Source of the DNA: Candidatus Calditenuis fumarioli
Lineage (GTDB): Archaea; Thermoproteota; Nitrososphaeria_A; Caldarchaeales; Calditenuaceae
Assembly: GCA_030059665.1 (NCBI GenBank)
Contig: JANVYR010000001.1
Coordinates: 288,001 to 352,000, forward strand
Reading direction: 5' to 3'
Length of the DNA: 64,000 nt
Each line of letters begins with the position of its first letter. The first letter of the stretch is position 1. Positions 1-64,000 of this stretch are shown here, in pieces. The notes under the pieces were generated by a model that saw only the letters and a program-made list of their open reading frames with translations, was not told the origin of the DNA and did no database searches. Made by a program: the position numbers and the translations under genes.

Positions 1-1
1 C

Positions 2-94
2 ATCGCGCTCACGGGCCGCAGCATCAGGGAGGAGCAGGGGAGCTGGGAGGAGGTCTTCAGGCAGTCGATGAACGTCAGGAGGGTGAGGGCTTGA
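2..94 (+). CDS. ABC transporter ATP-binding subunit, C-terminal end (partial)
   Basis: Open frame IALTGRSIREEQGSWEEVFRQSMNVRRVRA*. The LTGRSIRE tail is typical of DrrA-like ATPases, and the stop overlaps the ATG of the next permease (TGATG). Confidence 0.65.
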   Translation: MALTGRSIREEQGSWEEVFRQSMNVRRVRA

Positions 95-957
95 TGGGCG
101 AGGTATCCGCGATAATGGGGAGGGAGCTCCGGAAGTGGGTGAGGTCACCGCCACTGCTGGTGATGGCCCTCGTCCAGCCCCTCTTCTGGATGGGCCTCTA
201 CGGCAAGGCCTTCAACCTCACGGGCCTCTTCTCGGTCCCCGAGGACGTGCTGAGAACGCTTCCGCCCGAGTCGACGAAGGTGGTGGCGGAGCTCTTCAAC
301 AGCATGGCCGTCCGCCTCTTCGGATCTCCTGGGACGGATTACTTCTCCTTCGTCGCGATCGGGATGACCTCGGTCATCGTGCTCTTCGTCTCAGTCTTCA
401 GCGGGATGTCCATCGCCTGGGACAGGAGGCTCGGCTTCCTGAACAAGCTGCTGGTGGCGCCGATCAGGAGGTCCTCGATCGTGATGGGGAAGGTCCTGGC
501 GTCCTCTGTGAGGGCATTCATCCAGTCGTCGATGGTGCTGCTCATGGGGCTCGCTCTGGGCATGAAGCTGTCTCCGGCCTCGCCGTTGCTCGTCGCAGGG
601 GCCCTCGCCTCGATCTTCCTCCTCGCGATCTCGCTCTCATCTCTGGTCATAGCCATCACGCTCAGGCTCCGGAGCTGGGAGTACCACATGGCGGTCGCGA
701 ACCTGCTGAACCTCCCGCTGATGTTCACCAGCACGGCCCTGTACCCGCTGAACCTGATGCCCGATTGGATGAGACCGCTCGCCACGATCAACCCGCTGAC
801 GCACACAATCGAGCTCCTCAGGGGCGCGCTGCTGTACGGTAACTCCCTGGACATCGCCGCGTATCAGTTCCACCTGGCATACCTCGCGGCCTTCGCACTG
901 CTGGCAGCCGGCCTCGGCTCCTACCTCGCCAACAGGTACCTGACCGCGGAGAGGTGA
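94..957 (+). CDS. ABC-2 type transporter permease
   Basis: Multi-TM protein with motifs WDRRLGFLNKLLVAP, PLMFTSTALYP and INPLTHTIELLR. Confidence 0.9.
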   Translation: MGEVSAIMGRELRKWVRSPPLLVMALVQPLFWMGLYGKAFNLTGLFSVPEDVLRTLPPESTKVVAELFNSMAVRLFGSPGTDYFSFVAIGMTSVIVLFVSVFSGMSIAWDRRLGFLNKLLVAPIRRSSIVMGKVLASSVRAFIQSSMVLLMGLALGMKLSPASPLLVAGALASIFLLAISLSSLVIAITLRLRSWEYHMAVANLLNLPLMFTSTALYPLNLMPDWMRPLATINPLTHTIELLRGALLYGNSLDIAAYQFHLAYLAAFALLAAGLGSYLANRYLTAER

Positions 958-958
958 G

Positions 959-1876
959 TCACCCCAGACCTCCGAGAACCCTCTCGATGACCTCGGCCTT
1001 GGAGAAGGGCGCCAAATCCCTCAGGTCCTGGCCGGTGCCGACGAAGAGGATGGGCTTCCGCGTCGCGTAGCAAAGGGATATCGCGGTCCCTCCCTTCACG
1101 TCGCTGTCGAGCTTCGTGAGCACGACGTAGTCCACACCCACGTAGGCGTCGAACTGCCTCACCTGCTCCACCGCGGCGTTCCCGGTCAGCGCGTCTCCGA
1201 CGTAGATCACCCTCTTGGGCATGGCGACCCGCTTGATCTTCCTCATCTCCTCGAGGAGGTTCCTGTTCAGCTCGGACCGTCCCGCGGTGTCTATGAGGAC
1301 GACGTGGGCCCTGCTAGACCTGGCCGATGCGATGGCGTCGACCGCAACGGCCGCTGGGTCCGCGCCGTACCGCTGGCTGACGCACCTCACCCCAACCCTC
1401 TCCGCGAGGGTCCGCATCTGCTCGATCGCCGCCGCCCTGAAGGTGTCTGAGCAGGCGATCACCGGTGTCAGGCCGGATTCCTTCAGGAAGAGGGCCAGCT
1501 TCGCGACGGTCGTGGTCTTGCCGCCTCCGTTGGGGCCGACGAAGAGCACGGGGTACGGCTCGCCGGTCGAGGAGTGGTAGGCCTCGATCTCCCTGACCAG
1601 GGCCTTCGGGTCACCCTCGATCAGCGTCTCCTCCAGGGCTTTCCTGAGCGCATCCACGACGACGCTCCTCCTGTCCGAGAACCTCGCCACCCTCTTTCCC
1701 CTCAGGGCCTCAATCACCTTCTCCGTCAGGAACTCGGAAGCCTCCACGGAGACCTCGTTCGCTATCAGGGCGATCCTGAACTCCTCGAGCAGTTCACCGA
1801 GCTTCTGGTCCGTGAGCTCCTCAGTCGCGACCGATTCGACCAGGCCCCTGAAGGCCCTTCTCAGACCCTCGAGCAA
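959..1876 (-). CDS. ftsY: SRP receptor FtsY
   Basis: GPNGGGKTTTVAKLA, DTFRAAA, DTAGR, TKLDSDVKGG. Confidence 0.95.
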   Translation of the reverse strand: MLEGLRRAFRGLVESVATEELTDQKLGELLEEFRIALIANEVSVEASEFLTEKVIEALRGKRVARFSDRRSVVVDALRKALEETLIEGDPKALVREIEAYHSSTGEPYPVLFVGPNGGGKTTTVAKLALFLKESGLTPVIACSDTFRAAAIEQMRTLAERVGVRCVSQRYGADPAAVAVDAIASARSSRAHVVLIDTAGRSELNRNLLEEMRKIKRVAMPKRVIYVGDALTGNAAVEQVRQFDAYVGVDYVVLTKLDSDVKGGTAISLCYATRKPILFVGTGQDLRDLAPFSKAEVIERVLGGLG

Positions 1877-1904
1877 AGCAGACCCGCCTTGTCGAAGTGA
1901 ATAG

Positions 1905-1985
1905 GGCCGTAATCAAGGTGACAACTGCGGTGCGGTGAACCTTCCTTCCCTCCTCACCGGTTACAGCTCTCCCGGTTGATCAGCC
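1905..1985 (-). ncRNA. Candidate structured RNA (long imperfect hairpin) between pfdA and ftsY
   Basis: Nested stems on the minus strand: GGCUGAUCAA/UUGAUUACGGCC, AGCUGU/GCAGUU and CGGUGA/UCACCG. G-U pairs favour the minus strand. Confidence 0.35.
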
Positions 1986-2085
1986 GATGGTCCTCGCTCG
2001 ACCGCTCTCAGATGATCGATGTGGAATTGCCGGTGAAGGGCTCAGAGGGTAATGCGCTCCGAGGCGCGTGCAGCTCCCTGACCGT

Positions 2086-2565
2086 TCACCCGCCTCCCAC
2101 CCCGGCCCCTCCCTCCCCGGATTCCCTCGCGGCAGCGACCGCCTCCTGAACCCTCTGGAGGAAGGCGCGCAAGAGCTCGGCCCTCTCGAGGTAGGCGTTG
2201 AGCGTCTGGACCAGCTGCGACCTGGACCTCTCGATGAGGGCCTTCCTGCTGCTCACGATCTCCCTGCACCTCTCGACGGGCGCCTCGATCACCACGTTCT
2301 GGCCTATGTTCACCTTCATCCTGCCGGAGAACCTGATCTCGGCCTCGACGAGCCCTCCGCCGCCGATCGGGACGAGCACCTTTAGCTCGCTGGGGTTGCT
2401 CGAGAGGTAATCGATCACCTCGAGGGCCCTCTCGTGGTCGAGGATCGAGGCGTTCAGCGCGGTTATCCTCGCCTGGAGGTCGACTATCGCCTGCTCCAGT
2501 ATCGCCAGCTCCTCCGCAGCTCGCTGGACGTCCTCGTACGTTATCCGCACCTGTCGCCCAGACAT
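2086..2565 (-). CDS. pfdA: Prefoldin alpha subunit
   Basis: Coiled coil around VLVPIGGGGLVEAEI...KVNIGQNVVIE; conserved pfdA-ftsY order. Confidence 0.9.
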   Translation of the reverse strand: MSGRQVRITYEDVQRAAEELAILEQAIVDLQARITALNASILDHERALEVIDYLSSNPSELKVLVPIGGGGLVEAEIRFSGRMKVNIGQNVVIEAPVERCREIVSSRKALIERSRSQLVQTLNAYLERAELLRAFLQRVQEAVAAARESGEGGAGVGGG

Positions 2566-2659
2566 TCCCCGTTCGCTGGGGCTACCACCGCATCCTCTAT
2601 TAGCTTATCGCCCGTCAGCGGCAAAAGGGAATTTCGGACGCCCCTCTCACGCAGGTCGG

Positions 2660-3355
2660 ATGGGGATAGAGGAGCTGAAGCGATTGCTGGACGAGGTGCT
2701 CGCGTCGATGCCTGAGCTTAGGGAGCTCGGCGACCGGTGCCTGTCGTCGAGGAGGTGGGGTGGGAGCGCGGTGCTGATGGTGGTGGACGCGGCCTTCACC
2801 TCGATCGGGATGTCCTACTTCAGGAGCGTGGTCCCGGCCGTGATCAGGTTCAAGGAGCTCTTCGTCGACACCGGCAGGGTCTCCTCCCTCCTCGAGCTGG
2901 CCTCGATGGAGTCCGACGAGCTGCGAACGGTTTGGAGGAACAGGAGGTCGTGGAGCGTGGCTCGGGAGGTGGCACGTCGGCTCATCTCCTTCGACGGCGA
3001 GGACGACGTTCGGCGCCTCAGGACCTGGGCACTCGGCAGCGATCTGGAAAACTGGCGGGCGGATCCGATCGGCTCGATCAAGGGCGTGGGCCTCGTCACG
3101 TACCAGTACCTCAGGATGATGGGCGGCGTGGATACGGTGATGCCGGACAAGGTGGTGAAGCGGGTGATCAACTCGCTCCTTCGCCAAGCAGGCCTGAACG
3201 AGGTCTGGGACGACCTGGGTTTCGTGAGGGAGGTGGAGAGGCTGGCGGTCCTCACCGGACACAGGCCCGTGGAGCTGACCTGGATGACCTGGCTCCTCAC
3301 GGAGCGGAGGCTGATGGGCGAGCCGAGCTACTCGCGTCTCATCCACCTGATCTGA
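2660..3355 (+). CDS. HhH-GPD superfamily (DNA glycosylase-like) hypothetical protein
   Basis: HhH-like IKGVGLVTYQYLRMMGG followed by PDKVVKRV. Confidence 0.6.
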   Translation: MGIEELKRLLDEVLASMPELRELGDRCLSSRRWGGSAVLMVVDAAFTSIGMSYFRSVVPAVIRFKELFVDTGRVSSLLELASMESDELRTVWRNRRSWSVAREVARRLISFDGEDDVRRLRTWALGSDLENWRADPIGSIKGVGLVTYQYLRMMGGVDTVMPDKVVKRVINSLLRQAGLNEVWDDLGFVREVERLAVLTGHRPVELTWMTWLLTERRLMGEPSYSRLIHLI

Positions 3356-3435
3356 TGTACATCGCCGCGTATCCGCTACGCTGGCCAATTCACTTATACG
3401 GGATGATTCGAGTTTTGGGCGAAGGTGAGTCGCTC

Positions 3436-4839
3436 TTGAGCAGGTCCGGATGGCTCGTCCCGGTCGCGCTGCTCCTCCTGCTCTCCTTAACACTTCACCA
3501 GGTCGACGCGATCACCTACAACTCGCTGATCGACGACGGCAAGCTTTCCATCACGTTCAACTATCCGAGCGAGGTGAAGAGGGGGACGTGCTTCAACGTC
3601 CGGGTCGAGGCGAACGCTCTCGTTGCGGTCACAGACCTCAACGTCACGGTCTCCATCGAGCTGAGGTCAGGCCCCTCGGTCTACGTCCTCTTCTCGGGGA
3701 AGGTCGTCGACGACTGGAGCGGAGGTCCGGGACCGGTGACCAACAACGTCGTGGGAGCCTGCGTCTCCAGCTCCCATCCCGTCGGGATCGTGATCCTCAG
3801 GACCTCCATCGAGTACGATCTCGGGTCGGATAGGCTCACGCTCGATAACTCGTTTCTGATGGCGAGCGTCCGGGACACGACCTACGACGAGCTGGCTGCG
3901 CTCTACTCGGCGGCTCAGTCAGAGATCTCAAGGCTCAGGGCGGCGATGGGCGAGATGGGGCGTGAGATCGATAGGCTCAGGGCGCAGGTCTCGGACCTCA
4001 TGTCGCAGGTCTCCGTGCTGAGCGATAGGCTAGAGCAGATGAGGACGAGGTACGACGAGCTTCAGTCCGCATACAACGCGCTCCTCGCGCAGTTCAGGGA
4101 CCTACAGGACAGGTACGTGAGGCTCCAGCAGGAGCACGAGAGGTTATCGAGGGACTACGCGGCCCTTCAGGCGAGGGAGTCGGACCTCAGGGGAGCCTAT
4201 GCGGGGCTCCAAAAGGAGCTCGATGCGCTCAGGTCGGAGTACGCTGAGCTCCAGAAGCGGCACGCAGCGCTCAACGCGCTCCACGACGACCTGAGGAAGA
4301 GATTCGAGGAGCTGAACTCGGCGTATCAGGACGCGGTGCGGCAAATCGGCTCCCTCTCGGGCGCTCTCGAGGAGAGGGGTAGGCAGATGGAGGTCCTCAC
4401 GGCGATGCTGGACAACGCGCTGAGGGAGAGGAACGTCTTCAGCAACATAGTCATCGCGCAGGCGCTCGGCCTCGGCGGACTCGGTGCCCTTTACATGATC
4501 GAGAGGAGGAGATTGAGGAGGCCCGGGTCGTCCCAAGCTGCGCCGGGCGTGGAGGCGCCTGAGGGCGGTTCCGGGGCACCACCGACCCCGTCACCTGAGC
4601 TGGCGAACATCGGGCCCGATGAGAACAGGCAGGATAACGGGAACGGCGGCATGGTCCAGAGGGTGATCTCGGGGAGGAGGATCACCATACCGAAGAAGGT
4701 CGCGGAGCTTCTGGGGATAGAGGTGGGTGACCCGGTGGAGCTGGGCGTGGTGGGCGACGCGATCTTCGTCAGGAAGCTTGCGAGGCGAGGAGACGGTCCA
4801 CCTCCATCTGAGCCTGACGGACCTTCTCGACGCTCCTGA
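3436..4839 (+). CDS. Membrane protein: signal peptide, beta-rich domain, long coiled coil, TM helix, C-terminal AbrB/MazE-like domain
   Basis: The real gene is the distal part of ORF 2737-4839. TTG start at 3436 follows a GGTGA SD. Signal WLVPVALLLLLSLTL; C-terminal QRVISGRRITIPKKVAELLGIEVGDPVELGVVGDAIFVRK. Confidence 0.75.
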   Translation: MSRSGWLVPVALLLLLSLTLHQVDAITYNSLIDDGKLSITFNYPSEVKRGTCFNVRVEANALVAVTDLNVTVSIELRSGPSVYVLFSGKVVDDWSGGPGPVTNNVVGACVSSSHPVGIVILRTSIEYDLGSDRLTLDNSFLMASVRDTTYDELAALYSAAQSEISRLRAAMGEMGREIDRLRAQVSDLMSQVSVLSDRLEQMRTRYDELQSAYNALLAQFRDLQDRYVRLQQEHERLSRDYAALQARESDLRGAYAGLQKELDALRSEYAELQKRHAALNALHDDLRKRFEELNSAYQDAVRQIGSLSGALEERGRQMEVLTAMLDNALRERNVFSNIVIAQALGLGGLGALYMIERRRLRRPGSSQAAPGVEAPEGGSGAPPTPSPELANIGPDENRQDNGNGGMVQRVISGRRITIPKKVAELLGIEVGDPVELGVVGDAIFVRKLARRGDGPPPSEPDGPSRRS

Positions 4840-5722
4840 CCAGGGCCTCCCGCTCCTCGGGGCTCAGCTCGAGCTCTATCACCCTCTTGACGCCCGTCCT
4901 CCCGATCACCGCCGGCACCACCGAGCAGACCCCCTCGAACCCGTACTCGCCCATGTGGTAGAAGGAGACGGGGATCACCGCGTTCCGGTCCCTGACGATG
5001 GCGTCCACCATCAGCGCCGCGCCAGCACCCGGGGCGTGGTGTGCGGACCATCCCTTGAGCGAGATGATCCTGGCACCCATCTCCCTCGTCGCCTTCACGA
5101 CCTCCTCGATCTTCTCCTTGCTGAGGAGCGAGGTGAGAGGTCTCCCTCCTACAGTAGTGTGCCTCGGGAGGAGCACCATGGAGTCGCCGTGCTCGCCCAG
5201 GATCGGGGCCTCGATCGAGTTCCAGGAGACGCCGAGCTCCTTAGCGATCAGCGTCTTGTACCTCCCCACGTCCAGCAGACCGCTGAAGCCCATCACCCTC
5301 TCCCTCTCGAAGCCAGTCGTCTTGAGGGCGACGTAGGTCATGACGTCGAGCGGGTTGGTGACCACTATCACCTTCGACTTCGGGGCGTGCTCCCTGATCT
5401 TGAGCGAGACGTCCCGGATTATCCCGGAGTTCTTCACGAGCAGGTCCATCCTGGTCATGTCCGCCTTCCGGACGAACCCGGCTGTGACCACCACCACCTC
5501 CGAGCCCTCGATGTCCCTGTAGTCGTTGGTGCCCGTGAACTCGACGTCGAGTCCCAGGATCGCGGCCATGTGGTTCAGGTCGAGCGCCTCACCCTGGGGA
5601 AGCCCCTGCACGATGTCCACCAGAACTACGTCACCCAGCTCCCTCAGACCGATGTGGAGCGCGGCCGAGGTGCCGACCCTTCCGGAGCCGATCACGGCTA
5701 TCTTGGGCCTCATACCACGCAT
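4769..5722 (-). CDS. mdh: Malate dehydrogenase (LDH-like)
   Basis: GSGRVG, VTAGFVRKADMTRMDL, VVTNPLD, LGEHGDSM. Confidence 0.93.
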   Translation of the reverse strand: MRGMRPKIAVIGSGRVGTSAALHIGLRELGDVVLVDIVQGLPQGEALDLNHMAAILGLDVEFTGTNDYRDIEGSEVVVVTAGFVRKADMTRMDLLVKNSGIIRDVSLKIREHAPKSKVIVVTNPLDVMTYVALKTTGFERERVMGFSGLLDVGRYKTLIAKELGVSWNSIEAPILGEHGDSMVLLPRHTTVGGRPLTSLLSKEKIEEVVKATREMGARIISLKGWSAHHAPGAGAALMVDAIVRDRNAVIPVSFYHMGEYGFEGVCSVVPAVIGRTGVKRVIELELSPEEREALVRSVEKVRQAQMEVDRLLASQAS

Positions 5723-5815
5723 CTACTCCCGTCCGGGATTTGAAATAGTGAATGTCGCAATGGGTTGTCAGGGCCTGAGCTTCGATGTCGAGTTCCCTTT
5801 CGTCGAATTGCCTGG

Positions 5816-7150
5816 TCACGAGGTCGGTCTGGTGAAGTTGACCTCCCTCACGAGGAGGTAGGGTGCCAGCACTGGCGTCTCCACCTCCCACCACACGATC
5901 GGGTAACGCTCCGCGGACATGTCCTCTATCCCCGCGAGGATCCTGAGCATGTTGTCCGAGATGCGGAGGCCCTTCAGCGCGCGCTCGATCGATCCGTGCC
6001 GGACGAGGAAGAGGCCGTCCCTGGGTATGGTGGAGAACTCCCCACTCCTCACGTCCCTGTAGCGGAGGTACCAGTCGTTCGTCACCATGATGCCGTTGTC
6101 GACCTTCGAGATCAGCTTGCTGAACGGCGTTCCCCCTCCCTCGACCACCAGGTTGAAGGGCGAAGGGACGATGATCCCCGCGTTCCCGGTGGACTCGGTG
6201 CCGAACTTCCGCGCTGTGGCAGAGTTGTGCAGGTATCCCCTCAGGACGCCGTTCTCGATGATCACCTTCCTCCTCGTTGGCACCCCCTCCTCATCGAAGG
6301 GCTCCGAGCCGTAGGCGCCCCGAACGGTGGGGTCGTCGATGAGCGTGAAGTTCTCGTGGGCCACCTTCTCCCCGAGCTTTCCGGTCAGGAAGGAGAACTG
6401 GCTGTCGACGTAGAAGGCCGAGGCCATTGACCCGACCTCCTCGATCAGGTTCGCGGCGGTCATGGGGCCGATGATCGCGTCGTATCTCCCCTCGCTCGCC
6501 TCGACCGGGTCCTTCATCATCTTCGCAATCTCACCCGCCTCCCTCCCGACCTTCTCGGGGTTGAAGTCGCTGAGCGAGCCGGTGCCTATCGCGAACTGCC
6601 CGCTGGATTCGCCGTCGAGGAAGGCCCTGACCGAGATCTCGAGCGTGTCCTTCACCGCCTCCGCCTCCACACCGCCGCTCGTCACCAGCCGCCTCACGGT
6701 CCTCCTGTGGACCAGCGTCCCGGCCACCCTTTTGGCACCCGCGTTGAGGGCCTCGTTCACCGCCCCCTCGACGAACCCCACGAGCCTCTCCTCGGTCACC
6801 CCGCGGATCCTCTGGTCCAGCAGGCCCTTGTCGTAGGAGAACGGACCCGAGGGCAGAGGTGCGTAGAGGTCGCTCGGCGGGGTGCTCTTCGCGGTCCTCA
6901 CCGCCTCCTGCGACAGCCTCTTCAGACCTCCTGCGGTCAGGTCGGTCGTCGTGAGGACGGCCCGCTGGGGGCCGAAGGCGACGTAGAGCTTGACGCTGCT
7001 CTCGTCGAACCTCTTGGCAACGGAGATCTCGCTGTTGGCGAACCTGATCATGTGCGTCACGGTGGTGAACGACTCGACGGCGACGTCGGTAGCTCCAGCG
7101 CCCCTCAACCTCTCCATCAGGGACCTGGCCTTTTTGGGTGTCAGACCCAC
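5816..7150 (-). CDS. TldD/PmbA family protein (PmbA-like)
   Basis: IRFANSEI, PFDEEGVPT, GYLHNSATA, TGNAG, IRISDN. Confidence 0.9.
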   Translation of the reverse strand: MGLTPKKARSLMERLRGAGATDVAVESFTTVTHMIRFANSEISVAKRFDESSVKLYVAFGPQRAVLTTTDLTAGGLKRLSQEAVRTAKSTPPSDLYAPLPSGPFSYDKGLLDQRIRGVTEERLVGFVEGAVNEALNAGAKRVAGTLVHRRTVRRLVTSGGVEAEAVKDTLEISVRAFLDGESSGQFAIGTGSLSDFNPEKVGREAGEIAKMMKDPVEASEGRYDAIIGPMTAANLIEEVGSMASAFYVDSQFSFLTGKLGEKVAHENFTLIDDPTVRGAYGSEPFDEEGVPTRRKVIIENGVLRGYLHNSATARKFGTESTGNAGIIVPSPFNLVVEGGGTPFSKLISKVDNGIMVTNDWYLRYRDVRSGEFSTIPRDGLFLVRHGSIERALKGLRISDNMLRILAGIEDMSAERYPIVWWEVETPVLAPYLLVREVNFTRPTS

Positions 7151-7282
7151 GTGATTCCGATCATCTGGGCCGCCTTAAGGACTTGCGCTGAAGCGGCGGG
7201 GCAACAGGTCACGGCCGCGACCCCAAGGGTCGGCGTCGGGGCTGACAGGCTCAAGAGAGGGCATCGCCACTGGATTTCGGGC

Positions 7283-8818
7283 GTGTCGGTGCTGGAGATC
7301 AGGTACCCTGTGATGACGAGGAAGGGCCTGCAGGAGGAGGTGCTGAGGGTTCTAGGGCAGGGTCATAGACACCTCTTCTCCGAGCGGTCAGACGGCATCA
7401 GGGTCGTCTCGGTGGACCTGAGGACGTTGAGGGAGGACGTGGAGCGCTCAGAGATCGGCGAGCTGCTCGCCGCGAGACTTCTCACGCCTTTCTCAGCGTC
7501 GGGCGATCCCGATCCGCTCCGGGAGCTCCTCGTCGGCTACGGCATGAGGTTGGTGACCGAGGGCGTGAGCGACCTTCTCAGGGACTTCGGGGGGATGGCC
7601 CACAGGCTCAGGTTCGGGCCCGAGTACTTCGTGCTCAGAAAGGTCCGCGCGCTCACCTCCATCTACCCGCCTTTGTGGAGGGTCTTCTGGTGGGCGTCCA
7701 CCGAGCACTACGACGCGTCGGCGTTGAGGAGGGTGGTCGAGAACCTCAATCCCGCACTGGACCGCGCCGTCGAGGACGGAATTGTGACCCGTGACCACGC
7801 CTCCGGGTCGCTGCGAATCCCCGTTTCGGAGAGGGCGCTCCGATCCGGGTCGGTCGCTAAGACCACGAGGGCCCTTGCGGGGAGGCTCCAGGCCTTCCTG
7901 CGCGCCGGCGCCTCCGGGATCGCGCTGCCGAGGATCGTGCTGGAGGAGATGGCCGAGGGCGGATGGGAGGGGCTGGGGATGAGGGACCCGGAGTCGCTGC
8001 TGACGGTCATGACGGATCTCGGGCCTTCGAGGATAGATGACGACTCGGACGTCGTCGACCTCATCACCAGGAGCCTCAGGGTCGAGAGGTCAAGCGTCAG
8101 GGTAAGCCGGATCGGGAAGGCTTTCAACTCCACTTACCTGATCGAGGTGGAGGTTGACGGGGACCGGAGGACGCTCTTCCTGAAGAGGTACCTGGCGTGG
8201 AACAGCGTCAAGTGGGTGGCTGCGAAGCTCTGGGCCTTCCCGCTGAGGAACTTCCACGTCTCGCCCGCCATGCGTCTCAGCAACGAGCTGTTCTTCATGG
8301 ACTACCTGAGGGAGAGGGAGATCCCGACGCCGAGGGTAATCCACGTCAGCTGGAGGCGGAAGCTCATGGTGAGGCAGGCGGTCAGGGGGTCCTCCGCGAT
8401 GGAGGTGTGGACCTCTAACCGTTCCAGCGGCTCGGAGGCCGAGGGGGTCGCGAGGGAGTGCGGCCGCCTGATCGCGAGGGTCCACCGGGAGGGAGTGGTG
8501 GTGGGCGACTGCAAGGCAGACAACGTCGTGGTCGACGAGTCCGGAAGGCTCTGGCTGGTGGACCTCGAGCAGGCTTCTCTCTCCGGAGACAGGTCATGGG
8601 ATCTGGCGGAGTTCGTCCTCTTCGCGTGCAGGTACCTCGAGCCGGCGACGGCGGAGAGGTTCGCGGAGTCCTTCGCAGGCGGTTACCTGGAGCTGGGAGA
8701 TGAGGGCGTCGTGAGGAGGGCGCTGGACCCGAAGTACGTCCTGGTGATGATGCCCTGGTCGCCGATATGGACGCAGATGGCCGCGATCGACGGCCTCAGA
8801 AGGGCCCTGAAGGCCTGA
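7283..8818 (+). CDS. Conserved archaeal protein with C-terminal protein-kinase-like (Kdo/APH/RIO-like) domain
   Basis: LFLKRY, VHREGVVVGDCKADNVVV, LVDLEQA, WDLAEF. Start uncertain (GTG 7283 or ATG 7313). Confidence 0.7.
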   Translation: MSVLEIRYPVMTRKGLQEEVLRVLGQGHRHLFSERSDGIRVVSVDLRTLREDVERSEIGELLAARLLTPFSASGDPDPLRELLVGYGMRLVTEGVSDLLRDFGGMAHRLRFGPEYFVLRKVRALTSIYPPLWRVFWWASTEHYDASALRRVVENLNPALDRAVEDGIVTRDHASGSLRIPVSERALRSGSVAKTTRALAGRLQAFLRAGASGIALPRIVLEEMAEGGWEGLGMRDPESLLTVMTDLGPSRIDDDSDVVDLITRSLRVERSSVRVSRIGKAFNSTYLIEVEVDGDRRTLFLKRYLAWNSVKWVAAKLWAFPLRNFHVSPAMRLSNELFFMDYLREREIPTPRVIHVSWRRKLMVRQAVRGSSAMEVWTSNRSSGSEAEGVARECGRLIARVHREGVVVGDCKADNVVVDESGRLWLVDLEQASLSGDRSWDLAEFVLFACRYLEPATAERFAESFAGGYLELGDEGVVRRALDPKYVLVMMPWSPIWTQMAAIDGLRRALKA

Positions 8819-8820
8819 GC

Positions 8821-9834
8821 TCACCCGAGGAGCTTTATCTGCTCAGCACCGACGGCCTCGTAGGACCCGAGGACGATCTGAAGGACCTCGCCGCGTGGAC
8901 CCTTGACCTCCTCGAGCTTCGCCCTAACCCGGAGCCTGTCGCCCGGCTCGAAGAGGCCCGCGAGGACCATGTGGTAGGACATGATCCGCTCGATCCCGAA
9001 CGCCTTCTCCTCAACGAGGTAGATGGAGGGTGTGAAGAGCGATTCCGAGGAGTCGGTGATCTCCACCTCGACCTCCACTATCCCCTTGCCGACGTACTGG
9101 TAATCTCCGTATCCGTGCATAGGTTGATCCCTGACGCCGAAGACCGAGTAGGGCGTCGTGCCGAAGAGGCCCTTGTGGGCCACCCTCGCCGCCAGAATCC
9201 TCGCATCGGTCGCAGGCATCCTGTAGATCGACCTGAGCGTCTCGACCAGCCCCTGCCCGGCACCGGGTTTCACGGGCTCGACCGCTGTCCTGAGCGCCTC
9301 CATGGCCTTCATCAGGTTACGCCGTCCGTAAACGAGCAGGTCTATGTCCGAGCGATCGTGGTGGATCCCCAACAGCAGCGAACCGGTGATGCCGAAGTCG
9401 TTCCGCTTGAGGCCGGCGTGCTCCTCGAGCCAGCGAACGAGGCCGATGGCTTCAAGCTCCAGCCTCGAGGCACGTCCTTCCTCCACACGCTCTGCGATCC
9501 TCTTCAGCCCCTCCGAGGCGCTCCAGTACTCGACCACCGCCTCCAGCGGCGGAGCCATCACCTCGTTCCCCACGGTCGGATCGTAGTACAGGTATTCCGG
9601 CCTCTTCGCCCTGACCTCGTCCATTATCGCGAGCAGCTCCCTCACCGTGTAGGTGGTGAAGGCCCTGCTGTAGGTCCTTCCGTCGGCAGCCCTCCACGGC
9701 CCTGGCCCGGGCACGTACTTCAGGTAGCTCCAGATCCTCTTCGGCGGATGGACGTCTCCGAGTACCGAGAAGATCCAGCCCTCCTCCGTCGCGAACATGT
9801 CCCTGTCCCGCGGCGCTATTCTGTCGACCCTCAA
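8821..9834 (-). CDS. Predicted nucleotidyltransferase (COG1665-like)
   Basis: RDRDMFATEEGWIFSVLGDVHPP and GITGSLLLGIHHDRSDIDLLVYG. TTG start at 9834 follows GGAGG. Confidence 0.8.
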   Translation of the reverse strand: MRVDRIAPRDRDMFATEEGWIFSVLGDVHPPKRIWSYLKYVPGPGPWRAADGRTYSRAFTTYTVRELLAIMDEVRAKRPEYLYYDPTVGNEVMAPPLEAVVEYWSASEGLKRIAERVEEGRASRLELEAIGLVRWLEEHAGLKRNDFGITGSLLLGIHHDRSDIDLLVYGRRNLMKAMEALRTAVEPVKPGAGQGLVETLRSIYRMPATDARILAARVAHKGLFGTTPYSVFGVRDQPMHGYGDYQYVGKGIVEVEVEITDSSESLFTPSIYLVEEKAFGIERIMSYHMVLAGLFEPGDRLRVRAKLEEVKGPRGEVLQIVLGSYEAVGAEQIKLLG

Positions 9835-10021
9835 GGTCCGTCCTCCCCGCACAGCCCTGCTTGATAACGGATGGGTGGCACCCTCAGGCCCCCTTGCGGT
9901 GCGCCCTGGTCCTCCGGAATACGCCATAACTTCCCTCAATTTTTGACAATTTGCCGAAGAAATGCCGTATTTACCCGTTAAGTAGCCACCACGTGACCCG
10001 CTAACGCGTCAAAAGTGGCAG

Positions 10022-10029
10022 ATATAAAT
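10022..10029 (+). promoter_or_regulatory. TATA box of the asparagine synthetase gene
   Basis: ATATAAAT about 24 nt upstream of ATG 10053 in an AT-rich intergenic region. Confidence 0.55.
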
Positions 10030-10052
10030 AATGGTCTTGAAAGGGGCGTGGC

Positions 10053-11021
10053 ATGGTGCTCGAGGTGGGAAGGCGGGTCGACGACGCTTCGATAGCCGAG
10101 CTGACCAGGGCTGACTCGATCGAGAAGAGGAGGGCTCACTTCGCGGTGGGGACGGTGGTTTTGAAGACCATGGTCGAAGAGCTGATCGACATGGGATTCG
10201 AGTGGGTCCTCCCCGTGATGCTCTCCAGGACCACGGACCCTCTCTGGCCCGACCCAGGCGCGAGCATAGAGAAGAGGATAGAGTTGGAGATCTACGGCGA
10301 GCGCGTCAGGACCATGCAATCGATGATCGTCCACAAGAGAGTTCTGGTATCGCTTGGGCCAGAGAAGTTCTTCATTCTCTCACCCAACATAAGAATCGAG
10401 AAGAGGGAGAGGGCATACACCGGGTGGCACCTCTACGAGTTCACGCAGCTCGAGATCGAGATGGCCTATGCGAGGATGCAGGACGTCTTCAGGGTGTACG
10501 AGCGGATAATGAGCGCAGCTGTCAGGAGAGTCCGTGAGGAGATGCGGGACGTCCTACAGGCCCTGGGGAGGGAGCTTCCGGAGCTGAGGCCTCCTTTCAA
10601 GGTCGTCAGCAGGAGGGAGCTCGTCAAGAAGTACGGCGAGGATTGGGAGAGGAGGCTGCCCCACGAGATCAGGGAGCCGGTATGGGTCACCGACATACCC
10701 AGGGAGTTCTACGACTACGAGGACTTCGAGACCGGCGAGTGGAGGAACTACGACCTCTACCTACCCGAGGGTTACGGCGAGGTGATCTCCGGTGCGGAGC
10801 GCGAGTACGAGTACGAGAAGATGCTGACCAAGATCAAACGGGACGGTCTCAGGGCCGAGGACTTCGAGGTGCTTCTAAGGCTTGCGAGGGAAGGGAGGTT
10901 GAAGCCCTCTGCGGGTGCAGGGCTCGGCGTCGAGAGGTTCATCGCGTACGTCGTTGGGGCACGTCACGTTGCGGAGGTCCAGCCTTTCCCGAGGATACCG
11001 GGGTTCGTCGGGGAACTCTAG
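10053..11021 (+). CDS. asnA: Archaeal asparagine synthetase A (AspRS/AsnRS catalytic-domain homolog)
   Basis: Class II aaRS core without an anticodon domain: SPNIRIE, HLYEFTQLEIE, GEVISGAERE, AGAGLGVERF. Confidence 0.85.
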   Translation: MVLEVGRRVDDASIAELTRADSIEKRRAHFAVGTVVLKTMVEELIDMGFEWVLPVMLSRTTDPLWPDPGASIEKRIELEIYGERVRTMQSMIVHKRVLVSLGPEKFFILSPNIRIEKRERAYTGWHLYEFTQLEIEMAYARMQDVFRVYERIMSAAVRRVREEMRDVLQALGRELPELRPPFKVVSRRELVKKYGEDWERRLPHEIREPVWVTDIPREFYDYEDFETGEWRNYDLYLPEGYGEVISGAEREYEYEKMLTKIKRDGLRAEDFEVLLRLAREGRLKPSAGAGLGVERFIAYVVGARHVAEVQPFPRIPGFVGEL

Positions 11022-12019
11022 CGATCCCACCCCTGACCCTCAAGCCTCCTCTGGACGGTTTTCAGGACCTCGCCGGCAAGCCTCCGTCCCAGCTCCCTCG
11101 GGTCGGCGCCGGAGGCCAGCTCCCTCCTCGCCCGCTCGAGGTGTCCCTCCTCGATCAGAGCCGATTCGACGAGGGATTTGACCCGTTCCATCAGGACCTC
11201 CCTCATCTCCCACTCGTGGATCCTCGTCCTCCTGGCGTCGAGCTCGCCCGACTCTTTCATCGCCTCCAGCTCCGACCAGATCAGGTCTACCAGCTCCCGG
11301 ACGTTCTCGCCGGTCGCAGAGCTCACGGTCATCACCCTCACGCGCCTGTTCCTGCCGGAGAGAAGGGACTCCAGAACGGAGGCCATGAGCTTGGAGTTGG
11401 GGAGGTCGGACTTGCTCACGACGTAGACGTCGCCTATCTCGAGGAGGCCCGCCTTGATCGCCTGGATGCTGTCGCCGTAATCCGGAGGGACGACGATCAC
11501 CACGAGGTCCGCCACGCCCATGATCTCAACGTCGGACTGACCCGCGCCAACGGTCTCGACCATCACGGCATCGAACCCCGCAGCGTCCAGAACCCTGCAC
11601 ATGGCCCTGATGTTCCTGGCTATCGCGCCAGTCGCTCCCCTGCTGGCCAGGCTCCTGAAGTAGATCCCGGACTGGTTGACCTTCCCGACGAGCCTTACCC
11701 GGTCCCCGAGGACGGCACCGCCCGAGATGGGGCTGGTCGGATCCACCGCCAGCACCGCGACCGATTTTCCCCTCTCCCTCAGGACGCCGATCAGCGCCCC
11801 GATCAGCGTGCTCTTCCCCGCACCCGGCGGGCCCGCGAAGCCGATGACCGGAACCCCCCTCAGGTTTCCCCTGAGCCTGGAGAGCACCAAATCGCCAAGC
11901 GGGTCACCCGACTCTATCAGCGTGATGGCCTTCGCTATGTGGATCCTGTTGCCGGAGAGGACACCTGTGACGAGCTCGGTGAGCTGCTGCTCTGTCCCGT
12001 CTCGCTCAGGGGGCCCCAC
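11018..12019 (-). CDS. meaB: MeaB/ArgK family GTPase
   Basis: GPPGAGKSTL, AVDPTSPISGGAVLGDRVR, ETVGAGQSD, QAIKAGLLE. Confidence 0.9.
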   Translation of the reverse strand: MGPPERDGTEQQLTELVTGVLSGNRIHIAKAITLIESGDPLGDLVLSRLRGNLRGVPVIGFAGPPGAGKSTLIGALIGVLRERGKSVAVLAVDPTSPISGGAVLGDRVRLVGKVNQSGIYFRSLASRGATGAIARNIRAMCRVLDAAGFDAVMVETVGAGQSDVEIMGVADLVVIVVPPDYGDSIQAIKAGLLEIGDVYVVSKSDLPNSKLMASVLESLLSGRNRRVRVMTVSSATGENVRELVDLIWSELEAMKESGELDARRTRIHEWEMREVLMERVKSLVESALIEEGHLERARRELASGADPRELGRRLAGEVLKTVQRRLEGQGWDR

Positions 12020-13793
12020 CCTCCCCTTCCTCCACCGCGATCACCTTCAGCTGTGACCTATACATTTCCACTATCTCGTCGACCGTCGTGGCGTCCTCCG
12101 GCCTCTTGTCGGTCCTGTACCTCCCCGTGAACCTCGGGAACCTGACCGCCAGGCCCGAGTTCTTCTCGATCACGCCGTAGGCGCAGGTGTGGATGGGGCT
12201 CAGCGTGATCTCGTCGCCGACGATCTCCAGGACGATCTCGGGCTCAACCCAGACGTCCGGCTCCATCACGGAGTCCACCCTCGCGGGCTTCCTCGGAACA
12301 GCCCTCTCCTTGACCATCTCCGTCAGCCTCTGGAGGTCCTCCTCCTTGAACCCGGTGCCGACCTTGCAGACGCTCTTGAAGGTGTCAGTCGCCTTGTCGT
12401 ATGCGGCCATCAGGAAGGTCCCGAACCAGCCGCTCCTCTTCCCCTTCCCGTGGAAGGCACCTATGACCACGAGGTCGAGCGTGTCGACGAGCTTGGAGAC
12501 GTATGAGCGCTTGTATTTGATCCAGAGCCATCCTCTGGCACCGGCCCGGTAGACGGACTTCGGGGAGACGTCCTTGACGATGACCCCCTCGCAGCCGTCC
12601 TCGACGGCCTTCCTCATGAACAGGTCCAGGTCCTCCGGGTCCTCCACCATCTTTGCGACGGTCAGGCCGATGTTCTCGTCGGGAACGACGATCTGCTCCA
12701 GGACCTTCCTCCTCTCGAGGAGGGGCCTGCCGGTGAGGTCCTCGCCGTCGACGTAGATGGCGTCGAAGAAGAATAGACCGACCGGGTACATCTCGATCGC
12801 CTTCTCGATGTCGTACTTCCTCCTCCGGTGCATCAGTTCCTGGAAGGGGAGCATGCTCCCGGTGTCCGGGTCGACGGCCACCGCCTCGCACTCCACTATC
12901 GCCTCCTTCGCTTTGAGGTTCGTTTTGCATCGCTGGACCACGTCCGGGAACTGGTGGGTGATGTTCTCCTGCCTCCTGGAGAATATCACGATCTCGTCGT
13001 CGAGCTTGTGGATCTGCATCCTCTCGCCGTCGTACTTGTACTCCGCCAGCCCACGCCCTCCGAGCTTCTGGAGGATCTCGGCAGCGCTCGTCAGGCGCTC
13101 CGCCAGCATGGGCCTGACCGGGACCCCCACCTTGATCCTGACGGATCTGACGGCCTCGATCCCTCCCTCCTTGACAAGCCTCATCACCAGACCGATGTTC
13201 GAGGTGATGTTGTAGGCCCGCTCGATCTCCTCCTTGTAGAGATCCGGGTCGCCGAGGTAGGCGGCTGCGGCGTCTATGAAGGACATGTCGGCCACCCCGA
13301 GCCTCATCTTGCCGGTGATCAGCCGGACGATGTACTTCGCCTCCTTCGGCTCCGCCTTCCCAAGAAGGCCAGTCAGGAGCCTGACCTTGTCCTCCATCGC
13401 GCCCTCCCCCGTCTGGCGGGCTATCCTCTCAAGGGTCGCGTAGACCTGGTTGACCGTGAGGGGTTCCTGGAAGAGGAGCGTCTGGGACTTCTTCCGGGAG
13501 AGGAGCTGCTCCGCGACGAGCCCAAGGTCACCGAGCTTCGCCATGGCCTTCTCGATCTCCGACTCGCTCGCACCGGTCACCATCCTGATCGACCTCATGG
13601 CGAGCCGCTCGGCCATCCCAAGCTCTATCCCGACGTACGGAGGGTACAGCCTGCCGAGGGAGAGGAAGGTGATCTTCTCGGCCTCCTCGGGGCTCACCTC
13701 CCTCAGCAGCCTCACGAGGATCTCCCTCATCTCGAGCCTCTTCGTGGTCCCCTCGAGCATCTCATAGTACTCGCAGAGCCTCCGGAACTCCAT
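12006..13793 (-). CDS. lig: ATP-dependent DNA ligase
   Basis: EYKYDGERMQIHK, EGVIVK, WIKYKRSY, RFPRF. Likely start is ATG 13793. Confidence 0.95.
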   Translation of the reverse strand: MEFRRLCEYYEMLEGTTKRLEMREILVRLLREVSPEEAEKITFLSLGRLYPPYVGIELGMAERLAMRSIRMVTGASESEIEKAMAKLGDLGLVAEQLLSRKKSQTLLFQEPLTVNQVYATLERIARQTGEGAMEDKVRLLTGLLGKAEPKEAKYIVRLITGKMRLGVADMSFIDAAAAYLGDPDLYKEEIERAYNITSNIGLVMRLVKEGGIEAVRSVRIKVGVPVRPMLAERLTSAAEILQKLGGRGLAEYKYDGERMQIHKLDDEIVIFSRRQENITHQFPDVVQRCKTNLKAKEAIVECEAVAVDPDTGSMLPFQELMHRRRKYDIEKAIEMYPVGLFFFDAIYVDGEDLTGRPLLERRKVLEQIVVPDENIGLTVAKMVEDPEDLDLFMRKAVEDGCEGVIVKDVSPKSVYRAGARGWLWIKYKRSYVSKLVDTLDLVVIGAFHGKGKRSGWFGTFLMAAYDKATDTFKSVCKVGTGFKEEDLQRLTEMVKERAVPRKPARVDSVMEPDVWVEPEIVLEIVGDEITLSPIHTCAYGVIEKNSGLAVRFPRFTGRYRTDKRPEDATTVDEIVEMYRSQLKVIAVEEGEGGAP

Positions 13794-13882
13794 GCCCACC
13801 TTCCGACGCGAAATGGGGGTGCGGGCGTGATGAACCTTGCGCTGAGCTCGTGCGGGGATCTGGTTCCGTTCTGACCGAAGTA

Positions 13883-15445
13883 TCACCCAAGGGACCTCCT
13901 GAGCAGTGCGGCCTTGACCAGGTCTTCCCTCGGGTCGTCGTTGGAGAGGATCGAGAAGACCACGTTCTCGACGAAGTTGAGGTACCTCCGGTCCGAGAGG
14001 TTCCTTGGGCCGACCTTGATCCCAAGGACCTCCTCTGCCGCAGCTAGGTCCTCGAGGTATGCGGGTATGAAGCCGTGTACGAACTCACGACCGAGGGTTT
14101 TGACCGCCTCCTCGGAGTTGTCGAGCAGGACGTTGATCGCCTCGAGCGAGACCCTCCTCCCCGCTGATCCCAGGTCCTCGTCCAGATGGACGTAGGTCGA
14201 CCTCAGGAAGGAGTACTCCTCCTCCGTCAGCTCCCTGATCGCCCTCAGCCCGATGAACTCTGGCGGAGTTCCGAGCGAGTAGAGCGCCGCGGTGAAGGGG
14301 ATGGCCCTCGGGAGCCTCTTGCCGGCTACGCGCCTGCTGTACCCGAAGAGGCCCACGTGCTGCCTCCTGGTCCTCCTCGGTGGAACGAAGGCGGCGACGA
14401 AGTTGATGGCGTCTGCTGCCATCTCGACCATCGCCTGGTACTTCGGCACCAGCTTCGAGGCGATCCTGGTGAGCGTCTCCCTGTCGACGTGGACGGGCTC
14501 GCCACCCGGAAGCCTTGAGTTCAGCTCCTCGACTCCAGCCCTCGCCCTCTGGACGTCCCAGTCGTACCTGAAGGCGGACTGGACCGTGACGGTGTAGACC
14601 CCGCGGTACTCCTCAACGAAGCGCTCAACCCGCTCAGGCGTGTTGTGGCCCCTGAAGGGGAGGGAGCCGGTGCCGATGATGGGGTATATGGGGATGCCGG
14701 TCTCCTCCGAGACAGAACGGCAGACGTGGAGCCCCAGCTTGGCCATCAGAACCGACGTGATGAGGCCGTAGTTCATCGCCGGATCGGACCTCGCCAAGAA
14801 GACCCTCATGTAACGCGGTCCCGTCACCTCGATGTATTTGAGAAGGAGTTCCTCGAGCCCGAGGAAGGAATCGATGTCCTCGACCAGCGGTATCACCTCG
14901 ATCTCCTCCGGCTCCAGCTCGCCGATCCAGTCGATCAGACGCGTCCCCCGGTAATCGATCGGTGACCTGAGGGGTTCGACCACGCCCTTCCTGTAGCTCT
15001 CCCTCACCCGTACCAGCTCCAGGTGGCTCGTCGTGAAAGGCAGGATCACCTCGAAGACGGCAGGGCCTGCGGAGGGGCCGTAGAAGGCGCGGGCGACGTC
15101 GTTGTGTCTCGGTATCGACTGGAGGGTCTCGAGGAAGAGCTTCCGCTCGGGTTCGATGGATGGGTTCGGCAGCCTGAAGGTGAGGAAGACGTCCCTCCCC
15201 AGGACCTTTTCCCTGAAGAAATCTGGGTAGTTCGTCAGGAGCTTCCTGACCACGTAGGGGTCGATGTCCTTCCCCTCAGCGTCCCACATGATCTCCTCGG
15301 CGCCGTACTCCGCGTAGGCCCAGTAGACCTCCGTGACCTCGTCCTCGCCCGAGATCATCGGATCGTCAGTCCAGGGAGGAGCGGCTGCGTGGTCGGGGTG
15401 CTGGCTCGCCATCGTCCTCGGGATCCTCCTCTCTCCCTCGACCAA
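13883..15445 (-). CDS. ppcA: Archaeal phosphoenolpyruvate carboxylase
   Basis: IPRTMASQHPD, RVFLARSDPAMNYG, GTGSLPFRGH, PRAIPFTAALYSLGTPPE. Confidence 0.95.
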   Translation of the reverse strand: MVEGERRIPRTMASQHPDHAAAPPWTDDPMISGEDEVTEVYWAYAEYGAEEIMWDAEGKDIDPYVVRKLLTNYPDFFREKVLGRDVFLTFRLPNPSIEPERKLFLETLQSIPRHNDVARAFYGPSAGPAVFEVILPFTTSHLELVRVRESYRKGVVEPLRSPIDYRGTRLIDWIGELEPEEIEVIPLVEDIDSFLGLEELLLKYIEVTGPRYMRVFLARSDPAMNYGLITSVLMAKLGLHVCRSVSEETGIPIYPIIGTGSLPFRGHNTPERVERFVEEYRGVYTVTVQSAFRYDWDVQRARAGVEELNSRLPGGEPVHVDRETLTRIASKLVPKYQAMVEMAADAINFVAAFVPPRRTRRQHVGLFGYSRRVAGKRLPRAIPFTAALYSLGTPPEFIGLRAIRELTEEEYSFLRSTYVHLDEDLGSAGRRVSLEAINVLLDNSEEAVKTLGREFVHGFIPAYLEDLAAAEEVLGIKVGPRNLSDRRYLNFVENVVFSILSNDDPREDLVKAALLRRSLG

Positions 15446-15556
15446 GCCCCTAAGCCCCTTCGCTGGCAGCGGCTCCGTCCTTTAACCTAAACCGTCGACG
15501 CGGAGGAGCACGACGATGGGAACCACGCATTTTAACGGCCTACATCCAAGCAGTGT

Positions 15557-16096
15557 GTGCGCGTCAGGGTTCTGGAGTCGAGATCGATCTACAAGGGCAG
15601 GACCGTGGGCCTCAGGGTCGAGCGGATAGAGGTCGACGGGAGGGAGGTCGTGCGGGAGATCGTCGAGCACCGAGGTGCCGCCGTGGTGGTTCCGGTGCGT
15701 GATGACGGTAAGCTCGTCCTCGTGAGGCAGTACCGGAGGGCCGTCGACGAGGTGCTGCTGGAGTTCCCCGCTGGAACGCTCGAGCCAGGCGAGGACCCCG
15801 AGGGCTGCGCGAGAAGGGAGCTGATGGAGGAGACGGGCCACGAGGCCCTGGAGCTGGAGAGGCTCGGGACGATATACCCCGCACCGGGCTACACCTCGGA
15901 GGTCATCCACGTCTTTCTAGCCAGGGCCAGGCCTGTCGGACGGGGAACGCCGGAGGCGGACGAGCAGATCGAGGTGGTGCTGATGGGGTTCGACGAGCTG
16001 CTGGAGAAGGTGATCTCAGGAGAGGTGAAGGACGCGAAGACGATAGCAGGGGCCTTCCTCGCTCAGGTCAGACTGCGAGGTCGCGGAGGGGCGTAG
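15557..16096 (+). CDS. Nudix hydrolase (ADP-ribose pyrophosphatase-like)
   Basis: Nudix box PAGTLEPGEDPEGCARRELMEETG. Confidence 0.9.
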   Translation: MRVRVLESRSIYKGRTVGLRVERIEVDGREVVREIVEHRGAAVVVPVRDDGKLVLVRQYRRAVDEVLLEFPAGTLEPGEDPEGCARRELMEETGHEALELERLGTIYPAPGYTSEVIHVFLARARPVGRGTPEADEQIEVVLMGFDELLEKVISGEVKDAKTIAGAFLAQVRLRGRGGA

Positions 16097-16137
16097 ACGT
16101 CTCAGCTTTATCCTCTGGGTTTCCCGATTGAGAGAGG

Positions 16138-17199
16138 ATGCAGCCGAGCGAGAGGGACGTGCTCGAGGCGCTCAGGCGGGTGAGGGACCCGGAGCTAGGC
16201 ACCGACGTGGTCAGCATGGGGATGATCAAGGACCTCAGGGTGGAGGGCGGCAGGGTCTCCTTCACGCTGGAGCTCACAACGCCCGCGTGCCCCTTCAACG
16301 AGCAGCTGAAGGAGGAGGTGCTGAGGGCGGTTAGGTCCGTGAAGGGCGTGACGGACGTCTCGATGGAGGTGAGGTCGCGAGTCCCCTCGACGAGGCCCCA
16401 GCTCCCCAACCTCGCACCGGTTCCTGGCGTGAAGAACGTCGTGGCCGTCGCGAGCGGCAAGGGCGGCGTCGGGAAGTCCACAATTGCGGTCAACCTCGCG
16501 GCTGCGCTCTCGGTCATGGGCGCCAGGACGGGCCTTCTGGACGCGGACGTCTACGGTCCCACGGTTCCCCGCTTCATCAGGGACTACAGGGTTCCGGTGG
16601 TGAGGGGGAAGGACAGGAAGGTGGAGCCTGCGGTGGGGCCGAACGGGCTGAAGCTGATCTCCCTGGGCATGCTCGTGGAGGAGGAGACGCCGGTCATCTG
16701 GAGGGGGCCCCTGGTCGGGTCGGCGGTGAGGCAGCTGCTATTCGACGTCGACTGGGGCGAGCTGGACTACCTGATCGTCGACCTCCCTCCCGGGACCGGT
16801 GACGCCCCCCTCACCCTGGCGCAGAGCGTGCCGATCTCGGGCGTCGTGATCGTGACGACTCCTCAGCAGGCAGCAGTCGCGATAGCGATGAAGGCCCTGA
16901 GGATGTTCCAGAAGCTCGGCGTGCCGATCATCGGGATCGTCGAGAACATGTCGTATCTGAGGTGCGGACACTGCGGGAACGTCGTCAGGGTCTTCGGCGA
17001 CAGCTGGGCCAGGAGGGCGGCCCTTGAGGCGGGCGTCCCCTTCCTCGGGGAGATACCGATGGACCCGGAGATACTCGAGGGGAGCGAGTCGGGAACGCCT
17101 GTGGTCTTCTCGAACCCAGATTCGGAGGGCGCGAAAGCGCTGAGGGAGGTCGCACGGCGCGTCGCCGGGAGGGTGAGCGTGCTCGCGGTGGGGAGGTGA
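16138..17199 (+). CDS. Mrp/NBP35 (ApbC) Fe-S cluster carrier ATPase
   Basis: N-terminal DPEL...ELTTPACP domain; SGKGGVGKS, DLPPGTGD, IVENMSYLRCGHC. Confidence 0.92.
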   Translation: MQPSERDVLEALRRVRDPELGTDVVSMGMIKDLRVEGGRVSFTLELTTPACPFNEQLKEEVLRAVRSVKGVTDVSMEVRSRVPSTRPQLPNLAPVPGVKNVVAVASGKGGVGKSTIAVNLAAALSVMGARTGLLDADVYGPTVPRFIRDYRVPVVRGKDRKVEPAVGPNGLKLISLGMLVEEETPVIWRGPLVGSAVRQLLFDVDWGELDYLIVDLPPGTGDAPLTLAQSVPISGVVIVTTPQQAAVAIAMKALRMFQKLGVPIIGIVENMSYLRCGHCGNVVRVFGDSWARRAALEAGVPFLGEIPMDPEILEGSESGTPVVFSNPDSEGAKALREVARRVAGRVSVLAVGR

Positions 17200-17203
17200 C
17201 GTC

Positions 17204-17674
17204 ATGGAGAGGCTGAGGACGCTCCCTCCGACGGGCGTCTACAGGAAGGGAGAGCTCGACCTGCTCGAGGTGCTGAGGTCCCTCGAATCGGTGTACTCCG
17301 ACGGCTCGGTCGGCGCGATGGCCACGTTCCTCGGGGTCGCGCGGTCCACCAGCAGCGACGGGCGGGAGGTCGTCGAGGTCCACATGGAGGCCTACGCCGA
17401 GAACGCGGAACGCGAGCTCTCGAGGATCGTCTCCGAGTGCGTCAGCAAGTACTCGCTCCGGTTCGGCGGGATATGGCACCTTCTGGGGAGCTTCTCGCCG
17501 GGTGAGCCGATCGTCCTGGTGGTCTCTCTTGGCCCCAGGAGGAGGGAGGTATTCGCGGCGCTGCAGGAGATGGTCGAGCGGTACAAGCGCGAGCCGGCGC
17601 TGTTCAAGCGCGAGACCTTCCGGGACGGTTCGCACAGGTGGGTCGGAGAGGAGGAGATGTTCCGGGAGGGATGA
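17204..17674 (+). CDS. moaE: Molybdopterin synthase catalytic subunit
   Basis: GAMATFLGVAR; ERYKREPALFKRE...HRW. Confidence 0.85.
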   Translation: MERLRTLPPTGVYRKGELDLLEVLRSLESVYSDGSVGAMATFLGVARSTSSDGREVVEVHMEAYAENAERELSRIVSECVSKYSLRFGGIWHLLGSFSPGEPIVLVVSLGPRRREVFAALQEMVERYKREPALFKRETFRDGSHRWVGEEEMFREG

Positions 17675-17695
17675 GGCAGAGGTCCGGGCACGTCT

Positions 17696-19033
17696 TCAGC
17701 TCCTGGCCTCCTGGTCGCTGACCTTCAGCACCTCGTCGAGGACCTCGATCCCTCGATCGATCTCCCGCTCGGTTGCGATCAGCGGTGGCGCTATCACCAG
17801 GTTGTTCACGTAACCGAGGACGTACACTCCTCTCTTGAGCGCCTCGGCCGCGAGCCTCTCGGCCATCACCGGCCTCCCCTCGTACTTGTCCTGATAGGTG
17901 CTGAAGGGCTCCCTGGTCCTCCGGTCCCTGGTGAGGTCTATCGCCCAGAACATCCCAATCCCCCTCACCTCTCCCACCGACCTGTGCTTCTCCCCCAGCT
18001 CCCTCAGCCTTCGCTCGAGGTACCTGCCGACGCGCTCGACGTTCTCCCAGATCCTGAGGCGCCTGTACTCCTGGATCGCGGCCTTGGCCGCGGCCAGCGC
18101 GACCGGGTGGGCCTCGTAGGTGTGACCGTGGGCGAAGAAGTTCTCCTCGAAGTGCTCCGCGATCTCCTTGCTCACCGCGGTCAGCGCCAGAGGCACGTAT
18201 GAGGACGTGAGGCCCTTGGCGGTCACGAGGATGTCCGGCTTGACGCCCCAGTGCTCGACCGCGAACCATTTTCCTGTCCTGAACCAGCCGGTCATCACCT
18301 CGTCGTCGATGAGCAGGACGTCGTTCTCTCGGGCTATCTCCTGCAACCTCTCCATGTAACCCGGAGGTGGAACTATGACGCCGTTGGTCCCGACGACTGG
18401 TTCGAAGAGGATGCCAGCGACGCCGAACTCGTTCTTGACGATGTGGTCTATCACCTCGACGCACGCTATACCGCACTCCGGATACCTGAGCTTGAAGGGG
18501 CACCTGTAGCAGTAGGGCGGAGGTGCGAAGACCACGTCACCTGCCTTCCCGAAGTGCTCGACGAACCACCTCCTCACCTCACCGCTCGCGGCTATCGAGC
18601 CCATCGTGGAGCCGTGGTAGGAGAAGTACCTAGAGACGATCTTCGGCCTGCCGGTCTTGAGGCGTGCGATCTTCAGGGCGGCCTCTATCGCGTCGGTTCC
18701 TGATGTCGAGAAGAAGAACTTCTCCAGGTTATCCGGCAGGACCTCCTTCAGGAGCTTCGCGACCTCCGCCTTCACCTGGGTGGTCATTGACGGTATGATG
18801 TAGGGGAGCCTCTGGATCTGTTCCGTGACGGACTCGACTATGGCCCTGTTCGAGTAGCCCAGGTTGACGCAGACCAGCATCGAGGAGAGGTCGAGGATAT
18901 CTTTTCCGGAGGCGTCGTGGAGGTAGCAGCCCTCGCCGCCGACGACGTTGAGGGGGCTCCAGTCGCGCTGTTTCCTCCAGGTCCCGAAGAGGTGGCGCCT
19001 CGTTACGGAGGAGACGTCGTTGTCCGAGCTCAA
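17696..19033 (-). CDS. Class III PLP-dependent aminotransferase
   Basis: SYHGST, LLIDDEVMTGWFRTG, DILVTAKGLTS, HGHTYEAHP. Confidence 0.92.
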   Translation of the reverse strand: MSSDNDVSSVTRRHLFGTWRKQRDWSPLNVVGGEGCYLHDASGKDILDLSSMLVCVNLGYSNRAIVESVTEQIQRLPYIIPSMTTQVKAEVAKLLKEVLPDNLEKFFFSTSGTDAIEAALKIARLKTGRPKIVSRYFSYHGSTMGSIAASGEVRRWFVEHFGKAGDVVFAPPPYCYRCPFKLRYPECGIACVEVIDHIVKNEFGVAGILFEPVVGTNGVIVPPPGYMERLQEIARENDVLLIDDEVMTGWFRTGKWFAVEHWGVKPDILVTAKGLTSSYVPLALTAVSKEIAEHFEENFFAHGHTYEAHPVALAAAKAAIQEYRRLRIWENVERVGRYLERRLRELGEKHRSVGEVRGIGMFWAIDLTRDRRTREPFSTYQDKYEGRPVMAERLAAEALKRGVYVLGYVNNLVIAPPLIATEREIDRGIEVLDEVLKVSDQEARS

Positions 19034-19139
19034 CGGGTCCAGCTCGCGTGCGGCAGTTAGTAAATTTTGGTCGACGGCTTGACCAGGGAATGGGGCGTCG
19101 TTACTGGAACCGTGGATCTACGCTCATCACCTGCTCCTG

Positions 19140-19402
19140 CTTCCACGCATCGGTTAAAGCAAAGGAGTGATGTCAAAAGGCAACTGAGGTAATACCATTT
19201 TTCAGCAACTGATAAGTCCTTAGAATTGAGTTGATATTGAGATTCAATTTTTCGCGCATCGAGCAGCATATATAAATCACCTATATGAATTTTGCTGAAG
19301 AAGACCCCCATCATCTTAAAATAGAGGTCGAAAAATTCATCCGTGAGAAGGGGTGGCGCGCGGGAAGCCGCGCGGAGCCTGAAATTCCCGAAATCGGGAA
19401 CG
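19140..19402 (+). promoter_or_regulatory. AT-rich CRISPR leader and divergent aminotransferase promoter region
   Basis: Non-coding and AT-rich, with TATATAAA near 19270. A perfect inverted repeat TTCCCGA-AA-TCGGGAA (19385-19400) lies 2 nt before repeat 1. Confidence 0.6.
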
Positions 19403-19920
19403 GTGATCCCGAGAGAGGGAGTTGAAAGCCCAGCCCTCCATGTGTTGGTACACCCTCCAGAATGCGCTGTGATCCCGAGAGAGGGAGTTGAAAGGACTGT
19501 CCTTGAAAATTATCTTGACATCTCGAATTGTCGGTGATCCCGAGAGAGGGAGTTGAAAGCCAGCCCGAGGGACCGGATGAGGTCCCCCACCTCCCCGGGG
19601 TCGAGTGATCCCGAGAGAGGGAGTTGAAAGAGCAGCATCCTCGGGCTCGTCGCGAACAGCTCGTACTCCTGGAGTGATCCCGAGAAAGGGAGTTGAAAGA
19701 TGGATCTGCGTCTCTGTTGAGCTCCATGAACCTCATTATCAGGGGTGATCCCGAGAGAGGGAATTGAAAGTATCCTGAAGGCCACCGCCTGTTCGTCCCG
19801 CGCTCTCGGTTTATTGTTTAGTGATCCCGTGAGAGGGAGTTGAAAGTCCGCCGTAGGCAGCCGTCCGGCGGTGTTCCTCACGAACCGCCCGTTCGTAATC
19901 CCGAGAGGGGGAGTTGAAAG
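19403..19920 (+). CRISPR. CRISPR array: 8 repeats of 26 bp (GTGATCCCGAGAGAGGGAGTTGAAAG) and 7 spacers of 39-50 nt
   Basis: Repeats start at 19403, 19469, 19534, 19605, 19674, 19745, 19821 and 19895. Variants accumulate toward the right (leader-distal) end. Repeats end in GAAAG and contain a TCCC/GGGA stem. Confidence 0.97.
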
Positions 19921-19985
19921 GTCCGACCAGCGCCGTGCGAAGGGCGACGAGGTCCTTATAGCCCGTCTCTGCGACGGTCTGATGG

Positions 19986-20252
19986 TTGAGGCAGGCGAAG
20001 TACCTGGTCGAGGTCCGCGCTGCCAAGAGGGCCTTCAGGGTCGACAAAGAGCTCGAGGAGGCTCTGAAGGGAACCCTCAGCTCGAAGATGATCTCCAGGA
20101 TGAAGCGGGAGTACGTCGAGTGCCCGGTCGCCGGCAAGGAGGTGGCCTTCCTCCTCTGCTACAGCTGCGTCTCCTTCATCCGAAGGGTATCGGGCGTCGT
20201 CCACTGCGAGGGCGTCGAGTTCCGCATCAAATCGAAGGGGGAGGGCGGTTGA
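19986..20252 (+). CDS. Small Cys-rich conserved hypothetical protein
   Basis: Motif CP-x10-CxxC-x12-C (ECPVAGKEVAFLLCYSCVSFIRRVSGVVHC); stop overlaps the next start. Confidence 0.7.
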   Translation: MRQAKYLVEVRAAKRAFRVDKELEEALKGTLSSKMISRMKREYVECPVAGKEVAFLLCYSCVSFIRRVSGVVHCEGVEFRIKSKGEGG

Positions 20253-20506
20253 ACCAGGGCCTGATGATCTCGGGGATCCTCGTGGCGCTCTTCGGCTTCA
20301 TCATCGCGGTGATGGGTTTCCTGATGTTCGCGCTCTTCGTGCCGTTGGGGGTGCTGATGTTCATCGCTGGCATCTACGCCAAGCCCTCCGAACCCGTCGT
20401 GCCCAGCGACCCGAGCAAGAAGTTCTGCTGGTACTGCATGGAGGAGATAGGGAAGGAGGAGAAGGTGTGCCCGTACTGCGGACTGGAGCAGCTGGACCGA
20501 GAGTGA
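20249..20506 (+). CDS. Small two-TM membrane protein with C-terminal zinc ribbon
   Basis: TTG start at 20249, two hydrophobic helices, CWYC...CPYC. Confidence 0.7.
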   Translation: MNQGLMISGILVALFGFIIAVMGFLMFALFVPLGVLMFIAGIYAKPSEPVVPSDPSKKFCWYCMEEIGKEEKVCPYCGLEQLDRE

Positions 20507-20580
20507 GTTGTGGTCCGCCTGACCCACGTGCCCTCACCGACCGGCCCGGAGGCCTGCTCGGGCACGCTTAGGCGCGGACC
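20506..20580 (-). ncRNA. H/ACA box pseudouridylation guide RNA hairpin
   Basis: Minus strand reads GGUCCGC-GCCUAAG-CGUGCCC-GA...UGA-GGGCACG-UGGGUCAG-GCGGACC-ACA. This gives a lower stem, a pocket, an upper stem with GA/UGA K-turn elements, and ACA directly after. Confidence 0.8.
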
Positions 20581-21065
20581 GTTCTTCGGTTGTGCTCCGG
20601 CTCCTTAAGGAGCTTTACGCCAGACCGAGGGAGTCTTGAAGAGTCGTACCCAAAGACCATCAGGTCGCGTCCCCAACACCTCCCCGCACGGCTAAGCGGT
20701 CCTACGGACCAGAGACCCACCCGTCCCCCACTTCGTTGGCTCCGCTGAAAGGCCGCCGTTACGGATCCCGCATCTCCGTTACGCGATCCGGCATCGGGCT
20801 CATTGGTTTTCAACTGAATCAATTGGCAGTACAATGTTTGACAACTGCCCATCAATAGCGCTCACCAGAATTTACATTGCTTGAAACCACGTGAAATTTC
20901 CGATCAATCATCTAGCAAATTGCTGAACATTTGGAATCCGCAAAGAATAAGACAGTCCTTCAGCAAGATTTATGAGCTGCTCGGTTTTATGGCGACGACA
21001 AGATTGACGATGACCGGAATTGCAACTCAATTCGTCAATGAGGGTGGGGGTGAGTTGGCAAAGTG

Positions 21066-22370
21066 ATGGGTGAGCAGGTTGGACGGACGGAAGAGAGGAC
21101 TCCACTCTTAGTGGACAGATATCTGAACATACCGAGGCAGACCTCTCCGGAGTTCTGGAGCGTCGCCAGAATAGAGCACATCAGGAGGCTGGCCGCCACG
21201 GGCAGGCCGGCGTACGTCTGGGACCCGTGCAAGGAGGGCTCGATGAGGGTCCTGGACAGGCTGCGCTTCCGGAGGGAGCTCGAGGACCCAGTGGCATCGG
21301 CGGACGGTCTGGAGGTCCCCGACGACGTCGAGGTGGGGTGCGAAATCGCCTACGGCCGCATCAGGATGTCGGTTCCCCTCTACCTGGGTGACATGTCCTT
21401 CGGAGCGCTGAGCGGCGTCCCCAACGTGGCCCTCGCGAGGGCAGCGGACTCCACCGGCGTGCTCTGCGGAATCGGAGAGGGAGGGGTACATCCGGAGGTG
21501 GCTAAGTGCAGGCGCATCGTCGTCCAGTGGGCATCTGCCAGGTTCGGCCTCAACCTCCACCTGATCAGGCTCGGAGAGGGCGTGGTGATCAAGATCGGTC
21601 AGGGCGCGAAGCCGGGGATAGGAGGGCACCTGCCGGGAGCGAAGGTCGTCGAGGTGATCTCCAGGACGAGGAGGATACCGGTGGGGACCGACGCGATATC
21701 GCCGGCGCCGCACCACGACATCTACTCGATCGAGGACCTGGAGCAGAGGATATGGGCCCTGAAGGAGGCGACGGGCAAACCGGTCTTCGTGAAGGTCGCG
21801 GCCACCAACTACGTGGCCTACGTCGCTGCCGGCGTAGCGAGGATGGGTGCTGACGGGATCATCATCGACGGCCACGGAGCTGGGACTGGGGCAGCTCCAG
21901 CTGCGGTCAGGGACAACGTCGGGATACCTGTGGAGCTTGCGGTGGCTACGGCCGACGCGATGCTGAGGAGAGAGGGGATGAGGGATGGGTTCACCGTGAT
22001 AGCCGCTGGCAGGGTAAGCAGCGCTGAGGACGCGGCCAAGCTGATGGCGCTCGGTGCGGACTGCGTCTCGATAGGCACGGCGGCCCTGATAGCCATGGGG
22101 TGCATCATGGTCCACAAATGCCACCTCGGCTTCTGCCCGGCGGTGATCACCAACCGCATCGAGGACAACCCGAAGAAGGTGCTCTCGCCCGAGTTCGCCC
22201 AGAGGTGCGTTGAGAACCTGATCCGAGGGTGGAGTGGCGAGCTGAAGCTGATCCTGGAGAGGCTTGGACTGAGGCGGGTCACGGATCTCGTGGGCCGGAG
22301 GGACCTTCTGGTCGGCATCGGGCTTCGGGAGCCTACGCTGGGGGTTCTGGGGGTTGAGGGTCTACAGTAA
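21066..22370 (+). CDS. Glutamate synthase FMN-binding subunit (GltB domain 2)
   Basis: [42 protein letters not shown], and 3Fe-4S motif [12 protein letters not shown]. Confidence 0.93.
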
Positions 22371-23391
22371 GCGCCTCGGGATGGACGACAGGACGCTGTC
22401 CCATCTGAGGCAGATGTCCGGGGTCGAGGGGAGGATGCCCGGGGAGCCGCCGATAGTCAGCATGGGATCAACCGCACCGCCGTTCGTCGAGCAGCCGCGA
22501 GCCGTCCTTGACCACATCGTCTCCGACGGAGCTCAGGTCACTCGGCCCAGCATAGACCCATACCGGGAGCCGGTGGAGACGTCCGTTCACATCTTCGGAG
22601 GCGCCGTAAGGCTCTCGATGCCGCTCGGCGTATCGGGCCTCAGCGACCTCTTGGAAGGCCTCGTCGAGGAGGTGGTCAGGACCTGCTACCGGATGGGCGT
22701 GCTGGCGGACCTCTTCGGTCTCCACTACGAGCCATCGTCGGTCGAAGGCAGGGGGGATTACGTCCTCACGCACGCCGTTAGAGGAACTGCGGCCGCGAGG
22801 AACGTTCAGGTCGTGGTGCTCGGCGATGACGACGTAGACCCTCAGCTGGTCGAACGCATTCGGGCGGAAGGGAGGAGACCGGTGGCCAGGGTACCGTCTA
22901 CCGGAACCGCGGACCTCTACAGGGCAGTGGCGTCGGCACGCTTCGACGCGATCGTCATCGACGAAGACCTCGAGGGCGATACCGAGGTGGACCTGGAGCT
23001 GGCCGTGGCGCTCTGCGACAGGGTCCTTAGGGATCCTTCGATGGGAGGCGGAAGGTTGCGCTACTCGGTCACCCTCATCGCCACGTCATCGCGACTGCGG
23101 GGATCCGGCGACGTCTTCAAGCTCCTCGGGCTGGGGGCCGAGGTAGTTTTGCTGAAGGACTCCTGGAAGCTCGGGACCAACGTCTCCCGCGACACGCGAC
23201 CATCGGTCCTTGCGGAGAGGCTCGAGAACTTGCTGCTCGGAATGCAGAAGGAGCTGAAGCTGCTGGCCGGTGCGGCCGGTGCCAGCTCCCTCCACTCCAC
23301 CGTCTGCGGCAACCGGGAGCTCTTCAGGGCCGTGGAACTCGACGGTCGGGTCCTTGAAGCTCTGGGGGTGAAGGCTGCTGGGAGCTGGTGA
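22354..23391 (+). CDS. Degenerate glutamate synthase FMN-barrel paralog (no Fe-S cysteines)
   Basis: [17 protein letters not shown] and [16 protein letters not shown], but the Cx5Cx4C motif is absent. Confidence 0.7.
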
Positions 23392-23395
23392 GGGA

Positions 23396-25462
23396 CTGAC
23401 CTGCTGGCCTAGCAGGCAGATCTCCTCCTGCGGCGTCTTCGGGGTGCTTCGGAAGCGAGGGGCTCCGCCCATCTCTCCGAGGATCGCGTTCACGGCGATC
23501 GAGTGCGTCAGGTACAGGGGAAGCAGGTTCGGCGCGGGCTTCGGTCTTGTGAACCTCCAAACCGGTGTGAGGAGGATGAAGGCGTTCGCGGTCTCGGAGC
23601 AGGCCGAGCGGGAGCTCAGGAGGGAGCTCTCCATGAGGCTAGGTGAGCTGGAGCCCCTGGGGTGCGAGGTCGCTGGCGACGGCTTGACGCCCGGCTCCTA
23701 CGTTTACGCGCTGCGGCAGGACCCCGGGGATGAGGCGGTAAGGCGCGCGGTCCAAGAGGTGAACAGGAAGTTCTTCAGGCCCAGCATCAGGGCCCACGTC
23801 TACGCTTGGGGCAGACACGTCGACGTCTTCAAGGGCGTCGGATACCCTGCTGACGTATACCAGCTGTACGACCTGGAGAGGAGGCTGAGGGGTGCGGACC
23901 TGTGGGTCTCGCACACGAGGCAGCCGACCAACTCCCCGGGCCGTCTCCCGATCTGGTCGCACCCGTTCTCATCCGGCGAGTGGGTCGCGGTCCACAACGG
24001 CGACGTCAGCTCCTTCGGAGCCAACATGTCGTTCCTCGAATCGGTAGGGTTCCTGAACTTCGTAGGCACCGACAGCGAGGTGATCGCGTTTTTGCTCGAC
24101 CACCTTACATCGGTCGAGAGGCTGCCGCTCGAGGAAGCGTGCCGGATCCTCGTGAACCCCTTCGAGGACTATGTCCAAGACGGCCGCTCGCAGGGACGCT
24201 CGGTCGTGTTCAGGGGTGCCAGGCTCGACGGGCCCTTCACCGTCGTCGCGGGCTACTCGGACGGCAAGGACGTCTACATGGTCGTCCTCGCGGACAGGTT
24301 CAAGTTCAGGCCGGTCGTGGTCGGGGAGGACGAGAACTACGTCTACGCAGCGAGCGAGGAGGTCCAGATAAGGGCCGTCTCACCCGACGCTAGGGTCTGG
24401 ACGCTCGAACCGGGCAGCTTCATGCTCGCCTCCAGCAGCAGAGGCGTGATCATCGCGGGGAGGAAGAGGCTCGACCTCTTCGTGAGACCTCAGCTCTCGA
24501 TCCCGCGGCCGGAGCCAGTGGGTCACGTGATCGACGCGTCAGAGCTTGGGTACCAGCAGATCAACCGATTGCTGCGTGAGCTGAGCCAGCGAGGCGTCTC
24601 GGACGTGAGCCTCCTCAACGTCAGGGGCCAGAGGTACATCGGCGTCGGAGTGGAGGGACACATCCGCGTGAGGATCTACGGAACCCCTGGCAACTGCCTC
24701 GCGAACCTGAACGATTCGATCGACTTCGAGGTCTTCGGCTCGGTGCAGGACGACGTGGGTGACGTGATGCACGGCGGCAGCGTCGTGGTCCACGGCGACG
24801 CACGGGACGTCCTCGGGCAGGCGCTTCAGGGCGGTGAGATCCTCGTCAAGGGCAACGCGGGGAACCGGTGCGGCATCCAGATGCGCGAGTACGAGGGCAG
24901 GAGGCCCTACCTCGTCGTCGGAGGGCGCGTGGACGACTACCTCGGCGAGTACATGGCCGGAGGCGTGATCGTCGTGCTTGGGCTGGGTTACGAGGGCTCT
25001 GACGTTCCTGTGGTCGGCAGGTTCGCAGGCACCGGGATGGTCGGCGGAAGGATCTACGTCAGAGGCACTGTGCCGAGGTCGCACATAGGTTACCTCCCTC
25101 CGAGGCGTGACGTGCTGCAGTACCTTAGGGGCCTCTGGCTCGACGGCGAGCTCGACGGAAGGGCGTTCGAAAGCCTCGCGGCCTGCGAGCACCTGGACCC
25201 CGAGACGCTGTCTCGTCACCTGCCACCTGACCTGCTGAGGAGGGTGATGAAGCTCTTCGAGCACAAGTACTTCCGCAGGCTTCTGGTTGAGGAGCGTCAC
25301 CTGAACGAGGCGGAGGTCCACGAGCTGGGGCCGGTTCTCAGGGCTTTCGGCGAGAAGTTCTCCCTGGAGCGGGAGGTTAAGGGCCTGCTCGATGAGAAGT
25401 TCACGGTGATCCATCCCTCCACAGCGCAGGCTCCCAAACCAGTCGTCTCCGAAGAGGGATGA
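23396..25462 (+). CDS. Glutamate synthase Ntn-amidotransferase domain fused to the GXGXG (domain 3) module
   Basis: SCGVFGVLRK, SHTRQPTNSPG, HNGD, GTDSE, LDGPF, GQRYIG, YLGEYMAGG. The frame is open upstream of the ORF-track GTG 23444 and includes the catalytic Cys; the likely start is CTG 23396. Confidence 0.88.
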   Translation: MTCWPSRQISSCGVFGVLRKRGAPPISPRIAFTAIECVRYRGSRFGAGFGLVNLQTGVRRMKAFAVSEQAERELRRELSMRLGELEPLGCEVAGDGLTPGSYVYALRQDPGDEAVRRAVQEVNRKFFRPSIRAHVYAWGRHVDVFKGVGYPADVYQLYDLERRLRGADLWVSHTRQPTNSPGRLPIWSHPFSSGEWVAVHNGDVSSFGANMSFLESVGFLNFVGTDSEVIAFLLDHLTSVERLPLEEACRILVNPFEDYVQDGRSQGRSVVFRGARLDGPFTVVAGYSDGKDVYMVVLADRFKFRPVVVGEDENYVYAASEEVQIRAVSPDARVWTLEPGSFMLASSSRGVIIAGRKRLDLFVRPQLSIPRPEPVGHVIDASELGYQQINRLLRELSQRGVSDVSLLNVRGQRYIGVGVEGHIRVRIYGTPGNCLANLNDSIDFEVFGSVQDDVGDVMHGGSVVVHGDARDVLGQALQGGEILVKGNAGNRCGIQMREYEGRRPYLVVGGRVDDYLGEYMAGGVIVVLGLGYEGSDVPVVGRFAGTGMVGGRIYVRGTVPRSHIGYLPPRRDVLQYLRGLWLDGELDGRAFESLAACEHLDPETLSRHLPPDLLRRVMKLFEHKYFRRLLVEERHLNEAEVHELGPVLRAFGEKFSLEREVKGLLDEKFTVIHPSTAQAPKPVVSEEG

Positions 25463-25549
25463 CCCGGAAGATCCCTGCGTAATACGCTAACCACATCGGG
25501 GGATGGACGGAGCTCCTCCGGTGGGTCAAGCCATATCATCGACTCGGCG

Positions 25550-25828
25550 TTGCGAGATCACGTGAACAGGGTAAGGCTCGGACTGACCGTGTCGCTCCTG
25601 GGGGTCACGATGAGCTTCCTGCCACTGATCATAGGCGCCGTCGCCCTCTGGGGAGGAGCGGACTTCGTGTTCCAGCTCTTCACGGTTGGCAACGGCGCGA
25701 CCATGCACGTCCCCCTCTCGTTGGTCTTCTGCGCGGTCTCAGTACCCGTCACGCTGCTCGGCCTCTCGGTGTTCAGGCGATCGATCAGGCAGATGGTTCG
25801 CGAGGTGCAGGGCTCAGGCGGTACCTGA
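25550..25828 (+). CDS. Small two-TM membrane protein
   Basis: Two hydrophobic segments; fills the gap between gltB and sucC. Confidence 0.5.
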   Translation: MRDHVNRVRLGLTVSLLGVTMSFLPLIIGAVALWGGADFVFQLFTVGNGATMHVPLSLVFCAVSVPVTLLGLSVFRRSIRQMVREVQGSGGT

Positions 25829-26938
25829 TGCCAGCTCGACGGCCCTCCTCGCCGCCTCCTCCATCGACCTGAAGAACTCGTACCCGTTCTCTCTGAGGAT
25901 CCTCTGTCCCTCCTCCTCCCTCGTGCCGACCAACCTGACCACGAGCCTGACTTCCTTCCCGGACTCCCGGATGCCTCTCACGAGGCCGAGCGCCACCTCG
26001 TCGCATCGCGTTATGCCGCCGAGCACGTTCACGAACACCACCCTGATCCCCTCCTTCTGCAGGAGGAACCTGACGGCCTTCTCGACCCTTTCGGCGTTCG
26101 CGCCGCCTCCAATGTCGAGGAAGTTCGCGGGCCTGCCGCCGTAATGCTTGATGAGGTCCATCGTAGCCATCGTGAGGCCTGCGCCGTTGCAGATCACGCC
26201 GATGTCGCCGTCGAGCTCGACGTAGCTGAAGCCCAGATCCCTCGCCACGTCCTCAGGCCCCTTCTCCCTCTCGAAGGGCATGCCCTTAACCCTGACGAAG
26301 TTGTCGTCGATGATCACCTTCGCGTCGAGCGCCATCAGCCTATTCCTCTCGTCGACCACCAGGGGGTTGATCTCGGCGAGCTCGCAACCGTAATCCGAGT
26401 AGAGCGAGTAGAGGCCCGTGAGGACCCGCTCGCAATCCGCGGCAGCCTCGCCCTCAAGCCCGAGGAACCGCACGGCCTTCCTCACGTGATAGCTCCGGAG
26501 GCCGACGATGGGATCGATCGGGACGCGCAGGACGCTCTCAGGATGCTTGGCCGCTATCTCCTCGATGTCGACCCCTCCCATCGGTGAGACCAGGAGCAGG
26601 TGGCCCCTGTTGGTCCTGTCCGCGGTCAGCGACAGGTAAAGTTCTCTCCCGAATCCGATCAGTTCTGCCACCAGAAGCTTCCTGACGACCTCGCCCTTCA
26701 GCGACGCGCCGAGCATCAATCTGGCGACCGCCTCCGCCTCATCAGGGGACCCGACGACCCTTATCCCGCCGGCTTTACCCCTACCTCCCACGAGGACCTG
26801 CGCCTTCAGCACAGCTCTTCCGCCGAGCTCGACGACGGCCTTCCTGACGTCCTGGGGTGAGGACGCGACGATCGATCTGGGAACCGGTATGCCGTAGGAC
26901 CTGAAGAGCTCGACGGCCTCATGCTCGTAGAGCTTCAT
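25814..26938 (-). CDS. sucC: Succinyl-CoA synthetase beta subunit
   Basis: MKLYEHEA, KAQVLVGGRGKAGGI, EINPL, NGAGLTMATMD, NFLDIGGG. Confidence 0.93.
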   Translation of the reverse strand: MKLYEHEAVELFRSYGIPVPRSIVASSPQDVRKAVVELGGRAVLKAQVLVGGRGKAGGIRVVGSPDEAEAVARLMLGASLKGEVVRKLLVAELIGFGRELYLSLTADRTNRGHLLLVSPMGGVDIEEIAAKHPESVLRVPIDPIVGLRSYHVRKAVRFLGLEGEAAADCERVLTGLYSLYSDYGCELAEINPLVVDERNRLMALDAKVIIDDNFVRVKGMPFEREKGPEDVARDLGFSYVELDGDIGVICNGAGLTMATMDLIKHYGGRPANFLDIGGGANAERVEKAVRFLLQKEGIRVVFVNVLGGITRCDEVALGLVRGIRESGKEVRLVVRLVGTREEEGQRILRENGYEFFRSMEEAARRAVELASGTA

Positions 26939-27023
26939 GCTCCCTGCTCCCGACCGTCGGGGACGACTTAAACTCCTCGACCCCGTTAGGAGCACACGTG
27001 ATCGGCCGCGACCGCGGAGGAGG

Positions 27024-28310
27024 TCACTCGAACTCCTTCTGAGGGTTGATCTTGCTGAAGACTGCCCTCATCCTGCTGAGGTCGAGGCCCCGGGAGAGGA
27101 GAATTCCCTCCACCTCCTCCACGAACTCCCTCCCGATGCCTCGGGGCAGCGAGATCAGCTCGTCCACGAGGTCCAGGGCCAGGGGAAGGCCAGTTGCGGG
27201 GTTGGCGGTCTCGAACGCGTAGGTCACCGCGAGTTCGACCGTCTCGGCATCGACGCCCTTCGGGAACTCGATGCAGACCGGCGGCTGGTCCGGCACGGTC
27301 CTGAGGAAGACGCGCTTCGTCGAGAGGACGGTTTCGAGAATCCTTGCCTTTCTCTCCTCCGGCTCATCCGTCCCGCGATGGAGGAGGTCCGTGACGATCT
27401 GGTTGCTGACCCGCCTCCAGGATTCTTTGTACAGTTCATTCACGTTCACCTCCTTTCCCCTCCTACGCCGCTCGTGGATCATGCCCGAGAGCGCCGATAA
27501 GACCTCCGGTGGGTTCTCTGGACCCAGAAGCTCGCTCATGTCCAGGACCTGGCCGACCTCCATCGCAAGCGTCAGGATCGACCTGTCCGTGAGACCAGTC
27601 GTCAATTCCGCGTTGCCGGTGCGGTGCGCGACGTAGCCGTCGATGGCCGAGGTGGCAACCCTCTTCACGACCCCGAAGGCCCTGCCCGACTGGAGGAGTT
27701 TCTCCGTCATCCTCACCAGCTCGTCGATCAGCTGATGCGTTTCGCGGAAGGTCTTCTGCGTGACGGGATCGGTCCAGTTCAGCTCGAGGTGCTTGACCCT
27801 GCTGCACCCTGCCCTGAACCCCCAGAAGGAGCCGTCGATGACCACGTAGTCGACTCTTTTGTCCTCGAGGGCCTTGACGGCGTAGAGCCTCTCCAGGTAC
27901 GTCGTGACCAGGTCTAGGGTCTTGGCGAAGTCCTCTCGGGAGGTGTGATGGGTGCCCCTGAGGGCGTCGCCGACGTACCACTCGGCCTCCGGGATCTGCC
28001 CGATGCCCCTGAAGTCCTTACGGCACGCGGCCACCAGCCCAAGCCTCAGGCCTATCCTCTCGTCGATGGAGGGCGTGTCGGAACCGTCCACGACGGCGAA
28101 GACCTTATCCCTCCACTCGGGCCTTTCGGCGCCATCGGCGCGAGACCTCAGCAGCGGCACCAGGAGCTCGAAGGCCCTCCGGATCGGTTCGCTGACGACC
28201 GACAGCTCGCTTAGTATCCTCTCGGCCTCCTTCTTCGCCAGCTCGAAGTAGGCCTCCTGTAGGGGTCGCGGTATCCTCAGGATCTCCGGGATCTCCTCCT
28301 CAGCCTCCAC
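27024..28310 (-). CDS. NurA-domain nuclease
   Basis: FAVVDGSD, YVVIDGS, GVVKR, GLPLALDLVDE. Confidence 0.8.
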   Translation of the reverse strand: MEAEEEIPEILRIPRPLQEAYFELAKKEAERILSELSVVSEPIRRAFELLVPLLRSRADGAERPEWRDKVFAVVDGSDTPSIDERIGLRLGLVAACRKDFRGIGQIPEAEWYVGDALRGTHHTSREDFAKTLDLVTTYLERLYAVKALEDKRVDYVVIDGSFWGFRAGCSRVKHLELNWTDPVTQKTFRETHQLIDELVRMTEKLLQSGRAFGVVKRVATSAIDGYVAHRTGNAELTTGLTDRSILTLAMEVGQVLDMSELLGPENPPEVLSALSGMIHERRRRGKEVNVNELYKESWRRVSNQIVTDLLHRGTDEPEERKARILETVLSTKRVFLRTVPDQPPVCIEFPKGVDAETVELAVTYAFETANPATGLPLALDLVDELISLPRGIGREFVEEVEGILLSRGLDLSRMRAVFSKINPQKEFE

Positions 28311-29817
28311 CCCATCCCACCCTCTCGTGCTCCGGTATCTCGAAGGTCATCAGGAGCGGAACCGGTGACGGGTTGACCTTCCCCACGATGTAGAAGTGAC
28401 CCTCCGGCAGCCTCAGCAGGCTGTCGCTGGTGACGAAGGAGTTGGCGAAGTACCTCTCGGCCTCCGGCGCGTCGAGCGGGTGGATCCTTCCGATGAAGAG
28501 CGTGTTGAGGTTCCTCCGGACGGCCGCGTTGATCCCTATCTCGCCTGCTATGCCCTGGGAGACCAGCGTCAGGGAGAGCTTGTACGACCTTCCCAGCGCA
28601 GCGAGCTCGATCAGGGTCTTCGTCGTCTTCTCCTCGAGACCCCTGGGCTGCCACGGACAGTACTGCGGTGCCTCGTCGATCAGCAGGGCTATCCTCAGCT
28701 CGTTCTTCTCCTCCATCAGCCGCTTGAGGTACCTGGTCAGGGAGAGGAAGACGGAGAGCTTCTGCTCCTTCGAGCCGTAGGAGAGGTCCATCACCAGCAC
28801 GCCCTTCTCCCTCAACAGCTGTATGATTTCGCTCGGCTTCATCGTTCCCATCAGGGGCTTCAGATCATCGGGCGAGAGCCTCTCGAACGCGCGCATCGCC
28901 TTCCGCTGGTAGATGTAACCCCATCTGCCCAGCTTCCCGGTCGGCTCGAGGTTGTCCTCCTTGATTACGTCGAGGAGGTTGTAGAGCAGCCTCTCTTTCG
29001 TCTCCGTCGCAGTCCTACCGCGCCATTCCGACGTCGAAATCACCTCCTCTAGGTAGCTCACCATGCGCATGCCGGAGTCGCCGCCTCCGAAGTATCCCAG
29101 AGCCTCCGCGAGGTAGGAGACGACGGCGCTGTCGTCGAGCTCCACATCGCCCATGCTGATCACGTTATCGGGGTAGTACGGCGCGTAGTCGCTCCCCTTC
29201 CAGTCCAGCACGAGGACGTCGTACCCGTACTCCCTCAGAAGTGGTATCAGCTGGTACCTGCATAGGAACGACTTGCCCGAACCGGTCACGCCGAAGACGC
29301 CTATGTGGTGTGATAGGTAATCGGCCATCAGCGGTATCGTCCAGCTCTTGTGACCCTTCGCGTAGTACCCGACGGTGAACCTGGACCTGTACAGGAAGTT
29401 CATGGGGTTGAGGCGCTCGTTGAACCGGTAGACAGGAGAGCCGGGTGCAATGATCATCGTGTTCTGCTTGACGGTTCCGTCGGTCACGTCACCTATCACC
29501 ACCAGCCTGAAGCCGAAGTACTCCTTCGAGCTGCTGGGTCCGTGACCCCTCTTGGCGTAGGCGATGCCGGGCGTGTATGCGGAGGTCCTGAGGGCGTCGT
29601 TGTACCCGAACCCTCCCCTGCAGACCGCGAGTATCTTGTTCCCTGCCCTGTTGTCGATCAGCACGAGCGTCTCGTTGGTGACGGTCCCCTCCTTCCCCTC
29701 CTGGAGGACCATGATGGCGCTGTTCTCCGTGGACTGGCTCGCTATCACGCCGATCTGCTCGAGCGACTTAGTCCAGCTGCTCCAGTCGATCCCCTCCTCT
29801 CCACCCATCCGCACCAT
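28300..29817 (-). CDS. HerA-like (DUF87) ATPase with N-terminal HAS-barrel
   Basis: HIGVFGVTGSGKS, LDWKGSDY, LLIDEAPQY, GRSYKLSLTLVSQ. Confidence 0.85.
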   Translation of the reverse strand: MVRMGGEEGIDWSSWTKSLEQIGVIASQSTENSAIMVLQEGKEGTVTNETLVLIDNRAGNKILAVCRGGFGYNDALRTSAYTPGIAYAKRGHGPSSSKEYFGFRLVVIGDVTDGTVKQNTMIIAPGSPVYRFNERLNPMNFLYRSRFTVGYYAKGHKSWTIPLMADYLSHHIGVFGVTGSGKSFLCRYQLIPLLREYGYDVLVLDWKGSDYAPYYPDNVISMGDVELDDSAVVSYLAEALGYFGGGDSGMRMVSYLEEVISTSEWRGRTATETKERLLYNLLDVIKEDNLEPTGKLGRWGYIYQRKAMRAFERLSPDDLKPLMGTMKPSEIIQLLREKGVLVMDLSYGSKEQKLSVFLSLTRYLKRLMEEKNELRIALLIDEAPQYCPWQPRGLEEKTTKTLIELAALGRSYKLSLTLVSQGIAGEIGINAAVRRNLNTLFIGRIHPLDAPEAERYFANSFVTSDSLLRLPEGHFYIVGKVNPSPVPLLMTFEIPEHERVGWGGG

Positions 29818-29907
29818 GAGGCCTATCCCGAATGATATAAGCTCCGATGCGCACGAACCCGGGTCACGGAAAGGCTATTGAGATGTTGAGGGAAGTTGGA
29901 TATTGGA

Positions 29908-31035
29908 GTGAGGAGGGTCGGTACCGCTCGGCTCTGGCTGGTGGAGGGCCCAGTACCCCACTTCAGGGAGATGGTGGAGCTGGGACGCGAGATCGTGCGG
30001 GCCCTCGTCGAGGTGAGAGGACCTGCGGAGACGGTCAGGCTCTTCTCCGACCCCCACTGGCTCACTGCCCTCTCCTGCGTTCTCGGCTTCGAGTGGGACA
30101 CGAGCGGCCAGACGACGGTCACGCTCAGGGCGATCAAGGAAGGCCTGAAGGGGACCGAGATCCCGGTTAGGGTGCTCGGCGGCAAGGGCGAGGAGATGAG
30201 GTGGGTTCCCTACGAGGTCGAGCGGGAGCTGAGGCACCTGGACGTGGATGACCCCGACGAGATCGCGACCGTCTCGAGGCTCACGTGCAGCGTCGACGAG
30301 TCGGCACTTCAGGACTCCTACCACGTTTACTTCCACGCGGTGGTGGTCTCGGAGGGAGGCGAGTGGTCGGTCGTGAATCAGGGGATGAACGTTAACGACC
30401 TGACAGCGAGGCGCTACCACTGGTCGTCTTCCGTCGGAGCCTCATCGGAGGGGCACTACTCCGCAATCTACTCCGAGCGGACGGAGGAGATCGTGCTGGA
30501 CATGACCAGCCCCGAGTCGAAGGAGACCAGGGAGACGATCTTAGAGGTTTTGAGGGACACGCCGCCGAGCGACATCAGGCAGGACCTGATCAGGGCTAAG
30601 GCGATGCTGAAGGGCCAGAGGACCCTCGACGAGGAGGGGCCGATCCCTGTAGCCCGACCGGCCGAGATACCCGAGCACCTGAGGCCGCCGCACGACCTGG
30701 ACGTCGAGGTGCTGAGGAGGGCGAAGAACGTCGGGTCCTTCGACGAGCTCCTCCTGACGAAGGGGGTCGGTCCTGCTACGATCAGGGGACTTGCGTACGT
30801 CTCGGTCCTCGTTTACGGATCACGGGCCTCCTGGAAGGACCCTGCGAGGTTCGCGTACGCCCACGGCACCAAGAGCGGCAGGCCCTATCCGGTCAACAGG
30901 AGGGCGATGAGGGAGGTGGCCGCGGTGCTGAGGGAGGCGGTGATGGCCTCGAGGCTCGGCGATCCCGAGAAGCTGCAGGCGCTGAGGCGCCTCGCTGCCC
31001 TCCTTCAGGAGTCGGAGGGTTCGGGCTCCAACTGA
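29908..31035 (+). CDS. DUF763 family protein
   Basis: FSDPHWLTALSCVLGFEWDTSGQTT, QQGM-like NQGMN, ARRYHW, KGVGPATIR, FAYAHGTK. Confidence 0.85.
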   Translation: MRRVGTARLWLVEGPVPHFREMVELGREIVRALVEVRGPAETVRLFSDPHWLTALSCVLGFEWDTSGQTTVTLRAIKEGLKGTEIPVRVLGGKGEEMRWVPYEVERELRHLDVDDPDEIATVSRLTCSVDESALQDSYHVYFHAVVVSEGGEWSVVNQGMNVNDLTARRYHWSSSVGASSEGHYSAIYSERTEEIVLDMTSPESKETRETILEVLRDTPPSDIRQDLIRAKAMLKGQRTLDEEGPIPVARPAEIPEHLRPPHDLDVEVLRRAKNVGSFDELLLTKGVGPATIRGLAYVSVLVYGSRASWKDPARFAYAHGTKSGRPYPVNRRAMREVAAVLREAVMASRLGDPEKLQALRRLAALLQESEGSGSN

Positions 31036-31118
31036 CGGGAACGTCAGCTCTGCGCGGACCAGACGTCTTGCTGTTGAGTGGGACGATCGCTTACTCCGGA
31101 TACCGGATCTGAGGCACC

Positions 31119-31125
31119 TATAAAA
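31119..31125 (+). promoter_or_regulatory. TATA box of the fixABC(X) operon
   Basis: TATAAAA upstream of the GGAGG SD and ATG 31166. Confidence 0.5.
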
Positions 31126-31165
31126 CATCCCGCTAATCCAATGTCGATCGAGGCGAGGGAGGTTC

Positions 31166-32368
31166 ATGCTGGTCTTCCTGTTGACGAAGGCGGTGCCAGC
31201 GAGGACCACGAGGGTCGTGACCGTGGGCGGGGTTCTTCGGAGGGAGGAGATGGATCTCGTAATCAACCCGCTCGACTTCAAGGCCCTCCAGGCGGCGGAC
31301 TATGCGAAGAGGTACAACGGTGGCAAGCTCATCGCGGTCAGCATGGGCCCGGACTTCAAGGTCAAACCGCTCCTCTCGGAGCTGTACTCCCACCCGATCG
31401 AGGGGGTTGACGAGGCGATCGTTCTGAGCGACCGGAGGATGGCGGGTGCGGACACCTGGGCCACAGCTTACACTCTCTCGCTGGGGGTGAAGAAGGCGCT
31501 CGACCTGAACAGGGGAGCGGTGGAGGAGGTCTTAGAGCTGGTCGAGTCTGGCGCATCGGGCGAGAAGGTCCTGGAGAGAGCGCGGGAGCTCTATCACGCT
31601 AATCTCCTCCCCAACCTGGTCTACACCGAGAAGCCCGGTCTTCCGGAGGGAGTGGTCCAGCGGTACGCGAAGGGGAGGGCCACGGTCGAGGAGGTCAGGG
31701 AAGCGCTGCTGAAGGTGAGGACCGAGCTGGAGAGGTTCCTGATTGTGGCCGGCCTGAAGACCTCGGACGGCGAGACAGGCAGCACCGGACCCCAGACCGC
31801 GGAGGCCCTCTCCGACGCCCTCGGAAGGAAGATCCCGGACATAACCCACGTTGTGGACTTCGAGGTCGACGCTGAATCGGGGACTCTTGTCGCGGTGAGG
31901 AAGACCGGATCGTACCTCCAGAGGCTCAGGTCCCCGCTGCCCTGCGTCATCACGATCATGCCGGATTACAGGGCCGGGGTGACACCTGTCCTGAGGCGAA
32001 AGAGGGCCGCGCTCTACTCGTACAGGGGAAAGGTGAGGGAGGTGAGGGTCTGGAACGCCGATGACATAGGCGCCGACCCGTCGAAGATAGGGCTCGCGGG
32101 GTCGCCGACCATCGTGGGCCCTGGCATCGACATAGGAGGGCCGCCCGTGCAGAAGTTCGTCGGCAGAACGAGGGTCTTCACGCAGAGGGTCGAGGCCTTC
32201 GAGTTCAACGGCAAAACCTACGGGCCCTTCGAGCGGTTCGCGAAGGCTGACGACCTGCCGGAGGAGCTGGTCCGCGAGCTGGAGGCAAAGGGTCTGGTCA
32301 AACGGTTCGATCTCCGGGACCTCCTGGAGGAGGTGTTCGGAGGTGTCCTCGTCGCAGCAAAGCATTGA
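31166..32368 (+). CDS. fixA: Electron transfer flavoprotein beta subunit (FixA-like)
   Basis: INPLD, AVSMGP, SDRRMAGADTWATAYTL, KTSDGETG, GSPTIV. Confidence 0.88.
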   Translation: MLVFLLTKAVPARTTRVVTVGGVLRREEMDLVINPLDFKALQAADYAKRYNGGKLIAVSMGPDFKVKPLLSELYSHPIEGVDEAIVLSDRRMAGADTWATAYTLSLGVKKALDLNRGAVEEVLELVESGASGEKVLERARELYHANLLPNLVYTEKPGLPEGVVQRYAKGRATVEEVREALLKVRTELERFLIVAGLKTSDGETGSTGPQTAEALSDALGRKIPDITHVVDFEVDAESGTLVAVRKTGSYLQRLRSPLPCVITIMPDYRAGVTPVLRRKRAALYSYRGKVREVRVWNADDIGADPSKIGLAGSPTIVGPGIDIGGPPVQKFVGRTRVFTQRVEAFEFNGKTYGPFERFAKADDLPEELVRELEAKGLVKRFDLRDLLEEVFGGVLVAAKH

Positions 32369-33461
32369 GGTCAGGATCGAGGGCTACAGGGACGTCTGGG
32401 TGTACTGCGAGCACGAGGACGGGAAGCTGACGAGGCCCACGACCGAGGTCATAGCTGGAGCCAGGAAGGTGGCCGACAAGGTGGGGATGGACGTCGTCGG
32501 CGTCCTCATCGGGTACAACCTCGGCGACCTGGTGAGAGAACCGATCTACTACGGAGCCGACAAGGTGATCTACTGCGACGACCCGAGGCTGAAGGACTAC
32601 CAGGTGCTGCCCTACACAACCGTCCTATCGGACATGGTGATGCAGCTGAAGCCGTGGGCGCTCCTCTTCGTCACCAGCGAGATCGGCAAGGACCTCGGCC
32701 CGAGGGTCGCATACAGGACGAGGACCGGGCTGGCGGCGGACGTGATCGACCTCGTAGTTGAGGACTTCGTGATGAACCTCCCAACCGGAAGGTACGTGTA
32801 CAAGGACTGCATCGCGCAGGTCAGACCAGACTTCGCCACGAGGATAGCCAAGATCTTCACGCCGAAGCACAGGCCCCAGATCAGCAGCGTGAGACCCGGG
32901 AACTTCACGCCGTTGCCGAGGGACGAGTCGAGGAGGGGAGAGATCGTGAGGTGGGAGCCGAGGTTCGATGAGGACGACTTCCAGGTCGAGGTCCTCGAGA
33001 CCGTGAGGGTTCCCAAGAGCGAGGTCAAGCTGGAGGAGGCCAAGGTGGTGATCAGTCTGGGGCTCGGTGTGCTCAGGGACGCCTCGGGCAGGCCGAGGAA
33101 CCCGAGGGAGGCCTACGAGCTCGCGAAACAGTTGGCCGACCTGATCAGGGAGAAGTTCGGCGTCGAGACCGAGATTGGCGCCAGCAGGGCCCTCATATAC
33201 GCTGAGTTGAAGGAGCTCGAGGGCCTGATAACCAAGGACCGTCAGGTGGGACAGACCGGCAAGACGATAGCTCCGGACGTCTACATCGCGCTCGGCATCA
33301 GCGGCGCCCTCCAGCACAGGGTCGGGATGCAGAGGTCGAAGAAGATCATCGCGGTCAACGTAGACCCGAACGCCCCCATCTTCCAGATAGCGCACTACGG
33401 CTACGTCGGGGACCTCTACGAGTTCCTGCCCAAGGCGATCGAGATCCTGAGGTCGATGTGA
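32343..33461 (+). CDS. fixB: Electron transfer flavoprotein alpha subunit (FixB-like)
   Basis: QVGQTGKTIAPDVYIALGISGALQHRVGM, VNVDPNAPIF. Confidence 0.92.
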   Translation: MSSSQQSIEVRIEGYRDVWVYCEHEDGKLTRPTTEVIAGARKVADKVGMDVVGVLIGYNLGDLVREPIYYGADKVIYCDDPRLKDYQVLPYTTVLSDMVMQLKPWALLFVTSEIGKDLGPRVAYRTRTGLAADVIDLVVEDFVMNLPTGRYVYKDCIAQVRPDFATRIAKIFTPKHRPQISSVRPGNFTPLPRDESRRGEIVRWEPRFDEDDFQVEVLETVRVPKSEVKLEEAKVVISLGLGVLRDASGRPRNPREAYELAKQLADLIREKFGVETEIGASRALIYAELKELEGLITKDRQVGQTGKTIAPDVYIALGISGALQHRVGMQRSKKIIAVNVDPNAPIFQIAHYGYVGDLYEFLPKAIEILRSM

Positions 33462-33462
33462 G

Positions 33463-35157
33463 ATGGGCTACGACTTCGACGCGGTAGTGGTGGGAGCTGG
33501 GCCCGCGGGATCCGCCGCCGCGATGAAGATGGTTCGGAGGGGGCTTCAGGTCGCCCTCATCGAGAAGGGCCTCGTTCCCGGGAGCAAGAACGTCTCCGGT
33601 GGCGTGCTCTACCTCGATTACATACCCGGTTACAGCGTGGAGGACGTCTTCCCCAACTTCGAGAAGGAGGCGCCCCTCGAGCGGAGGATAGTGGAGCACG
33701 AGGTCTACTTCGTCTCGGAGCCGGTGAGGAGGAACGGCGAGGCCGAATACAGGTTCAGGAGGATCGGTGAGAGGTCCCTGCTCACCTCGCTCGGCCTCAC
33801 AGGCCTCACCGAGACCGGAGGGAGGGCGTACTCAGTTCTCAGGGCGAGGCTAGACAGGTGGATGGCAGAACGCGTTGCCGAGGAGGGTGGGGTGCTGAAT
33901 ACCTGCACTTCGGTCGAGGAGCTGCTCTTCGAGGACGGTCGCGTGGTCGGCGTCAGGACGAACCGGGAGGAGGTGAGGGCGAAGGTCGTGATAGACGCCT
34001 CCGGCGTGACGTCGAACCTGGTTGTCCAGGCGGGCCTGAGGTCCAAGCTCGAGCCGGAGCAGGTCTACCACGGCGTCAAGCACGTCTTCAAGCTGAAGGA
34101 GGAGGAGATCGAGCGGAGGTTCGGGGTCGGGAAGGGCGAGGGCAAGGCGATCTACTACGTCGGTCCCTTCATGAAGGGCGTTGAGGGCGGCGCCTTCATC
34201 TACACCAACCGCGACACGCTGAGCGTCGGCATCGTCATCTCCCTCAGCTCCTTCCTCAAGAGGGCAGCCGAGGATCCGATCAACGTGGGCAAACCGGTCG
34301 ACCTCCTCGAGGAGTTCGAGGCCCACCCGGCCGTATCGGGGTTGCTCGAGGGTGCGGAGCTGGTCGAGTACTCCGCGCACAACATACCGAAGGGTTACAG
34401 GACGATGCTGGAACGCCCGTACAGGCCCGGCTTCCTCGTTGCGGGTGACGCTCTGGGAGCCTTCGTCAAGATCGGTGCCCTCATCGACGGGATGCGGAGG
34501 GCCATAGCTACCGGGATCATGGCCGCCGAGACGGCAATAAGAGCGATCGAGTCCAACAGGTTCGACGAGGCCACCTTCTCGGTTTACAGGGAGCTGCTGA
34601 GGCCGATCTACCGCGACGTCTCGAGGTCAGGGAGGAGCGCTGCGCTGAGCGAGGGCAGCATAGGTTACCGGCTCGCGCCGAAGCTGATGCTGATGGGTTC
34701 GAGCGTCGGGAAGGGACCGGCGAAGGCCGATGAGCAGAACCGATCGGATGCGCTGAAGAAGATCCAGTCGCTGACGGCTCTGCTGCAATACGACGAGGAC
34801 CACCATTACAGCCACATCAAGGTCGACACCGAGAGGGCCTCGAGCGCTCCCCTGAAGCTCTGGGTCCCGGCATGCCCCGTCAACTGCTACACCATCCTGC
34901 TCGAGAAGGGCGTCTTCGCATCCTTCAGGGACCTGTACCTGTTCAACCTCGAGCGGCTGAGGGCCAACGGGGTCCCGGAGGAAGAGGCCATGAGGAGGGC
35001 TCTCAAGGAGACGGTCGACGACATCAGGAGGGCGAGGCTAAGGTTCGACTACGTGGCGTGCGTCGCCTGCGGAACGTGTGGGGTGATAGGCCCACCAGGC
35101 ACGGTTGACTTCGGCCACGAGAGGGACGGACACGGCGTGATCTTCAGGTACGGCTGA
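33463..35157 (+). CDS. fixC: FixC-like ETF-quinone oxidoreductase fused to a FixX-type ferredoxin
   Basis: GAGPAG, GSKNVSGG, VAGDA; C-terminal CPVNCY...DYVACVACGTC. Confidence 0.9.
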   Translation: MGYDFDAVVVGAGPAGSAAAMKMVRRGLQVALIEKGLVPGSKNVSGGVLYLDYIPGYSVEDVFPNFEKEAPLERRIVEHEVYFVSEPVRRNGEAEYRFRRIGERSLLTSLGLTGLTETGGRAYSVLRARLDRWMAERVAEEGGVLNTCTSVEELLFEDGRVVGVRTNREEVRAKVVIDASGVTSNLVVQAGLRSKLEPEQVYHGVKHVFKLKEEEIERRFGVGKGEGKAIYYVGPFMKGVEGGAFIYTNRDTLSVGIVISLSSFLKRAAEDPINVGKPVDLLEEFEAHPAVSGLLEGAELVEYSAHNIPKGYRTMLERPYRPGFLVAGDALGAFVKIGALIDGMRRAIATGIMAAETAIRAIESNRFDEATFSVYRELLRPIYRDVSRSGRSAALSEGSIGYRLAPKLMLMGSSVGKGPAKADEQNRSDALKKIQSLTALLQYDEDHHYSHIKVDTERASSAPLKLWVPACPVNCYTILLEKGVFASFRDLYLFNLERLRANGVPEEEAMRRALKETVDDIRRARLRFDYVACVACGTCGVIGPPGTVDFGHERDGHGVIFRYG

Positions 35158-35173
35158 GGCTGGGGAAGGCAGA

Positions 35174-35866
35174 TCACCTCCTCAGGACAGCCCTCTCTAG
35201 CGCGCAGAGGGCCCTCGATACCGCCACCCAGGCATCTAGCCTCTGGTCGTGGAGCTTCACCCTGACGTCGGCGGCGCTCATCACCTCCTCGCTGAAGTCT
35301 CCGTGGGGGAAGCAACCGACCACCAGTATCACTCCGCCGTCTCCCATCAACTCCGCCAGCCTCTCTTCCCTCAGCTCCTCGCCCGACTCGTGAAGGAGCA
35401 CCACCGGATTCCTCCCCAGCGCCTCAAGGACCTCCCGGAAGCTCCTCCGCTCCACCTCGAGCAGGACCTTCCCCTCCTCGGTCACGACCCTGCCGTCCCT
35501 GAAGAGGGCCTCCATCAGCCCCTTGAACCGGTCGTAGACCCGCGGCAACCGGGTCGAGGGGTCTATCCTGATCCAGTAGCCCGAGATCGTGTGGACGTGG
35601 ACCGACATCAGGCCTGCGAGGTTCAGCGGAGACCCGAGGGCCTCGAGCAGTGTGACGTGGACTATGTCCGGCCTGCCCCTCTTCTCCGCATTAGAGAGCT
35701 TCCTCATCGCCCTGTGGTGGTACGAAGAGTCGAGGAGCGTCCACCTCGGAGACTTCCCCCGCCTGCGGCAGTAGGCCCTGACGTCGGGCTCCGACCAGAG
35801 CTCCGGAGGTATCAGCTCGAGCGACGCCTCCGCCAGCAGGAGCTTGACCGGTGGAACGGCAGCCAC
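35174..35866 (-). CDS. nep1: rRNA small subunit pseudouridine methyltransferase Nep1
   Basis: LLDSSYH, GRPDIVHVTLL, RLPRVYDRFKGL, VGCFPHGDF. Confidence 0.92.
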   Translation of the reverse strand: MAAVPPVKLLLAEASLELIPPELWSEPDVRAYCRRRGKSPRWTLLDSSYHHRAMRKLSNAEKRGRPDIVHVTLLEALGSPLNLAGLMSVHVHTISGYWIRIDPSTRLPRVYDRFKGLMEALFRDGRVVTEEGKVLLEVERRSFREVLEALGRNPVVLLHESGEELREERLAELMGDGGVILVVGCFPHGDFSEEVMSAADVRVKLHDQRLDAWVAVSRALCALERAVLRR

Positions 35867-36007
35867 CCCACGTTTCAGAGAGTTCAGGCACCGCTAAAAC
35901 GGAACCGCCGTGAGCTTGCACGTCCAGCTCAGCACGTCAAAAACCTCTCATCGGAACCCTTTGGCCCTCAAACCCACGGGTAAAAAGGCGCTGATGAAGG
36001 TGATCTT

Positions 36008-36109
36008 GACGGGAAGGTTCTGGCCCTGATCGAGCTGCCGATCGCGGGGCTGATGTCGGAGGAACCGGTGGAGGTGAACAGTCTCTTCGAGTATCTAGAG
36101 ATGACGTAG
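36008..36109 (+). pseudogene. Adenine deaminase C-terminal fragment
   Basis: DGKVLALIELPIAGLMSEEP matches the adenine deaminase C-terminal LPIAGLMS motif; the rest of the gene is absent. Confidence 0.6.
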
Positions 36110-36139
36110 CGTGTGTTCTTGTAAAGGGGAGGGTAGTCT

Positions 36140-36356
36140 ATGGCTCGCTCTAGGAGACCTTACGTAATCCTGAACACGGCCATGACGTTGGATGGCAAGA
36201 TAGCAACTAGGACGGGCGACTCGGAGATCTCTTGTATGGACGATAAAATCGAATTGCATAAGTTAAGGGCCTCGACTGACGCCGTAATGGTCGGGATAAA
36301 CACGGTCTTGGTTGATAACCCTCGCCTCTCGGTCAGGTATGTCGAGGGTAACCCAA
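36140..36356 (+). pseudogene. Truncated RibD-C/DHFR-like pyrimidine reductase
   Basis: RPYVILNTAMTLDGKIAT and LRASTDAVMVGINTVLVDNPRL; breaks off after about 72 codons. Confidence 0.8.
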
Positions 36357-36612
36357 CACGGTCTCGGTTTACGACGTCACAGGTACGGTTGACAGCATCG
36401 TCATCTCCAAGTTCAAGAACAGGCAGGAGGTGAGCAACTTCACCAAGAGGCTCCTGAGCATCCCGTACGTCGAGCGGACCAACACCCACGTCGTCCTGAC
36501 GGTCGTGAAGGAGGACCCGAGGGGGCCGCTGCTGAAGGAGCTGGGGAGGGCCCTGCCGGGAAGGGAGAGGATGCCGGAGGAGCCGAGGGAGGAGGTGGGA
36601 GGTTACGGGTAA
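36352..36612 (+). pseudogene. Lrp/AsnC regulator, C-terminal domain only (HTH lost)
   Basis: PNTVSVYDVTGTVDSIVISKFKNRQEVSNFTKRLLSIPYVERTNTHVVL, preceded by an in-frame stop at 36349-36351. Confidence 0.75.
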
Positions 36613-36830
36613 GGAAGCCTAGATGGATGAAGGTAGAGATAGTCCAAAGGCATCCATTACAACCTATTCCCGAACGCGGCGTGAACCTGAGACGAAGGAG
36701 CGCCAGCAGGAGAAGAAAAGGGTGTAGAACTTGAGGAATTAGGTCATATGGCAACTCAAGAAAGGAAGAAAAGGGAGGGGTTGGATCGTTTGTTTCGTCA
36801 GCTTCTGGCGTCCTCGGTCGTTTGGGGCCC

Positions 36831-36937
36831 GGGCCGGGGTTAAAATTGAGTGGGTTACGCCTCGCCGCCTCGCGGCGGGGGCGGTTTTACCCGTGAAGTA
36901 CCCGAACCCGGGTCTCCCCCGCCGAGGCGCCCGGCCC
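36831..36937 (-). ncRNA. Structured non-coding end downstream of the IS110-like gene (bridge-RNA-like candidate)
   Basis: Nested perfect stems (plus-strand coordinates): GGGCCGGG 36831-38 with CCCGGCCC 36930-37, CGCCTCG 36858-64 with CGAGGCG 36923-29, GCGGGGG 36875-81 with CCCCCGC 36916-22. Strand inferred from the gene. Confidence 0.4.
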
Positions 36938-37800
36938 TAGCCCTGTCGCTGAGGAGCTGGTATGCCCTCGGACCTCTCGTGGGTCTCCTGCCTAAATCTG
37001 AACATCAGCCATATCCTGAACGCTGTCGCCTCTTCGTCCCGCTGTGTCGGTTTATCGTTTATCAGCGCCATCGTCAATCTGTTCAATGCCTTTCTCGCCA
37101 CGTGGCTGAACTTCTTGTTCTTTTTCGACTTCCTGCTTTTTCTGAACAGTCCCAAATATGCCCGAACTTTCGCGAAAGGCTTCCTGAAGTCAACGTATGT
37201 CAGCAACTCAGCCAATGCTTCCCTTGCCATCAAATGGCCTTCGCCTGAAATCCCCAACTCCTCAGCAATGTAATCGAAATACGGATACCTTCTCCGAGCC
37301 TCCTCTACGATAACCTCGGCTAACATCCCCTTCTCCATCTGCGCCTGCCTCACCAGTCTTCTAAGACTCTCTTGTGCCACCGGAGATGCCGCCTTAAGCT
37401 GGTTCTCCAGCTGCTGCTTCGTCCTTTCGATCGACCTGTAGGTCGAGATCAACCTCCGCATCTCTAGGAAATTTTCGTCTACCCTTCGGTACCATTTGCA
37501 CTCAATGGTCATCATCGCTTTGATGTCGCTCTTCGTGGACTTAGGCAATCCCATCCTCTCTCTCATCTGCTTGACCAGACGCAATCGCCGAAGATAGTAG
37601 ACCTCCACTCCCTTCCTCAGTAATTGTATGAAGGAGTCCGTAAGCATCACCGGTATCGTATCGACATATACCCGATCGCCAGGTCCTGCTGGGATTTCCG
37701 CCGGATCATCGATATGTTTGAAGCTCTTGCCGTCAGTTGTATAGGTTATCCTAAATCCGCTTTCATCCTTCTTCCTGTGTACGTCGCAATAGAACCTCAT
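36937..37800 (-). CDS. IS110-family-like recombinase/transposase (divergent)
   Basis: N-terminal acidic RuvC-like pattern (FYCDVH, VYVDT, GVEVYYL, KSTKSDIKAM), central coiled coil, HhH-like ELGISG, and KVRAYLGLFRKS resembling the IS110 AYxGLxP...S motif. Confidence 0.55.
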   Translation of the reverse strand: MRFYCDVHRKKDESGFRITYTTDGKSFKHIDDPAEIPAGPGDRVYVDTIPVMLTDSFIQLLRKGVEVYYLRRLRLVKQMRERMGLPKSTKSDIKAMMTIECKWYRRVDENFLEMRRLISTYRSIERTKQQLENQLKAASPVAQESLRRLVRQAQMEKGMLAEVIVEEARRRYPYFDYIAEELGISGEGHLMAREALAELLTYVDFRKPFAKVRAYLGLFRKSRKSKKNKKFSHVARKALNRLTMALINDKPTQRDEEATAFRIWLMFRFRQETHERSEGIPAPQRQG

Positions 37801-38099
37801 CTCACATCACCGTATTTCAGCAACGTAAACAGGAGCACCAATACCAGCATCACCTGTAGTAGCGTCAGAAGAACCATTGCTGGCGTTAGCGGTAGCCTCG
37901 TCGAGACTACGGCCACCATTAGCGCCATAGCTATCGTCCTTTTCTTCCAGAGCGACCAGGGCCATCGAGGCCTCCTCTCCCCCCTGACCTCGAGGATCTC
38001 CAGGACCCTCGGGGCGGGATACTTCCCAACCCCGAGGACCCTTGGAGGTGGGAGGGATAGGGGAGATACCTCGATGACCCTCGGTTCGTTGTCGGTCAT
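37797..38099 (-). CDS. Hypothetical membrane protein
   Basis: Two C-terminal hydrophobic segments; ATGA overlap with the IS110-like gene. Confidence 0.5.
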   Translation of the reverse strand: MTDNEPRVIEVSPLSLPPPRVLGVGKYPAPRVLEILEVRGERRPRWPWSLWKKRTIAMALMVAVVSTRLPLTPAMVLLTLLQVMLVLVLLFTLLKYGDVR

Positions 38100-38110
38100 C
38101 GCCGATCACC

Positions 38111-38458
38111 TCAATCTATCGGTATTGGGGGGATGGGTTCGTCCCCCCAATACATCTGGTCTTCGTCCTCTACCCACCCTTCCTCGTCTTCCTCCCATTC
38201 CTCTTCGAATTCTTCCTCCTCCCATTCATCCTCGAAGTCCTCTTCCTCCTCCCACTCCTCTTCTTCCCATTCCGCCTTGAAGGTCGTCTGTTTCGTTTCC
38301 TCGTAGCTGATGTATGTCAATTGGATATACCTCGTCCTGAATCTGCGCCTCCTGGGCTTTGTCCTCAGCATTGTAGAGCATAGCGGGCATCGAACGTCGT
38401 CTGTTTCGATGAACTGTTGGCATCTGCTGCAGAATCGGCGGTTGTCGCCGTATCTCAA
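38111..38458 (-). CDS. Zn-ribbon protein with acidic Trp-rich tail
   Basis: TTG at 38458 after a purine-rich SD; CSRC...CPLC then EWEEEEWEEEEDFEDEWEEEEFEEEW. Confidence 0.65.
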   Translation of the reverse strand: MRYGDNRRFCSRCQQFIETDDVRCPLCSTMLRTKPRRRRFRTRYIQLTYISYEETKQTTFKAEWEEEEWEEEEDFEDEWEEEEFEEEWEEDEEGWVEDEDQMYWGDEPIPPIPID

Positions 38459-38872
38459 AGCTCTTCCCCCTCCCCTGATGGCTAACCCCCCGTCATAGGC
38501 CCCCGGGCCAGGGACCGTGATGGGTGGGGCATGGGACCCAGTCGTCGTTCGTCCGGGGAGCCCAACCCCCGGCGGGTCGGCTCGTCGGTCGTCCACAACC
38601 CTGCCTGCACCCGAGGGGACGCCGCCCTTCCCCCCGGGGAGGCTCCTCCTACCGGGCATGTTCCCACCCGGAGAAGAGACGCCCCCACCGGGACCCCGAG
38701 GAGTGGAAACTCCCCGGGGCGTTCGACAGGCGAATCCCCGGGAATGCTCCCGGGGTTGGACTCTCCCCTCGGGACCCCCAACCCGAGCCACCAGGCCCGG
38801 GCTGGGGGCCCGAGCCCGGTGGCTTAAAAAATGATCAAACGGGTTGGGGGTTGTCGTCGTTCTGTCGGTAAA

Positions 38873-38959
38873 TCAGCCGAGGCTTCTGATGAGCAGCGGC
38901 AACAGTAGTGCCATCACCAGTAGTATTATCGGAGGTAGCAGGTCTATCGGCCACATCAT
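38873..38959 (-). CDS. 28-aa hydrophobic micropeptide
   Basis: MMWPIDLLPPIILLVMALLLPLLIRSLG*, a single TM-like helix below the ORF-track cutoff. Confidence 0.4.
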   Translation of the reverse strand: MMWPIDLLPPIILLVMALLLPLLIRSLG

Positions 38960-39450
38960 CCCTTGCTTCCTAACGACCGCCCGCAGTTGTTTACCGCATC
39001 TCGAACAGCGTAGCGTCTTGGTACCATCTTTGCACTCCTCGCGGGCCTCTTCCCGCTCCTCCCGCTCCTCGATCTCCCGGGCCCCTGCCCGAGTGTCATG
39101 ACCGCTTCATCCCGGAGGTCGCCGCCCGAAACCTACGGCATAGGGGCCTTTCGGGCCTTCCCTCCTTCATGACACTCCCCGGGCTCCTCCGGGATTACCT
39201 GACTACGGGTTCCCCGGCGCAAGCCGGGTCCCGTCCCTCCCGGAGGCCCCCACCTCCCCCTCAGGGGCAAACCCCCGGGGGAGGAAAGGAGCCTCCCCCG
39301 GAGGCCGCCCTCAAGGGGTCATTGATGGGGAAGCAAAAAATGGAGGGAAATGGTTTACGGGAGGAGCGGAGTCGTGGGATTATCGAGGATCATCTGAGGT
39401 CGTCGGACGGTGCGTGGCCTCGTCGCCCTACCTCGTCCCCATCCCCGGGC

Positions 39451-39711
39451 TCATATGAACCCGAGGAGGAGCGGGACGACGAGGTGGGTGAACACCAACG
39501 CCAGAACGCCGCCTATCGCCAGCCTGATTCCGTACCCCTCCTGGCGGAAACCGATCGCCAGGAGGAGTCCGCCGAGGATCATCGCTATACCAAGCGCGTC
39601 GATGATCGGCGTCGCCACCTCGAACAGCGTCAACATCACCTGTTTGATGACTTGAGCAACCTTGCTGCCCACCTCGCTGGCCGAGATCAGAGCCGTGACC
39701 AGGGAGATCAT
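39451..39711 (-). CDS. Small two-helix membrane protein (VirB2/TrbC pilin-like or viral capsid-like)
   Basis: N-terminal leader-like segment, then PIIDALGIAMILGGLLLAIG-FRQEGYGIR-LAIGGVLALVFTHLVVPLLLGFI. Confidence 0.6.
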   Translation of the reverse strand: MISLVTALISASEVGSKVAQVIKQVMLTLFEVATPIIDALGIAMILGGLLLAIGFRQEGYGIRLAIGGVLALVFTHLVVPLLLGFI

Positions 39712-40002
39712 CGGTCCCCCACCCCCACCCCTCGCCACCGCACGGTCCAGGGGCCTTCTTCGCCTCTCCCGCGTGCCGGACCACGCGGGGTCGGGCTCCG
39801 GCCCCCTTCACTCCGTGGGCTGGCTCGGGGCACGGTAATCGCCCCGACTCCCTTCGACGGGAGGACAAGTAGGGGAAAGAAAGGGGGTGAGGTTGCGCTT
39901 GCATCGATCATCAGCTGGAGTCTTCATCCTCGGCTTTGAGCGTCGGTGGCCACCGGCCCGGACTCTCCCGGTCGGAGGGACGCGGGCTTGGCGAGCTGGG
40001 GG

Positions 40003-41592
40003 TTATTCGCCCCAGCCTGCGACCGTCGTGTCCCTCCTTGTCAGTGGGGTCACCTTCATTACCCACCCCGGCCTAGACCACCCTGAGCGGGTGGGGTGGT
40101 CTGGCTCGGGGCGGGTTCGGGTGTCCCCGCCTCCGCGCCAAGCCTGTTCTTCATCCCCACCCTCTCGGGGTCCAGGCCGGGGCTTCGTCTTCGAGTATTG
40201 CAGCGGATTCCTGATCCCCTTAGGACACAGCTTACCGTCCTCTATGCAGAGTCCGTGGGCCTTCATCGTCTGGCAAGAGGGCGGTTTGTATTTTATCCGA
40301 GATCCCCTCTCGCCGGCGATATGCTCTATCTGGTACCTGGCTATCTTCTCGTCGAAGTCAGGCCTCTCCTGTAGCATCGCCAATATGTCCTCCTTGGAGT
40401 ACCCACGGTTTATCATGAAGGCCGTTATCGAGAACAGCTCCGCATGCGATGCCTCAGAAATCCTCGCCCTTATCGCCTTCATGCACGGCGGCCAGTCCTC
40501 GCTCGTCGTCTCCGTCGTCTCAACGTACCGGCTTCTTACCCTTATCAGCTCTTTGAGTGTGTCCTCCGCGGCCTCACGGAGAACGTCGGGTAGTAAATTA
40601 ATCTTCGGCCTTACTCCCTCGAATCTGGCGAACGCCTCGGCGATCCTCTCCCTCGCCAGCCGGGCCAGCTCCGCCTTCGTGAGATGAACATAGCCTCTGT
40701 GCACCGTCCGGTTTACGAGGCGCCACTCGGGGTTCCGCAAAAGGTTCCTCGCGGCCGTCAAGTAGTCAGCCAGCGGAACCTTGTAGTCGTAGCCCTCGAT
40801 CTCCGAGGGCTCGGCGTCCAGTTTCGTCCTCCTTATCAGTTCCCTGAACGTCTCCTCGTCCTCGGCCAGCATCTGCCGCTCTATTCGGGAGGCCTCGGCG
40901 AGCGCCCAGCGCTTCAGCAACCAATCGTCGTTAATAGCTAAGCAGATCACCTTTGCGACGATGAAGCTCAGCGCCTCGGTAAGGGGATCGTCCAGAGACT
41001 GGACGATCCCCCGCTCCCCGCGTTGTAACGCGTCGATTAACCTCTCTTTTGCTCTTGTCGCTGTCGCCTCGTCGACGTCGGCGACGTTCCAGGCTTCGAT
41101 TAATTGGCGGTATTCGTCCAAATATTGGAATTTGCTGAGCGTTTGAAGGGTGATAACTAGACCCCTCGGTTTAACCGTCTCCTGCCGCGCTTCCTTTTCT
41201 TCCTTTTGCGCTACCTCTTCGGACTTCGACGCTAACAGCTTTCGTCTCAAAATCTCGATCGCCTCGTCGTCCAGCTCCGCTAGGACCTGCTCGACCTTCT
41301 GCCTTCTCATCTCTTCAAACTCCTCCTCGTTCGGTTCTCTCGGCCTATCCCATCGATACATGGGATAGGCCCGTTTGAAGCTCTCCAGAAGCTCGTCGTA
41401 GGTCAGCGACGGGTCGTAGTGACCCAACCAGTCGATCTCTAGTGGGTCGGCGCGGGGGTTGAACTCCATGAAACGCCTTATCAATGCCCTCAGCGTTACG
41501 TAGTCCGACTTGCCGTACCTGTCGTAGATCTGTCTGTGGACTCTCTTCGTGACCTCCTCAAGGATTTCCTCATCGACCGTCATCCGAACCAC
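40003..41592 (-). CDS. PriL-like primase large subunit with extra N-terminal domain
   Basis: WALAEASR, WRLVNRTVHRGYVHL, WPPCMKAI, PDFDEKIARYQIEHIAG, YKPPSCQTMKAHGLC, NPLQY. Confidence 0.85.
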   Translation of the reverse strand: MVRMTVDEEILEEVTKRVHRQIYDRYGKSDYVTLRALIRRFMEFNPRADPLEIDWLGHYDPSLTYDELLESFKRAYPMYRWDRPREPNEEEFEEMRRQKVEQVLAELDDEAIEILRRKLLASKSEEVAQKEEKEARQETVKPRGLVITLQTLSKFQYLDEYRQLIEAWNVADVDEATATRAKERLIDALQRGERGIVQSLDDPLTEALSFIVAKVICLAINDDWLLKRWALAEASRIERQMLAEDEETFRELIRRTKLDAEPSEIEGYDYKVPLADYLTAARNLLRNPEWRLVNRTVHRGYVHLTKAELARLARERIAEAFARFEGVRPKINLLPDVLREAAEDTLKELIRVRSRYVETTETTSEDWPPCMKAIRARISEASHAELFSITAFMINRGYSKEDILAMLQERPDFDEKIARYQIEHIAGERGSRIKYKPPSCQTMKAHGLCIEDGKLCPKGIRNPLQYSKTKPRPGPREGGDEEQAWRGGGDTRTRPEPDHPTRSGWSRPGWVMKVTPLTRRDTTVAGWGE

Positions 41593-41734
41593 CTCTCGAG
41601 GAGCATCGGTACGTCAGTAACCGCTACCGTCCCCTCCACCCTCTCCCGGAACCCTCGCGGCCCCTCCTCCGGGCTCTCGCCCGGGCCCCTCGCCCAAAGG
41701 GCGGGGTATGTACCCACCACGGGGTAAATCGGGG

Positions 41735-43420
41735 CTATCGCGGCAGGAGAGGGAGGAGCTTCCGGTAGCGATCATCCACGAGGAGAACCAGAGCGTTATC
41801 TTCGGGACCCCTGATCGCCCTCCCGGCGGCCTGAACCGCGGAGTAGACCGCAGGGAGGACGAGGCCGTGGAGCCTCGCAGAATCCTCGTCCCCTAACAGC
41901 TCCTTCAGTCTCCTCAGCAGCTTCTCCCTCCTCGGCGTGGGTGCGGCGAAAGGCACCCCTATCAGCAGCACGAGCTCAGCAGATAGGTCAATCCCTTCGG
42001 CGAGCCTGCCGTTGAAGACGCTGACCAGCGCTTTGGAGTCCATCTCGAAGGCTCTGGCGACCGCTTCAACCTCCTCCTGCGTCATACCTTGCTTCTCGGC
42101 CAGGACCTCTGCCTCGGCCCTTTTCAGCACCTCCTCGAGGACCTCGTGGCTCGGCAGGAAGACGAGGGACCTCCTCCCTGCTACGAGCTTCAGCAGCCAG
42201 GCGGCGTCCGAGTAGAGCTTCTCGTCCCGTTTCTCGAACTTCGTCGTCAAACCCTTCACCACGGCCGCGCTCAGGTTGTCTCCGAATGGCCATCCGGCCC
42301 TCAGCAACGTCATCTCCCGGCCTACCAGCCTTTCCAGAAGCTCCGCGTTGACCGTCGCGCTCATCGTGACCGTCGCCCTCCACTTGTCGTAGACGGCCTC
42401 GAGCACTTCTTTGGGGTCAGCCATAGCCTCCAGCCTCAGGGACCTCCCCTCCCTCACCAGTAGGGGTCTGGAGCCCCCGAGGCTCGCCTTGAAGTCGGCT
42501 ACCGTAAGCACATGGCTCGCCGGAGCGAGGTTCTCCCTAAGCTTAAGCTCCTGTATCTCGAAGCCCGCCTCTCGGAGCTCCGTGTAAGACGGTAATACGT
42601 CATCGACCTCCGCTTCGCCGTCTCCGGGAAGCAATGACTCGTAGTGGTTGGCGGCCCTCTCAAGCTCTGATGAGATCTCGTTAAACCCGTACTTCCTTGC
42701 CTCCCTTGCCGCCCGCTTCAGCGTCCTCAGACTGATGGAGTCCTTGACCATCGACAGCGCCTCACTGACAACGTGCTGTGCCTCGTCCAGAACCAGTATC
42801 GTCCTCTCCTTCGACCAGCGCCATTTGGCCAGAAGCCATCCGAGGAATCCGAGTTGCCTGTGGGTAGCGACCAACCCCCGTGCGGTCGGCATCGAGATAG
42901 TGAGTACCTCATAGGGGCACGTCAACGTCCTCCGTCCCAAGTCCTTGAGTTCGCTGACCGTCATCGGCCTCCCCACCGCCCGAGGTTTCCCGGGCCAGTA
43001 GGGGCATCTGTGGGCGTATCTGGTCGCCCTGCACGCGGCGTTGAACCGTCTCTGATCTATTTGGGCTATTACCTCGTGAAGACACAGTAGCTTCCTCCCG
43101 AAGAGCGGCAGCATGCCGGTTTCCAGCGAGACATGTCTAACTTGCGAAGCAGTCCTCGTAAGCCAAAGCACCCTCAGATTGTTCTCCTCCGCGTACTTGG
43201 CTACGGCGGCGTAGACCGCGGCGGTCTTACCCAGACCGGTGGGCGCCTCGACGACCACGTCCCTGTTGCCGTCGCTCAGCAGTTCGTAGAGCCTGTTGGC
43301 GAGGTCGGCTTGGTATTTCCTCGTCGTCGGATGCGGGAAGTGCCTCTTCAACGCAGCCGTCAGCTGGACGTCCTCTTCGAGGTCAACCACCCTGACCTTC
43401 CCCGGCTGGGGGATAGACAC
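41735..43420 (-). CDS. XPD/Rad3/DinG-like SF2 helicase
   Basis: VEAPTGLGKT, four-Cys Fe-S region, LDEAQH, MSAT, VFLPS, AEGIDL, QAAGRAIR. Confidence 0.88.
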   Translation of the reverse strand: MSIPQPGKVRVVDLEEDVQLTAALKRHFPHPTTRKYQADLANRLYELLSDGNRDVVVEAPTGLGKTAAVYAAVAKYAEENNLRVLWLTRTASQVRHVSLETGMLPLFGRKLLCLHEVIAQIDQRRFNAACRATRYAHRCPYWPGKPRAVGRPMTVSELKDLGRRTLTCPYEVLTISMPTARGLVATHRQLGFLGWLLAKWRWSKERTILVLDEAQHVVSEALSMVKDSISLRTLKRAAREARKYGFNEISSELERAANHYESLLPGDGEAEVDDVLPSYTELREAGFEIQELKLRENLAPASHVLTVADFKASLGGSRPLLVREGRSLRLEAMADPKEVLEAVYDKWRATVTMSATVNAELLERLVGREMTLLRAGWPFGDNLSAAVVKGLTTKFEKRDEKLYSDAAWLLKLVAGRRSLVFLPSHEVLEEVLKRAEAEVLAEKQGMTQEEVEAVARAFEMDSKALVSVFNGRLAEGIDLSAELVLLIGVPFAAPTPRREKLLRRLKELLGDEDSARLHGLVLPAVYSAVQAAGRAIRGPEDNALVLLVDDRYRKLLPLLPR

Positions 43421-43509
43421 AGGGCAGGGGCCTTAGCCCCTGCTAGCCCACTCGGCGCTCCCCTCCAAAGGAGGGTGCGTTTATCCCGCCAGCCTATGGG
43501 GGTCTCACC

Positions 43510-43752
43510 TCACAGGTATCCGAAAATCTTTAGCAGTATCGCGCTGATCAACGTCGTCACCCACAGCCAGAAATAGCGATCTATCCGCGACTCGAGCCTT
43601 TCGAACCTCCTGTCTATGTTCTCCAGTATCTTCCTGTGCTCCTCGACGATCACCTCGAGCTTTGCGATCCTCTCAGCCAACTCCATCACCATTCGTGTAA
43701 GCTCCTCCGGCGTTAATGGGTCTCCGGCCTGATTTATCTCTTCTGACCTCAC
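43510..43752 (-). CDS. Small coiled-coil protein with C-terminal TM helix
   Basis: Heptad ENIDRRFERLESRIDRY then FWLWVTTLISAILLKIF, an architecture common in archaeal MGEs. Start overlaps the upstream stop. Confidence 0.65.
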   Translation of the reverse strand: MRSEEINQAGDPLTPEELTRMVMELAERIAKLEVIVEEHRKILENIDRRFERLESRIDRYFWLWVTTLISAILLKIFGYL

Positions 43753-44480
43753 CTGCCATCACCCCTGTGAGACTCGTAGTGCTTCTTCAGCTCCTCCTCA
43801 GAGGGGCAGAGGAGGCCGCAGCTGGGGCAGAAGTAACCCTGTCCCGTGCTGACGACCTCCCCCACCCCCCGGAGGAATGTCCACTCCCATCTGCATGACG
43901 CCGGATGCTTCTCAGCGACGTGCGCCGTTGCTTCAGCTAGGGTCCCGAACCCTGCCCCGCAGTAGGGGCAGAGCCAGGACCCGTCCTTGTTCTCGAAGAA
44001 CGTCTTCAGCTCCCCCACCCAGGCCACCTTGACCCGGGCGGGGGTGGTCTCGTCAACGTCGGCCGGGTGCCTCCCTCCCAGCCAGCCCCGTCTTATGACG
44101 ACGGGGCGGGCCGAAAGGGAGTACCTCTCCAGAACGTCGGCACACCCTTTGCAGAGGGGCCCTGCGTATGAGGGCAGGGCCGCGGGAGCCCCGCACCTCG
44201 CGCAGAACCCCTCTACCCTTTTCGATTCGGCGGGTACCTCATCGACCTTTGGCTTGCACTCCGCCTGCTTCAGCTTCAGGGCCTCCGTGAGCTTGGCCGA
44301 CGCTCCGCAGCGTGTGCATCGTAGCATGCTGATCGCCTCGCCCGGCACAACCACTTCTTCGACCTCGTGCTCCCCGAGGGGGAAGGTCCTGTGCCTCTCT
44401 CCCTCAGGGGTTTCGACTTGTTCCTTTTGCACCTTCGTCTCCTCTTCCTCGAACCTTTCCTCTTCCTCCTCGAGCCCCAA
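43749..44480 (-). CDS. Multi-zinc-finger protein (CxxC ribbons and C2H2 fingers)
   Basis: CTRC, CARC, CKGC, CPYC..HVAEKH, CPSC..LKKHYESH. The frame stays open about 59 codons upstream of the TTG. Confidence 0.7.
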   Translation of the reverse strand: MGLEEEEERFEEEETKVQKEQVETPEGERHRTFPLGEHEVEEVVVPGEAISMLRCTRCGASAKLTEALKLKQAECKPKVDEVPAESKRVEGFCARCGAPAALPSYAGPLCKGCADVLERYSLSARPVVIRRGWLGGRHPADVDETTPARVKVAWVGELKTFFENKDGSWLCPYCGAGFGTLAEATAHVAEKHPASCRWEWTFLRGVGEVVSTGQGYFCPSCGLLCPSEEELKKHYESHRGDGR

Positions 44481-44587
44481 CCCCTCGACCCCCTGCTCAG
44501 GGGCCTCGGAGAGGGGCTCCTCGGACTCGACGTCCTCCTCCAGTCTCAGCTCGACCCTCCCGGGGCCTGCCTCCGACCGCCGCTCGA

Positions 44588-46276
44588 TTACACGAAAACC
44601 CCTCCCCCTCTCGCGGCGATCAGGGCAGACCCTTTCGGGGTCTCCTCTTCGACCTTCTCAGCCTCCTCAACAGTCACCTCCTCTCCCTCTTCGGTCTCCT
44701 CCTCGACAGTCATCTCAGCCCCCTCCTCGGCTTTCCCCCACGGAAGGCGCCACGGGATTGGCCACGTCCCCGTTGCCGTGCGGACCAATAGTAGTGACGC
44801 CGTCCCGCGGCTGGGGGCCTCGGAGGGAGTGGTTGGAGTGCTGACATCGGCTTCCTCTTCGAAGTCTTCGTCTTCCTCCAGCTTCAGCTCCACGGAGCCT
44901 GTAGGCTCCGGGGGCTGGGCGGGCTCCCCACCTTTTTCAGCCTCCTCGACCCGCCCCTCGACCTCAACCCCCTCCGGCAGGGAGGGGGTGGGGGTCTCTG
45001 GAGCGGACACCTCTCCCTCCTCGACCTCCTCACCTTGCTCCTCAGCCCTTACTTCCTCAGTTACTGTTGGCTTCGTGAGCATAAGCTTGATCGGCTTAGG
45101 TTTCGGTAATCGTCTTAGATGGAGTCTGCGGTGATCGTAGATGATAAGCTTCGCCTTAATCAGCTTCTTCCACATCTTCTCCGCCTCCTCGAGGCTCGCC
45201 CTGAAGAGGAACCTCTCTAGGACGAACCTCGGGAGGCTGTCGGGGGAAGTGACGACGATAGCTCCCACGTCTTTCGTTATTGCTATCGGCATCAGCTCGG
45301 GATCGGGGCATATTAGAACCACCCCGACCCCAAAACCTCTCAACTCATAGACGATCCGCTCTCCTACCGTCGGTGGTTCGTCAGGAGTTCTCGGCCTGAT
45401 GTAGTTCTGCGCCTCCTCAGCAACTATCAACTCTCCCAGCCTCGCCTTTAGCCCCCCTTTCAGCGCGTCCTTGTACTTCCTCACTAGGATCGCGATCGCA
45501 TATGCAGACTTCAGGTATACTGAGGGGAGTTGGCTGAGGTCGTAGACGACGACGGAGTCGCTTCCTCTGACGTTCACCGCAGGCCTCTCCTCGTCTATCA
45601 GCAACACGTAAAGCCTCCGGATAAGCGCCAGGTACATGTTGGCTTCAGCGTATCTCCTTTCGATGCTCGCGAGGTCGGCGGCCCTCGTCAGCTCGCGTAT
45701 TACTTCGGACGTCGTCGGAATCCCCTTCTCGTAGAGTTTGACCATGGTCCTCAGCAGAAGCGTCGCGCTCGCCGGCGACACCTCCGCCACGTCTTTGCTC
45801 ATCTCGCGTATCATCTCCACGGCGTAAAGCGCCTTCTCCTCCGCAGTTTCTCCGGGGACGTCCCAGATATTGATCTTCCTTACCACAGACGCTCCCTTGA
45901 GGTAGGAAACGTACTCGCCCTTCCAGTCGATGACCGTCATTTTGATCCCCTTTTTGACCGCCTTAGCAATTACCTCCTTCGCAACCGTGGTCTTCCCCGA
46001 CCCCGTCGGCCCCAGCACGACCATGTGTCGTGCCAAGGCCGACAGGGGCACCACCCCCAGCACCCTCCTAGCCCTCAATGCCCGGAGGAAGAGGAGGGCA
46101 GGGGTGATGGTCGTTATCGCCGCGATCGCTGCGATTGTTGCGATTGGTACTACATTGACCCTCGGCAGTAGCTCGGGTACCCCTTGGACGATTCCGTACT
46201 TCGCCCAGTCCCTCATACCCTCCTGTACCACGTGCAGGAGGGCAAGGGGAACGTCTATCTCGTAGACGGCGACCAC
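44588..46276 (-). CDS. Membrane-anchored HerA/VirB4/VirD4-like ATPase with acidic tail
   Basis: N-terminal hydrophobic helix, HMVVLGPTGSGKT, IDWKGEY, AEEAQNY, ELRGFGVGVVL; about 130 aa of E/P-rich tail. Confidence 0.8.
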   Translation of the reverse strand: MVAVYEIDVPLALLHVVQEGMRDWAKYGIVQGVPELLPRVNVVPIATIAAIAAITTITPALLFLRALRARRVLGVVPLSALARHMVVLGPTGSGKTTVAKEVIAKAVKKGIKMTVIDWKGEYVSYLKGASVVRKINIWDVPGETAEEKALYAVEMIREMSKDVAEVSPASATLLLRTMVKLYEKGIPTTSEVIRELTRAADLASIERRYAEANMYLALIRRLYVLLIDEERPAVNVRGSDSVVVYDLSQLPSVYLKSAYAIAILVRKYKDALKGGLKARLGELIVAEEAQNYIRPRTPDEPPTVGERIVYELRGFGVGVVLICPDPELMPIAITKDVGAIVVTSPDSLPRFVLERFLFRASLEEAEKMWKKLIKAKLIIYDHRRLHLRRLPKPKPIKLMLTKPTVTEEVRAEEQGEEVEEGEVSAPETPTPSLPEGVEVEGRVEEAEKGGEPAQPPEPTGSVELKLEEDEDFEEEADVSTPTTPSEAPSRGTASLLLVRTATGTWPIPWRLPWGKAEEGAEMTVEEETEEGEEVTVEEAEKVEEETPKGSALIAARGGGVFV

Positions 46277-46366
46277 CTCCGTTACATACCCAGCCTCGGC
46301 TACTACAGGATACCGGAAATCGACGTCCCGCTCGATTACCTGCTATCGAGGATAAAGGGTAGCGGG

Positions 46367-46969
46367 ATGGATACGGAGAGCATCGACCACGTCTATGATT
46401 ATTTCGGCAACAGGAGGATCCTGATCGAGGTCCCGGAGGAGGAGATAGAGAGGGAGATGGAGCAGAACAGGCTCAGGAAAGAATGGGAAGCCAAGATCGC
46501 CGAAAGACTCCAGAAGTGCACGCTCCTCTGGCAAAGCGATAAGGTGCGGGCCTACCTGCTCGACGACGAGGAGCTCGCCGGGGTGTTTTTAGATGCGGTA
46601 AGCGTTCAGATGGTGAAGGATCTGGGCAGACTCATCGTTATCGCCGGGCCATATTTTGACGAGCCATACAGGGTCGCCTCCCTGAGCATCCATATGCCGA
46701 CCAAGGTCCTCGCCGCGAAATCTTTGCTTGAGAGGAGAGGAGTTCCGGGAACTCTCACGGTAAAGAACGAGGGGGTGCCGGGACCGAAATACCTGATCAG
46801 GCTTACCTTTAGACACCTCGACCCGCTCGGATACTGCACGCTCTACCTCGATCCGGACAAGAAATGCGTAGAGATGGCACCCAAGGCGAGGGTCATCTAC
46901 GAGGACGGGAAGCTCGTGCTGATAGACGACGAAGCGGTGGAGGAGCTGATGAGGGAGAGGGGAGCTTAG
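46367..46969 (+). CDS. Hypothetical protein
   Basis: Globular-looking distal part of ORF 46184-46969; no family recognised. Confidence 0.55.
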   Translation: MDTESIDHVYDYFGNRRILIEVPEEEIEREMEQNRLRKEWEAKIAERLQKCTLLWQSDKVRAYLLDDEELAGVFLDAVSVQMVKDLGRLIVIAGPYFDEPYRVASLSIHMPTKVLAAKSLLERRGVPGTLTVKNEGVPGPKYLIRLTFRHLDPLGYCTLYLDPDKKCVEMAPKARVIYEDGKLVLIDDEAVEELMRERGA

Positions 46970-46979
46970 GCCCAGCCCG

Positions 46980-47008
46980 TATTTATTCCTCGTTTCAGTT
47001 TTTATTTC
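46980..47008 (+). terminator. T-rich tract (possible terminator and/or promoter of the PCNA-like gene)
   Basis: ATTTATTCCTCGTTTCAGTTTTTATTT directly after stop 46969. Confidence 0.3.
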
Positions 47009-47812
47009 GTGATGATCCGCCTACCTGTCCAGTACTGGAGATTCTTGATCAGGTCATTTCTCGACGAAGGCGCAGACCGCGTCTTTTATGATCAGGGCAG
47101 GCTCCAATCCCTCAGCGTAGACAGAGTCTCCCTGATCAGAGCTTCTATCCACGACCATGACTGTGGCCGTATGGAACTCGACCTCGACAAGCCGAACGAA
47201 CTGCTGAAGAAGGCCCGTGTTAAAAGAGGCTATATGACGGTAAGGAGGATCGGCGAAGGTAAGGAAGAGGAGGAGGTAGAGGTAAGGATAACGGGAGACC
47301 AATGCCTGACGACAACGTTCAAATATAAGAGAGAGGTCGGGTCATCTTTCAATCCCGACGTCACGAGGTTGAACTTTACAGACGGATTCAGGATAGGAGC
47401 TGAGGCTTTAGCCCGCACATGCGAGGGCTTGAAGGACTGTGATATCATGTTTTTATATGTGGGGTCTAAGCTGTTTGTGGGAGGCAGACTGTTTGAAAGC
47501 CAACTAAGGTTCACCACGATCCCCACCGTTGCAGGTAACGGCTCGTTCTCGGCATTTGAGCCAAGCAGGTTGTGCAGGTTCTTGAGGAGGATAAGCGAGT
47601 TCTCCAGCGTCCTAACCGTCAGGCTCAAGACGGACGGCCCCATCTACATCCACGCTCCGACACCGTATTTCGACGTCGAGTTTATGCAGGCCCCGCGTGC
47701 CATCGCTTCCGACGACGTCAAGCTCCTGAAGGAGGTTCTAATTCAGGAAGGGGAGGCTCAGGCTATACCCGTCCTTGAGCAGTTGGTGGAGGCTAAACCA
47801 CAGACCGGATGA
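47009..47812 (+). CDS. Divergent PCNA-like sliding clamp
   Basis: Clamp-sized. LQSLSVDRVSLIRASI resembles the PCNA DxSRVxL motif; C-terminal LTVRLKTDGPIYI...VEFMQAPR. Confidence 0.6.
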   Translation: MMIRLPVQYWRFLIRSFLDEGADRVFYDQGRLQSLSVDRVSLIRASIHDHDCGRMELDLDKPNELLKKARVKRGYMTVRRIGEGKEEEEVEVRITGDQCLTTTFKYKREVGSSFNPDVTRLNFTDGFRIGAEALARTCEGLKDCDIMFLYVGSKLFVGGRLFESQLRFTTIPTVAGNGSFSAFEPSRLCRFLRRISEFSSVLTVRLKTDGPIYIHAPTPYFDVEFMQAPRAIASDDVKLLKEVLIQEGEAQAIPVLEQLVEAKPQTG

Positions 47813-47973
47813 TGGGTTTTTACAGGCTCAGGGTTCGCATGGATCTGATCGGAGAGGCCCGGGACTCACCCGTCGCACCCGGAACGGCAGGAAACGGTCA
47901 AGTCTATGACCAATCTCAAAAATGTTTACCGGGTGAGGAAGGATGAGGGGCTTCAGGACTTGGATCCGATTGA

Positions 47974-48180
47974 AACGAGAACGGGTGCCTCCTCGACCCC
48001 TTCTGCGGAAGCGCCACCATCCCCATCGAGACAGCGCTCTACGCGATGCGGGTTCCGCCAAACGCCTACAGGCGGAGGGAGGAGATGCTGGTCTTCCGGC
48101 TCAAATTCATCGAGCAGGAGGCCCTTGAGGAGGCGTTGGCAAGGCTTAGGGTAAAATTGAGGTCGTCGCGACCCCTCCCG
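47974..48180 (+). pseudogene. Internal fragment of a Trm14/RlmL-type SAM methyltransferase
   Basis: LLDPFCGSATIPIETALYAMRVPP after an in-frame stop at 47971-73; no N- or C-terminus. Confidence 0.65.
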
Positions 48181-48609
48181 ATGGACCTGCTCGAGCTGAG
48201 GCCGAGGCTGGTGAGGCTCGACCAGCTGAGGGAGCACGAGCAGCACATCCCAGAGCACCTGGAGGAGCTGCTTCAGGAGATCCTCAGGGACGGGGTGCTG
48301 AAGAGGCCGATACTCGTGGACGAGAGGACGATGATCATCATCGACGGCCACCACAGGTACAACTGCATGAAGCGCCTCGGCAAGAGGTACATCCCGGCCT
48401 ACCTCATCGACTACATGAGGGAGGAGATCGTGGTGGAGCCCTGGGACGGGAAACCGCCGGTCACGAAGGAGGACGTGATCAGGGCCGGTCTTACGGGGAT
48501 GAGGCTCCCGCCCAAGTCCTCGAAGCACATGGTCAGGATAGGGGGAGAGCTCCATCACGTGACGTACATCGAGAGGGAGAACCCGACCCCGCTGGACCAG
48601 ATACCCTGA
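48181..48609 (+). CDS. ParB/Srx N-terminal domain protein
   Basis: LREHE, RPILVD, IIDGHHR, PPKSSKH. Likely start is ATG 48181. Confidence 0.8.
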   Translation: MDLLELRPRLVRLDQLREHEQHIPEHLEELLQEILRDGVLKRPILVDERTMIIIDGHHRYNCMKRLGKRYIPAYLIDYMREEIVVEPWDGKPPVTKEDVIRAGLTGMRLPPKSSKHMVRIGGELHHVTYIERENPTPLDQIP

Positions 48610-48616
48610 GCGGGTC

Positions 48617-49714
48617 TCAGCTGATGCTCTTGACCGCCTCCCTCAGCTCTTCCGCGTTCCTCACGAGGATTATGCCGTTCCGCGCCACGAGGTCCCTGTA
48701 CTGCTCGACCTTCTCCCTGAGGTCCGCCATCATGTCCCTGAGGACCTCGAAGAGGTACTGCTTGATCTCGCCGCTCAGCATCCTGCCAGAGCCGTACTCC
48801 TCTCTTATCCTCTCCAGCTCCCTGTCGTTCATCAGGACGAAGCGGAGTATCTGGTAGGGAACGTCAACTTCCAGGTCCGCGCCCAGCTTCCTGTGGACCT
48901 CTATCGGCTCCCTCCCTCCTGAGAAGGCCTTGAAGACCTTCCTCCTGAGCTCGGCCATGTCGTCCTCCGGCAGGAAGATCGCCGAGAGAGGCTCGCTCTT
49001 GCTCATCTTCCCCTCACCCTTCAGGCTCGGTACGTCCCTGATGTAGGCCCCGATGATCGGCCTGAAGTCGAAGTGAGGCGTCCTCCTGACGTAGTCCCTC
49101 GCCAGCCTGAGGTGCGGGTCCTGGTCCAGCCCGACCGGGATCACTCCTGGAAGGCCCTGGAAGGCGAGCTGGGGGAAGAGCACGTCGCCTATCTGGTAGA
49201 GGCTCGAGACGATCCTCGATGGCTCCGCGTTGCCGTAAACGGCCCTGAACTCGTTGAGCGTGATCTCCCTCGCGGCGTCCGCGGCTATCCTGTGGACGTC
49301 TATGTTGTCCGACTGGAAGTAGAAGACCGTCCTCTCGGGGTCTATTCCCAGCGCCAGATACGTGGGGATGTGGTACTCCAGCGCTATCCTCCTGCCGTCC
49401 TTGAGGCTGACGTTCCTCGTCGCCAGCGACTCGAGGTCCGCGACCAGCAGGACCGTGAACCTCGCCCGCTCGGCGAAGCACCTCACCGACTCGATCACGG
49501 CCATGGTTCCCAGGTGGATCCTCTCGGAGGAGGGCATGATTCCGGTCAGCACGTAGTAGTTGGAGGTCCTGAGGGCCTCGAGGAGCTCCTCCTTGGTCCT
49601 CGCGGAGAAGATTATCCTGCGCCTCACGTACGGGTGGTTCAGCGGAAGCTCTGAGGGTTCGAGCTCTGTCAGGCCGAACTCCTCGAGCAGCTTCTGCTCC
49701 CTGGTTCCCGCCAC
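48617..49714 (-). CDS. trpS: Tryptophanyl-tRNA synthetase
   Basis: TGIMPSSERIHLGT, PVGLDQDPHLRLARD, KMSKS. Start uncertain (49714 or 49744). Confidence 0.92.
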   Translation of the reverse strand: MAGTREQKLLEEFGLTELEPSELPLNHPYVRRRIIFSARTKEELLEALRTSNYYVLTGIMPSSERIHLGTMAVIESVRCFAERARFTVLLVADLESLATRNVSLKDGRRIALEYHIPTYLALGIDPERTVFYFQSDNIDVHRIAADAAREITLNEFRAVYGNAEPSRIVSSLYQIGDVLFPQLAFQGLPGVIPVGLDQDPHLRLARDYVRRTPHFDFRPIIGAYIRDVPSLKGEGKMSKSEPLSAIFLPEDDMAELRRKVFKAFSGGREPIEVHRKLGADLEVDVPYQILRFVLMNDRELERIREEYGSGRMLSGEIKQYLFEVLRDMMADLREKVEQYRDLVARNGIILVRNAEELREAVKSIS

Positions 49715-49924
49715 AATACCGGATCCCTCGCGTCGGTGCAACATCTCCTGGATAATAAACCTCGTGAAATGGGATCGGGATAGGACCGGCATTCCCTGCA
49801 GCTGGACTGCTCGACGTGATGGGTGGGGCCGATGCGAAACGCTGTCCACGAGCTGATTCCTGACGGCCGGAGGGAGAACGGGGATGGGGTTTTTAGAACC
49901 GTTAAGCTCCACGGGAAGAAAGAC

Positions 49925-50896
49925 ATGACGGAGCTGGTGGTTCACGTCTCGGGGGCCCTACCGAGGTCCGAGGAGCTCTTCGCCCTGCTCAGGAGGCATG
50001 CGCGGGGCAGGGCCACTTGGGAGGACGTCAGGGGAGCCGCACGGGAGGAGTCCTCGGGATGGGTGAGGTTCCAGAAGGAGCTGGGCTTCGACCTGATCGC
50101 TGACCCGATGCTGCTCTGGCACGACCATTTCAGGCCCTTCGCGGAGCGCTGGTCCGGGGTGGAGGTGAACGGGCTGGCCAGGTGGTTCGACAACAACGTC
50201 TTCTACCGCGTCCCGGTCTTCAAGGGTAGGCCGGGGAGCAGGGGCGGTGTCCTGCGGGACTACCTCTTCCCGGAGCAGCTGGTGGGGTGCCGGGTCAAGC
50301 TGATCCTGCCGGAGCCCTTCACGATGGTGGCGCTGTCCGAGCGCAGGGTCGAGGTGGACCCCGGAGAGCTCGCGGTCGAAGTGGCCCGTTTGCTGGCCTT
50401 CGAGGTCAGGCAGTTCGTGAGGGAGACGGGCGTCTCGGTCGAGATGGTCCAGCTCTCGGCGCCGTACGTCGTCTCCCGGAGGCTGGGGGACAGGGAGGCG
50501 GAGGCCGTCTCCGAGTCCGTCAGGGCGTTGAGGGAGGGGACTGGGACGAGGGTTCTGCTGCACACCTTCTTCTACCCTCTATCGAACGCATCCGACTGGA
50601 TCGCCGACTCGGGCGCTGACGTGGTCGGGTTCGACGCCACGGTGACCTCCGCAGAAGAGGTCCTCAGCACCGGTTTGAGGGGCGAGATAGCCGTGGGGAT
50701 AGTCGACTCGAGGAGCAGCAGGGTCGAGCGGCCTGATGAGGTGATGGGGCTGCTCGGGAGGCTCGTAGAAGCGGGCTTCAGCAGGATCCACCTGACCACG
50801 ACGACCGACCTGGACTACGTCCCTCCCCAGGTGGCGCGCGCCAAGCTGGAGGCGCTCAGGGAGATAAGGGCGGCCTACTCCGGGAGACGGAGATGA
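49925..50896 (+). CDS. Cobalamin-independent methionine synthase N-terminal-half homolog
   Basis: SGALPRS, RWFDNNVFYRVP, LPEPFT, VQLSAP, GIVDSRSSRVE. Confidence 0.8.
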   Translation: MTELVVHVSGALPRSEELFALLRRHARGRATWEDVRGAAREESSGWVRFQKELGFDLIADPMLLWHDHFRPFAERWSGVEVNGLARWFDNNVFYRVPVFKGRPGSRGGVLRDYLFPEQLVGCRVKLILPEPFTMVALSERRVEVDPGELAVEVARLLAFEVRQFVRETGVSVEMVQLSAPYVVSRRLGDREAEAVSESVRALREGTGTRVLLHTFFYPLSNASDWIADSGADVVGFDATVTSAEEVLSTGLRGEIAVGIVDSRSSRVERPDEVMGLLGRLVEAGFSRIHLTTTTDLDYVPPQVARAKLEALREIRAAYSGRRR

Positions 50897-52020
50897 GCGA
50901 GCTGTTCAGGACGCAGGAGGTCGGATCGCTGTCGAGGGCGCCGTTCGCGAAGAAGCTGGGATCTCCCGAGTCCGCGGAGGAGGCGCTGTACTGGGGGAAG
51001 TTGCTGAGGGTCGAGGGCCACGAGGAGCTGTACAACGCACTGCGCTCCGGAAGCATCACGCAGGAGCAGCTGATCGACTGGGCCTCCCTCTACGGGATCA
51101 GGTTCCACGAGGCGGCCGGACTCGACGTGGTCTACGACGGCGAGCAGCGAAGGGTCGAGATGTACGAGCACCTGATCTCAAGGGTTGAGAACGCGGTCAT
51201 TCTGGGAAGGGTCAAGGTGTGGGACGCGGAGACGTACAGGAAGGCCGCCATTGTCGGCGTACCCAGGCTGAGGGAACACGCCTACCTCGACGAGTTCCTC
51301 TTCGTCAAGTCCAAGGCGCGGAGGGAGGTGAAGGTGCCCGTCACGGGGCCCTACACGCTGATGGACTGGAGCTACGACGAGTTCTACATCCAGCGTCAGG
51401 CCGTGAGCCTGGGACCGCTGGAGCGCAGGAGGAGGGCCAGGGAGGAGCTGCTGTATGACCTAGTGGAGAACGTGATCAGGCCCGAGCTGAGGGCGCTGGT
51501 CGATGCCGGTGCGAGGAGGATCCAGATAGACGAGCCTGCGCTCACAACGAAACCCGACGAGGTGAGGCTCTACGTGGACGCCTTCAACGAGATGGTAAAG
51601 GGGCTCGGAGCGACCTTCACGCTCCACGTCTGCTACAGCGACTACTCCAAGCTTTTCCCCCACATAGCCGAGATGAAGGTCCACGAGTTCTCGATTGAGT
51701 GCGCGAACCGGGACACGTTGTCTCCGGGCTTAAGCGAAGAAATGAGGAAGGGCTACTCGGTCCTGAAGCTCTTCAGGGAGCACTCGGTCAAGGCGAAGGT
51801 CGCACCCGGGGTGACGGACGTCCACACCGACTTCATCGAGCCCCCGGAGCTGGTGAGGGACAGGCTGCTTTATGCCGCGAAGCTGCTCGATGACCCGGCA
51901 CAGGTGATCGCCTGCCACGACTGCGGCCTCAGGACGCGCAGGTGGGAGGTGGCCTTCGAGAAGGAGAGGGTTCTGGTGAAAGGGGCCATGCTGGCGAGGC
52001 GGGAGTTCTCCGGAAGCTAA
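50893..52020 (+). CDS. metE: Cobalamin-independent methionine synthase catalytic half
   Basis: TQEVGSL, DGEQRR, VTGPYT, IQIDEPA, LHVCY, CHDCGL. Confidence 0.88.
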   Translation: MSELFRTQEVGSLSRAPFAKKLGSPESAEEALYWGKLLRVEGHEELYNALRSGSITQEQLIDWASLYGIRFHEAAGLDVVYDGEQRRVEMYEHLISRVENAVILGRVKVWDAETYRKAAIVGVPRLREHAYLDEFLFVKSKARREVKVPVTGPYTLMDWSYDEFYIQRQAVSLGPLERRRRAREELLYDLVENVIRPELRALVDAGARRIQIDEPALTTKPDEVRLYVDAFNEMVKGLGATFTLHVCYSDYSKLFPHIAEMKVHEFSIECANRDTLSPGLSEEMRKGYSVLKLFREHSVKAKVAPGVTDVHTDFIEPPELVRDRLLYAAKLLDDPAQVIACHDCGLRTRRWEVAFEKERVLVKGAMLARREFSGS

Positions 52021-52066
52021 GCTTATCCGCGACCGGGGACGTCTCAGACCGGTGTCCGGCCGGGGG

Positions 52067-52158
52067 TTGGTGTTCGGGTCCAGGGAGTGGTTCGAGGAGT
52101 TCGTGTGCGCTGAACAGCGACGAGGAGTACGCGAAGGCCGCAAGGAACTGGAAGGACC
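52067..52158 (+). pseudogene. Frameshifted SCP2/Fis-like small-protein N-terminal fragment
   Basis: VFGSREWFEEFV then, after a frameshift, ALNSDEEYAKAARNWK. Confidence 0.45.
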
Positions 52159-52463
52159 CAGAACGATCACAGGTATCGAGTCCGCATAAGCCGCGTAGAC
52201 ACCAGGGATCAGGTCCGCCGCACCGGCCCCACGGTCCAGTAGCAGGCCGCCGGTCTCCCCGTGACCCTGAAGTGGGCGTCAGCCATGTGCGCAGCGGCTT
52301 GCTCACGCCTGGTCGTGATGAACTCGAGCCCCTTCCGCCTTCCTATCCGGTGAACGGCGTCCAGGAAAGGTAGGCTCCTGTCACCTGGGATTCCGAAGAC
52401 GTATCTGATCCTCTCCCTCAGCGGACACTCGACGAGGGCCTCACAGCCCGAGAGTCTGACCAA
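52156..52463 (-). pseudogene. Truncated, frameshifted TPP-binding enzyme (acetolactate synthase-like) N-terminus
   Basis: VFGIPG, TRREQAAAHMADAHFRVTG; continues in another frame as GAADLIPGVYAAYADSIPVIVLG, then ends. Confidence 0.8.
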
Positions 52464-52517
52464 ACCCCTCGAAGTTCAATCGGCGAAGACCGGGATAACG
52501 CCTTCGAGGCCCTTCGG

Positions 52518-52979
52518 TCACTTGGTGGCCTTTCGGGCCACCCCCACGGGTCCTCCCTTCCTCCCGGTGGTCCTGGTCCGCTGACCCCTGACCTTGAGGC
52601 CGAGCATGTGCCTGACGCCCCTCCAGGACTTGATCCTCTTCTCGCGCTCGATGTCCTCGCGCATGGTGAGGTTCAGCTCAGGCCCGACGAGGTGCATGTC
52701 CTTACCCGTGACCGGGTCTTTGCGCCTGTTCCACATCCAAACCGGTATGCCGTACTTCCCAGGGTTCGTTATCGCGTCCTCGAGCAGCTCGAGCTGCTTA
52801 TCGGTCAGCTGTCCGAGCCTGGTCATCGGATCTATCCCCACGGCCCTGGTAACAGCGTAGGCGAAGTTGATGCCGACACCGTAGATCTTGGCCAGCGCGA
52901 ATGGGACGTGCTTGGTCCCGTCGAGGTCAGTACCGAGCAGCCTCACGATCAGCCGCGTCTCCCTCTGCTGTGCGGACAT
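52518..52979 (-). CDS. rps13: 30S ribosomal protein S13
   Basis: ALAKIYGVG, WNRRKDP, RGVRHMLGLKVRGQRTRTTGR. Confidence 0.95.
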   Translation of the reverse strand: MSAQQRETRLIVRLLGTDLDGTKHVPFALAKIYGVGINFAYAVTRAVGIDPMTRLGQLTDKQLELLEDAITNPGKYGIPVWMWNRRKDPVTGKDMHLVGPELNLTMREDIEREKRIKSWRGVRHMLGLKVRGQRTRTTGRKGGPVGVARKATK

Positions 52980-53093
52980 CCTTCACGCTCTGGGTCCAGG
53001 TCACAATAAATCCATTTCGGGCACAGGGCCCTTGAGGCGGAGCCGCGAACGGACTCTCCGGTTAATATCGGTCCGAGCTGATCAGGGGAAGGG

Positions 53094-53360
53094 TTGAAGG
53101 AGCTACCGGTTTACATGATCAAGTGCGGCGTGGCGGTCGTCATCGGCTACGTCTCCGCGCTGGTGACCGTGCTCTCCCACTGGGCCCTTACCCTCCCCAT
53201 AGCCGTGGCTGCATACGTCGCTGTAACGCTGGCCCTCATGGGCCCCATGCTGAGGGACGAGCCGAACATGACCAACAGGAGGGCTTGGACGGTGGGTGTG
53301 GGTGCTTACACCGCCTTCTGGCTGCTGAGCTGGCTGGCGTTCTACAACGCCCTGCTCTGA
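53094..53360 (+). CDS. Small three-TM membrane protein
   Basis: Hydrophobic segments ending WLLSWLAFYN. Confidence 0.65.
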   Translation: MKELPVYMIKCGVAVVIGYVSALVTVLSHWALTLPIAVAAYVAVTLALMGPMLRDEPNMTNRRAWTVGVGAYTAFWLLSWLAFYNALL

Positions 53361-53370
53361 TCCGCCTGGG

Positions 53371-53778
53371 TCACCCGGTCTGGTCGAGCCTCTGCTGCCT
53401 ATCCTCTTGAGCGCCCCTGAACCTGTGCGGTGTCGGCAGCTTGTCGAAGTTCCTCAAGATCACCTCCCAGACCTCCACCACCGGCGAGCGGGAGTCGTCG
53501 AAGGAGAGGTCGGTCTCCGCCATCGCCTTGACGAACGACTCGAGCTCCTTCTTCGGGTCATCGGAGGAGTAGACCCGATGGAGCAATGAAGTCCTGTCAT
53601 CGGTTGTGTACGACAGGAGTATGCCCTTCAGGACCGTGACGTATCCGTTCAGCTCTGTCCCCCTCGAGCGCTTCTCCATGCCCTCGATCATCCTCTCCGC
53701 GTCGGAGATCTTGCCCTCGAAGAGGAGCTGGAGGAACCTGACTACCTGCCTCTCCACCCTCTCGTCCAAGGACCTCAC
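53371..53778 (-). CDS. Hypothetical protein downstream of radA
   Basis: Helical ORF coupled to the radA stop. Confidence 0.65.
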
Positions 53779-54815
53779 CTCCGCCTGTGGCTCTCCTCCC
53801 TTTCCTCCTCCTCGACGTCCTCTATCCCGTTCTCGGTGATCTTGATCAGCGCCTCGCCCTCGGGGAGGTACGGGCTGGAGACGAGCCTGACGATCCTGAA
53901 GTTCTTCCCGGCGGTCTTCCGGATGAAGAGCCTGGTGTGGCTGGTGTGGCCGACCACGTGCCCTCCGACCGGGGCCACGGCCATCGGCGAGAAGAACTCG
54001 TCGGGCCTGGCCATCACCTGGTTCGTCACCACAGCCGCTGCGTTGAAGGCCCTCGCGAGCCTCAGGAGGCGGTGCATGTGCTTGTTCAGCTTCTGCTGCC
54101 GCTCGGCGAGCATCTCCCTCCCGATGTACTCGCTCCTGAAGTGGGCCGTGAGGGAGTCGATGACGATCAGCTTCACGTTGTTCTCCTTGATCACCCTGTC
54201 CGCCTTCTCCAGCAGGAGGATCTGGTGGTCGCTGTTGTACGCCTCGGCGTAGATGATGTTCTCGAGCACCTTATCCGGGTCGAGGCCGAGGTGCTTCGCC
54301 ATCTGCTCTATCCGCTCGGTCCTGAAGGTGTTCTCGGTATCGATGTACAGCGCCGCGCCCTCGAGCCCTCCCCGGTCATAGGGGAGCTGCACGTTCACCG
54401 CGAGCTGATGGCACATCTGGCTCTTGCCCGAACCGAACTCGCCGAAGAACTCGGTGATGGCCTGGGTCTCTATGCCGCCGCCGATGAGGGCGTCGAGCGC
54501 CTTGCTCCCGGTGGTGAGGCGCCGAACCCCGCTCCTGTACTTGATCAGCTCTTTAGCCGTCACCCAGGAGATCTCTATCGATTCCCTCGCCAGCTCGATC
54601 AGCTCCGCAGCCCTCTTCTCGCTGATCCCCGCCGCCTCGAGCTCGCTGATCGTGGCGGTCGCCAGCGCCTCTATCGTCGAGAAACCTATCTCCCTCAGCT
54701 TCTCGGCCGTTGCGGGCCCGACGCCGGGCAGCTCCGAGATGTCGGTGTAGACCTGGTGCCTCGCCTTCTCCCGGTCCTTCTCCTCCCTCTCCTTTTCCTT
54801 CTCCTTCTGGGGCAT
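53775..54815 (-). CDS. radA: DNA repair and recombination protein RadA
   Basis: [39 protein letters not shown]. Confidence 0.96.
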
Positions 54816-54941
54816 TCCTGACCGGAAATCCCCGGCCCGTAGATATAACGCTACTTCGCCCTCGTCCCTGCGGATGGACTCGTTAACACCCTCCGATCGA
54901 CGGGATTTGGCTTAAATTATCCGGCGGGGGAGTGGACTCCG

Positions 54942-55307
54942 ATGTCTTCAGGAGAGCTGCCGATGAGCGTCCAGCAGCAGCTGGCCAGGCTGCAGCAGCT
55001 TCAGCAGACCCTCAGCGTGCTCATATCCGAGAAGCAGAGGGTTCAGGCGGAGCTCGAGGAGATCAAGCTGGCGCTGGAGGAGCTGTCGAAGGCCGACGAG
55101 CAGGTGGTGGTCTACAAGGCGGTGGGGCCGCTGCTGGTCCAGACGACCAAGGAGAAGGTCATGGCGGAGCTGACCGAGAAGAGGGACCTGAACGACACGA
55201 GGCTCAAGGTGCTCGAGAAGCAGGAGGCAAGGACCAGGACCCAGATCTCGGAGCTCCAGAAGCAGCTGCAGTCGGCCATCTCGGGGAGGCGCGTAGAGGA
55301 GTCGTGA
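54942..55307 (+). CDS. pfdB: Prefoldin beta subunit
   Basis: Coiled coil with VYKAVGPLLV. Confidence 0.92.
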   Translation: MSSGELPMSVQQQLARLQQLQQTLSVLISEKQRVQAELEEIKLALEELSKADEQVVVYKAVGPLLVQTTKEKVMAELTEKRDLNDTRLKVLEKQEARTRTQISELQKQLQSAISGRRVEES

Positions 55308-56347
55308 CCACCGGCTCCGGCGGGCTTGAGGCCCTGATACGGTCGAGGGCGTTCGTCTCCTCCGTCTCCGAGAGGCTCTCCCAGCTCCGGGGGAGAAAGG
55401 TCAGCGTGCTCACCCACGTGGGCGGTGACCAGGACGCGATCGCCGCTGCCTTCGTCCTCGGGAACCTCCTCATGGACGCCTACGGGGCCTCGGCCGTCGA
55501 GGGCGTTCACGTGCCCGGCGAGGTCTCTGACCACTCCGAGCGATTCGCGTCCGCCCTCTCGATACCCCTGATCCCCAGCCTCCCGGAGGCCGATCACTAC
55601 GTGGCAGTCGACGTGGGGTCGCCTGCACAGCTCGGAGAGGCGTTGCCCGCGGTATCAGGCAGGGTCACGGTGATCGACCACCATCAGCCAGGTGATCGAT
55701 GGCCCGAGGGCTTCGAGGTCCTGACGGCTCCCGAGTACAAGTCGAGCTCGGAGATCGTGTTGGACCTCTCCCTGCTGATGGCGAGACCTCTGGACGCGAG
55801 GGAAGCAACCGCCCTCTTCTTCGGAATGTACTACGACACGGTGAGGCTGACGGTGGCCGACGCGCTGGTCCTACGGAAGGTCGGGATCCTCGGTGAGTAC
55901 GGTGCTGAGCCATCGGTCCACTCCGAGTCGCTCGAGGTGCCGCCGGACTACTCAGAACGGGTCGCTCGGCTGAAGGGCCTCAAGCGTTCATCGCTGTTCA
56001 GAGCGGAGAACGTGATCATCGCCGTCACCCGGGTCGGAGCCTTCCGGTCCTCCGTCGCGAGGACCCTGATTCTTGCGGGTGCGGGGATAGCGGTGGTTGG
56101 CGACGAGTCGAACGGCGTCACGGACGTCGTCTTCAGGGTCTCTCCCGAGGTGATCAGGACCTACTCGGTCAACGTGGTCAAGGACGTCATCGAACCGCTC
56201 ACCGCGAAGCTCGGGGGTCAGGGAGGGGGACACGCGGCAGCTGCGAGGGTGAGGGTTCCGGCGGCCTTCGATGAGGTGGTCTCGAGGTGCCTTGAGCTCC
56301 TGGGGTACGCGCTGGGGAGTCACGTCAGGCCGATCGAGGATCAGTGA
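55304..56347 (+). CDS. DHH family phosphoesterase
   Basis: THVGGDQDA, VAVD, IDHH, GGGHAAAA. GTG start at 55304. Confidence 0.88.
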   Translation: MTTGSGGLEALIRSRAFVSSVSERLSQLRGRKVSVLTHVGGDQDAIAAAFVLGNLLMDAYGASAVEGVHVPGEVSDHSERFASALSIPLIPSLPEADHYVAVDVGSPAQLGEALPAVSGRVTVIDHHQPGDRWPEGFEVLTAPEYKSSSEIVLDLSLLMARPLDAREATALFFGMYYDTVRLTVADALVLRKVGILGEYGAEPSVHSESLEVPPDYSERVARLKGLKRSSLFRAENVIIAVTRVGAFRSSVARTLILAGAGIAVVGDESNGVTDVVFRVSPEVIRTYSVNVVKDVIEPLTAKLGGQGGGHAAAARVRVPAAFDEVVSRCLELLGYALGSHVRPIEDQ

Positions 56348-57192
56348 TGAGGGCGATCGAGGTAAGGGACCTCGGCTTCCGGTACGAGGGCTCCCAGGAC
56401 TGGGCGCTCATGGACGTCAGCCTGGAGGTTGAGAGCGGCGAGCTGGTCCTCGTCCTCGGCTCCACCGGCTCCGGCAAGTCGACCCTCCTCAGGTGCCTGA
56501 TCGGCCTCATCCCGCACTTCTACTCCGGAGATTACAGGGGAACCGTCAGGGTGATGGGGATGGAGGTGGCATCGACGCCGGTCCACAGGCTCGCGACGCG
56601 GGTGGGCATGGTCTTCCAGAACCCCGAGACGCAGATCTTCTCTACCTCGGTCGAGTCCGAGATCGCCTTTCCCCTGGAGAACCTCGGCCTCCCTCGGGAC
56701 GAGATGGAGAGGAGGGTGGAGTGGGCTCTGAAGCGCTTCGGGCTCGAGGGGCTCCGGCGGAGGAACCCAGCTGAGCTCTCAGGAGGACAGAAGCAGAGGC
56801 TCGCGATCGCCACGGTGACGGCCATGGGACCCGATGTGCTGCTGCTCGACGAACCCACATCGATGCTCGATCCCCTGTCAGCAAAGGAGGTGCTCGAGCT
56901 GGTGGTGGAGCTCTGCAGAGAAGAGGGGAAGACGGTGCTGGTCTCGGAGCACAGGACCGACCTGCTCGCTCCCCACGCTGACAGGGTGCTCGCCTTCGCC
57001 GGCGGCCGCTTGGTCTACGACGGAGATCCCCGTGGGTTCTTCTCCGAGCAGAGGCTCAGCGAATTATCGGTTCCGAGGGTCGTGGAGCTCTACTGGATGC
57101 TGAGGAGCTCGTGTCGCCTCGAAGGGCCGGTTCCCCTGACGCCGGAGGAACTCGAGTCGCTGATCTCCAGATGGATCGGTTCGGGTGCTTAG
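56347..57192 (+). CDS. ECF transporter ATPase (A component 1)
   Basis: GSTGSGKST, VFQNPETQ, LSGGQKQR, LDEP. Confidence 0.9.
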   Translation: MRAIEVRDLGFRYEGSQDWALMDVSLEVESGELVLVLGSTGSGKSTLLRCLIGLIPHFYSGDYRGTVRVMGMEVASTPVHRLATRVGMVFQNPETQIFSTSVESEIAFPLENLGLPRDEMERRVEWALKRFGLEGLRRRNPAELSGGQKQRLAIATVTAMGPDVLLLDEPTSMLDPLSAKEVLELVVELCREEGKTVLVSEHRTDLLAPHADRVLAFAGGRLVYDGDPRGFFSEQRLSELSVPRVVELYWMLRSSCRLEGPVPLTPEELESLISRWIGSGA

Positions 57193-57197
57193 GGCCT

Positions 57198-58034
57198 TTG
57201 ATCGAGCTCAGGTCGGTCTCCTACACCTATCCTGCCGGGGTCAGGGCCGTGGTGGACGTTGACCTCGAGGTGAGGGAGGGCGAGGTCGTCGCGGTGATGG
57301 GAGGGAACGGTGCCGGGAAGACGACGCTCCTGAAGCTGATGGTCGGCCTGCTCAAGCCGAGCGCGGGATCGGTGCTGGTGGACGGGCTCGACACGAGGAG
57401 CACACCCCTCAGCAGGATCGCGAGGCTTGTGGGGTACGTCCCCCAGATCGCCGACTCGCTCTTCTTCCTTCCGACGGTGGAGGAGGAGATGACGTACGCG
57501 CTAAGGAACTTCAAGATCGAGAACGGTGCCGAAAGGGCACGGGAGCTCCTTAGAGCCTTCGGGCTCGAGGGAACCGAGAAGAGGTCTCCCTTCACGCTGA
57601 GCGGAGGTCAGAAGAAGAGGCTCTCGATCGCCGTTGTTCTCTCCTGGGACCCGAAGTACGTCCTCCTCGACGAGCCGACGCTGGGCCAGGACAAGGCAGG
57701 GAGGGAGGTGATGATGGGGATCGTAAGGCAGCTGAGCAGTCAGGGAAGGTCTCTGGTGATCGCGACGCACGACGTCGAGTTCGTCTCCGAGCTCTCGCCG
57801 CGCGTTGTGCTGATGGGAGGGGGCCGCGTGATCGCCGACGGAAGGGCTGAGGAGGTCCTGTCCGACGAGGAGCTCCTGAGGAAGGCGAGGGTCCTCCCTC
57901 CGCAGTCGGTTGCCATCTCCTCGAGGCTGGAGAGGTTTGGCGTGAAGCGCACCCCCAGCATAAGGGAGCTGCACGATCAGCTCAGGTCGCTCCTCTCCCG
58001 AGGGGGAGGTTGCAGTGAGTCTGGGACTCGGTGA
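57198..58034 (+). CDS. ECF transporter ATPase (A component 2)
   Basis: GGNGAGKTT, SPFTLSGGQKKR, LDEPTLGQD, THD. Confidence 0.9.
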   Translation: MIELRSVSYTYPAGVRAVVDVDLEVREGEVVAVMGGNGAGKTTLLKLMVGLLKPSAGSVLVDGLDTRSTPLSRIARLVGYVPQIADSLFFLPTVEEEMTYALRNFKIENGAERARELLRAFGLEGTEKRSPFTLSGGQKKRLSIAVVLSWDPKYVLLDEPTLGQDKAGREVMMGIVRQLSSQGRSLVIATHDVEFVSELSPRVVLMGGGRVIADGRAEEVLSDEELLRKARVLPPQSVAISSRLERFGVKRTPSIRELHDQLRSLLSRGGGCSESGTR

Positions 58035-58797
58035 GCTGCTGAGGTTCAGGAGCGTCGAGAAGGGCGTCGCGTCCCTCGACCCTAGGGTGAAGCTCGCTCT
58101 CTCGGTCTACCTCTTCGCCCTCCCCGTGATTTACGACAGGCCGCCCGTCCTCTCGCTGGTCGCATCGGGATCGGTCCTCGCGGCGGTGACACTCTTCCTC
58201 GCGACGTTCGGCGAGGCCCGGAGGGTCGTTCGGACGGTGAGAGCGCTCGGGCCGTTCCTCGCCTTCGTGCTGTTGCTGAACGTCCTCAGCAGCCTCGCGT
58301 CCGGTTCCTCCCCGCTAACCTTAGAGTTCGCCCTCTCCAACGCGGCCCTCCTCCTCAGGTTCATCGCGGTCTTCACGTCCTTCTCCTTCTTCGTCCTCTC
58401 CACCTCTCCCGAGGACTTCGCCCAGGTCCTGAGGTGGATGAGGGTGCCGTACGACTACGCCTTCGCCTTGACGGCATCGATCAGGTTCGCGCCGCTCTTC
58501 CTCGAGGAGGTTCAGGAGGTGATCGACTCCCAGAGGCTGAGGGGAGTCAGCTACGAGACGAGGAACCCCGTCAAGCTCTTCAGGAACTACGTGAGGGCCT
58601 TCCTTCCCGTCACGGTAAACGCCATCATGCGCGCCTTCGAGATGGCAGAGGCCCTTGAGGTGAAGTGCTTCGGCGCGGTCGAGAAGAGGACCAGCTACAG
58701 GACGCTCAGGTCCCGGCCCAGGGACCACATAGTTCTGGCAGTGGCTACGCTCGTCTTCGCGGCTGCAGTCGCATTCAGGTACCTCTGGCCCCTGTGA
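58015..58797 (+). CDS. ECF transporter transmembrane component T
   Basis: LDPRVKL, IRFAPLF, SQRLRG, ALEVKCF. Confidence 0.88.
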   Translation: MSLGLGELLRFRSVEKGVASLDPRVKLALSVYLFALPVIYDRPPVLSLVASGSVLAAVTLFLATFGEARRVVRTVRALGPFLAFVLLLNVLSSLASGSSPLTLEFALSNAALLLRFIAVFTSFSFFVLSTSPEDFAQVLRWMRVPYDYAFALTASIRFAPLFLEEVQEVIDSQRLRGVSYETRNPVKLFRNYVRAFLPVTVNAIMRAFEMAEALEVKCFGAVEKRTSYRTLRSRPRDHIVLAVATLVFAAAVAFRYLWPL

Positions 58798-59782
58798 GGC
58801 GACCCCTCACCGTGACCACCTCCCACACGTCGTTCAGGATCGAGGTCACCGTTGGCTCGCCAGCACCCTCGCCGATCAGGGTCAGGTCGCCCGCTGTCCT
58901 GAGCCGGAAGGTCACTGCGTTCAGCGTCCCGTGGACGCATATCGGGTCGTTCAGCTTCACGAGCCGTGGAGCGACCGTGAGGTGGCCGTCTGGACTCACC
59001 GACCCTATGAGCTTCACCGCGAGGCCGGCCTCCTTCGCGAGGGAGACCGCGTCGGCCGTGACCCTGCTGATCCCGGTGATCCGGACGTCCTCGAGCCTCC
59101 TGTTCAGCCCCATGACGGAGTTGGCCAGTATCAGCAGCTTCAGGGCGGTGTCGTAACCCTCGATGTCGAGCGTCGGGTCGCGCTCAGCGATGCCGAGGTT
59201 CTGGGCCTCCCTCAGCGCCAGCTCAAACGTCAGCCCCTCGAAGTGCATCCTGCTCAGGATGTAGTTCGTGGTGCCGTTCAGGATCCCCCGGATCGAGAGG
59301 ACCTCGTCTCCGCGGAGGCAGAACCTCCTCAGCGATACCAGCGGTATCCCGCCACCGACGGTCCCCTCGAAGAGCAGCAGCGCTCCCGTTGACCTCGAGA
59401 GCTCCGTCAGCTCCCTGTAGGCGAGCGCGATCGGCGCCTTGTTCGCAGTGACCACATCGATCCCCCTCGAGAGCGCAGTTTTGATGTGCGTGAGCGCCGG
59501 CTCCCCGGTCGGGAGGTTCGTGGGCGTCAGCTCGATCAGGAGGTCCACCTTTCCGTCCTCGAGCAGCGAGATCGGGCTCCCCTCCACGAACCCTTCGAGG
59601 CTGGCGATATCGCCCTCCAGCTCCTCCAGCGTCAGCCCTCCGGGCCTGTGGATGTACCCGGTCGACCTCGCGACCGCCACGAGTTTGACCCCCGGAACCT
59701 TCCCCGACGCGAGGGCCCTCGCCACCCGCCTGCCGAGGAAGCCGTACCCGTTCACGAGCGCCCTGAGCGACACTCCGCTCAC
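58775..59782 (-). CDS. hom: Homoserine dehydrogenase
   Basis: GYGFLG, VVTANKAP, EGTVGGGIP, GILNGTTNYIL, DTALK. Confidence 0.93.
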   Translation of the reverse strand: MSGVSLRALVNGYGFLGRRVARALASGKVPGVKLVAVARSTGYIHRPGGLTLEELEGDIASLEGFVEGSPISLLEDGKVDLLIELTPTNLPTGEPALTHIKTALSRGIDVVTANKAPIALAYRELTELSRSTGALLLFEGTVGGGIPLVSLRRFCLRGDEVLSIRGILNGTTNYILSRMHFEGLTFELALREAQNLGIAERDPTLDIEGYDTALKLLILANSVMGLNRRLEDVRITGISRVTADAVSLAKEAGLAVKLIGSVSPDGHLTVAPRLVKLNDPICVHGTLNAVTFRLRTAGDLTLIGEGAGEPTVTSILNDVWEVVTVRGRLTGARGT

Positions 59783-60300
59783 ACCTCCGACAGGAGAAGG
59801 TAGCCGCGGTCCGCCGCCACCTCCTCGAGCCTCCTCATCAGGTCGTGTCCCGCCGCGCCCTCCGGGACCTCGAGCGTCAGACGGGCCGTGAGCTCGGAAC
59901 CACCGCCTCTAACCGACGCGTCGACGATCTTTAGCCCGAGGCCCTCAACGGCCCTGATGAGGTCGCCGAGCTCGCCGCTCCCGAGAACTATCACCGTCCG
60001 AAGTGACTTCTCAAGGCTCTCAGCCCCTATCACGGGGACGCCGACCGACTCGATGCCGCGTCTGGCACGCTCGAGGCTCTGGGCATCTGGGAACTCGACG
60101 TTGATGCTGACAGGGACGTAGCCCGATGTGATGCTCTCACGGCTGTGGACTATCGAGATGATGTTGCCGCCTGCGAGCGCTATCTGCTCCAGCGTCCTGA
60201 GCAGCGTTCCGGGCCTGTCGACGAGCGCACACGTCAGCCTCACCCTGACCGGTGGCATCGCCGATGCTGTTAGGTCCCTGCATATGTCCTTCATCGGCAT
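59779..60300 (-). CDS. ACT-domain protein (hom-associated regulator)
   Basis: LVDRPGTLL...GGNIISIVHSR; coupled to hom. Confidence 0.8.
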   Translation of the reverse strand: MPMKDICRDLTASAMPPVRVRLTCALVDRPGTLLRTLEQIALAGGNIISIVHSRESITSGYVPVSINVEFPDAQSLERARRGIESVGVPVIGAESLEKSLRTVIVLGSGELGDLIRAVEGLGLKIVDASVRGGGSELTARLTLEVPEGAAGHDLMRRLEEVAADRGYLLLSEV

Positions 60301-60404
60301 CGCAGCGCGGCTCCGAGGAGCTGTGGGTATGGGAGAGGGTGGGGAAGCTGGATACGGGGACGCTCGTAGGGTGGCATGGGAGCAGGGGGAGGAAGCGATC
60401 GCGA

Positions 60405-61583
60405 CTACTGCGATGCGAGCGTTGCCAAGCCCTTCAAGATGAGGTAAACGGCTGCGTGGACCGGGAGCTTGACCTCTGCGGGCCCCTCGAACGGCCCGTA
60501 CTCCCCACCCCCGATCCTGAACCTCGGCGCGAAGAGCACCCTGACCCTCACCGGCGGCCCCTTAAGCACCGCTGCCTCCTCGAAGGGGTCGAAGTCCTCA
60601 ACCCGATCTAGCGGTATCCGGGCTGCGGCCAGGCCGGTCTTGCCGTTGAGCGACCAGGGCAGCCTCACAAGCCTGTGGACGTCCTGAGTGACGACGGGAT
60701 CGACGTTCACCCGCTCCTCCGAGATCGCCCGAGATATCAGCTCCCTCCACCTGGAAGGTCTCAGCGCTCCCCAGTCCGGGTCCTCCAGCCAACTCTGAAC
60801 CTCTCCGGACCTCTCGAGCTGTGATGCCACAGACCTGACGATCCTCCCCCTCCACCCTGGCTCATCGAGGGAGGGCCTCCTGAGGGACCTAACCCTTCTA
60901 CCCTTCCAAGGCAGCCCGAGAAGGGAAGGATCGATGCCCTCGCAGGTCAGGTAGGTGACGATCTCGCGCCGTGCCATCTGGTCGAGCTTCCTGAGGCGTT
61001 CGGTGTAGACCACGACGTGGAAGCCCCTGTTCCCCGAGAAGCCCACCTCGATCTCCGACTCGCTGACGCCGAAATCGTCCGTGAGGACGTTCAGCAGCTT
61101 GATCAGCTCCGCCCGTGCTCCCTCTATGCATCGGTCGCACACCCACTCCACATCGCTCAGCCCTGACCCGCACTCGTCGCACTTGCCGTCGTCAGAGTTT
61201 CGGAGGCCGTGCACGGGACAGACGCGGTAGCTGTGCTCGTCGGCGCAAGGCAGGTCGAGGTGGTCGGCGTCGATGTCGAAGACCAGATCAGCGCCCTCCC
61301 AACCCTTCTCCTCCATTGGAGCCGCAGGGTACCTGAAGTAGGCCGAGGACCTGTAGGCGTGGAGCGGCACGACCTCCGCAAGCCTCCGCAAGAGCTCCCC
61401 AACGCTCTGGAAGGAGAGGTGCCTGACCATCACCTGCTTCCCGAACTCCCAGTACGCGAACTCCCTCTGCTGGGGCTCCCTGACCTCGATCGGTGGTGGA
61501 GGCTCGGACCTGTAGTACCTCGAGAAGACGGCCCTCACGAAGCGGAGCGTCTTGTCCTGGACCCGTGCGGCGACCGAGGTCAC
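60405..61583 (-). CDS. priS: DNA primase small subunit
   Basis: QREFA, LVFDIDAD, FSGNRGFHV, VDPVVTQDVHRLVRLPWSLN. Confidence 0.93.
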   Translation of the reverse strand: MTSVAARVQDKTLRFVRAVFSRYYRSEPPPPIEVREPQQREFAYWEFGKQVMVRHLSFQSVGELLRRLAEVVPLHAYRSSAYFRYPAAPMEEKGWEGADLVFDIDADHLDLPCADEHSYRVCPVHGLRNSDDGKCDECGSGLSDVEWVCDRCIEGARAELIKLLNVLTDDFGVSESEIEVGFSGNRGFHVVVYTERLRKLDQMARREIVTYLTCEGIDPSLLGLPWKGRRVRSLRRPSLDEPGWRGRIVRSVASQLERSGEVQSWLEDPDWGALRPSRWRELISRAISEERVNVDPVVTQDVHRLVRLPWSLNGKTGLAAARIPLDRVEDFDPFEEAAVLKGPPVRVRVLFAPRFRIGGGEYGPFEGPAEVKLPVHAAVYLILKGLATLASQ

Positions 61584-61653
61584 TGTAGGGCCCCTTGCAC
61601 ACCGCGTATTGAGGTATCTCGTCCCTGGAAGGAGGCGCGTATCCGGCGAAACC

Positions 61654-62451
61654 TCAGGGGACTACCGCGGTACCGATCCCCGACTCGATCAGGGAGAGCG
61701 GGTCCTCTCCGAGGCCGTTGCAGATGAACGCCCTCCCGACGCCGGCTTTTACAGATTCGGCCGCGAGCATCACCTTCCTGTTCATCCCAGGTCCTATCGA
61801 GGGCAGCAACCTCACCGCCTCGTCGGCGGAGAGCCTACCTACCAGCTTCCCGTCGATGAGGAGGCCGTCGACGTCCGTGAGGAAGACCAGCTCCTCCGCG
61901 CCGAGGGCCCTGGCCAGGTAAGCGGCCGCCTGGTCGCCGTCCACGTTCAGGAGCTCGCCCTCCTCGCTCACCGCTATCGGCGCTACCACCACGATCAGGC
62001 CCTGGGAGAGGAGGCTCCTGATCAGGTCTGCGTTGACGGCCTTGATCTGGCCGGTGTAGCCGCCGTCGATGACGCGTTTCCTCCCGCGCTCGTCAACGAC
62101 AACGATACGCTTCTTGCGCTCCGCGAGGAGCAGGCCGCCGTCCGCACCCGAGATGCCGACCGCACGGGCTCCGTGCTTAGTGGCCTCCGCGACGAGCGAC
62201 TTGTTGATCTTGCCTGCCATCACCATAACGTAGACCTCCAGCTCCTTCTCGTCGGTGTAACGGCTCCTGATGCCCTGGGGCGAGACCACGAACTTCGGCT
62301 CTATCCCCAGCGCACGGCAGTACTCAGTTACCACGTCGCCGCCCCCGTGGACGAGGACCACCTGCTTGCTCGACGAGGCCCTAACGACGCTCCGGACGAT
62401 GTTCGAAGCGTTTGCGGTGATGGCCCTCCCGCCAGCCTTGACGACCAGCAT
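61654..62451 (-). CDS. lysZ: [LysW]-aminoadipate/glutamate kinase (LysZ/ArgB)
   Basis: VVKAGG, VHGGG, SRYTD, LNVDGD, LTDVDG, GMNRK. Confidence 0.88.
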   Translation of the reverse strand: MLVVKAGGRAITANASNIVRSVVRASSSKQVVLVHGGGDVVTEYCRALGIEPKFVVSPQGIRSRYTDEKELEVYVMVMAGKINKSLVAEATKHGARAVGISGADGGLLLAERKKRIVVVDERGRKRVIDGGYTGQIKAVNADLIRSLLSQGLIVVVAPIAVSEEGELLNVDGDQAAAYLARALGAEELVFLTDVDGLLIDGKLVGRLSADEAVRLLPSIGPGMNRKVMLAAESVKAGVGRAFICNGLGEDPLSLIESGIGTAVVP

Positions 62452-62502
62452 CCCTTCGGACGCGAGTCGCGTACCGCACAATATCGACCTTCGCTGGCAC
62501 GC

Positions 62503-63519
62503 TCAGAGGGAAGACCTGAAGGACCTCACGAGTTCAGGCCACCAGCTGGATCTGCCGTCGAAGGGGACGGAGACGGAGACGCTCTCGAGCAGGCCCCTGT
62601 ACCTCCTGACGATCTCCTGCGCCACCCGCGATGGCCTTCCGGAGACGGAGAACTCCCGCATCATCTCGTCGTCCACCAGCCGGGCCATCTCGTCCCATTT
62701 CCCCTCACGGGCCAGCCCGCTCAGCTCCTCACCCACCCGCTCCCAGCCGTACAGAGCCAGTATCGTCCGGTAGGCGGGAGTGGAGGCGTAGAAAGCGATC
62801 ATCCGCCTGACCAGCTCCTCGCTCCTCCGGACCTCCTCGTCGTCGCTGCCTATCGCGGTGAAGACCGTTGCCGAGAGCTTGACCTCCTCGGGCCTCCTGC
62901 CGGCGCGCTCCGCACCCTCCCTTATCGCTGGCAGCATCACCTCCCGGATGTACCTGGGCGAGTTGAGCGGGTGGACGTGAACCCCGTCACACAGCTCTCC
63001 CGCGAGCCGGCACATCCCTCTGTTCACCGCCGCGACGTACACCGGTATCTCCGGATGCTCTATCGGTCCGGGATCGAAGTACCAGCTGGTGAGGTCGATC
63101 CGGTAGTGCTTCCCCCGGAACTGAGGGGGACGTCCGGTCTGCCAGGCCCTCCAGACCTCCCTGAGCGCCGTAATGTACTCCCTCATCCTAGATAGCGGGC
63201 TCTCCCACCTCATGCCGAACCGACGCTCTATGTGGGCCCTCACCTGCGTTCCCAACCCCAGCGCGAACCTCCCTCCCGAGAGCGACTGGACGTCCCATGC
63301 GGAGTGGGCCACCACCGTCGGGCTCCGTGCGAACGCGACCACGATCGCGGTGCCGAGTCTAACCCTCCTGGTGGAGGCCGCAGCCAGCGCCAACATCGCG
63401 AACGGGTCGTGTTTCGTCTCCCTGAAGAGAAGACCGTCGAACCCGAGGCGCTCCGCCTCCGCAGCGAGCCCTGGAACCTCCGACACCCTGTCGGGCTCGA
63501 TTGAGGCCTCTAACCTCAC
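62503..63519 (-). CDS. LLM-class F420-dependent oxidoreductase
   Basis: ETKHDPF, VAFARSP, LGLGTQVRAHIERRFG, IAFYASTPAY. Confidence 0.88.
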   Translation of the reverse strand: MRLEASIEPDRVSEVPGLAAEAERLGFDGLLFRETKHDPFAMLALAAASTRRVRLGTAIVVAFARSPTVVAHSAWDVQSLSGGRFALGLGTQVRAHIERRFGMRWESPLSRMREYITALREVWRAWQTGRPPQFRGKHYRIDLTSWYFDPGPIEHPEIPVYVAAVNRGMCRLAGELCDGVHVHPLNSPRYIREVMLPAIREGAERAGRRPEEVKLSATVFTAIGSDDEEVRRSEELVRRMIAFYASTPAYRTILALYGWERVGEELSGLAREGKWDEMARLVDDEMMREFSVSGRPSRVAQEIVRRYRGLLESVSVSVPFDGRSSWWPELVRSFRSSL

Positions 63520-63604
63520 GCACCTCCCAGCACCGACCGGTATATTGCCGGTTACGCTCGGCACCTTTATCAGCTTGGCATCCGAGGGCGGTTAAGGTGG
63601 GAGC

Positions 63605-63835
63605 TTGGGCAAGATCAGGACGGCGAAGGTGAAGCGCGTAGCCCGGGAGATAATGGAAAAGTACGGCCCGCGGGTCTCGACGTCGTTCGAGGAGAACAAG
63701 CTGCTCGTACGGCAGGTCCTGACAGGGCAGGTCTCGAAGAAGTTCGCGAACAAGGTGGCAGGGTACCTCACGAGGCTCGCGAAGCTGGCGCAGAGGAAGG
63801 CGGCTCAGGAGCAGGCCCAGGCTGAATCGGGTTGA
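63605..63835 (+). CDS. rps17e: 30S ribosomal protein S17e
   Basis: MGKIRTAKVKR, FEENK, NKVAGYLT. Confidence 0.93.
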   Translation: MGKIRTAKVKRVAREIMEKYGPRVSTSFEENKLLVRQVLTGQVSKKFANKVAGYLTRLAKLAQRKAAQEQAQAESG

Positions 63836-63839
63836 GGCC

Positions 63840-64000
63840 TTGGGCAGCGACGTCGTCAGGAGGAAGGCCGAGCACATCAGGATAGCGCTGGAAGGCGACG
63901 TAGAGTACAGGAAGAGCAACTGGCTCGAGTACGTCGAGTTCGTTCACCGCGCTCTCCCCGAGCTCTCCCTCGAATCGGTCGAGACCGAGGCCCGCTTCCT
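63840..64000 (+). CDS. fni: Type 2 isopentenyl-diphosphate isomerase, N-terminus (partial)
   Basis: RRKAEHIRIAL...FVHRALPELSL. Confidence 0.85.
   Translation, partial: MGSDVVRRKAEHIRIALEGDVEYRKSNWLEYVEFVHRALPELSLESVETEARF

Follow-up and report, generated by a model that had tools for sequence, protein, structure and literature searches.

A strain-variable 12,171-bp insertion in a Caldarchaeales genome, probably placed by an RNA-guided mobile element

The window is a 64,000-nucleotide stretch of the Candidatus Calditenuis fumarioli genome (contig JANVYR010000001.1, positions 288,001 to 352,000 of the forward strand), and features are numbered from its first letter. The locus of interest holds the following features, with the basis of each assignment in parentheses.

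35978..35985, left copy of the repeat GGGTAAAA, forming the left half-site CACGGGTAAAA together with 35975-35977
35986..36614, patchwork of gene pieces derived from other loci (similarity to C1 loci)
36611..36810, minus strand, left non-coding end, ‘LE outer’ (sequence comparison)
36811..36943, minus strand, candidate guide RNA scaffold of ~130 nt (invariant stems, hypervariable loops, loop words equal to junctions)
36937..37800, minus strand, g1, 287 aa, RuvC-like domain, coiled coil and Nop-like helical domain, IS110/TasR fold (AF2 model, Foldseek)
37797..38099, minus strand, g2, 100 aa, C-terminal TM segment (ORF reading)
38111..38791, minus strand, g3, Zn-ribbon protein with acidic tail (profile search)
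39451..39738, minus strand, g4, 95 aa, two TM segments, possible VirB2-like pilin (language-model look-alikes)
40003..41592, minus strand, g5, PriL paralog extended by ~150 aa at its N terminus (PF04104, NCBIfam)
41735..43420, minus strand, g6, XPD/DinG-type helicase (Helicase_C_2 5e-21, DEAD_2)
43510..43752, minus strand, g7, 80 aa, coiled coil and C-terminal TM segment (ORF reading)
43749..44480, minus strand, g8, multi-zinc-finger protein, C2H2 (profile search)
44588..46276, minus strand, g9, HerA-clade ATPase (CedD/CedB/VirB4-like) with N-terminal membrane anchor (DUF87 1.7e-11)
46184..46969, plus strand, g10, 261 aa, fold without assignment (profile searches)
47009..47812, plus strand, g11, PCNA-like clamp paralog (look-alikes, Foldseek)
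47813..47964, right non-coding end, RE (common to the insert and short-element copy D)
47965..48148, partial gene for a UPF0020-type methyltransferase (97% match to C1:738187-738002)
48149..48161, right copy of GGGTAAAA with the right half-site TAAAATTGAG at 48152-48161 (empty-site joint, loop match)

Metagenome contigs from four hot-spring studies, with flanks ~99% identical, join position 35977 directly to 48149 and skip 12,171 bp; the strain-variable insert is therefore 35978-48148. Eight letters at this joint fit both sides, and the insert is flanked by the 8-bp repeat GGGTAAAA, which occurs in the window at positions 35978 and 48149 only. Sister genomes G005 and G002 also carry the empty site, with ~160 bp at that position. 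In the metagenome contigs the fully empty site is the only alternative allele, with no intermediate form. The first-pass annotation had proposed a mobile element at 36700-47975, to be checked by empty sites and circular junctions. Mobility is borne out by the empty site in the four studies and two sister genomes; no circular joint is among the joints listed (contigs only), and the element is real but its limits move out to 35978-48148, with host-gene fragments at both ends. The right junction (48149-48161) is the TATA-box region of a SerK/ParB-like gene starting at 48181. GC content is 0.592 in the insert vs. 0.635 outside.

The element ends do not abut the target, with foreign fragments of 628 bp and 184 bp lying between. 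The patchwork comprises an adenine-deaminase-like piece (36005-36077, 100% to C1:368240), a RibD N-terminal fragment (36140-36375) and the 3' end of an Lrp/AsnC gene (36351-36614, 98% to C1:631462), joined at microhomologies (AGGTGA; ACCCAACACGGTCTC). About 140 bp of the left non-coding end (36611-36753) is multi-copy in several genera, and no subterminal inverted repeats were found at the element ends.

Profile and ORF analysis recovered the PriL-like, XPD/DinG, membrane-anchored HerA/VirB4-like ATPase, zinc-finger and small membrane proteins that had been listed for the block. The stop of g2, a protein with no family match, overlaps the start of g1 in an ATGA at 37797-37800, exactly as described, tying g1 to the minus-strand gene run. 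The true start of g3 is probably near 38458. g5 matches PF04104 (9e-28, 97.8 bits vs. a cutoff of 22.4) and has four Cys visible in its C-terminal domain; we call it a PriL paralog because the NCBIfam equivalogs fall below cutoff (PriL, 2.5e-57), and the host PriL lies elsewhere (C1:~829 kb). The best NCBIfam match of g9 is CedD (2e-23), at 82.8 bits far below the cutoff of 600, and no CedA/VirB6-like channel was identified in the block. g4 accompanies the ATPase in all related loci; its language-model look-alikes are T4SS pilin families (0.81-0.86), which keeps the suggested pilin as a lead only. The proposed clamp, g11, has PCNA/clamp clusters as language-model (Atlas) look-alikes at 0.94, and its best 50 Foldseek matches are all PCNA (E ~1e-7, ~245 columns, TM ~0.35), but it has no Pfam match and its model is poor (pLDDT 47). 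As the first reading had it, scanned ORFs of at least 75 aa contain no polymerase, PriS, MCM, Rep or integrase domain; block ORFs hold no tyrosine or serine recombinase domain, and PF00589 has no match in the whole genome.

g1 has no Pfam (E≤0.1), PHROG or NCBIfam match. Neither PF01548 (DEDD_Tnp_IS110) nor PF02371 (Transposase_20) matches it, a six-frame search of the whole genome gives no PF02371 match, and a sequence profile built from 34 g1 homologs retrieves no IS110 chain from the PDB. The AF2 model (pLDDT 91) matches only IS110-family recombinases (IS621, ISCro4) and TIGR TasR/TasH in Foldseek. ISCro4, TasR and IS621 are best (E 6e-6 to 5e-4, TM 0.54-0.59), the ISCro4 and IS621 matches being full length and TasR (PDB 9mty; E 6.4e-6, TM 0.59) fitting as well as IS621. 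Acidic RuvC residues D5, D46, E65, D91 and E108 are invariant in the g1-family alignment; the fourth Asp position of DEDD is K/A in the g1 family and D-x-x-D in TnpX, the enzyme of the short copies. The modeled C-terminal domain is all-helical, with no beta-hairpin and a disordered loop at 215-231. It holds no invariant Ser, Thr or Tyr in 34 sequences, the loop alignment being uncertain, and the family has no conserved catalytic serine or other invariant nucleophile in this domain. The earlier label ‘IS110-like’ holds for the fold, shared with TasR, but not for IS110 membership by sequence or for the catalytic serine.

The g1 family is an archaeal (Caldarchaeales) clade without annotation, and every one of its ~300 homologs is annotated as hypothetical. 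Its enzymes (~280-360 aa) are encoded in 27 of 76 genomes, mostly by solo units of ~2 kb, and the genes are multi-copy and patchy (up to 32 matches per genome). TnpX is 30% identical to g1 and has no Pfam match at E≤1. The final ~95 bp of g11 also adjoin the start of every short TnpX copy; g11 therefore adjoined the family enzyme gene in the ancestor of these copies. The transfer module is likewise patchy (13/76 genomes). G021 and G030 have a g1 homolog at the corresponding end of the module (module then g1), but the ATPase-XPD-PriL module has no adjacent g1 in G024, G061 and G012. The co-occurrence that had been proposed is thus seen in some genomes only, and linkage of g1 to the module is not obligatory. 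The g10-g11 pair occurs alone at locus L088, where a g10 fragment travels with g11.

Directly 3' of g1, starting at its stop codon, lies the candidate guide RNA scaffold, which reads outer stem, loop (36885-36900), inner hairpin, loop (36840-36856), outer stem. Among six scaffold copies the stems are invariant and the loops hypervariable, with one covarying pair. One loop contains CACGGGTAAAA as its reverse complement and the other TAAAATTGAG, and each word has a single other occurrence in the 1.57 Mb genome: CACGGGTAAAA at the left junction (in the window at 35975 only, outside its loop copy) and TAAAATTGAG, present at 36841 and 48152, at the right junction. Because the two variable loops beside g1 correspond to the left and right junctions of the entire insert, we read the placement as RNA-guided, in line with the first-pass annotation.

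The same relation is found elsewhere, for both flanks or for one only depending on the copy, and is readable from genomes over three different RNA scaffolds. Short copy A matches its own flanks by 10+10 nt and copy E by 14 nt; copies B, C and D match poorly, and the own-versus-cross matrix of loop-flank matches is best on the diagonal. Three divergent paralogs each carry a unique 10-11-mer matching 280-390 nt downstream. In Ca. Caldarchaeum subterraneum (G024), three of seven copies (L081, L084, L085) match both flanks, with 0/42 among cross pairs. The G021 copy has guides whose matches lie outside the flanks of its island. Each gene has one guide unit, a stem-loop of ~130-190 nt; no tandem guide array was found beside g1-family genes, no donor-binding loop was seen in the single unit, and no donor-matching words of at least 10 nt were found.

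The insertion polymorphism, the fold and the loop-to-flank matches, with their replication in other copies, are shown by the analysis. The insert sits at the exact site spelled by two RNA loops; the DNA-transfer/replication gene set therefore seems to owe its position to an RNA-guided mobile element. We consider it reasonably probable that 35978-48148 is a cargo-bearing member of a Caldarchaeales family of guide-RNA-directed mobile elements working like IS1111/IS110 seekRNA or bridge-RNA insertion sequences. In such a mechanism, g1 would bind the RNA transcribed from the scaffold. The two internal-loop strands of the scaffold, 3' of the enzyme gene, carry ~10-nt guides; to the left of the insertion point one guide has the same sequence as the top strand, to the right the other is its complement, and both include a shared A/T-rich core. 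The guides spell CACGGG-TAAAA-TTGAG, the TATA-box region upstream of the SerK/ParB-like gene, and the candidate DNA target of g1/TnpX with RNA 36811-36943 is CACGGGTAAAATTGAG. This region is precisely where the insert lies, and the core is duplicated. The insertion was presumably catalysed by g1, and ~10 kb of cargo (VirB2-like protein, CedD/HerA-like ATPase, Zn-finger proteins, XPD helicase, and PriL and PCNA paralogs) may have moved together with g1 and its RNA. The host-gene patchwork between junctions and element ends could be filler from error-prone repair or mis-chosen ends.

The family enzyme might instead be a homing nuclease, with g1 and its two-spacer RNA acting like TasR (or TnpB in IS605). 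Only the uninterrupted target of the empty allele would be cut, and repair from an occupied chromosome would copy everything between the half-sites, cargo included; new sites would arise when mutated guides cut elsewhere and end joining captured a copy. TasR fits the g1 model as well as IS621 does and has the same RuvC, coiled-coil and Nop architecture, with ~290 aa and two spacers on opposite strands (PMC12045711); the single guide unit without a donor loop, the invariant acidic residues without a conserved serine, element ends neither conserved nor adjacent to junctions, and peripheral filler joined at microhomologies (window, copies A and E, G021) all suit a nuclease. However, 20-32 family copies per genome need frequent moves to new sites, so homing alone is insufficient; in addition, the inserts are bordered by 3-8 bp core duplications, as would be seen after recombination at a shared core, and the tandem array of TIGR systems is missing. 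We regard this account as rather unlikely.

Equal weight goes to a nested composite, in which a ~2 kb solo unit of g1 and RNA came first and the ATPase-XPD-PriL module and g10-g11 pair joined it afterwards through an unrelated route; in that case g1 would account for the site, not for the mobility of the cargo. The mosaic block, the solo units that are the norm, the modules without nearby g1, the lone pair in L088 and a lower mean depth of the g1 piece than of module pieces in metagenome contigs (contig means, a weak measure) point this way. Against it, no alternative allele other than the fully empty site is seen, the overlapping gene run on the same strand terminates in g1, the module-then-g1 order recurs in G021 and G030, and the short copies carry a g11 fragment. 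Classical integration by an unrecognised integrase, with the 10-bp direct repeat TAAAATTGAG (36841, 48152) as attL/attR, is very improbable. The repeat is present and its right copy is a promoter element, but the empty-site joint (35977/48149) falls 860 bp left of 36841 and contradicts these att sites; moreover, the second loop matches the other flank as reverse complement, other copies show the pattern with words of their own, and the block lacks an integrase domain, as the genome lacks PF00589.

Under the RNA-guided reading, a natural archaeal lineage has been wholly missed by standard annotation. One member holds a 10 kb cargo while the empty-site allele coexists in the same hot springs, and the copies display diversification of their guides. 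The family offers a mechanism for the spread of conjugation-like genes and replisome paralogs in Aigarchaeota, here in a genome without a detectable tyrosine recombinase. It is a direct test case for DNA insertion by a Nop-RuvC enzyme that lacks the IS110 serine, and small enzymes from hyperthermophiles are of practical interest. More tentatively, g1/TnpX with single-unit guide RNAs might represent new compact, thermostable RNA-guided DNA-insertion enzymes between TasR nucleases and IS110 bridge recombinases, without serine nucleophile or donor-binding loop, that naturally carry >10 kb of cargo into the TATA regions of promoters and, in this case, spread a DNA-transfer/replication module within an archaeal population.

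RNA-guided recombination by IS110/IS1111 elements was discovered only recently (2024), as was RNA-guided cutting by TIGR-Tas (2025), and both are known chiefly from bacteria and phages. The IS110 family includes IS1111-type members with a seekRNA or bridge RNA, such as ISEc11 and IS621; there as here, the enzyme gene is closely followed downstream by a structured non-coding RNA (PMC11187229, PMC11208160). Further likenesses are guides matching the target flanks, movable cargo between the ends and, in the g1 model, a predicted RuvC-like domain, coiled coil and helical C-terminal domain. Unlike those elements, g1 shows neither a PF01548/PF02371 match nor a conserved catalytic Ser or beta-hairpin. 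Its RNA displays a single internal loop that bears guides, and a donor-binding loop is not seen; subterminal inverted repeats were not detected; filler fragments separate ends and target; and an archaeal, hyperthermophilic host carries ~10 kb of natural cargo.

TasR, of ~290 aa with RuvC, coiled-coil and Nop domains, uses two spacers to pair with opposite DNA strands without a PAM and is linked to mobile elements, and the characterised one is from a Thermoproteota archaeon (PMC12045711; PDB 9mty). The g1 model suggests the same size and domain order, with an active-type N-terminal RuvC that keeps its acidic residues. The two share only 13-14% sequence identity, however; TasR uses tandem arrays of 36-nt tigRNAs, in contrast to one ~130-190-nt unit per gene here, and the present guides match the element's own insertion site. 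With Ced/Ted and archaeal conjugative elements (PMC9905601, PMC11868833) the module shares a membrane-anchored HerA/VirB4-clade ATPase adjoining a small two-TM VirB2-like candidate, with DNA-processing helicase genes close by. All scores here are far below the family cutoffs, and a CedA/VirB6-like channel was not identified. Unlike a conserved host system, the module is strain-variable and patchy (13/76 genomes), and it is combined with PriL, XPD and PCNA paralogs.

The insert is delimited by contigs of four hot-spring metagenomes (four studies) in which position 35977 runs straight into 48149 and 12,171 bp are absent; the letters GGGTAAAA, eight in all, are compatible with either side of this joint, and flank identity is about 99%. 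The Nep1 and SerK/ParB-like genes are separated by ~160 bp in two genomes of the same genus. The mobile insertion proposed in the first-pass annotation is thus borne out, with limits that differ from those it gave; because the empty-site contigs place the boundaries at 35977/48149, the insert also holds gene fragments. GC content is 0.592 in the block versus about 0.635, and a second low-GC stretch (0.54-0.58) lies at 19000-21000 of the window. No circular joint occurs among the metagenome joints listed, which come from contigs, not reads. Contig depths for g1, the module and the flanks differ, but these are means summed over strains and are not taken to indicate copy number. The host genome (1.57 Mb, 3 contigs; the window spans C1:288001-352000) is 91% complete, and named homologs put it in the Caldarchaeales (Aigarchaeota); the related genome G024, that of Ca. 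Caldarchaeum subterraneum, comprises 1,680,938 bp.

Features of the insert and predicted domains of g1
Insert, left side: adenine-deaminase-like 73-mer, 100% identical to C1:368240
36140-36375, left side: truncated RibD N-terminus, sole RibD_C match in the host genome
Insert, left side: Lrp 3' end, 98% identity
36811-36943, minus strand: candidate guide RNA
36937-37800, minus strand: g1, the 'IS110-like' gene
g1 residues 1-107: RNase-H/RuvC fold (predicted model)
g1 residues 108-170: coiled coil (predicted model)
g1 residues 174-276: helical domain (predicted model)
Insert, right side: UPF0020 methyltransferase piece, 97% identity

The candidate guide RNA is a 130-nt element found in six copies, in which the stems are invariant, one closing pair covaries and two hypervariable stretches flank an inner hairpin. 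One loop (36840-36856) holds TAAAATTGAG, whose single other occurrence genome-wide is at the right junction (48152), while the other (36885-36900) holds, as reverse complement, CACGGGTAAAA, found elsewhere only at the left junction (35975). These junctions had been set independently, from the empty-site contigs, and we estimate the chance probability of the matches as well below 1e-6. Combined, the loop words read CACGGG-TAAAA-TTGAG, which is the downstream gene's TATA region; this gene retains its promoter. No RNA run carrying the sequence is among the sequencing runs listed. An Rfam scan of 35500-48500 (E<=1) gave chance-level matches only, single-sequence folding (z about -1.6 to -1.9) is uninformative at this GC content, a tRNA scan of the window found none, and searches for a donor-binding loop and inverted repeats gave nothing convincing.

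The adjoining protein, g1, has no match in Pfam, PHROGs, NCBIfam or PDB sequences, and its homologs (about 300) are all 'hypothetical', many from 1-2 kb contigs. Out of 76 genomes in the order, a g1 profile finds 27, with as many as 32 matches in one genome; many of the matches are broken, and the six relatives of the same genus have none. This patchy, multi-copy, often broken distribution is transposon-like. The alignment-based model is confident (pLDDT 91, pTM 0.84), and its only significant structural matches are the ISCro4 and IS621 bridge recombinases and TIGR-TasR, then TasH. D5, D46, E65, D91 and E108 are invariant. IS110 enzymes need a serine carried on a beta-hairpin (10.1101/2024.06.21.599552), which has no conserved counterpart in the g1 family. 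The ATGA overlap joining g1 to the minus-strand run is exact.

Both ends of the block, 36811-36943 (adjoining the g1 stop) and 47719-47964, were found again at five to seven other loci, flanking a ~1.3 kb unit whose 340-360 aa product, TnpX, is homologous to g1 (hhalign 95.5%, E 1.4e-8). The right end of these short units is the final ~95 bp of the PCNA-like gene (g11), so they either descend from a cargo-bearing form or have recombined with one. Their own loops match their flanks better than do the loops of other copies: copy A has 10+10 nt matches (at -777 and +1392), copy E a 14 nt match (at -283) and copy B an inverted 11 nt match, with poor matches in C and D. Three paralogs (32% identical, with a different scaffold) each have a genome-unique 10-11-mer with its reverse complement 280-390 nt downstream. 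A third scaffold is common to seven copies in Ca. C. subterraneum, three of which have both half-sites (9/9, 9/9 and 9/10 nt; cores TTAA, TAAAT and TAA), compared with 0/42 cross pairs. An empty site for copy A was sought in sister species, where the intergenic DNA is too diverged and the right flank lies on other contigs, making the comparison uninformative.

The g1 homolog of two further genomes, G021 and G030, has the same RNA architecture, with guides that match elsewhere. Exact 13-mers of this RNA lie at C1:65674 and C2:584424, away from the island flanks; the island itself has just an 11/13 match, 650 bp downstream. The composite guide has a 16-nt match without interruption (G021:C1:65658-65686, locus L070; G030:C22, locus L073) within the TATA region that precedes a gene for a uL22-like ribosomal protein, and this site could be a potential target or regulatory site.

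Several other repeated or rearranged sequences were observed. A ~140-bp segment (36611-36753; 74-82% conserved) is multi-copy in several genera (G015, five; G024, three; G021, two; also G030 and G040), with three copies in the host genome, one inverted, and is possibly a small mobile unit or RNA. Paralogs P1 and P2 (C1:757.7 kb and C1:627.1 kb) are divergent g1-type units, located ~200 nt upstream of genes for tRNAs, one of which apparently has an intron. Microhomologies occur at joins between the filler pieces of the insert. Copy A (C1:231472-232248) and the left side of copy E (C2) share this patchwork anatomy, with 46-270 bp pieces copied from at least five other loci (79-99% identity) filling the interval from left half-site to RNA scaffold. 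The left junction (35975-36003; ACGGGTAAAA + AGGCGCT..GATGAAGGT) resembles that between Lrp and the left end (36603-36638; ACGGGTAAGG + AAGCCTAGATGGATGAAGGT), which, on this resemblance, may be the junction of an earlier insertion that has travelled with the insert; native sequence downstream of Lrp, TTACGGGTAAGG running into TGAGG, resembles the present target too. At C1:736808-738187 the host PCNA gene adjoins the methyltransferase gene whose fragment abuts the g11 end of the insert, which may be coincidence. An ACGG motif at fragment junctions (9 per 700 bp versus ~3 expected under uniform composition) is unconvincing at this GC.

All gene classes listed in the first-pass annotation are present in the block: a PriL paralog (g5; PF04104 at 9e-28), an XPD/DinG helicase (g6), a TM-anchored HerA-clade ATPase (g9), two zinc-finger proteins and three small membrane proteins among them. 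The best named relative of g9 is CedD (2e-23, far below cutoff), the DNA-import ATPase of Sulfolobales. The PCNA-like ORF has no Pfam match; its language-model look-alikes are clamp clusters (0.94), and its model, though weak (pLDDT 47), has four beta-alpha-beta-beta-beta motifs, with PCNA as all of the best 50 Foldseek matches. The 95-aa 'pilin-like' protein (g4) resembles T4SS pilin families (0.81-0.86), which is a lead only, and lies beside g9 in every related locus. As annotated, the block ORFs scanned contain no polymerase, PriS, MCM, Rep or integrase domains, and PF00589 (tyrosine recombinases, XerA-type included) and PF02371 match nowhere in the 91%-complete genome.

The order g4, g9, g8, (g7), g6, g5 is collinear in six genomes (G021, G030, G024, G061, G017 and G012), and the run occurs, broken in some, in 13/76. 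A g1 homolog terminates the run in G021 and G030, and in those two only; since, in addition, the g10-g11 pair stands alone in another MAG, the cargo is modular. The cargo-bearing insert may have a nested origin. We read the cargo, its function only inferred, as a minimal apparatus for DNA transfer of the Ced/Ted kind, joined by paralogs of helicase, primase-accessory and clamp proteins that would rely on host catalytic partners. A search for loci related to the ATPase returned a single near-identical 2.5 kb on an 8.3 kb 'Actinobacteria'-binned contig (SIRV01000001.1), which carries window 44560-47067 at 98.6% identity, then unrelated high-GC sequence, and is probably mis-binned or chimeric, or a different context. 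About 1 kb (38459-39450) is GC-rich without a convincing ORF, and variant joints in metagenome contigs omit parts of this region (38260->39202, 39100->39236). A ~90 bp stretch conserved in many genomes (38180-38274), considered as a tRNA, is acidic low-complexity coding sequence.

On several counts the insert does not qualify as a member of the IS1111/IS110 elements: no family domains, serine, donor loop or inverted repeats were found, there is one guide unit only, and filler separates its ends from the target. The same list fits a TasR-like nuclease (PMC12045711), which would cut the empty allele and rely on repair to spread. Break repair is favoured by the filler patchworks of G021, copies A and E, and the window; high copy numbers and core duplications favour recombination. 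In IS1111/IS110 elements the seekRNA derives from a non-coding region downstream of tnp, its guides match both strands of a target that differs for each IS, and the flanks are required for excision while cargo can be moved (PMC11187229). Because its features follow this published logic, the insert would work like an IS1111/IS110 seekRNA element, and the central idea of the first-pass annotation, a mobile element that may integrate through an RNA-guided recombinase, holds in that the loop words match both junctions as seekRNA guides do.
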